Source: Pedosphaera sp.
Lineage (GTDB): Bacteria; Verrucomicrobiota; Verrucomicrobiia; Limisphaerales; SIBH01
NCBI GenBank assembly: GCA_031414955.1
Contig: JANOQV010000093.1
Span: 1 to 25,363 of the forward strand
Reading direction: 5' to 3'
Length of the DNA stretch: 25,363 nucleotides
The notes beneath the pieces were generated by a model. That model saw only the letters and a program-made list of their open reading frames with translations, ran no database searches and was not told the origin of the DNA. Of the stretch, positions 1-25,363 are shown piece after piece (the stretch's first letter is position 1; the number at the start of each line of letters is the position of its first letter). The translations under genes were made by a program, and so were the position numbers.

Positions 1-1
1 A

Positions 2-1993
2 CTCGCCCCGCACTGCTGCAAGGTCACGCATCAGGCTCCGCACTGGAGCGCCAGCGGCGGACGAGTGCTCGTCGAGGAAGTCATCACCCTGCACGGGATG
101 GAAGTGCAGCGGCGCAAGGTCGCTTACGGGAACATCAACCCGAAGGACGCCACGGAGATCTTCATCCGTTCAGCGTTGGTGGAGGACAATCTGGAGCCGA
201 AGAACGTGGCGCGCCGGTCGCGCCCTTCGTCGTCACCGCTGGCCGACGACTTGGAGGATGAAGCGGAGGAGACCGCAGGTTCCGCATCCAACAAGAATTC
301 AGCCTATCGCTTCCTCGTCCACAACCGCGCGGTACGGCAGAAGATCGAGAACTGGCAGACCCGTGTCCGCCGATACGACTTCGCCGATTTGGATCAGGCG
401 CTGTTCGATTTTTACGCGAAGCACCTGGAGAATGTTTCCGGCACACACGACTTGAACCGCGTGATTCGCGAGCAGAGCAATCCGGAGTTCCTCTGCATCC
501 ACGAGGCCGATCTCGCGGGCGGGCCGGTGTCCAGCTATGACACGGAGGCTTTCCCCGACGCCTTGCCGGTGGGCGGCCAGCCCGTCGCGCTGGCCTACGC
601 CTACGCTCCGGGCGAAGACCACGACGGCGTAACCATCCAGCTTCCGTTCAGCCTGGCGCACTCGGCGTCCGCCGCAGTGCTCGAATGGGCCGTGCCTGGT
701 TTGCGCGAGGAAAAGATTGCCACGTTGCTGCGCGCGCTGCCCAAATCCATTCGCCGCGAGCTGATGCCGTTCCCGCCCAAGGTGGTGGAGATCGTGCGCG
801 ACTTTCAGCCGAGCGGCGCGTCGTTCCTCGCCGATCTCGGACGCTTCTTGCACGAGCATTATGGCGTGCCGGTGCCGGCCTCCGCCTGGCCCGCCGACGC
901 CATGCCGGCCCATCTGCGTCCGCGCATCGAGATCGTGAGTCACGACCAGAAGAAGCTTGCCGCCGGTCGCGACCTTGAGGAACTCCGCCGCAAGCTGGCG
1001 CAGGTGAAAGCCGAGCCAACGAAGGAGCCGGCGGCGTGGCAGCGCGTCGCGCAACAGTGGGAACGCTTCGACCTGCGCGGCTGGAGCAGCGGCGATCTGC
1101 CCGAGCGCGTCACCGTGAGCGAAGGCCCAGGCCTGCCGCTCTACGGATGGCCCGGTCTGCATTTCGAGGATGGCAGTGTGAACGTCCGCCTCTTCCGCAG
1201 CCAGGACGCCGCGCGCTCGGCTGGCATTTACGGCGTGCAGCGCCTCGTGGAACTGGCGATTGAGAAAGATCTCGCCTGGATCGAAAAAGATCTGCGCGCC
1301 TTGAAGCAGTTTGAACTGCTCTTCGCCCCGCTCGGCGACGGTGAGGTTTTGCGCGAAACCGCGCTCGAACATCTCAAGCGCCATCTCCTGCCCGCCGGGC
1401 CGCTGTCCGCGTTGAGCGCAGTGTGCTTCACCAGCGCGGTGGACCTCGCGCGCAGCCGCCTCGCGGGGCTGGTGCCGCCGTTTATCGAGCGCGTTGGACT
1501 GATTCTGCAACTGCGTCAGCAAGTGCAATTGCGCCTCGGTCCCGCCGCGCCCTCCGCACCGCCTCGTCCCAAGACCCTGAACCAATTCAGCCAACTCGGC
1601 GTGCCCGTGGTGAAGACGGTGAGTGGCCATCCGCTGGCCGGCGAACTCGCCGCGCTGCTGCCGCCACGCTTTCTGGAACAGATTCCGTTCGACCGCCTGC
1701 CGCATGTTCCGCGCTATCTCAAGGCACTGCTCACCCGTCTGGAACGCGCTGCGCTGAATCCCGCCAAGGATCTGGAGCGCGCCCGCCAGGTCGCGCCGTA
1801 CCAAGAATCGTGGAAGCAACTGCAAGCCGCGCCGCCTCGATCCAGCGAGGCGCGGCGGGAGATGGAGGAGTTCCGCTGGATGATTGAGGAATTCAAAGTC
1901 TCTCTCTTCGCCCAGGAACTTGGCACCGCCCAGCCTGTTTCGGCCAAGCGACTGGACGAGAAGCTGGCCCGCATCCGGCAGGCGGGCGGTTGA
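2..1993 (+). CDS. hrpA: ATP-dependent RNA helicase HrpA, C-terminal part (DUF3418 region); 5' end lies outside the window
   Basis: Frame is open from base 2 (LAPHCCKVTHQAPHWS...GRVLVEEVITLHG). Motifs EIFIRSALVE, YAPGEDHDGVT, LEWAVPGLREEKIATLLRALPKSIRR and EFRWMIEEFKVSLFAQELGTAQPVSAKRL match the HrpA C-terminus. Confidence 0.92.
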   Translation, partial: LAPHCCKVTHQAPHWSASGGRVLVEEVITLHGMEVQRRKVAYGNINPKDATEIFIRSALVEDNLEPKNVARRSRPSSSPLADDLEDEAEETAGSASNKNSAYRFLVHNRAVRQKIENWQTRVRRYDFADLDQALFDFYAKHLENVSGTHDLNRVIREQSNPEFLCIHEADLAGGPVSSYDTEAFPDALPVGGQPVALAYAYAPGEDHDGVTIQLPFSLAHSASAAVLEWAVPGLREEKIATLLRALPKSIRRELMPFPPKVVEIVRDFQPSGASFLADLGRFLHEHYGVPVPASAWPADAMPAHLRPRIEIVSHDQKKLAAGRDLEELRRKLAQVKAEPTKEPAAWQRVAQQWERFDLRGWSSGDLPERVTVSEGPGLPLYGWPGLHFEDGSVNVRLFRSQDAARSAGIYGVQRLVELAIEKDLAWIEKDLRALKQFELLFAPLGDGEVLRETALEHLKRHLLPAGPLSALSAVCFTSAVDLARSRLAGLVPPFIERVGLILQLRQQVQLRLGPAAPSAPPRPKTLNQFSQLGVPVVKTVSGHPLAGELAALLPPRFLEQIPFDRLPHVPRYLKALLTRLERAALNPAKDLERARQVAPYQESWKQLQAAPPRSSEARREMEEFRWMIEEFKVSLFAQELGTAQPVSAKRLDEKLARIRQAGG

Positions 1994-2089
1994 CGGGGTT
2001 GCAACGCGGCGCCGCCGCCTTTCGTTGACCATTGGCCGGCAGGCTCTAAGAATTCATCCCGTTCCCCATCGTCGTGGGACAAATGTTGC

Positions 2090-3016
2090 ATGAATAGTGA
2101 TCCAGGAGATGCCTCCTCGCCGCGCCGCCGCCTGCCGAGGTCGTTCAAGGAACTGACCCCGAGCAATCATTTCAATCCGCGCACGTTTTTCTACGAGATG
2201 GTCTGGAAGGCCTGGCTCACGCCGCGGCACGGCGAGTGCCGCAAACCGGTCTTTCCCAAGCTGGAGTACGGCAAGGTGGCCATCACTTGGATTGGCCACG
2301 CTTCGTTCCTGGTGCAGTTCAACGATCTGAACGTGCTCATCGATCCGAATTTCGCGAACTGGCTTTTCCTGCTCAAGCGGATGAAGCGCGCGGGCTGCCG
2401 CATCGAAGATTTGCCGCCCATCGATCTGGTGCTGCTCACCCACGCGCACTTTGATCATTTCCACAAGCCGACTTTGCGTCGGCTGCCCTCGCCGCAGATC
2501 GGCGTGATGCCGTGGGGTGTGGGCGACCTGGCGCGCGACCTGGGCTTCGGGCGCATCGTGGAGTTGCAGAAGTGGGAGAGCTTTTCCCACGACGACTGGA
2601 AGGTGACGCTCACGCCGTGCAAACACTGGGGAGCGCGCACCCTTCGCGGTGCGCATCGCGGCTACGGCGGCTTCGTGCTCGAGCACCAGGGACGGCGCAT
2701 CTATCACGCCGGGGACAGCGCCTACTTCGAGGGCTTCAAGGATATTGGGGAGCGGTTGCAGCCGGAGATCGCGCTGCTGCCCATCGGGGCGTATTACCCG
2801 GACTCGTTCCGCAACGTCCACATGGGACCGGACGAGGCGCTGAAAGTGTTTCGTGATTTGGGCGCGCAGTGGTTTGTGCCCATGCACTTCGGCACGTTCA
2901 AGTTGTCCTTTGAGGATTTGTCCGAGCCGCCGCGCTGGCTGCGGGAACTGGCCGCGCAAAACGGCCTGAGCCATCATGTGCGGATGCTGGAGGAGGGCGT
3001 GCCGGAGGTGTTTTGA
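2090..3016 (+). CDS. MBL-fold metallo-hydrolase (NAPE-PLD/RomA-like, COG2220)
   Basis: ITWIGHASFLVQ, LIDP, THAHFDH (HxHxDH), PCKHWG, YHAGDSAY, LPIGAY, PMHFGTF. Confidence 0.9.
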   Translation: MNSDPGDASSPRRRLPRSFKELTPSNHFNPRTFFYEMVWKAWLTPRHGECRKPVFPKLEYGKVAITWIGHASFLVQFNDLNVLIDPNFANWLFLLKRMKRAGCRIEDLPPIDLVLLTHAHFDHFHKPTLRRLPSPQIGVMPWGVGDLARDLGFGRIVELQKWESFSHDDWKVTLTPCKHWGARTLRGAHRGYGGFVLEHQGRRIYHAGDSAYFEGFKDIGERLQPEIALLPIGAYYPDSFRNVHMGPDEALKVFRDLGAQWFVPMHFGTFKLSFEDLSEPPRWLRELAAQNGLSHHVRMLEEGVPEVF

Positions 3017-3103
3017 GCCGGCACGCCATTGAAACGCCCTCGAACTGCACCCGTCCACGCCTCTAATTCCGGGCGCGTCTTGACCCCCCCCTGCCGTCTC
3101 GAA

Positions 3104-3200
3104 AGCGGCGCTGAGGCGACCGCACTCCAAACGCTGGGGCGCAGGACCGGACGCCTCGTGTTGCGCAGAGCGTTTGGAATGCGGTCGCTTCAGGGCCGCT
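3104..3200. repeat. REP/REPIN-like inverted-repeat doublet (family A)
   Basis: Arms 3104-3135 and 3169-3200 are 29/32 reverse-complementary, each with an internal imperfect hairpin and a GGAG/GGAA foot. Intergenic. Confidence 0.8.
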
Positions 3201-3355
3201 GTTTCTTCACCCGTCGAGAGGCGCAAAGTTCGGCGATCCTTCCGGGGGCAGGCGCGATTTTGGCGGAAGGAATTTTCCGTTGCCGAGTCTCGCGCCCCTC
3301 GCTACGGTGCGGCCGCGCCTAACGGTGGCGTCACCCGCGACCAGGGTTTTTTCTT

Positions 3356-5488
3356 ATGGCAAACACACCATTACCAACAACCGAATTGAACGTACTTGTG
3401 GAGGGCCTGAACCGGCTGGCCCGGAATCTTTGGGCCACCTGGGAACAGGACGCCGTGGAAGTCTTCGCCCAGCTTTCGCCGCGGGCCTGGCAGAACCTCT
3501 ACCACAATCCGGTGGCCATCCTGCACGAGGTCTCCGACCAGGAGCTGCGGGCGCGGTTGCAGGACACGGAGTTCGCCGAGAAGGTGCGCCGGGCCATCCA
3601 CAAGCTCGACGCCTATCTGGGCGACCAGAACACTTGGGGCCGGCAGAACGTGCCGCAACTCTTCACCAACCCGGTGGCCTATTTCACCGCCGAGTTTGGT
3701 TTCCACGAGACGCTGCCCATCGCGGCCGGCGGTCTGGGCGTGCTGGCCGGAGATCATCTGAAGTCGGCCAGCGATCTCGGGCTGGGGCTGGTCGGCATCA
3801 GCTTGTTCTACCGCGAGGGTTATTTCATGCAGGCCATCGACCACGAGAACTGGCAGGTCGATTACTACCGCTTGCTCAACCCGCGCAACCTGCCCATGAC
3901 CCCGGTGCTCGACGCCCAGGGCGACCCGCTGGTCTGCACGGTCGATATCGGATTCACCACGGTTCATTTCCAGGCCTGGAAGGTGAAGATCGGCCGCTGC
4001 GATGTTTATCTGATCGATGCCAACCGCCCGGAGAACGAGCAGACCTATCGCAATCTCACCCTGCGCGTTTACGGCGGGGACAGCACCACGCGCATCATGC
4101 AGGAAATTCTGCTCGGCGTCGGCGGCGTGCGGTTGCTGCGCAAGCTGGGGCTTGCGCCCTCCGTGTTCCACATGAACGAAGGGCACGCGGCGTTCCTGAC
4201 CCTGGAACTGATGCGCGAAAAGATGGCGGGCGGAAAAAACTTCTCCGACGCTCAGGCCGCGACCAAGCGCGAGTGCATCTTCACCACGCACACGCCGGTC
4301 GAAGCGGGCCACGATCGTTTTTCGCCGGACCTGATGCACTTCGCCATGCCCAAGCTGCAATCCTCGCTGGGGCTGGATCTGGCCGGTTTGATGGCGCTCG
4401 GGCGCGTGCATCCGACCAGCACTCAAGAGCCGTTCTGCATGACCGTGCTGGCGCTCAAATGCTCCCGCTCGGCCAACGGCGTGAGCGAGTTGCACGGCCA
4501 GGTGAGTCGCGAGATGTGGCATGAACTTTATCCCGCCGGCTCGGTGGCGCAGGTGCCCATCGGCCACATCACCAACGGCGTGCATATCCCCGGCTGGATC
4601 AAGGGCACCCAGCGGCGCTGGCTCCGGCGCAAGCTCGGCCCCGAGGCCGATAAGGACATCAACTCCAAGGAATACTGGGCGCGGCTGGCCGATCCGGCCG
4701 TGACCAGCGACGAGGAGATTTGGGCCATGCGCTACAACCTGCGGCGCGAGCTGATGGAGTTCGCCCGCCGACGCCTCCTGCTCCAGGGCCAGCGCGTGAG
4801 CCACGAGGATTTCATCTCCTACGATCAGTTGCTGAATCCCGACGCGCTGACCATCGGCTTCGCGCGCCGTTTCGCGACCTACAAGCGCGCTCCGCTCATC
4901 TTCGATCGCTTCGACGAAGTGGTGAAGCTGGTCAAGGATTCCGCCCGTCCGGTCCAGTTCATCTTCGCCGGCAAGGCCCATCCGCGGGACGATGAAGGCA
5001 AGCGTTACATCCAGCGCATCATCCATCTGAGCAAGTTCAGCGAGTTGAAGGGGCATCTCGTCTTCATCGAGAATTACGACATCCATGTCGCGCGCCAGAT
5101 GGTCAGCGGCTGTGACGTGTGGTTGAACAACCCGCGCCGTCCGCTCGAAGCTTCCGGCACCAGCGGCCAGAAGTGCGGCGCGCACGGCTGCCTGAACATG
5201 AGCATCCTCGACGGGTGGTGGCGGGAAGGCTACGACGGCACGAACGGTTTCGCCGTCGGCGCTGATTCGCACCCGGCCTCCATCGATGAGCAAGACCTTC
5301 AGGATGCGGCCAATCTCTACACCACGCTGACCGAGCAGGTGATTCCCACCTTCTTCGACCGCGACGCCCAGGGTCTGCCCCGCAAGTGGATTCAGAAGAT
5401 TCGCCGCGCGATGATCACCCTGGTGCCGGAGTTCAACACCTGGCGCATGGTGCAGGATTACACGCGGAAGTACTACGCGCCGAAGTGA
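3356..5488 (+). CDS. glgP: Alpha-glucan (glycogen/maltodextrin) phosphorylase, GT35
   Basis: VAYFTAEFG, GGLGVLAGDHLKSASDLG, HMNEGH, FTTHTPV, ITNGVH, GFARRFATYKR, and the PLP-lysine motif EASGTSGQK. Confidence 0.96.
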   Translation: MANTPLPTTELNVLVEGLNRLARNLWATWEQDAVEVFAQLSPRAWQNLYHNPVAILHEVSDQELRARLQDTEFAEKVRRAIHKLDAYLGDQNTWGRQNVPQLFTNPVAYFTAEFGFHETLPIAAGGLGVLAGDHLKSASDLGLGLVGISLFYREGYFMQAIDHENWQVDYYRLLNPRNLPMTPVLDAQGDPLVCTVDIGFTTVHFQAWKVKIGRCDVYLIDANRPENEQTYRNLTLRVYGGDSTTRIMQEILLGVGGVRLLRKLGLAPSVFHMNEGHAAFLTLELMREKMAGGKNFSDAQAATKRECIFTTHTPVEAGHDRFSPDLMHFAMPKLQSSLGLDLAGLMALGRVHPTSTQEPFCMTVLALKCSRSANGVSELHGQVSREMWHELYPAGSVAQVPIGHITNGVHIPGWIKGTQRRWLRRKLGPEADKDINSKEYWARLADPAVTSDEEIWAMRYNLRRELMEFARRRLLLQGQRVSHEDFISYDQLLNPDALTIGFARRFATYKRAPLIFDRFDEVVKLVKDSARPVQFIFAGKAHPRDDEGKRYIQRIIHLSKFSELKGHLVFIENYDIHVARQMVSGCDVWLNNPRRPLEASGTSGQKCGAHGCLNMSILDGWWREGYDGTNGFAVGADSHPASIDEQDLQDAANLYTTLTEQVIPTFFDRDAQGLPRKWIQKIRRAMITLVPEFNTWRMVQDYTRKYYAPK

Positions 5489-5504
5489 GGGGGGAGCGGG
5501 GCGC

Positions 5505-5668
5505 AAATTCCAAAACCCAAATCCCAAACAAGGTCCAGGCCCCTAAACTCCAAACTCAAGGTCTGGCGTGAGGTGCCGGAACTCTCGTGCTGAACAGGCG
5601 GATTAGACCGGGCCGCGTTTTTGGAATTTAGACTTTGGAATTTGTTTGGGATTTGGGATTTGGGATTT
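5505..5668. repeat. Inverted-repeat element built from 7-nt units (AAATCCC/AAATTCC) (family B)
   Basis: Left arm 5505-5554 (aaattcc aaaaccc aaatccc aaacaa...) and right arm 5620-5668 (...tttgggatttgggatttgggattt) are imperfect reverse complements. AT-rich relative to the flanks. Confidence 0.8.
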
Positions 5669-5711
5669 TCTTCCGTGAGCATGGCCTGGTTCTCCGCTAC
5701 GCTCCACGAAC

Positions 5712-6521
5712 ATGAAACGCATCGCCGGTCTTTTCGCGCTGGGTTTTTCCTGCGCCGCGCTGGCCGCGCAGCTTCAAGTCGCCTGGACCAACAACCTGTT
5801 GAGCGTCACCGGCACAAACCTGCCCGGCGGCCAGATCGACGTCTGGTATCTCGAAGCCTTTTGTCGGCCTGGAGCGCATGATCGCGACTGGCGGCAGACC
5901 ACCCTGCCCCACAAGACAACCTTGCTGACCAACGAGCTTAACCGCGTGCTGCGTTTCCGCACCCTCGTCCAGACGAACGTGGAGGTGACTCATGTCGTCA
6001 CGGCGGGCGCGGATGAAATTGATTTCCGCTTCACGTTGATCAATCGGAGCCGCGAGGACATCGACGTGCAATGGTTCCAGCCCGCCTGCATTCGCGTGGA
6101 AAAATTCACCGGCTGCGTCCAGAGCAACTACACCGCGAAGTCGTTTGTCTTCACCGAACGCGGCCTGACCACGCTCGACCAGACACGGCGCACGGAGGAC
6201 GCGCTCTATCGCGGCGGGCAGGTCTATGTCATGCCGGGCGTCGAGCTGCGCGATGCCAATCCGCGTCCGCTGTCCCTCAACCGTCCGGTGAACGGTCTCA
6301 TCGGCTGCTTCAGCGCGGATGGCCGGCAGTTGCTGGCCACAGCTTCGAGCGCGACCCACGAACTGTTCGAGGGCGTGTATGTGTGCCTGCACAGCGACCC
6401 GCGCATCGGCGGCTTGAAGGCGGGCGAGACGAAGACGATTCACGCCAAGCTCTACGTGCTGACCAACGACGTGCCGGCGCTGTTGCGGCGCTACCAGAAA
6501 GATTTTCCCCCAGGGCGCTAG
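5712..6521 (+). CDS. Secreted hypothetical protein
   Basis: 269 aa, Sec-type signal peptide (MKRIAGLFALGFSCAALAA), coding-like codon usage, beta-rich appearance. No family recognised. Confidence 0.75.
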   Translation: MKRIAGLFALGFSCAALAAQLQVAWTNNLLSVTGTNLPGGQIDVWYLEAFCRPGAHDRDWRQTTLPHKTTLLTNELNRVLRFRTLVQTNVEVTHVVTAGADEIDFRFTLINRSREDIDVQWFQPACIRVEKFTGCVQSNYTAKSFVFTERGLTTLDQTRRTEDALYRGGQVYVMPGVELRDANPRPLSLNRPVNGLIGCFSADGRQLLATASSATHELFEGVYVCLHSDPRIGGLKAGETKTIHAKLYVLTNDVPALLRRYQKDFPPGR

Positions 6522-6569
6522 ACCGGAACGGAGGCGCCCGGGAGCGTCTTGCTTCTGGCCGGGCGCAGG

Positions 6570-8117
6570 CTATTCGCCGCGGAGGGCCGGCTTCAGGGTC
6601 CAGGCTTGCAGCCGGGCGACTTCGAGAACTTTGGGCGCACGGAAACCTTCCTTGTGGATGACCCAGCCGCCGAACAGTCCTGGCGTGTCCTGAGCCACGC
6701 GGCTGGCCGCGAGCAGGGCGGTATTTTTGCTGAAGGCCACGCCCTCGCGCGGCACCTCGCCGCTGCGACGACGCAAATCATAGGTGCCCGCCAGCGCGAT
6801 CAGAAAATCTTCCGGGGCCACCGTCTCCGTGCCCACGAAGACGCGCGCCGGCACACGCCGGTGCCGCCGCACGAACTGACGCACGTCCAGCACTGTGTCG
6901 CGGAAGGCCGGCCAAGGAAAAACCTGGGCTGGACCGTTGGTCGGCGCGGCGCTGTCCGGGCCGAGGAGTCCGCGGGCCAAGATCGGGAAGGCCAGCTTCT
7001 TGGTCTCGGAAAACTGAGCCACCGCCAGCGTGAGCAGCTCGAACTGGTCCGCCACCGAAAACGATTTCCCGCCCACAAGCTGGAAATTCAGCCCATTCGT
7101 TCCGGTGAGGATGCGACGGGCCAGTTCGCCCAGTTCGGCTTCAGTCACACCGGCACGGCGCACCGCGTCGGGATAAATCCCAGGCAGATCGCTGGCCGTG
7201 ATGAAGCGCACGCCGGGCGTGGCGCGGAGGTGATCGAGGTATTGCCCGAAGCGCTGGAAGGCTGCGTCCGTCTCCCCGGCGGTGCGCTGCGCTGGCGCTT
7301 TCCATTGCTCGCGCGGCGGATTGGCTCCGCGCGAAAAATTCACCCCATCCCAGAACTCCCGATGCACCCATTCGCATGGATGATAGAAGATGCTGATGAG
7401 GCCGCCGCCGTCCTGCTGCGCGAGGCGTGCGGCCATGGCGGTGAATTCTTTTTTAGCCGGTTCGACGACGGCGGGATCGTGCAACTCCATCCGGGTGTAG
7501 CCCCGCCCACGACCCATGTTGAAGACGTTCAAGGCATTGGCGTACCAAAAGGGTTTGTTGTTCAGCCCGATGTGCGAACCTTCATCGACATAACAAGGCA
7601 CGCCCGACGGCGCGACGCCGATGCGCCTCAACGCGGCCACCGTCTGCGGCCCCCACGATGAGCCGGGCTGGCCGTAACAGGAGAGCGTCTCCACCCGGAA
7701 AATGCGGCGCACGTCCGCCGCGCCGTCGCCTTCGCGCCGGACAAACTCCGCCATGCCGTCGAGCAGGCCGCAGTCGGCGAGATACTCCGTGGGCGTGGGA
7801 TGCACGGAATGGAAATCCGAGTGGTAACCGATGTCGTGCTGGCGCAACGCGGCGATGACGTCGCGCCGTTTTCGTTGCTCCAGCACGCGCGCCTTCTCGC
7901 CCACCACCTTGAAGGTGGCGCGGATGCCGCGCTCTTGCATCATCGTCGCCAGCCGCAGGCAGGCGTCGTCATCCGCCGGCAGCAAATAATCCTCGGTGTC
8001 GAACCAGAGGATGATGTCGATGCGAGGCGGGACGGCTTTCTCCGCGGCGCGCAGTGTGGACAGGGCGAGCGAGGCGGCGACGAGGCCGATCAACAGCACA
8101 GGCGGTCGGAAGTTCAT
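6570..8117 (-). CDS. Exported polysaccharide deacetylase-like protein (CE4/NodB superfamily)
   Basis: Start placed at ATG 8117 (MNFRPPVLLIGLVAASLAL, signal peptide). Motifs LWFDTED, RATFKVVG, HDIGYHSDFHSVHP, IFYHPCEW. Confidence 0.72.
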   Translation of the reverse strand: MNFRPPVLLIGLVAASLALSTLRAAEKAVPPRIDIILWFDTEDYLLPADDDACLRLATMMQERGIRATFKVVGEKARVLEQRKRRDVIAALRQHDIGYHSDFHSVHPTPTEYLADCGLLDGMAEFVRREGDGAADVRRIFRVETLSCYGQPGSSWGPQTVAALRRIGVAPSGVPCYVDEGSHIGLNNKPFWYANALNVFNMGRGRGYTRMELHDPAVVEPAKKEFTAMAARLAQQDGGGLISIFYHPCEWVHREFWDGVNFSRGANPPREQWKAPAQRTAGETDAAFQRFGQYLDHLRATPGVRFITASDLPGIYPDAVRRAGVTEAELGELARRILTGTNGLNFQLVGGKSFSVADQFELLTLAVAQFSETKKLAFPILARGLLGPDSAAPTNGPAQVFPWPAFRDTVLDVRQFVRRHRRVPARVFVGTETVAPEDFLIALAGTYDLRRRSGEVPREGVAFSKNTALLAASRVAQDTPGLFGGWVIHKEGFRAPKVLEVARLQAWTLKPALRGE

Positions 8118-8369
8118 GACGGTGTTATGCCGGACGGCGGTGGGAAAAGCCAGCGCGTCGCGGCAATCTGGCGCTTCGCAGCATTTGGGCAACACTCCCT
8201 CGGGAGTAATACCAGCGTTTCACCCTTCAGGCTGGAGACTCGCCCGTCTCCTGTTCATGACACCTTAGAAAATAGGCCGCGCGCGACTGCGAAATGATAC
8301 GGCCAGCGGCCTAATTCGGCGTCCCGCCCGAGCAGCATTGTTCTTCGCCGGAAATATTTTTCGCTTTCG

Positions 8370-8396
8370 TGCATCCGCTGGCGTGGTGCGCGCGTA
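8370..8396 (+). promoter_or_regulatory. Putative ECF sigma promoter TGCATCCG-N15-CGTA upstream of the TPR/DUF4331 operon
   Basis: Same motif and spacing recur at 12873-12899 before the ECF sigma gene. It resembles the TGATCC...CGTA-type promoters of SigE/ChrR systems. The ATG follows 13 nt after the -10 box. Confidence 0.7.
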
Positions 8397-8409
8397 GCTC
8401 TCTCCGAAC

Positions 8410-9849
8410 ATGAAGACGATTATGAGCGCCGACAGAATTTCATTCCTCATTCCCGCACCGTTCCTCCGTGGCGGTTCACGGTCGCGCCGGGTGAGGCAAC
8501 TCGGCGGCGTGGCGTTCTTGCTGGCGGCCCTGCTCGCCACCTCCTGCCGGCAACAGGCCGTCGTCCGGCAAGCCGACTCCCCGCCCCGCCCCGAAGGGAT
8601 CGATCCGATGACGCTGGTACTCACGCCCCAAACCGGCGCAGGGAAAACGGATCAGGAGATTGCGCGACGCCAGCAGGAGGTGCGTGACGGCAAGAGCACG
8701 GAGCTGGCGCTGGAGCGGCTCGGGTGGGCGTTCGTGGCCAAGGCGCGGGAAACTTTTGACGCGGGCTTCTACAAACTCGCCGAGCAGTGCGCGCTGGCGC
8801 TCGAACAGCACCAGCCGCAACACCACGGGGCCGGGCTGTTGCGCGGACACGCTTTGCACAACCTGCACCGGTTCAAGGAGGCCGAGCTGCTGGCGAATCA
8901 GTTGGTGGCGCAGCGAGGTTCGCCGCTTGATTTCGGTTTGTTGGGCGACGTGCTGCTCGATCAAGGCCGGCTCGCGGAAGCCATCGCGGCCTACCAGAGC
9001 ATGGCCGATCTCAAGCCCGATGCCCAGGCGCACGTCCGCATCGCGCAGGTGCGCTGGTTGAAGGGGGACGTGGAGGGCGCGATCGAGGCGATGCAGGTCG
9101 CGGCGGGCGCGGCCGGGTCGCGGGCCGGGGAAATGAGCGCCTGGGTCCTGGCCCGGTTGGCCGGATTCCAGTGGCAGGCGGGCGCGCTGGGCGAGGCGCG
9201 TGAGTCCTGCGCGGCCGCGCTGGCTGCCCAGCCTGACTACGCCCCGGCGCTGCTGCTGCGCGGGCGGATGTGGCTGGCGGAGGGAAAATCCTCCGAGGCC
9301 GCCGAGATTCTGGCGCGCGCGGCCGCGCTGAATCCGCTGCCCGAACACCAGTGGGCCTGGGCCGACGCCTTGCGCGAAGCGGGGCGAAGCGGCGAGGCCC
9401 AGGCGGTGGAGGAAAAGCTGCGCCGGCAGGGCGCGATGGAAGACCCACGTTCGTTCGCGCTTTTCCTCGCCACGCGCGGCGAGTCACTTGAAACCGCCCT
9501 GCGCCTGGCCAAGAGCGAACTTGAATTCCGCCGCGACGTGCTCACCCACGACGCCGTGGCCTGGGCGCTGACCGGCGCGGGGAAACATGCCGAAGCGCAG
9601 TCCGAGATGGAGCGTGCCCTGGCTGAAGGCACCGAAGACGCGCGCCTGTTCTTCCACGCCGCCGTGATCGCGGCTCGCAACGGCCGCCTCACCGAAGCGC
9701 GGCAGTGGTCCGAGAAAACCAGCCGCCTCGCGCATCTGCTCCTGCCCTCCGAGCGCCAGCAATTCCAGGCCGCCGCCTCCGACCTCGCCCAGCGCGCGGC
9801 CGGGCCAGCCCAGGCGGCGACGGCTTCACTTTCCACCCGCGTGAACTGA
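8410..9849 (+). CDS. Tetratricopeptide-repeat protein, membrane-anchored or possible lipoprotein
   Basis: Multiple TPR-like helical repeats (LLGDVLLDQGRLAEAIAAYQ, YAPALLLRGRMWLAEGKSSEAAEILARA). N-terminal hydrophobic stretch ends in LLATSC. Exact start uncertain. Confidence 0.85.
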   Translation: MKTIMSADRISFLIPAPFLRGGSRSRRVRQLGGVAFLLAALLATSCRQQAVVRQADSPPRPEGIDPMTLVLTPQTGAGKTDQEIARRQQEVRDGKSTELALERLGWAFVAKARETFDAGFYKLAEQCALALEQHQPQHHGAGLLRGHALHNLHRFKEAELLANQLVAQRGSPLDFGLLGDVLLDQGRLAEAIAAYQSMADLKPDAQAHVRIAQVRWLKGDVEGAIEAMQVAAGAAGSRAGEMSAWVLARLAGFQWQAGALGEARESCAAALAAQPDYAPALLLRGRMWLAEGKSSEAAEILARAAALNPLPEHQWAWADALREAGRSGEAQAVEEKLRRQGAMEDPRSFALFLATRGESLETALRLAKSELEFRRDVLTHDAVAWALTGAGKHAEAQSEMERALAEGTEDARLFFHAAVIAARNGRLTEARQWSEKTSRLAHLLLPSERQQFQAAASDLAQRAAGPAQAATASLSTRVN

Positions 9850-9895
9850 ATTGCGCGGACCTGGATCAACAACGAAACCAAAACATAGAAATAAA

Positions 9896-11359
9896 ATGAA
9901 AAGAAACAGTCTGCTCAACCGCTGCGCGGCGCTCCTGCTCGCGGCGCAACTTCTCACTCCGGCGACCCCGCTGCTGGCCTCGAGCCACATGGACGCGCCG
10001 CTCGCCGTCCTCGATCCGGCGGCCAACACCACGGACGTGTACGCGTTCGTGGATCAGGACGGGACGAACAAGAACCTAGTCGTGGCCCTGAGCGTTTATC
10101 CGCACCAGGAGCCGGGCATCGGGCCGAACAAGTACAACTTCGACCCGGCCGTGCTCTACGAAATCCATGTCGCCCTCGGCGACGACGTGGCGGCGGGACG
10201 CAAGACGCTCAGCTACCAGTTCCAGTTTGCGACCACGTTTCGGAACCCGAACACCATCCTGCAATCCTACCTCGGCGTGATCACCAACATCGCCGACAGC
10301 GCGCAGAACCTCGTCCAGAGCTACACGGTGACGAAGGTGGATCACCGCCGGCACGGCCGGAAGACTGTGCTCGGCACCGGCCTTGTGCCGCCGAACAACC
10401 AGGGCATCGCCACGCCATTCTACAATCAGGGCGACAACGGCGCGAACCCCGCCAAGCAGGGCGTCGCGACCGAGGGCGAACTGGATCGCTACACCGCCCA
10501 GGCCATCACGAACCTGAGCGGCTACACCGCCTTCGCCGGCCAGCGCGACGACGGTTTCTACGCCGACATCCAGTCCATCTTTGATCTCCTGCAACTGCGC
10601 AATCCCGGCAAGGACTCGCAGGGCGGCTACAACCTGCACCTGATGGCTCTCGAGATTCCCGTAAGCGAACTCGGCGGCGATCAGCAGAGTGTCGGCGTGT
10701 ATGCGACCACGAGCCGCCGGCAGGTGCGCGTGCTGCGCAAGGAAGAAAACCGCAACTCCGGCCCCTGGGTGCAGGTGGCGCGGCAGGGCAACCCGCTCTT
10801 CAACGAGGGTCTCGTGGCCATCGCCGACAAAGACCTGTACAGCCGCTCCAGCCCATCCAGCGACAACAAGCTCTTCCGCAAGTACGCCGAGACGCCGGAA
10901 CTGGCCGGGCTGATCAATGCCCTTCTCCTCGGTGGCAGCGCGCCGACCATCACCACCGGGCGCACGGACATCGCGGGCATCTTCATTCCCGATCTGATCA
11001 AGGTGGATCTCTCGACCAGCAAGGCGCGCTTCGCCGGCGGCGGACCCAACCATCCGACCAACCCGGATGACACCGGCTATTCACGCCTGAGCATCTTCGG
11101 CGGCGACGTGCTGACCAGCGCGATCCAGCCCGGCTTCGGCGGCGGCACCATTCCCGGCGGCTGGCCCAATGGCCGGCGCTTCGGCGACGACGTGGTGGAC
11201 ATCGCGGTCAACGCGCTGATCAGCGACCTGCGCGTCTCCCCGCCGGTGATCAACCTGTTCCCTCCGGGCGACGGCGTGCTCTCGAACGACATGGCCTTTA
11301 GCAAGGTATTCCCCTACGAGGCGACACCGCAGAACGGCCGCAACCATTCGCATCCGTAA
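9896..11359 (+). CDS. DUF4331 domain-containing secreted protein
   Basis: Signal peptide followed by ASSHMDAP...DxTDVYAF-like segment, YNFDPAVLYEIHV, FAGQRDDGFYAD, WVQVARQGNPLFNEGL and GWPNGRRFGDDVVD, all typical of DUF4331. Start placed at ATG 9896. Confidence 0.88.
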   Translation: MKRNSLLNRCAALLLAAQLLTPATPLLASSHMDAPLAVLDPAANTTDVYAFVDQDGTNKNLVVALSVYPHQEPGIGPNKYNFDPAVLYEIHVALGDDVAAGRKTLSYQFQFATTFRNPNTILQSYLGVITNIADSAQNLVQSYTVTKVDHRRHGRKTVLGTGLVPPNNQGIATPFYNQGDNGANPAKQGVATEGELDRYTAQAITNLSGYTAFAGQRDDGFYADIQSIFDLLQLRNPGKDSQGGYNLHLMALEIPVSELGGDQQSVGVYATTSRRQVRVLRKEENRNSGPWVQVARQGNPLFNEGLVAIADKDLYSRSSPSSDNKLFRKYAETPELAGLINALLLGGSAPTITTGRTDIAGIFIPDLIKVDLSTSKARFAGGGPNHPTNPDDTGYSRLSIFGGDVLTSAIQPGFGGGTIPGGWPNGRRFGDDVVDIAVNALISDLRVSPPVINLFPPGDGVLSNDMAFSKVFPYEATPQNGRNHSHP

Positions 11360-11374
11360 ATCAAAGAGGTGGGG

Positions 11375-11403
11375 ACGGCGGCCGGACAGCCGGCCGCCGT
11401 TTT
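11375..11403 (+). terminator. Hairpin after DUF4331 gene (weak intrinsic terminator or mRNA-stabilising stem)
   Basis: Perfect 11-bp stem acggcggccgg-acag-ccggccgccgt followed by only a short T run. Confidence 0.6.
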
Positions 11404-11418
11404 GCCCTTCATGCGACC

Positions 11419-12858
11419 ATGAAAATTTTTTGTCCATCCCTGTCCCTGAACCGGAGCGCGGGCTTTCCAGCCCGCAGCAATCCCCAAATGTTCCGCAGGC
11501 CTGGCCGGAGACCAGTCGCTGGCTTATCCACGCTGCTGCGGGCTGGAAAGCCCGCGCTCCGGTTCAGTGGTTCAAGGGGTGAAATTCTGCTTCGGAGAAT
11601 TCTCTCCCCGGTGCATGGCGGCGGGTGCATCCGCGAGTGCCGCCTGCACGCCGCAATGCTCCCCGACCGATGCGTTGCCCCGGCTTGGTCCGTTGCACTG
11701 CGCACGCCGGAGTCCGCGAAGCGGGAGCTGCCGGTTTGGAAAACGGCGCTCCGGTCCGGCGCACGGCTGATCGTCCTCGGGCATTTATGCCTGGCCGTCT
11801 GTCTCTTCGCCGTCCTCGAGACTCGCGCGCACGACGCCGGCCTGAGCACGGCGACCGTGCTCTGGGAGTCCGGCCGGATGGACGCCTCGTTGACCTTCGC
11901 CCTCCAGGACGCCGGACAGTTGGCTGCGCTTGATGCGGATCAGGACGGAAAGATTTCTCCAGCGGAGTTCGCCACAGGCCGGGCGGAACTGGGCCGTCGC
12001 GTGGCGGTGAGTTTTCAAGTCCGCCAAGAGGGCAAGACTCACACGCCTGAATCCGTGGGTTGCCGGCTGGATGAAAACAACAACGTGGAGGTGAAGCTGT
12101 TGTTCTCCGCCCTCACCTCCGGGCCTGCGACCATCCAGTCAAAGCTGCTTGGCTCGCTGGCGGGCGGTCATCGCCAACTGCTGTCCGTGCGCGAGCCGGG
12201 CGGGCGTTCGCTGGCTTCGCGGCTGCTGCACGCGAAGGAGGACTCCGCCCTCGTGACGCCGCCCGACGAGGCAGCGGCGGCTTCCGCGCTCGCCGCGCCC
12301 GCACGCTTCGCCGGATTTGTTGCGCTCGGGGTGAAGCACATCTGGACCGGCTACGACCATTTGCTCTTCCTGTTTGCCCTGCTGGTGGTGACGCGCCGGC
12401 TGGCCGACGCGCTGAAAATCATCACCTGTTTCACCCTCGCGCACTCGATCACGCTGGCGCTGGCGACCTTCAACTTCGTCGCGGTGCCGGCCCGCGTGGT
12501 GGAGCCGCTCATCGCCGCGTCGATCGTTTACGTAGGGTTGGAGAATCTCCGGCGCGGCGGCGAGCCGCGCGGGCGCTGGCTGCTGACCTTCGTCTTCGGA
12601 TTGATCCACGGCTTTGGGTTCGCGTCGGTGCTGCGTGAGATGGGCGTGGGCACGGATGGAGGCGGCGTGGCGCTGCCGCTGTTCTCCTTCAACCTCGGCG
12701 TGGAACTGGGGCAGCTCGCGGTGGCGGCCCTGTTGCTCCCGTTGATCGCATGGTGCCGCTCGCGGCCGGTCTTCGTCACCCGCTGGGTGCCGGCCTGTTC
12801 CGTGGTGGTAGCGCTGGCCGGCGGCTTCTGGTTCGCCCAACGTGTCCTGGGTTATTGA
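11419..12858 (+). CDS. HupE/UreJ family membrane protein (HupE_UreJ_2 type) with N-terminal extracytoplasmic domain; start uncertain (11419, 11488 or 11656)
   Basis: GVKHIWTGYDHLLFLFAL, CFTLAHSITL, VEPLIAASI, FGLIHGFGFA, FNLGVELGQ. Signal-like segment ends in ...TRA|HD. Confidence 0.88.
   Translation: MKIFCPSLSLNRSAGFPARSNPQMFRRPGRRPVAGLSTLLRAGKPALRFSGSRGEILLRRILSPVHGGGCIRECRLHAAMLPDRCVAPAWSVALRTPESAKRELPVWKTALRSGARLIVLGHLCLAVCLFAVLETRAHDAGLSTATVLWESGRMDASLTFALQDAGQLAALDADQDGKISPAEFATGRAELGRRVAVSFQVRQEGKTHTPESVGCRLDENNNVEVKLLFSALTSGPATIQSKLLGSLAGGHRQLLSVREPGGRSLASRLLHAKEDSALVTPPDEAAAASALAAPARFAGFVALGVKHIWTGYDHLLFLFALLVVTRRLADALKIITCFTLAHSITLALATFNFVAVPARVVEPLIAASIVYVGLENLRRGGEPRGRWLLTFVFGLIHGFGFASVLREMGVGTDGGGVALPLFSFNLGVELGQLAVAALLLPLIAWCRSRPVFVTRWVPACSVVVALAGGFWFAQRVLGY
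11446..11567. repeat. REP/REPIN-like doublet (family C, copy 1)
   Basis: Perfect 34-bp inverted repeat ctgaaccggagcgcgggctttccagcccgcagca (11446-11479 / 11534-11567) with a 54-nt spacer. Confidence 0.9.
11729..11754 (-). repeat. Single REP-like unit related to family C
   Basis: Minus strand reads ccGGAGcgccgttttccaaaccggca, the same GGAG-foot + hairpin layout as GGAGcgcgggctttccagcccgca. Confidence 0.5.
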
Positions 12859-12872
12859 AGCTTTAAATGATC

Positions 12873-12899
12873 TGCATCCGGCATGGGCCAAGGTTCGGA
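12873..12899 (+). promoter_or_regulatory. Putative autoregulatory ECF promoter TGCATCCG-N15-CGGA
   Basis: Second copy of the motif at 8370-8396 with identical spacing, in the gap before the sigma gene. Confidence 0.65.
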
Positions 12900-13028
12900 A
12901 TTCATTTCGCTCAGCGACAAAATTCGCCCGCAGCAACTGCTGAGAGGCAACAAGCTCAAGCCCTCCCGGGGCCGACGCGCCAAAGTTCGGGTTGCTTCCC
13001 GGGGCCGGAACTCTATCCTGCGCGCCCG

Positions 13029-13604
13029 GTGAGGAGTGCCCGACAAATTTCCGACTGCTGCGAGGACGCCGAGTTGCTGGCGCGGGTGGCGCGCGGCGAT
13101 ACCGAGGCTTTCGCGCAACTCTACGACCGTTGCTTCACGCTCCTTTTTTCGCTGGTGGTCCGCATGTTGCACGACGAACACGAAGCCGAGGATGTCTTGC
13201 AGGAGGCGTTCACCACGATCTGGGAACGCGCGCCGCAATACGATCCCGCCGCCGGCAAGCCGGTGACGTGGATGATTTGCCTCACCCGCAACAAGGCCAT
13301 CGACCGGCTGCGCAAACGAAAGCGCCAGGCCGCCCTGATGATGGAGACGGAGGAATCCGCCGCTATGTTGATGACGGTGGCGGAGGAAGGCGCGACCGGC
13401 ATGACCTCGGACGAGTCGTCTCTGGTGCGCCAGGCAATGGGCGCCCTGTCCGCCGAACAGCGCCGGGCCATCGACCTGGCCTTCTTCGCCGGGCTGACGC
13501 ATACGGAGATTGCCGAACAACTCGGGGAGCCGGCGGGCACCATCAAGGCGCGCATCCGCCGGGGCATGTTGACGATGCGGGACATTTTGAAAGGCCAGTT
13601 GTGA
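13029..13604 (+). CDS. ECF RNA polymerase sigma-70 factor (SigK/RpoE-like); start uncertain, GTG 13029 chosen
   Basis: Region 2: DAELLARVARGDTEAFAQLYDR, EAEDVLQEAF, TWMICLTRNKAIDRLRK. Region 4: LSAEQRRAIDLAFFAGLTHTEIAEQLGEPAGTIKARIRRG. Confidence 0.93.
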   Translation: MRSARQISDCCEDAELLARVARGDTEAFAQLYDRCFTLLFSLVVRMLHDEHEAEDVLQEAFTTIWERAPQYDPAAGKPVTWMICLTRNKAIDRLRKRKRQAALMMETEESAAMLMTVAEEGATGMTSDESSLVRQAMGALSAEQRRAIDLAFFAGLTHTEIAEQLGEPAGTIKARIRRGMLTMRDILKGQL

Positions 13605-14212
13605 ATTGCACTGAACTACAGGAGTTGGCGGCGCTCCAGGCGCTCGGCGCCCTGGACGCGGCGGACGCGGCGCGTTTGCGCGCAGCCATCGCCCACGATC
13701 CGGACGCCCAGGCCGAGGTCGCGGCGTTGCAGGACGCGGGCGCGGCGCTGGCTCATCTGGCCGGCCAGCGGAAATCGCCCCCGCCGGCCTTGCGCGCGCG
13801 ACTGCTGGAAAAAATCGCTCACACACAGCAGCTCCCAAAGGCCGCTGTCTCGTCGCCGGTGCCCCCGGCCCGCCCCGGCTTTCACTTCCTCGGTCCCAAC
13901 GAAGGCGAATGGATGTCGACGCCCATTCCGGGCATTCGCATGAAGGTCATGTCCGTCAACCGTGAGACGGGCTACTGGATGGTCAAGGCCGAGCTGGCCG
14001 CGGGCGCGCGTTTCCCGCATCACGAACATCGCGGCGCGGAAGACCTCTACATCGTCTCGGGTGATCTGCACAACGAGGGGCGAATCCTCGGGCCCGGTGA
14101 TTTCATCCACGCCGAGCCCGGCACCGATCACGGCGAACTTTATTCCCCCGGCGGTTGCCTGGCTTTGCTGATCGAGAAAGCTCCTCCCGAAGTCTTGGCT
14201 CAATTGGGTTGA
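13601..14212 (+). CDS. Anti-sigma factor with C-terminal ChrR-like cupin domain
   Basis: GTG start overlaps the sigma stop (GTGA, translational coupling). N-terminal ASD-like helix ELAALQALGALD...PPPALRARLL. Cupin motifs GARFPHHEHRGAEDLYIVSGDL and LGPGDFIHAEPGTDH. Confidence 0.87.
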   Translation: MNCTELQELAALQALGALDAADAARLRAAIAHDPDAQAEVAALQDAGAALAHLAGQRKSPPPALRARLLEKIAHTQQLPKAAVSSPVPPARPGFHFLGPNEGEWMSTPIPGIRMKVMSVNRETGYWMVKAELAAGARFPHHEHRGAEDLYIVSGDLHNEGRILGPGDFIHAEPGTDHGELYSPGGCLALLIEKAPPEVLAQLG

Positions 14213-14571
14213 GAGCCTGCGCCACCCGGAGGAGCGAGCCGTCTCACCGCCGCGATCAGGTCGGGCCGGAGAAAAGGCTTCGAAAGAAAACCATCGCATT
14301 GAAGTCCGGCGGCGGAACCGTGGGCGCTCATCAGGAGCACGGGAATGTGCCGGGTCGCCGGGTCGGACTTGAGCTGGGCCGCGAGTTCGTCGCCCATGAG
14401 ACCGGGCATCCGGATGTCCGAGACGACCACGGCGGGGAGCAATTCGCGAATCAGCGCCAGCCCGCTTTCGCCGTCGTGCGCCGTGAACACCTCGAAGCCG
14501 GAGGCGCGCAGCATCATCGCGCACGCCTCGGCCACCAGTTCTTCGTCATCAATGACCAGTACCCGAATCAT
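14200..14571 (-). CDS. Stand-alone response regulator receiver (CheY-like) protein
   Basis: VLVIDDE, SDIRMPG (phospho-Asp), LMSA, FLSKPF. 123 aa with no output domain. Confidence 0.92.
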   Translation of the reverse strand: MIRVLVIDDEELVAEACAMMLRASGFEVFTAHDGESGLALIRELLPAVVVSDIRMPGLMGDELAAQLKSDPATRHIPVLLMSAHGSAAGLQCDGFLSKPFLRPDLIAAVRRLAPPGGAGSQPN

Positions 14572-14665
14572 GGACTTTTATCGACTCAATCAGACCCTTC
14601 CCAAAGTCATCAGTGCGCCGGGCACAGGCTGTTACTCAAGGGTGCAACGCGGCACCCGCACCAAG

Positions 14666-14776
14666 CGGAGCGCGGGCTTTCCAGCCCGCAGCAATTCTCG
14701 ACGATCAAAAGCGCCAGTCTGGGAAGCGGACTTGCCGCCCTCTCTCAGCGGTGCGGGCTGGAAAGCCCGCGCTCCG
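14666..14776. repeat. REP/REPIN-like doublet (family C, copy 2)
   Basis: Perfect 25-bp inverted repeat (14666-14690 / 14752-14776). Bases 14666-14695 are identical to 11452-11481. Confidence 0.9.
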
Positions 14777-14784
14777 TCCGTGAC

Positions 14785-16287
14785 TCAGGCTGCCTGCGCG
14801 CAAAATGGTTTTCCGTCCCGTCGGCAGAGCAACTGGATCACCTGCCGTCCGGAATAAATGCTGGGCGGCACGCCGCCGCCGGGCATGACCCATTGTCCGG
14901 CCATGTAGAAATTCGCCAGGCCGGGCAGGGTTTTCTTCACCGTGGCCCGCATGGTCTTCGGCGTGGGCAGCCAGCCCATGAAGGCGCCCTGATGATTCAA
15001 CGTGTAGCGCCAGGTGGTGAGCGGCGTGGCGATGTCACGAACCTCGACCTGCGCGGTGATTCCGGGGTATTGGGTTTCCAACCGCGCCAGAACCTCGTCG
15101 GCCACGCGCTTCTTCTCGGCGGCGTAGCGCGGTTGGTCCTTCTGCAACTCGTTCCAGTAATCCCAGTCCGTGTGGACCAGCGCCTGCACCACGGTGCGGC
15201 CGGGCGGCGAAAACTTTTTGCCGTAATTGAACAGGCGCACCGGAAATCCGGGGATCGTCACGCGGCCAATGACCAACGGCTCCCTGAGGAACAGAAAGTT
15301 CAGCGGCGGCTCGCCGGGGAATTCCCGCGCCACGCCGAAGCTCAACGTGACGACGGGCGGGAGCAGCTTCCAGTTCGCGAACCGCTCTGTGATCGCCTTA
15401 TCTACGTAGCGACCGCCCAGCAGATGGAAGATCGTGCTGCGGCTGTCCCCCGCGCCGACCACCACGTCCGCGCGCAGTTCGCTGCCGTCGGCGAGGCGCA
15501 CACCCACGGCGCGATCCTGCTCCACGAGAATTTCCTTCACCGTGGAGTTGTATTGCACCTCGCCGCCCAGTTCCGCGTAGCGATCCGCGATGCTGGCGGC
15601 AAAATCGGCGCAGCTTCCTTCGAGCAGGCCCATCTGCTTGTTGGCCAGCAGACCGAGAATGAGCATGACAAACCACACCGGCACGTCCGGCAGAAAGAGA
15701 TCGCCCATGATGCGGCGCAACTCCGCGCTCTGGAAGGCCCGTGCGTATTCCTCCATGGGCTTGTTGAACTCCGGCCCGAAGTAGCGCAGTACGCGGCGCA
15801 TGCCCCAGAGCTGCTTGAGCGGACCGAACAGACCCATCAGTTCCGGCGGCGTTTCCATCAGCCCGAACAGATCGGCGCGGCGCATGGCCTTGGCCCCCGC
15901 GATGAATCCGGCGATGAGCTTTGTGTCCGCCGGTGCGAGTTGGTTCAGGTCGCGTTCGAGACGGTCGAGGTCGTGGGTGAAACTGATCTGCTTGCCCGTC
16001 ACCTCGTCGGTGAAACGCACGAAGGTGTCGAGGTCGGGATAGCGGCGGTTCTTGAGGATGCCGAGCTGCCGGTAAACGTCATGGCAGGCCTGGCCGGGCT
16101 TGTGGCCCATCAAATAATGAATCCCGCCGTCAATGAGATAGCCCTGGTTCGGCCAGGCCGTGGCCACACCGCCCGGTTCGCTGTGATGCTCGACGATGCG
16201 CGTGCGGTAGCCGTTCATGCGGCCGTAAATGCCGGCGGACAACCCGGCCACTCCCGCGCCGATGATGAGAATTGATGTTTCAGCCAT
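14785..16287 (-). CDS. FAD-dependent oxidoreductase, phytoene desaturase-like family (COG1233)
   Basis: Start placed at ATG 16287 (MAETSILIIGAGVAGL, GxGxxG). Motifs GYLIDGGIH, DIATPLTTWRYT and LANFYMAGQWVMPGGGVP. Confidence 0.88.
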   Translation of the reverse strand: MAETSILIIGAGVAGLSAGIYGRMNGYRTRIVEHHSEPGGVATAWPNQGYLIDGGIHYLMGHKPGQACHDVYRQLGILKNRRYPDLDTFVRFTDEVTGKQISFTHDLDRLERDLNQLAPADTKLIAGFIAGAKAMRRADLFGLMETPPELMGLFGPLKQLWGMRRVLRYFGPEFNKPMEEYARAFQSAELRRIMGDLFLPDVPVWFVMLILGLLANKQMGLLEGSCADFAASIADRYAELGGEVQYNSTVKEILVEQDRAVGVRLADGSELRADVVVGAGDSRSTIFHLLGGRYVDKAITERFANWKLLPPVVTLSFGVAREFPGEPPLNFLFLREPLVIGRVTIPGFPVRLFNYGKKFSPPGRTVVQALVHTDWDYWNELQKDQPRYAAEKKRVADEVLARLETQYPGITAQVEVRDIATPLTTWRYTLNHQGAFMGWLPTPKTMRATVKKTLPGLANFYMAGQWVMPGGGVPPSIYSGRQVIQLLCRRDGKPFCAQAA

Positions 16288-16452
16288 GTGTGCGAAGACC
16301 CTCACAGCACAACACGGCGGCGTGTGTCCCCACAAGAATTTTGCGGGTAACGAGGTGATGCTTTTCCACACCCGCCAAAGGAGTCGCAGCAACATTTCTC
16401 GACCGGCCCTTCGGTCTCTCCTGAAGCGCTAAACCGTATCCATGCAGTTGAA

Positions 16453-16595
16453 GCCTCACGCAAAGGCCGCAAAGGACGCGAAGGACAGAGCCAGAGCGGG
16501 ATTTTCTAATCCAGGGCAGCCCCACTAATCAGTGCGGGATCCATGCGGGTCGGAACCCGAATTCCTTCGCGCCCTTTGCGGACTTTGCGTGAGGC
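16453..16595. repeat. Inverted-repeat element built from 9-nt units (CGCAAAGG[C/A]) (family E)
   Basis: Arms 16453-16485 and 16563-16595 are 31/33 reverse-complementary. Each arm carries three 9-nt units. Confidence 0.85.
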
Positions 16596-16664
16596 ATCCC
16601 AATTCTCGACCACACCGTTCCGGCTAAAACTGGTTTCGACTTGGTGGCCGCAGTAAGCGGTTCG

Positions 16665-19322
16665 CTAGGGTTTGAACAAGCGGAAATATCGGTGCGAGTT
16701 CAGCGGCTGATTGGTGAATACGAGATTCGTCCAGGTGACCCCGTTGGTGACGAGATACGTCTGCCACAGCGTGTTGGTGCTCAACAGGTTCGTGGTGCTT
16801 TGCACCACGTAGTTACTGCCCAGCAACACGCCGCTGCAACACACGAAAGCTCCGTTCGTGTTCAACTCACCGTGCAACTCATGCAACTTGGGCCAGGTCA
16901 AAGTCACCTGCACCTGGTTGGGGGACAGGTTCGTGTACCCGTTCACGTCTTCCACCGTCGCTCTGATCACATGCACCCCTTGCGTCAATCCCTGGCTCGT
17001 GGTCTGAAAAGCGGGAGCGTTCGAGCTCTCCCCGATCTTGATTGCGCCATCCCAATACTCCACGCGCCGGATGTTGTAGCTGCCGGCCACGGTTTGCGCC
17101 GAAAGCTTCAGGTGCGCCGGGCCGCAGATGACCCACTGGATGGTGTTCGAAGGCGTGGTCAGCGTGACGGCGGGCGAAAGGTTCGTCACCACCACCGTCC
17201 CGAGGACGGTGTTGTTCGCCTCGCTGCTCTCCGCGATCTGACCCGTAAAGTCCGCGGTGGCGAATAAGGTGTAGGTGCCGTTGGAAATGGGCGGCATCGT
17301 GAAATTCCCGCCCTGCCCGTAGCCTGTCAGGTTGCGAAATGCCGGACTAATCGGGAACACGTAATTCGTGCTCGCGTTGCTGATCGAGAGCCGGTCTGTC
17401 CACGTTGCCGCCAAGGCGCTGGCCCCGGCGTTCGTCACCCTCCACGACAACCATGCGGGCCGGCCCGCCACCAGCGTGGTCGCGGGAACAGAAGTGGTGA
17501 ACTTGTTCGTCGCCACCAGGCCAGACGAAACCAGGTCGTAATCCGCGAGCAGGATGCGCAAGTCGCCCGCCGTAGCCGTGGCGCTGCCGGCCAGGATGTG
17601 ATACTGCGTGCCCGCCACGCCGATGAAATTCAGGCTGGCGTATCCGCTGCAATACGGCCCGCTGCTGTTCGTGCAAGCCACCAAGTTGGATGAACCGCAT
17701 CCGCCCTGATAAACAGCCAGCGCCGTTGGAAAACTGCTTCCACAAGTGGTGAGCGCATACGCCCGCGCCACCGTGGACGTGAAGGTGTACCAAACCCCGT
17801 GACTCAGACCCGGCGAGCACGCCGGTTGGGGATCGTTCAATTCCGTGGCGTTCAAAGTGTTCACGCTGTACGGCACCCCCACCGTCATCGGAATGGCGTT
17901 CGGGCACTGGTCATTGTTCGGCGGCACCACGTCGGCCAGAATGTTCAGCTTTTGACCCGGCGCAATATTCCCTCCGACGAGAATGTAGTAGGTCAACCCT
18001 CCGACATCTGTGAAATTCACGCTGGCCTTGCCCGAACAAGCCACTGGGCCAGATTGATTCGCGCACTTGAACTCTACAGGTGACTCGCAATTCCCCGTAT
18101 AGATGGCCATCACCGTGCCAAATTCACTTCCGCAAGTGCCAACTGTTACTCTGGCTCCCGACGGAGGAGTTAACTGGTACCAAACGCCCCGGCTGATGTT
18201 CGCTGCGCAATTCGTATTCGGATCCATTATTTCCGTCGCATAAAACATATTGCTCACGCTGTAGGTCACGCCCGACTGCATCACGATGGCGTTGGCGCAG
18301 GTGTCGTTGCCGGGCGGGTCCTGCAGATCGGCGAGGATGCGCAGGATGCCGGTGGCGGTGGCGCTGTTGGCTCCGGCTTGGATGTAGTAGGTGGAGTTGG
18401 CCGGGCTGCTGAAGCTCACGCTGGCCTGGTAGTTCCCAAACGAGCAGTAGGGGCCGTTGTTGTTGTTGCCCGTGATCTCCCGGAGCGTGCCGCAGTCGTT
18501 GGTGTAGATGGCCAGGCCGGTGTCGAAGTCGCTGGCGCAGGTGGTGATGTTGAGCCGCTGGCTGTTCGTGTTCGTGATCTTGAACCAGACGCCCCGGTAG
18601 ATGCCGCTGTCCCAGCCGTTGGTCCGCACATCGCCCAGTTCGGTCGCGTAGAAGAAGTTGCTCACGCTGTAGGTCTGGCCCGAGTTCATCACGATGGCGT
18701 TGGCGCAGGTGTCGTTGCCGGGCGTAAGGTTATCAGCGGCTGCATCGGTTAGGCGCAGGCTGTTGTCATCCAAGTAGGCATCCAGCGGTGTTCCCGAAAA
18801 ACGAACAAACTGCATCACGTAGGCGATGCTGCGCGTGTCGGGAGGAACGGCGAAGACTCTGGTGTGTTGCAGCCAGCTTGCGCTGGCTATCCTGATGGTC
18901 GCGGCCGCTCCAAGACTCTGGTTGCTGGCGTTGAAGAAGTTGAGGGACACGAATGCGGAGTCGCTCTGTCCACTGAGCGTGCGCTCCCAGAAGCTCACTT
19001 CGGCTCGTACGGAACCAGCGTCCACCGCGCCCAGGCTAAAGCCGCCGACGTTGGTGATGCTGACGATTTGGGTCAGGCTCCCGCTCGCGCCTGTGCCGCC
19101 CACGAAATCGTAGCTGCCCGGTGGGTGGGGAAGGATGCTGGGATTAAATGTGCCCGAGTCCACGAAGGGCGAGGAAGTGCCGCCCACAGTCCAGTTGGTC
19201 AGGCTGCCGGCCTCGGCACCGGGATTCAAAAGAAGGTTGGTGGAGTAGGTCTGAGCGTGGAGCGCGGGCAGGCCAAAGACGGCGTGCAGGAGCAGGAGGG
19301 AAGCTTGGAGAAGTTTTTTCAT
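16665..19322 (-). CDS. Large secreted modular protein: galactose-binding/FBA-like N-domain, three ~130-aa Cys-containing repeats, CARDB-like and Ig-like domains, short C-terminal domain
   Basis: Signal peptide MKKLLQASLLLLHAVFGLPALHA (ATG 19322). NLLLNPGAEAG...W; 3x ND[TQ]C.NAI.M..G..YSV...ATE..D...GVW[FY]; GTYTLFATAD...IAESSEANN (CARDB-like); GVHVIRATVEDVNG (Ig-like). Domain names are by eye. Confidence 0.8.
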   Translation of the reverse strand: MKKLLQASLLLLHAVFGLPALHAQTYSTNLLLNPGAEAGSLTNWTVGGTSSPFVDSGTFNPSILPHPPGSYDFVGGTGASGSLTQIVSITNVGGFSLGAVDAGSVRAEVSFWERTLSGQSDSAFVSLNFFNASNQSLGAAATIRIASASWLQHTRVFAVPPDTRSIAYVMQFVRFSGTPLDAYLDDNSLRLTDAAADNLTPGNDTCANAIVMNSGQTYSVSNFFYATELGDVRTNGWDSGIYRGVWFKITNTNSQRLNITTCASDFDTGLAIYTNDCGTLREITGNNNNGPYCSFGNYQASVSFSSPANSTYYIQAGANSATATGILRILADLQDPPGNDTCANAIVMQSGVTYSVSNMFYATEIMDPNTNCAANISRGVWYQLTPPSGARVTVGTCGSEFGTVMAIYTGNCESPVEFKCANQSGPVACSGKASVNFTDVGGLTYYILVGGNIAPGQKLNILADVVPPNNDQCPNAIPMTVGVPYSVNTLNATELNDPQPACSPGLSHGVWYTFTSTVARAYALTTCGSSFPTALAVYQGGCGSSNLVACTNSSGPYCSGYASLNFIGVAGTQYHILAGSATATAGDLRILLADYDLVSSGLVATNKFTTSVPATTLVAGRPAWLSWRVTNAGASALAATWTDRLSISNASTNYVFPISPAFRNLTGYGQGGNFTMPPISNGTYTLFATADFTGQIAESSEANNTVLGTVVVTNLSPAVTLTTPSNTIQWVICGPAHLKLSAQTVAGSYNIRRVEYWDGAIKIGESSNAPAFQTTSQGLTQGVHVIRATVEDVNGYTNLSPNQVQVTLTWPKLHELHGELNTNGAFVCCSGVLLGSNYVVQSTTNLLSTNTLWQTYLVTNGVTWTNLVFTNQPLNSHRYFRLFKP
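18250..18724. repeat. Intragenic 67-bp direct repeat at the starts of protein repeats 1 and 2
   Basis: 18250-18316 versus 18658-18724: 63/67 identical including a 38-nt exact block. Period 408 nt. Confidence 0.9.
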
Positions 19323-19380
19323 AAGGCTGTTGGCGCGTTGTTTCGCAGTTGTTGTCCGTGTTTCCAATTTGTTTCACCCC

Positions 19381-19413
19381 TACATGCGGCGTGGCGGCGG
19401 GGTTGGGGCCAAA
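19381..19413 (-). promoter_or_regulatory. Putative ECF promoter TTTGGCCCC-N16-CGCATGTA upstream of the secreted protein
   Basis: Matches 22940-22972 at 16 of 17 box positions with an identical 16-nt spacer length. Confidence 0.75.
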
Positions 19414-19449
19414 AATCTTCCGCCGGTCACAGAAAGATTCGGACCTCGT

Positions 19450-22400
19450 TCATTTCCTGTTCGCCGTCCGGTCGAAAGCTTCCAACTTTTGCCGCCACTC
19501 GGCGGCTTGGGCGGGCTTGGACCAGGCTTCGTAGAGGCGGATGAGGCGGCTCAGGGAGTCTCGGATGTAGTCGGTGCTGACTCCTCGCGCGGCTTGCAGG
19601 GCGGCGGCGGACTCGAGCAACAACGGCTCGGCCTCGGCGAGTTTGGTCAGGCGGACTTCGGGGGCCAGCGTGGCATCCGTGACAGAGATGGTGGCGAGCG
19701 CGAAGCCAAGACGGCTGTTCACGTCGGCCACGCGCCAGGAGTTCGCGTTCGTCCCGCGCTGGCGGATGGCGAGGCACTCGCGCAGGAGGCGTTCGGCTTC
19801 TTGGGCGCGTTCCAGCGGAGTCACGGCGACAGGCGCGGAGTTGCTGCGTTCAGCCCACGCCAGCTCGGTGAGGCAGCGGGCGAGGCTGGCGGCGTACGCA
19901 AGGGTGTATTCGTTGCTGGAGGTGGTGGCGACGCGCTGGCTCTGGATCGCGATTCGGTAGAGCGGTTCGGCTTCCGAGAATTTGCCTGCCCGATACAGGG
20001 CGTCGGCGCGGCGGTAGTCGCTTCCCGCACTGAAGCCGCCCGAAGTGTTGGTTCCTGAAAGAGCGGTGGAGCGTTTCGCGGGCGCATTGGTCTGGTCTTT
20101 CAGTTTCGCGACTTCGGCCCACAAGGCGTCGGCGTCGGTCTGGCGTCCGGCGGATTGATAGGCCTCGGCGAGCCGCCGGGTGCTGAACAGAATGTTCGGA
20201 TGGTTCGGACTGAGGGTGGCCCGCCGCTGTTGCAGGGTTTGCTCGAAAAGTGACACGGCTTCAACGTGCCGTCCGGCGTCCCCGTAGGCTCCCGCGAGGT
20301 TGTTCATGATCACGAGCGTGGAAGGATGGTTCGTGCCGAGCGAAGCCAGGGCCCGGCGCAACAGTTCCTCGTACAAGACGGTGGCCTCATCAAGCCGACG
20401 GGCGTCATGGTGGGTCGAGGCGATGGCGTTCAGGATGGTCAGGGTCGTCGAATGGCCGGGGCCGAGCTTGGCCTCGGCCAGTTGCAGGGCGTTGGTCAGA
20501 AGGCTCATGGCCTTTTCGGGCTGGCCAGCTTTTTTGTAATCCGACGCAAGGTTGTGCATGCTGGCCAAAGTGAGGGGATGGTCGTCGCCCAGTTTGGTCT
20601 GCCGCAATTTCAAGGCTTCGTCATCGATCCGGATCGCATCGGCGATGCGACCGGACTGGCGATAATCAGCCGCGAGGTTGTTCATGGAGACGAGGGTGGC
20701 CGGGTGGTTCGGACCAAGTTTGGCCTTGCGGAGGTTCAGCGCCTGTTCGTTCAAAGCCACGGCGTCGCCCCACCGGTGGGCGTCAGCGTAGGCCGAGGCC
20801 AGATTGTTCATCACACTCAAGGTGGAGGGATGGTCGGCCCCTTGCCGGCTTTTGCGCGCCGCGAAAACTTCTTCAAACAGCGGCCGCGCCTCGTCCACCC
20901 GGCCCGCATGATGGCAGGCCAGAGCCAGATTATTTTTGTAGTTCAGCGTGCTTAAATCCTCGGCCCCGCGCTTGGCTGTGGAAAGTTGCACGGCGTCTCG
21001 AAGCAGGGCGATGGCTTCGTCGAGACGGTCCACGTCGTCATACGCGCGCCCGAGGTTGTTCATGGAGGTCAACACGCTGGAGTCGTCAGGGCCTAATTTG
21101 GCCCGGCGGAGTTTGAGCGTTTCTTCGTACATCGGAATGGCTTCGCTCAAGCGGCCCGCGTCCTGAAGCGACGCGGCGAAGCCGTTCATGCTGTCCAGCG
21201 TGTCAGGATGGTCGGGACCGAGGTTGGCTTTTCGGAGCCGCAACACTTCCTCCATCAGCGGCAGGGCCTCCTTCACGCGTCCGGCCTCTTTCAACTTCGC
21301 CGCGTAGATAAACATCGCGTTCCAGGTGTTGGAGTGGCCCAAGCCGTATTGGGCTTGCGCTGACTTCAGGGCGGCTTCCCGAAGTGCGAGGTCATTTTGG
21401 ACGTATGGCACCACCTCCCGGGCCTGTTCGATGGTTCGGTGTGCATCACGGATCGCCTGGCGAATCTCCGCCTTGATCTCGATTTGCTCCGTTGAATTCG
21501 TGCCGACGAGGTTGCTGGCGTTGTCCAAAAAATCTTTCAGCAGCGTGGCATCCAATCCTTTGACCGAGGACAACGTGTTGGAAATAAACTGGACGGCCCA
21601 CTGACTTTTTCCAGCTTCTGCCTTCGCTTGATGCTCCGCGCGTGTGGCCCGGACGGCCTGCCAGCTTGTGGCCGCAATGCCTGCGACCAGAACCGCCAGC
21701 ACCACTGCGGCGGCGAGACACGCAAACCTGTGTCGGCGGACAATTTTTCCGAGACGATAGGCTGTGCTCAGCGGGCGGGCGACGACGGGTTCGTTGCTCA
21801 GGTGGTGCTGGATGTCCGCCGCGAAATCGGTCGCCGTTCCGTAGCGGCGTTCCCGCTCCTTCGCCAGCGCCTTCATCACGATCCAGTCGAGATCGCCTTG
21901 CACGCGCTGGGCGAGCTTGGCGGGCGCGGTGTGGCGGCGTTGGGCGGTGGTGGTGAGGGCGGCGGCGGTCAGGGCGCGCAGCCGCGTTGAGGGCCGGGCC
22001 GGCTCTTGCTCGCAAATGGTGCGCTGCATGGCCTGCAAGCCGATCCGCATCAACTCCTGCCCGTCGAAGGGCGTCTGGCCGACGAGCAATTCATAAAGCA
22101 GCACGCCCAGGCTGTAGATGTCGCTGCGGGTGTCGATGTCCAGTCCGCTCGTCTCGGCCTGCTCGGGACTCATGTAGGCCGGCGTGCCGATGACCTGACC
22201 GTGTGAGGTGAACAGGGTTTTTTCCGTGAGCCGCTGGTCCGTCGCTTTGGCGATGCCGAAGTCGATGACCTTGGGCACGGGCACGCCGTCGTGCAGCGTG
22301 ACGAGGATGTTCGAGGGCTTGATGTCGCGGTGAATGATGCCCTTCTGGTGCGCGTGCTGGATGGCCTGGCAGACTTGCAGGAACAGCTGCAGCCGTTGCT

Positions 22401-22926
22401 CGGTGGGGAGCTGATTGTCGTCGCAATACTCCGTGATGCGGACGCCGCACACCAGTTCCATGACGAAGTAGGGGCGGCCCGCGTCCGTCGCGCCCGCGTC
22501 GAGCACGCGGGCAATGTTCGGGTGGTCCATCATTGCGAGCGCCTGGCGTTCGGCCTCGAAGCGTGCGATGACGGAGCGCGTATCCATGCCGAGCTTGATG
22601 ACCTTGAGCGCGACGCGGCGGCGCACCGGCTCCTGCTGCTCAGCCAGGTACACGACGCCCCAGCCGCCTTCGCCGATTTGTTCCAAGAGCTTGTAGCGCC
22701 CGATGCGGTCGCCTGGCTTTTCGGTCACGACGGCTACTCGCGCCTTGTTGGCGAGAAAACTTTCGCCGCTTTGGATGGCCTGAAGCAGTTCATCCACGCG
22801 GGCGCGCAGCGCGGCGTCACCGGCGCAAGCCTGGTCGAGGAAAGCAAGGCGCGCTTCCGGCGAGGCGATGTCCAGCGCCTCGGCGAAAATGTCCTGCTCG
22901 CGATCCGGTAGTTCGTTCGTGCTCAT
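19450..22926 (-). CDS. Membrane Ser/Thr (Hanks-type) protein kinase with C-terminal TPR array
   Basis: [46 protein letters not shown]. One TM helix ([19 protein letters not shown]). About 10 repeats of ~42 aa of the LGPDHPxTLxSMNNLA type. Confidence 0.95.
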
Positions 22927-22939
22927 GAGTGACTGCCTT

Positions 22940-22972
22940 TACAAGCGACACGGTGACGGTTTAGGGGCCAAA
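22940..22972 (-). promoter_or_regulatory. Putative ECF promoter TTTGGCCCC-N16-CGCTTGTA upstream of the kinase
   Basis: Second copy of the motif at 19381-19413. Lies in the 90-nt sigma-kinase gap, 13 nt from the kinase ATG. Confidence 0.75.
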
Positions 22973-23016
22973 TGTTTTTTCCCAGGGCTGGCGGACGGGC
23001 CGAACGCGGCCCGGCG

Positions 23017-23586
23017 TCAGAGATTCTTTTTCAATTCAACCTGGAGCCAGGCGCGGGCAAACCTCCATTTGCGCTTGGCAGTAGTTTCTGAAATCTCAAG
23101 TGATTCCGCCGCCTCCTCATTGCCCATCTCACCGAAGAAGCGGCGCTTGACCAGCTCGGCGCAGATGGGGTCGCGGACAACCAGTTTTTCGAGCGCCTCA
23201 TGCACAGCGAGGATGGTTTCATCGTTGCTGGCCGAGGCCACGTCGAGGTTTTCCCAATCAACATCCTCGACACGCTGCATTTCTCCGCCGCGTTTAATGC
23301 GTCCCTTGGCCCGGGCTTTGTCCACCAAGATGCAACGCATGGCCTCCACTGCGACGCTGAAAAAATGGGCCCGGTTATCAAATCGGGTCGCGCCCTCCGG
23401 CCCGGCCAGCTTGAGCCAGGCTTCGTGAACCAGCGCGGTGGGTTGCAGGGTCTGCCCGGCCTTTTCGCCCTGCATTTTGTGCGCGGCGATGCGGCGCAGT
23501 TCATCATAGACGAGCGGGAACAATTCGGCGGCGGCGAGTTGGTCGCCCCCGGCCACCGCCTGAAGGATGCGGGTGACTTCGGTCAT
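23017..23586 (-). CDS. ECF sigma factor, TIGR02999/ECF43-type (kinase-associated)
   Basis: EVTRILQ...GD..AAAELFPLVYDELRRIA, TLQPTALVHEAWLKL, NRAHFF, AMRCILVD.AR...KRGG, LVKRRFFG, KWRFARAWL. Directly upstream of an STK gene. Confidence 0.93.
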   Translation of the reverse strand: MTEVTRILQAVAGGDQLAAAELFPLVYDELRRIAAHKMQGEKAGQTLQPTALVHEAWLKLAGPEGATRFDNRAHFFSVAVEAMRCILVDKARAKGRIKRGGEMQRVEDVDWENLDVASASNDETILAVHEALEKLVVRDPICAELVKRRFFGEMGNEEAAESLEISETTAKRKWRFARAWLQVELKKNL

Positions 23587-23650
23587 GCGCACGGTTCATA
23601 ACATGACGGACCGGAGGAACCAGAGTGAAAACAAGAGGCACGTCTGCCGC

Positions 23651-23821
23651 AGGGTGCATCTCCTCACTGCGCTTGTTGACTTGGCCGTGACAAGAGATGC
23701 GGGGGGGGTGTCCGGTGCTGTGCTCAGCGCGCCTGGCCATGATACGAAGAAACACTTCCGCATGTTTCACGCCTCACCCCGGCGCACCGCCATCCTTTGG
23801 TGGTACCTCCAAGATGCGCCC
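23651..23821. mobile_element. Possible degenerate MITE-like element (family F)
   Basis: Ends gggtgcatct (23652-23661) and agatgcgccc (23812-23821) are 9/10 inverted. The left end and an internal 17-mer recur at 25251 and 25310. Confidence 0.35.
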
Positions 23822-23823
23822 GG

Positions 23824-25164
23824 CTACACCTTCCAAGGGCTGCGGTACTCGCGCGTGAGCCACTTCGGATCGCCAGTGCCGCCCACGAATTTGAACTTCG
23901 CCGGATCCCATTTGAGTTTCTGGCCGTGGTAGTAGGCCAGGTTCATCAGGTGGCAGCAGATGACCGTGCGCCCGCCGACCTGTTCGTTGGTGATGGGTTT
24001 CTTGCGCTCACGGACGCATTGCAGGAAGTCCGTCATGTGATTGTTGCTCACGTAGAGCTTCACCTTCGCGTCCTTCAGGAAGGCTTCCTCTGCCTTCTTT
24101 ACTTCGGCGGCGAGGGACGTTTCGCTTTCCTTGGCGTCGGCTTTCTTGCCCGTGAAGGACGCGGCCATCTCGTTCCCGCGCTTGAAGGTGAATCTGCCGC
24201 GGTTGACCTGCACCACGCCTTCGGTGCCGAAGAACTCGACGCCGAAGCCGTTGGTGTGTTCCACGGTGACGCCGTTGGCATAGACCAGTTTGGCTCCACG
24301 CTTCTTGCCGACGGCGGGTGGGAGAATCTCGACCGGCCCGCTTTCGTCCATGCCGAGTCCCCATTGCGCGATGTCGAGATGATGCGCGCCCCAATCCGTG
24401 ACCATGCCGCCACCGAACTCGCGGTAATTGCGCCAGTCGGGGAAATTGTCATGCATCCCGCGCGGGCTGAGGACCGCGCTGTACGGTCGTTCCGGCGCGG
24501 GTCCAAGCCAGAGGTTCCAATCCAAACCTGGCTCGGCCGGTTGCTCCGGCAGATCGCAGGGCCGGCCCGGGTCGCCGAACGAGCACTCGACACGTTGGAT
24601 TTTGCCGATGGCACCGTTGCGCACCAGTTCGCAGGCGACGCGGAATTCTTTGCTCGAGCGCTGCATCGAGCCGGTCTGAAGCACGCGCTTGTTGGCATCC
24701 ACGGCCTTCATCACTTCCACCGCCTCTTGGATGTTGTGGGTGAGCGGCTTCTCGCAATAGGCATCCTTGCCCGAGCGCAGGGCGGCCAGCGTGATGATGG
24801 CGTGCCAGTGATCCGGCGTGGCAATGCAGACGGCGTCGATGTCTTTGCGGGCGATCAACTCGCGGAAGTCGATGTAGGCCGTGCAGCCGTCGCCGGCCTT
24901 GGCCCCCTTCTTCTCGTAATACTCATCGACCCGCTTCTTGGCGTTCTCCCGGCGCGTGGTGTCCACGTCGCACACGGCCAGCACCTGGGTCGGTTGCCCG
25001 AGGAACGCGCCGAGCAACCCGCGCGATTGCTTGCCCATGCCGATGAAGCCCATGCGGAGCTTGGGGGTGGGTTGGGTTTCTGCCGCCCAGATTGGGGCGG
25101 GCAGCAGAAGGGGAACACCGGCCACCGAAGCCGACTTGATGAAGGAACGCCGTGAGATGCGCAT
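23824..25164 (-). CDS. Tat-exported Gfo/Idh/MocA family oxidoreductase
   Basis: MRISRRSFIK twin-arginine signal (ATG 25164). LRMGFIGMG, IDAVCIATPDHWH, YCEKPL, LQTGSMQRS, LDWNLWLGPAP, GGMVTDWGAHHLDIAQW. Confidence 0.93.
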   Translation of the reverse strand: MRISRRSFIKSASVAGVPLLLPAPIWAAETQPTPKLRMGFIGMGKQSRGLLGAFLGQPTQVLAVCDVDTTRRENAKKRVDEYYEKKGAKAGDGCTAYIDFRELIARKDIDAVCIATPDHWHAIITLAALRSGKDAYCEKPLTHNIQEAVEVMKAVDANKRVLQTGSMQRSSKEFRVACELVRNGAIGKIQRVECSFGDPGRPCDLPEQPAEPGLDWNLWLGPAPERPYSAVLSPRGMHDNFPDWRNYREFGGGMVTDWGAHHLDIAQWGLGMDESGPVEILPPAVGKKRGAKLVYANGVTVEHTNGFGVEFFGTEGVVQVNRGRFTFKRGNEMAASFTGKKADAKESETSLAAEVKKAEEAFLKDAKVKLYVSNNHMTDFLQCVRERKKPITNEQVGGRTVICCHLMNLAYYHGQKLKWDPAKFKFVGGTGDPKWLTREYRSPWKV

Positions 25165-25250
25165 AAATTTTTCTTTCGTGTTTTGGGACGACGAAGTTCT
25201 GGCGAATAACCCGGAGCCGCGCAAGCCACAAGTGCCTCGGCGAGTCGCGG

Positions 25251-25363
25251 AGGGTGCATCTGAACCCTGTTCTTGGGGACAAGCCTGCCCATCGAAGGTG
25301 ACGGGCGGCGCTGTCCTCAGCGCGCCGGAGTGAGGCCGGGGTGGTGCCGGAACGCTCCTCCGT
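25251..25363. repeat. Second, diverged copy of family F element, probably truncated by the window end
   Basis: agggtgcatct at 25251-25261 is identical to 23651-23661. gctgtcctcagcgcgcc (25310-25326) matches 23717-23733 at 16/17. Degenerate hairpin at 25273-25320. Confidence 0.4.

Follow-up and report, generated by a model that had tools for sequence, protein, structure and literature searches.

The genes for a sigma factor (23586–23017), a kinase (22926–19450) and an 885-aa repeat protein (19322–16665) follow one another on the minus strand of the window, the whole 25,363-nt stretch of DNA that was analyzed here, in the order that an earlier note on this DNA had given. The sigma gene (23017–23586) encodes an ECF sigma factor of 189 aa that is matched by TIGR02999 (199 bits, cut-off 126) and PF07638 (E 2e-57), which we take to stand for the ECF43 sequence family of EcfK-type sigmas. 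In region 2.2, an uncharged QTTA-type motif with a threonine replaces the acidic DAED motif: QPTA, within LQPTALVHE, aligns to QAED of Mycobacterium tuberculosis SigL, and Thr50 (codon 23437–23439, minus strand) is the predicted phospho-acceptor by sequence alignment. A threonine occupies this position in 131/131 aligned sigmas and in 99/100 held-out ones. Cys85 in region 2.4 (codon 23332–23334, minus strand) corresponds in the alignment to the Asn of SigL RNMIID, a position that is Arg in 210 of 231 relatives, and residues 166–171 (SETTAK; 23074–23091, minus strand), aligned with SigL AEGTVK, form the predicted region 4.2 recognition helix. The protein shows 6 deviations among 59 conserved columns, a number that 5 of 131 sigmas reach, its gene has a GC3 at the 4th percentile, and its end branch is the longest among 57 sigmas. 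One locus, L246, was dropped as a 71% relative of this sigma, since the similarity came from a truncated alignment row.

The adjacent gene (19450–22926, minus strand) encodes a Hanks-type receptor kinase of 1158 aa with PknS architecture (Pkinase at 78–338, followed by TPR_10/12 arrays), and PknS itself is the best PDB match (9EED, E 7e-54). The kinase motifs are intact, 3 deviations occur across 164 conserved columns, and the conservation is ordinary. The sole predicted transmembrane helix (aa 401–419; 21670–21726, minus strand) is the only hydropathy peak above 1.6, and with a layout like that of PknS this single helix would place the TPR array outside the cytoplasm. A three-helix N-terminal domain (aa 5–62; 22741–22914, minus strand) is shared with PknS, as its profile matches 9EED residues 9–56 (E 6e-6); it was modeled with a pLDDT of 76.5, and a complex prediction with the sigma gave a weak score of 0.48 versus 0.02 for the control. 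The domain is thus weakly predicted as a candidate sigma-docking domain. Its 68 members showed no recurring Pfam family, Foldseek gave no match at E ≤ 0.001, a wide structure search returned generic helical bundles (best Z 6.7), no anti-sigma family or fold was matched, though one may still be present, the nearest Atlas clusters were unnamed, and a profile comparison with the sigma yielded nothing. No separate anti-sigma gene was found among the neighbours in the module. The ECF43-type pairing of sigma and kinase that the earlier note had proposed is supported by these comparisons (TIGR02999, the QPTA motif with Thr50, the PknS-like kinase), and the sigma–kinase system as such fits a known kind.

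The third gene (16665–19322, minus strand) encodes a repeat protein of 885 aa as assembled, for which domain and structure comparisons gave an N-terminal domain, three Cys-containing beta-sandwich repeats, CARDB, an Ig-like domain and a C-terminal FRLFKP tail. The N-terminus is signal-peptide-like when judged by eye and the protein is probably secreted; a catalytic domain was not found in it. Homologues of the three repeats carry both domains of PF23759 (GBD_T9SS_assoc)/PPC repeat surface proteins, whereas the window protein itself matched only PPC, with an E of 0.003 that lies below the cut-off. Its structure model resembles CUB-like folds and the tandem binding domains of clostridial ColG (5IKU), with low whole-chain TM-scores, and Atlas matches were all under 0.9. 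A binding or adhesion protein that serves as a replaceable output is likely. The gene is probably longer than assembled: the first 408-nt (136-codon) repeat unit (18315–18722, minus strand) probably stands for about four tandem copies, nearly identical, that the assembly merged into one; read-based unitig depth over it was 57.1 versus 14.6 in run X1 and 39 versus 9.3 in run X2, and one contig of run X7 goes back 408 nt at this repeat. All three frames of the locus are open, and contigs of two runs agree with them without differences; the source may be one of these runs.

Two-box motif copies at the locus and in the genome

Both motif copies that had been described are present on the minus (coding) strand, one before the kinase gene (22972–22940) and one before the repeat-protein gene (19413–19381). 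Copy 1 reads TTTGGCCCC-TAAACCGTCACCGTGT-CGCTTGTA and copy 2 reads TTTGGCCCC-AACCCCGCCGCCACGC-CGCATGTA, which confirms the claimed identity of 16/17 box positions; the spacers, said to be largely different, do differ at 8/16 positions but also agree at 8/16, more than that wording implied. The strict pattern TTTGGCCCC-N16-CGC(A/T)TGTA occurs twice in the 6.55-Mb genome, both times inside the window, and was absent from 100 dinucleotide shuffles of the window. We predict that promoter 1 (22940–22972) consists of the −35 box TTTGGCCCC at 22972–22964, a 16-nt spacer and the −10 box CGCTTGTA at 22947–22940, and promoter 2 (19381–19413) of the −35 box TTTGGCCCC at 19413–19405, a 16-nt spacer and the −10 box CGCATGTA at 19388–19381. 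With the pyrimidine–purine step at offset 5|6 that is described below, the kinase mRNA would start at 22934 (C|A step, 8-nt leader) and the repeat-protein mRNA at 19375 (T|G step, 53-nt leader), both on the minus strand. The −10 box of promoter 1 has a T where 94% of the training sites have an A. Upstream of the sigma gene no copy was seen before, and this holds with the matrix as well, as the top score within 250 nt is 7.1, versus 12.8 and 20.5 at the two sites; a promoter of its own, as it characterizes autoregulated ECF genes, is therefore not apparent 5′ of this sigma gene. A sigma-70 scan of 16200–24000 returned no promoter, and both terminator-like matches in it were intragenic. A 7-bp hairpin 3′ of the sigma stop codon (22996–23013, minus strand) has no U tract and was not called a terminator, and no terminator was found between the sigma and kinase genes.

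The looser pattern TTTGGCCC-N17-CGCWTG has five copies in the genome. The three outside the window precede two lone kinases, on contigs C226 and C142, and one small signal-peptide gene on contig C84, and they read TGGCCCA where the window pair reads TGGCCCC. Promoter 2 is the fourth-best intergenic matrix match genome-wide, with matches below about 17 bits not confidently separable from controls. Contig C184 encodes a sister sigma that is the closest paralogue of the window sigma (60.6%); it has no adjacent kinase, no deviations at conserved columns and Arg85, it groups with sigmas that have TGGCCCA promoters, and its helix predicts the same −35 hexamer as that of the window sigma. A 67-nt piece resembling the 3′ end of the C142 kinase gene lies after it. 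Trees gave no supported clade for the window sigma or kinase, and descent from the C184/C226/C142 set is for this reason not claimed. The description of the cassette as self-contained is at most partly right in view of the three further sites and the sister sigma; the same applies to the idea of one dedicated output, given the other sites, the variable nature of the passenger gene and the search of 11 genomes of the genus, in which no third-gene orthologue was found.

Motif conservation and covariation with sigma residues

The earlier note had suggested scanning relatives for the motif. The strict form did not rise above the reversed control in 40 relatives; it represents one dialect, and a general matrix was therefore used. 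The general form TG(G/A/T)NNC-N17-CGCATG precedes the kinase in 38/65 related loci, scored at sigma–kinase junctions with a leave-one-out matrix threshold of 12 or more, which was reached by 19/1300 shuffles and 1/65 reverse strands. Among held-out loci, 20/74 reached the threshold versus 0/74 on the reverse strand; sub-threshold junctions thus number 27/65 in the training set and 54/74 in the held-out set. Where the kinase precedes the sigma, 7 of 15 loci reached it. Outside Verrucomicrobiota the matrix performed poorly, with the threshold reached at 1 of the 18 loci that were scored from other or unnamed phyla. Upstream of the sigma, the motif was found in none of 65 sigma-first loci and in 5 of 70 held-out ones, and this placement before the kinase rather than the sigma fits a feedback on the kinase. 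The motif was also recovered de novo 5′ of kinases in related genomes, with the full two-box form in only 1 of 8 sampler restarts.

The two boxes lie on the coding strand 5′ of genes at a nearly fixed distance, with TG exactly 23 nt 5′ of CGCA in 33 of 50 anchors and no other single offset in more than 8. The pyrimidine–purine step at offset 5|6 recurs in 30/44 related sites, is present at both window sites, and stays put while the distance from motif to ATG ranges from 5 to 85 nt. Second sites exist within 21/56 loci, mostly before differing secreted proteins, which makes the third gene a variable passenger, and 16 of 24 differ from the −35 hexamer of their locus by at most one letter, versus 20% of random pairs.

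The letters of both boxes change in step with the predicted DNA-reading residues of the sigma: −35 letters track residues 168 and 171 of the region 4 helix, and −10 letters track residue 85. With close kin excluded, the complete set of four variable −35 letters is predicted correctly from six residues of the helix for 26/57 sigmas, compared with 6/57 from the rest of the protein; this helix window had been chosen from a scan for mutual information in this very sigma set, and another six-residue window reached 15/57. The position rules held in held-out sigmas (K/R171 with C, 9/9; D/E171 with G, 7/9; R168 with C, 8/8), and exact four-letter prediction succeeded there in only 6/21 cases versus 3–4/21. 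Two other SET(T/S)AKR sigmas, at L134 and L135, also have TGGCCC. For the −10 box, sigmas with Arg85 have TG-N21/22-CGCA(T/C) at 60/109 kinase-adjacent loci and the others at 1/11 (Fisher p 0.004, kinship ignored), and the Ser77-Val78-Cys85 variant occurs together with a CGCTT box at the unrelated locus L206. De novo recovery, spacing, start step and covariation together support the earlier proposal that the motif is a promoter, and the two-box motif very likely is the promoter of this sigma family.

Proposed circuit and alternative readings

With a probability of roughly 0.7, we consider the two copies to be promoters of the neighbouring ECF43-type sigma, which would be activated by the kinase via Thr50 and drive both the kinase gene, as feedback, and the repeat-protein gene. 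Lacking the acidic core-binding motif and carrying QPTA instead, the sigma would be inactive until Thr50 is phosphorylated by the adjacent membrane kinase. By analogy with PknS, an unspecified outside cue may be sensed by the TPR array and activate the kinase, which would then, as for EcfK and EcfP, phosphorylate Thr50, possibly once its three-helix N-terminal domain has docked to the sigma. The covariation suggests that region 4.2 reads TGGCCC and region 2.4 reads CGC(A/T)TG, with RNA predicted to start at the two steps 6 nt past the box. The positive feedback loop would amplify the kinase and not the sigma, which suits a sigma that needs phosphorylation to become active; since no terminator was found between the two genes, basal kinase could be supplied by read-through. 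The third gene would be a swappable output. The module is not sealed, as the −35 hexamer is predicted to be readable by the sister sigma too, which may share promoter 2. A doubtful extension, put forward tentatively, is that the readable two-box code and the kinase docking domain keep paralogous switches apart without anti-sigmas, with promoter 1 as a private loop (Cys85/CGCTTG) and promoter 2 (CGCATG) open to the sister sigma too; if true, one length-variable surface-protein output would integrate two sensors.

The sister sigma also leads to a different reading, in which the window sites are real family promoters that are mainly read by the C184 sigma, and the window, instead of being its own switch, belongs to a dispersed regulon with kinases on C226, C142 and in the window, and outputs on C84 and in the window. 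The close and undeviating C184 paralogue with its TGGCCCA-promoter grouping, the C142-like piece behind it, and a promoter 2 spacer that agrees with the C226 spacer at 10/16 positions would fit, but the window sites read TGGCCCC and not the TGGCCCA that the outside sites share with the C184 clade, the −10 variant of promoter 1 is the one that accompanies other Cys85 sigmas, C184 being an Arg85 sigma, and second sites in relatives keep the dialect of the local sigma; we regard this reading as unlikely. It is quite improbable that the module is decaying, with a drifted sigma, a promoter 1 in which an important base was lost, and a motif that is the relic of a once-working cassette: the deviations, low GC3 and long end branch of the sigma would be explained, as would the fact that a search of the 11 genus genomes via the third gene found no orthologous cassette, yet all three reading frames are open, with contigs of the two runs in agreement, the kinase is ordinarily conserved, the Ser77-Val78-Cys85 and CGCTT pair recurs at L206, and both boxes and both start steps were retained while half of the spacer positions differ.

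Very little speaks for a motif that accompanies these kinase genes as the site of some other regulator or as an RNA-level or translational signal. Shared descent can yield covariation, and the −10 box includes an ATG that is followed by purine-rich letters; however, the covariation is strongest at the helix residues and persists without close kin, each box follows its own sigma domain, the start step keeps its place at differing distances from the start codon, and neither an Rfam match nor unusual RNA structure (z −0.54 and 0.55) was found.

Relation to known ECF43 systems

The closest described system, so far as the text examined goes, is EcfK/PknS (ECF43) of Xanthomonas citri, in which the sigma likewise adjoins a receptor kinase whose helical N-terminal extension precedes a Hanks domain, a single membrane helix and TPRs on the outside, and a conserved Thr within a QTTA-type consensus motif, T51, is phosphorylated, with linker T106 as a second site (PMC13147305). 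The TPR array of the window kinase is longer than that of PknS, and the EcfK target is a type VI secretion system, whereas the predicted output in the window is one repeat protein. In the same text, neither an EcfK promoter sequence nor a pknS feedback was found (“feedback” and “autoregul”, 0 occurrences; PMC13147305). EcfP/PknT (ECF43) of Vibrio parahaemolyticus governs a polymyxin-resistance regulon, and EcfP, which has no anti-sigma, is likewise inactive until the Thr replacing the acidic DAED residue is phosphorylated; the review text gives no promoter motif for it (PMC8999054, PMC8103513). As in classical autoregulated ECF promoters (Casas-Pastor et al. 2021, PMC7826278), two boxes with a near-fixed spacer would be read by regions 4 and 2, but the window site lies behind the sigma gene and before the kinase. 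Promoter searches upstream of sigma genes would therefore miss the motif in sigma-first loci. An ECF43 promoter was not found in the paper passages that were searched.

Promoter consensus, exact predicted starts and residue-level rules could make ECF43 regulons predictable from sequence, and the rules may offer orthogonal kinase-gated switches. ECF43-type sigmas are numerous yet unstudied in this order, where they were present in 73 of the 121 genomes searched, with up to 18 matches per genome.

Two copies of a putative promoter motif

Both motif copies lie exactly where the earlier note had placed them on the coding strand (minus), at 22972-22940 (site 1) and 19413-19381 (site 2), with boxes identical at 16 of 17 letters. 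Site 1 starts 44 nt past the stop codon of the sigma gene (23586-23017) and ends 13 nt short of the ATG of the kinase gene (22926-19450), and site 2 starts 36 nt past the kinase stop codon and ends 58 nt short of the ATG of the third gene (19322-16665). A scan of the 6.55-Mb genome for the strict pattern, a 9-nt TGGCCC-type −35 box, N16 and a CGC(A/T)TGTA −10 box, retrieved just these two sites, and 0 of 100 window shuffles contained a match. The reported lack of the motif upstream of the sigma gene also held, as the best score there was 7.1 and nothing comparable was present. The spacers of the two sites are identical at 8 of 16 positions, which suggests a common origin. Judged from the sequence, the motif is real and most likely a promoter.

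Related loci carry the same type of signal. Among the listed sigma matches in genomes of the window's order, we fetched 120 (a further 126 lie outside the listing), in a set that omits own-genome and many contig-edge matches. The 124 sigma hits comprise 65 with a kinase gene after the sigma gene, 15 with a kinase gene before it only, 35 with neither, and 9 at contig edges. With the 65 kinase-upstream regions, a two-box sampler returned TG(G/A/T)N-N19/20-CGCATG in the best of 8 restarts. Using a matrix built from the 46 best sites, with leave-one-out scoring and a threshold of 12, sites were detected in 38/65 kinase-upstream regions vs 19/1300 shuffles and 1/65 reverse strands, and in none of the 65 regions before sigma genes. 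Matrix sites also precede the kinase in 7 of the 15 kinase-first operons and occur in 8/56 regions 3′ of the kinase. In a held-out set of 100 loci from metagenomes and other orders, 20/74 sigma–kinase junctions scored (reverse strand 0/74; before sigma 5/70), and most junctions of this set are thus devoid of a scoring site; some of these use other −35 letter variants (dialects) or longer gaps, and others may have no site.

Several traits are promoter-like. TG is found exactly 23 nt upstream of 33 of 50 CGCA anchors, a pyrimidine–purine step occurs at offset 5|6 past the box in 30/44 sites, and purines occupy offsets 6–8 in 91–95%, with box-to-ATG distances that range from 5 to 85 nt across the sites analyzed for the start step. 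Transcription starts are marked by a purine at +1 that follows a pyrimidine at −1. As both window sites have this step, starts are predicted at 22934 and 19375.

The sigma–kinase pair and its match to the letters of the putative promoter

The system is of an already known kind. The window sigma (189 aa) passes TIGR02999, its QPTA motif aligns with QAED of the M. tuberculosis sigma factor SigL, and the predicted phospho-acceptor Thr50 is invariant across 131 aligned relatives. For the Xanthomonas citri pair EcfK/PknS, QTTA is given as the ECF43 consensus, T51 of EcfK is phosphorylated by PknS, and PknS consists of an N-terminal helical extension, a kinase domain, a membrane helix and periplasmic TPRs (PMC13147305). 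The window kinase (1158 aa) has the same layout and intact catalytic motifs, and PknS is its closest solved relative. Passages from reviews, from the paper on ECF classification and from that on PknS contained no ECF43 promoter sequence; a motif may be given in the classification supplement, in the original reports on EcfK and EcfP or in planctomycete papers.

The N-terminal domain common to the window kinase and PknS is conserved and three-helical. Its predicted complex with the sigma scored 0.48 vs 0.02 for the best control, with at least 81% contact agreement between runs and a partner pLDDT of at least 72. The mark for this score is reached by 116/157 solved complexes and 2/215 mismatches, and those reaching it at 0.60 or below are just 18 solved complexes and both mismatches. 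Docking of this domain to the sigma may be regarded as a weak, model-based lead. Near 22090-22270 of contig C109 of this genome, a separate gene, some 60 codons long and situated between a kinase and a sigma gene, encodes solely such a domain, and Atlas clusters of similar 64–69-aa proteins exist. Such free docking domains could be inhibitors, or remnants.

Sigma residues 168, 171, 167 and 166 carry the most mutual information on those −35 letters that vary; in the alignment they match the SigL region 4.2 helix. By nearest neighbor, leaving out kin above 68% identity, six helix residues predicted all four −35 letters for 26/57 sigmas, vs 6/57 with the rest of the protein and 15/57 and 5/57 with two control segments. 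Since the six-residue segment was chosen after the mutual-information scan, a fair test is given by the held-out loci, and there the exact four-letter prediction was weak (6/21 vs 3–4/21). Single-residue rules held in that set, K/R171 with C (9/9), D/E171 with G (7/9, never C) and R168 with C (8/8). TGGCCC, as in the window, is also found beside two other SET(T/S)AKR sigmas.

The CGCA form of the −10 box occurs at 60/109 kinase-adjacent Arg85 loci vs 1/11 with other residues, counts uncorrected for kinship. At residue 85 the window sigma has Cys, as do the sigmas of just two further kinase-adjacent loci, L206 (CGCTTC) and L109 (CGTTAC). Both of these loci have T at the fourth −10 position, at sites that were chosen by eye among 2 and 5 candidate strings and have the −35 predicted from the helix. 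With three loci in all, the T of site 1 may therefore be matched to the window sigma and no defect. A decay of this module copy is possible, as 6 of the 59 conserved columns deviate in the sigma and its GC3 is low; however, the reading frames are intact in read contigs, conservation of the kinase is ordinary, and part of the sigma's deviation is also seen in L206.

A recurring unit with exchanged outputs

The earlier note had proposed a self-contained cassette with one dedicated output. The cassette is less closed than this picture: sites exist outside the window and the output is exchanged. This sigma family is represented in the genome by seven full members and a broken one. TTTGGCCC-N17-CGCWTG has five copies in the genome, every one before a gene: two are in the window, the lone kinases on C226 and C142 are each preceded by one, and the fifth is upstream of a gene on C84 for a 200-aa signal-peptide protein. 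The latter three are TGGCCCA, as beside relatives of a lone sister sigma on C184. At 146930-146680 of C184, what comes after this sigma is 67 nt left from the 3′ end of a C142-like kinase gene, together with a stretch that also occurs in the region before the C84 site.

Paralogues have other dialects and other neighbors: the back-to-back promoters on C61 and C109 read TGAGCC, and the sites on C123 and C105 read TGTCCC. Near 12436-12456 of C61 and 25708-25730 of C109, two copies of the predicted promoter overlap back-to-back; a kinase–sigma operon would be transcribed one way and a secreted-protein gene the other, and the sigma would be autoregulated. The end of C123 and the start of C105 appear to continue one kinase region, with TGTCCC sites before the kinase on C123 and before two signal-peptide genes on C105. 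At 3835-4360 of C269, residues 1–62 of a TIGR02999 sigma and the tail of a secreted-protein gene are joined in one reading frame, a rearrangement or an assembly chimera.

Among relatives' loci with a main site, 21/56 have a second one. Second sites are at most one letter off the local −35 hexamer in 16/24 cases vs 20% of random pairs, and of the 23 distinct second sites, 12 lie before genes for unrelated signal-peptide proteins (by eye). These sequence comparisons indicate that sigma, kinase and promoter recur as a unit, with the output swapped between loci. In L119 and L164, from two genomes of a single family, the gene that follows the second promoter is acyltransferase-like (by eye) instead of encoding a secreted protein.

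The third gene and its surroundings

The third gene starts signal-peptide-like (by eye) and encodes three beta-sandwich repeats, followed by CARDB and an Ig-like domain; homologues of the repeats contain PF23759 and PPC. The structure model, in which just the repeats and the C-terminal part are confident, is similar to CUB-like and collagen-binding folds. As no catalytic domain was found in the protein, a role in binding or adhesion is suggested.

The best named relatives place the organism probably in the Verrucomicrobiota. The window stretch is present in two freshwater-sediment runs of one study, either of which may be where it came from. In two runs, a unitig over 18287-18716 has about 4 times the depth of its flanks, a contig of a third run loops back 408 nt at the first repeat, and no further copy of the 408-nt repeat was found elsewhere in the genome. 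The first repeat (18315-18722) is collapsed in the assembly; judged from depth, the real gene likely holds about four near-identical in-frame tandem copies, encoding about 1300 aa, and protein length may differ between strains. In 11 genomes of the genus no orthologue was found, and four of these had weak repeat matches only. A repeat-array paralogue at 1618-5360 of C73 follows a protease-like domain (by eye) in one fused protein and is absent from the intergenic promoter matches.

3′ of the third gene, a short inverted-repeat element (16475-16565) resembles REP-type repeats, and its arms recur with different middles in many contigs of other organisms. Elsewhere in the window, a TPR protein, a DUF4331 protein and a HupE/UreJ–EF-hand protein are encoded consecutively (8410-12858, plus strand), a long frame ends in a ChrR-like cupin domain (12992-14212, plus strand), and a single-domain response regulator is encoded at 14200-14571 (minus strand), the latter two with approximate gene starts.
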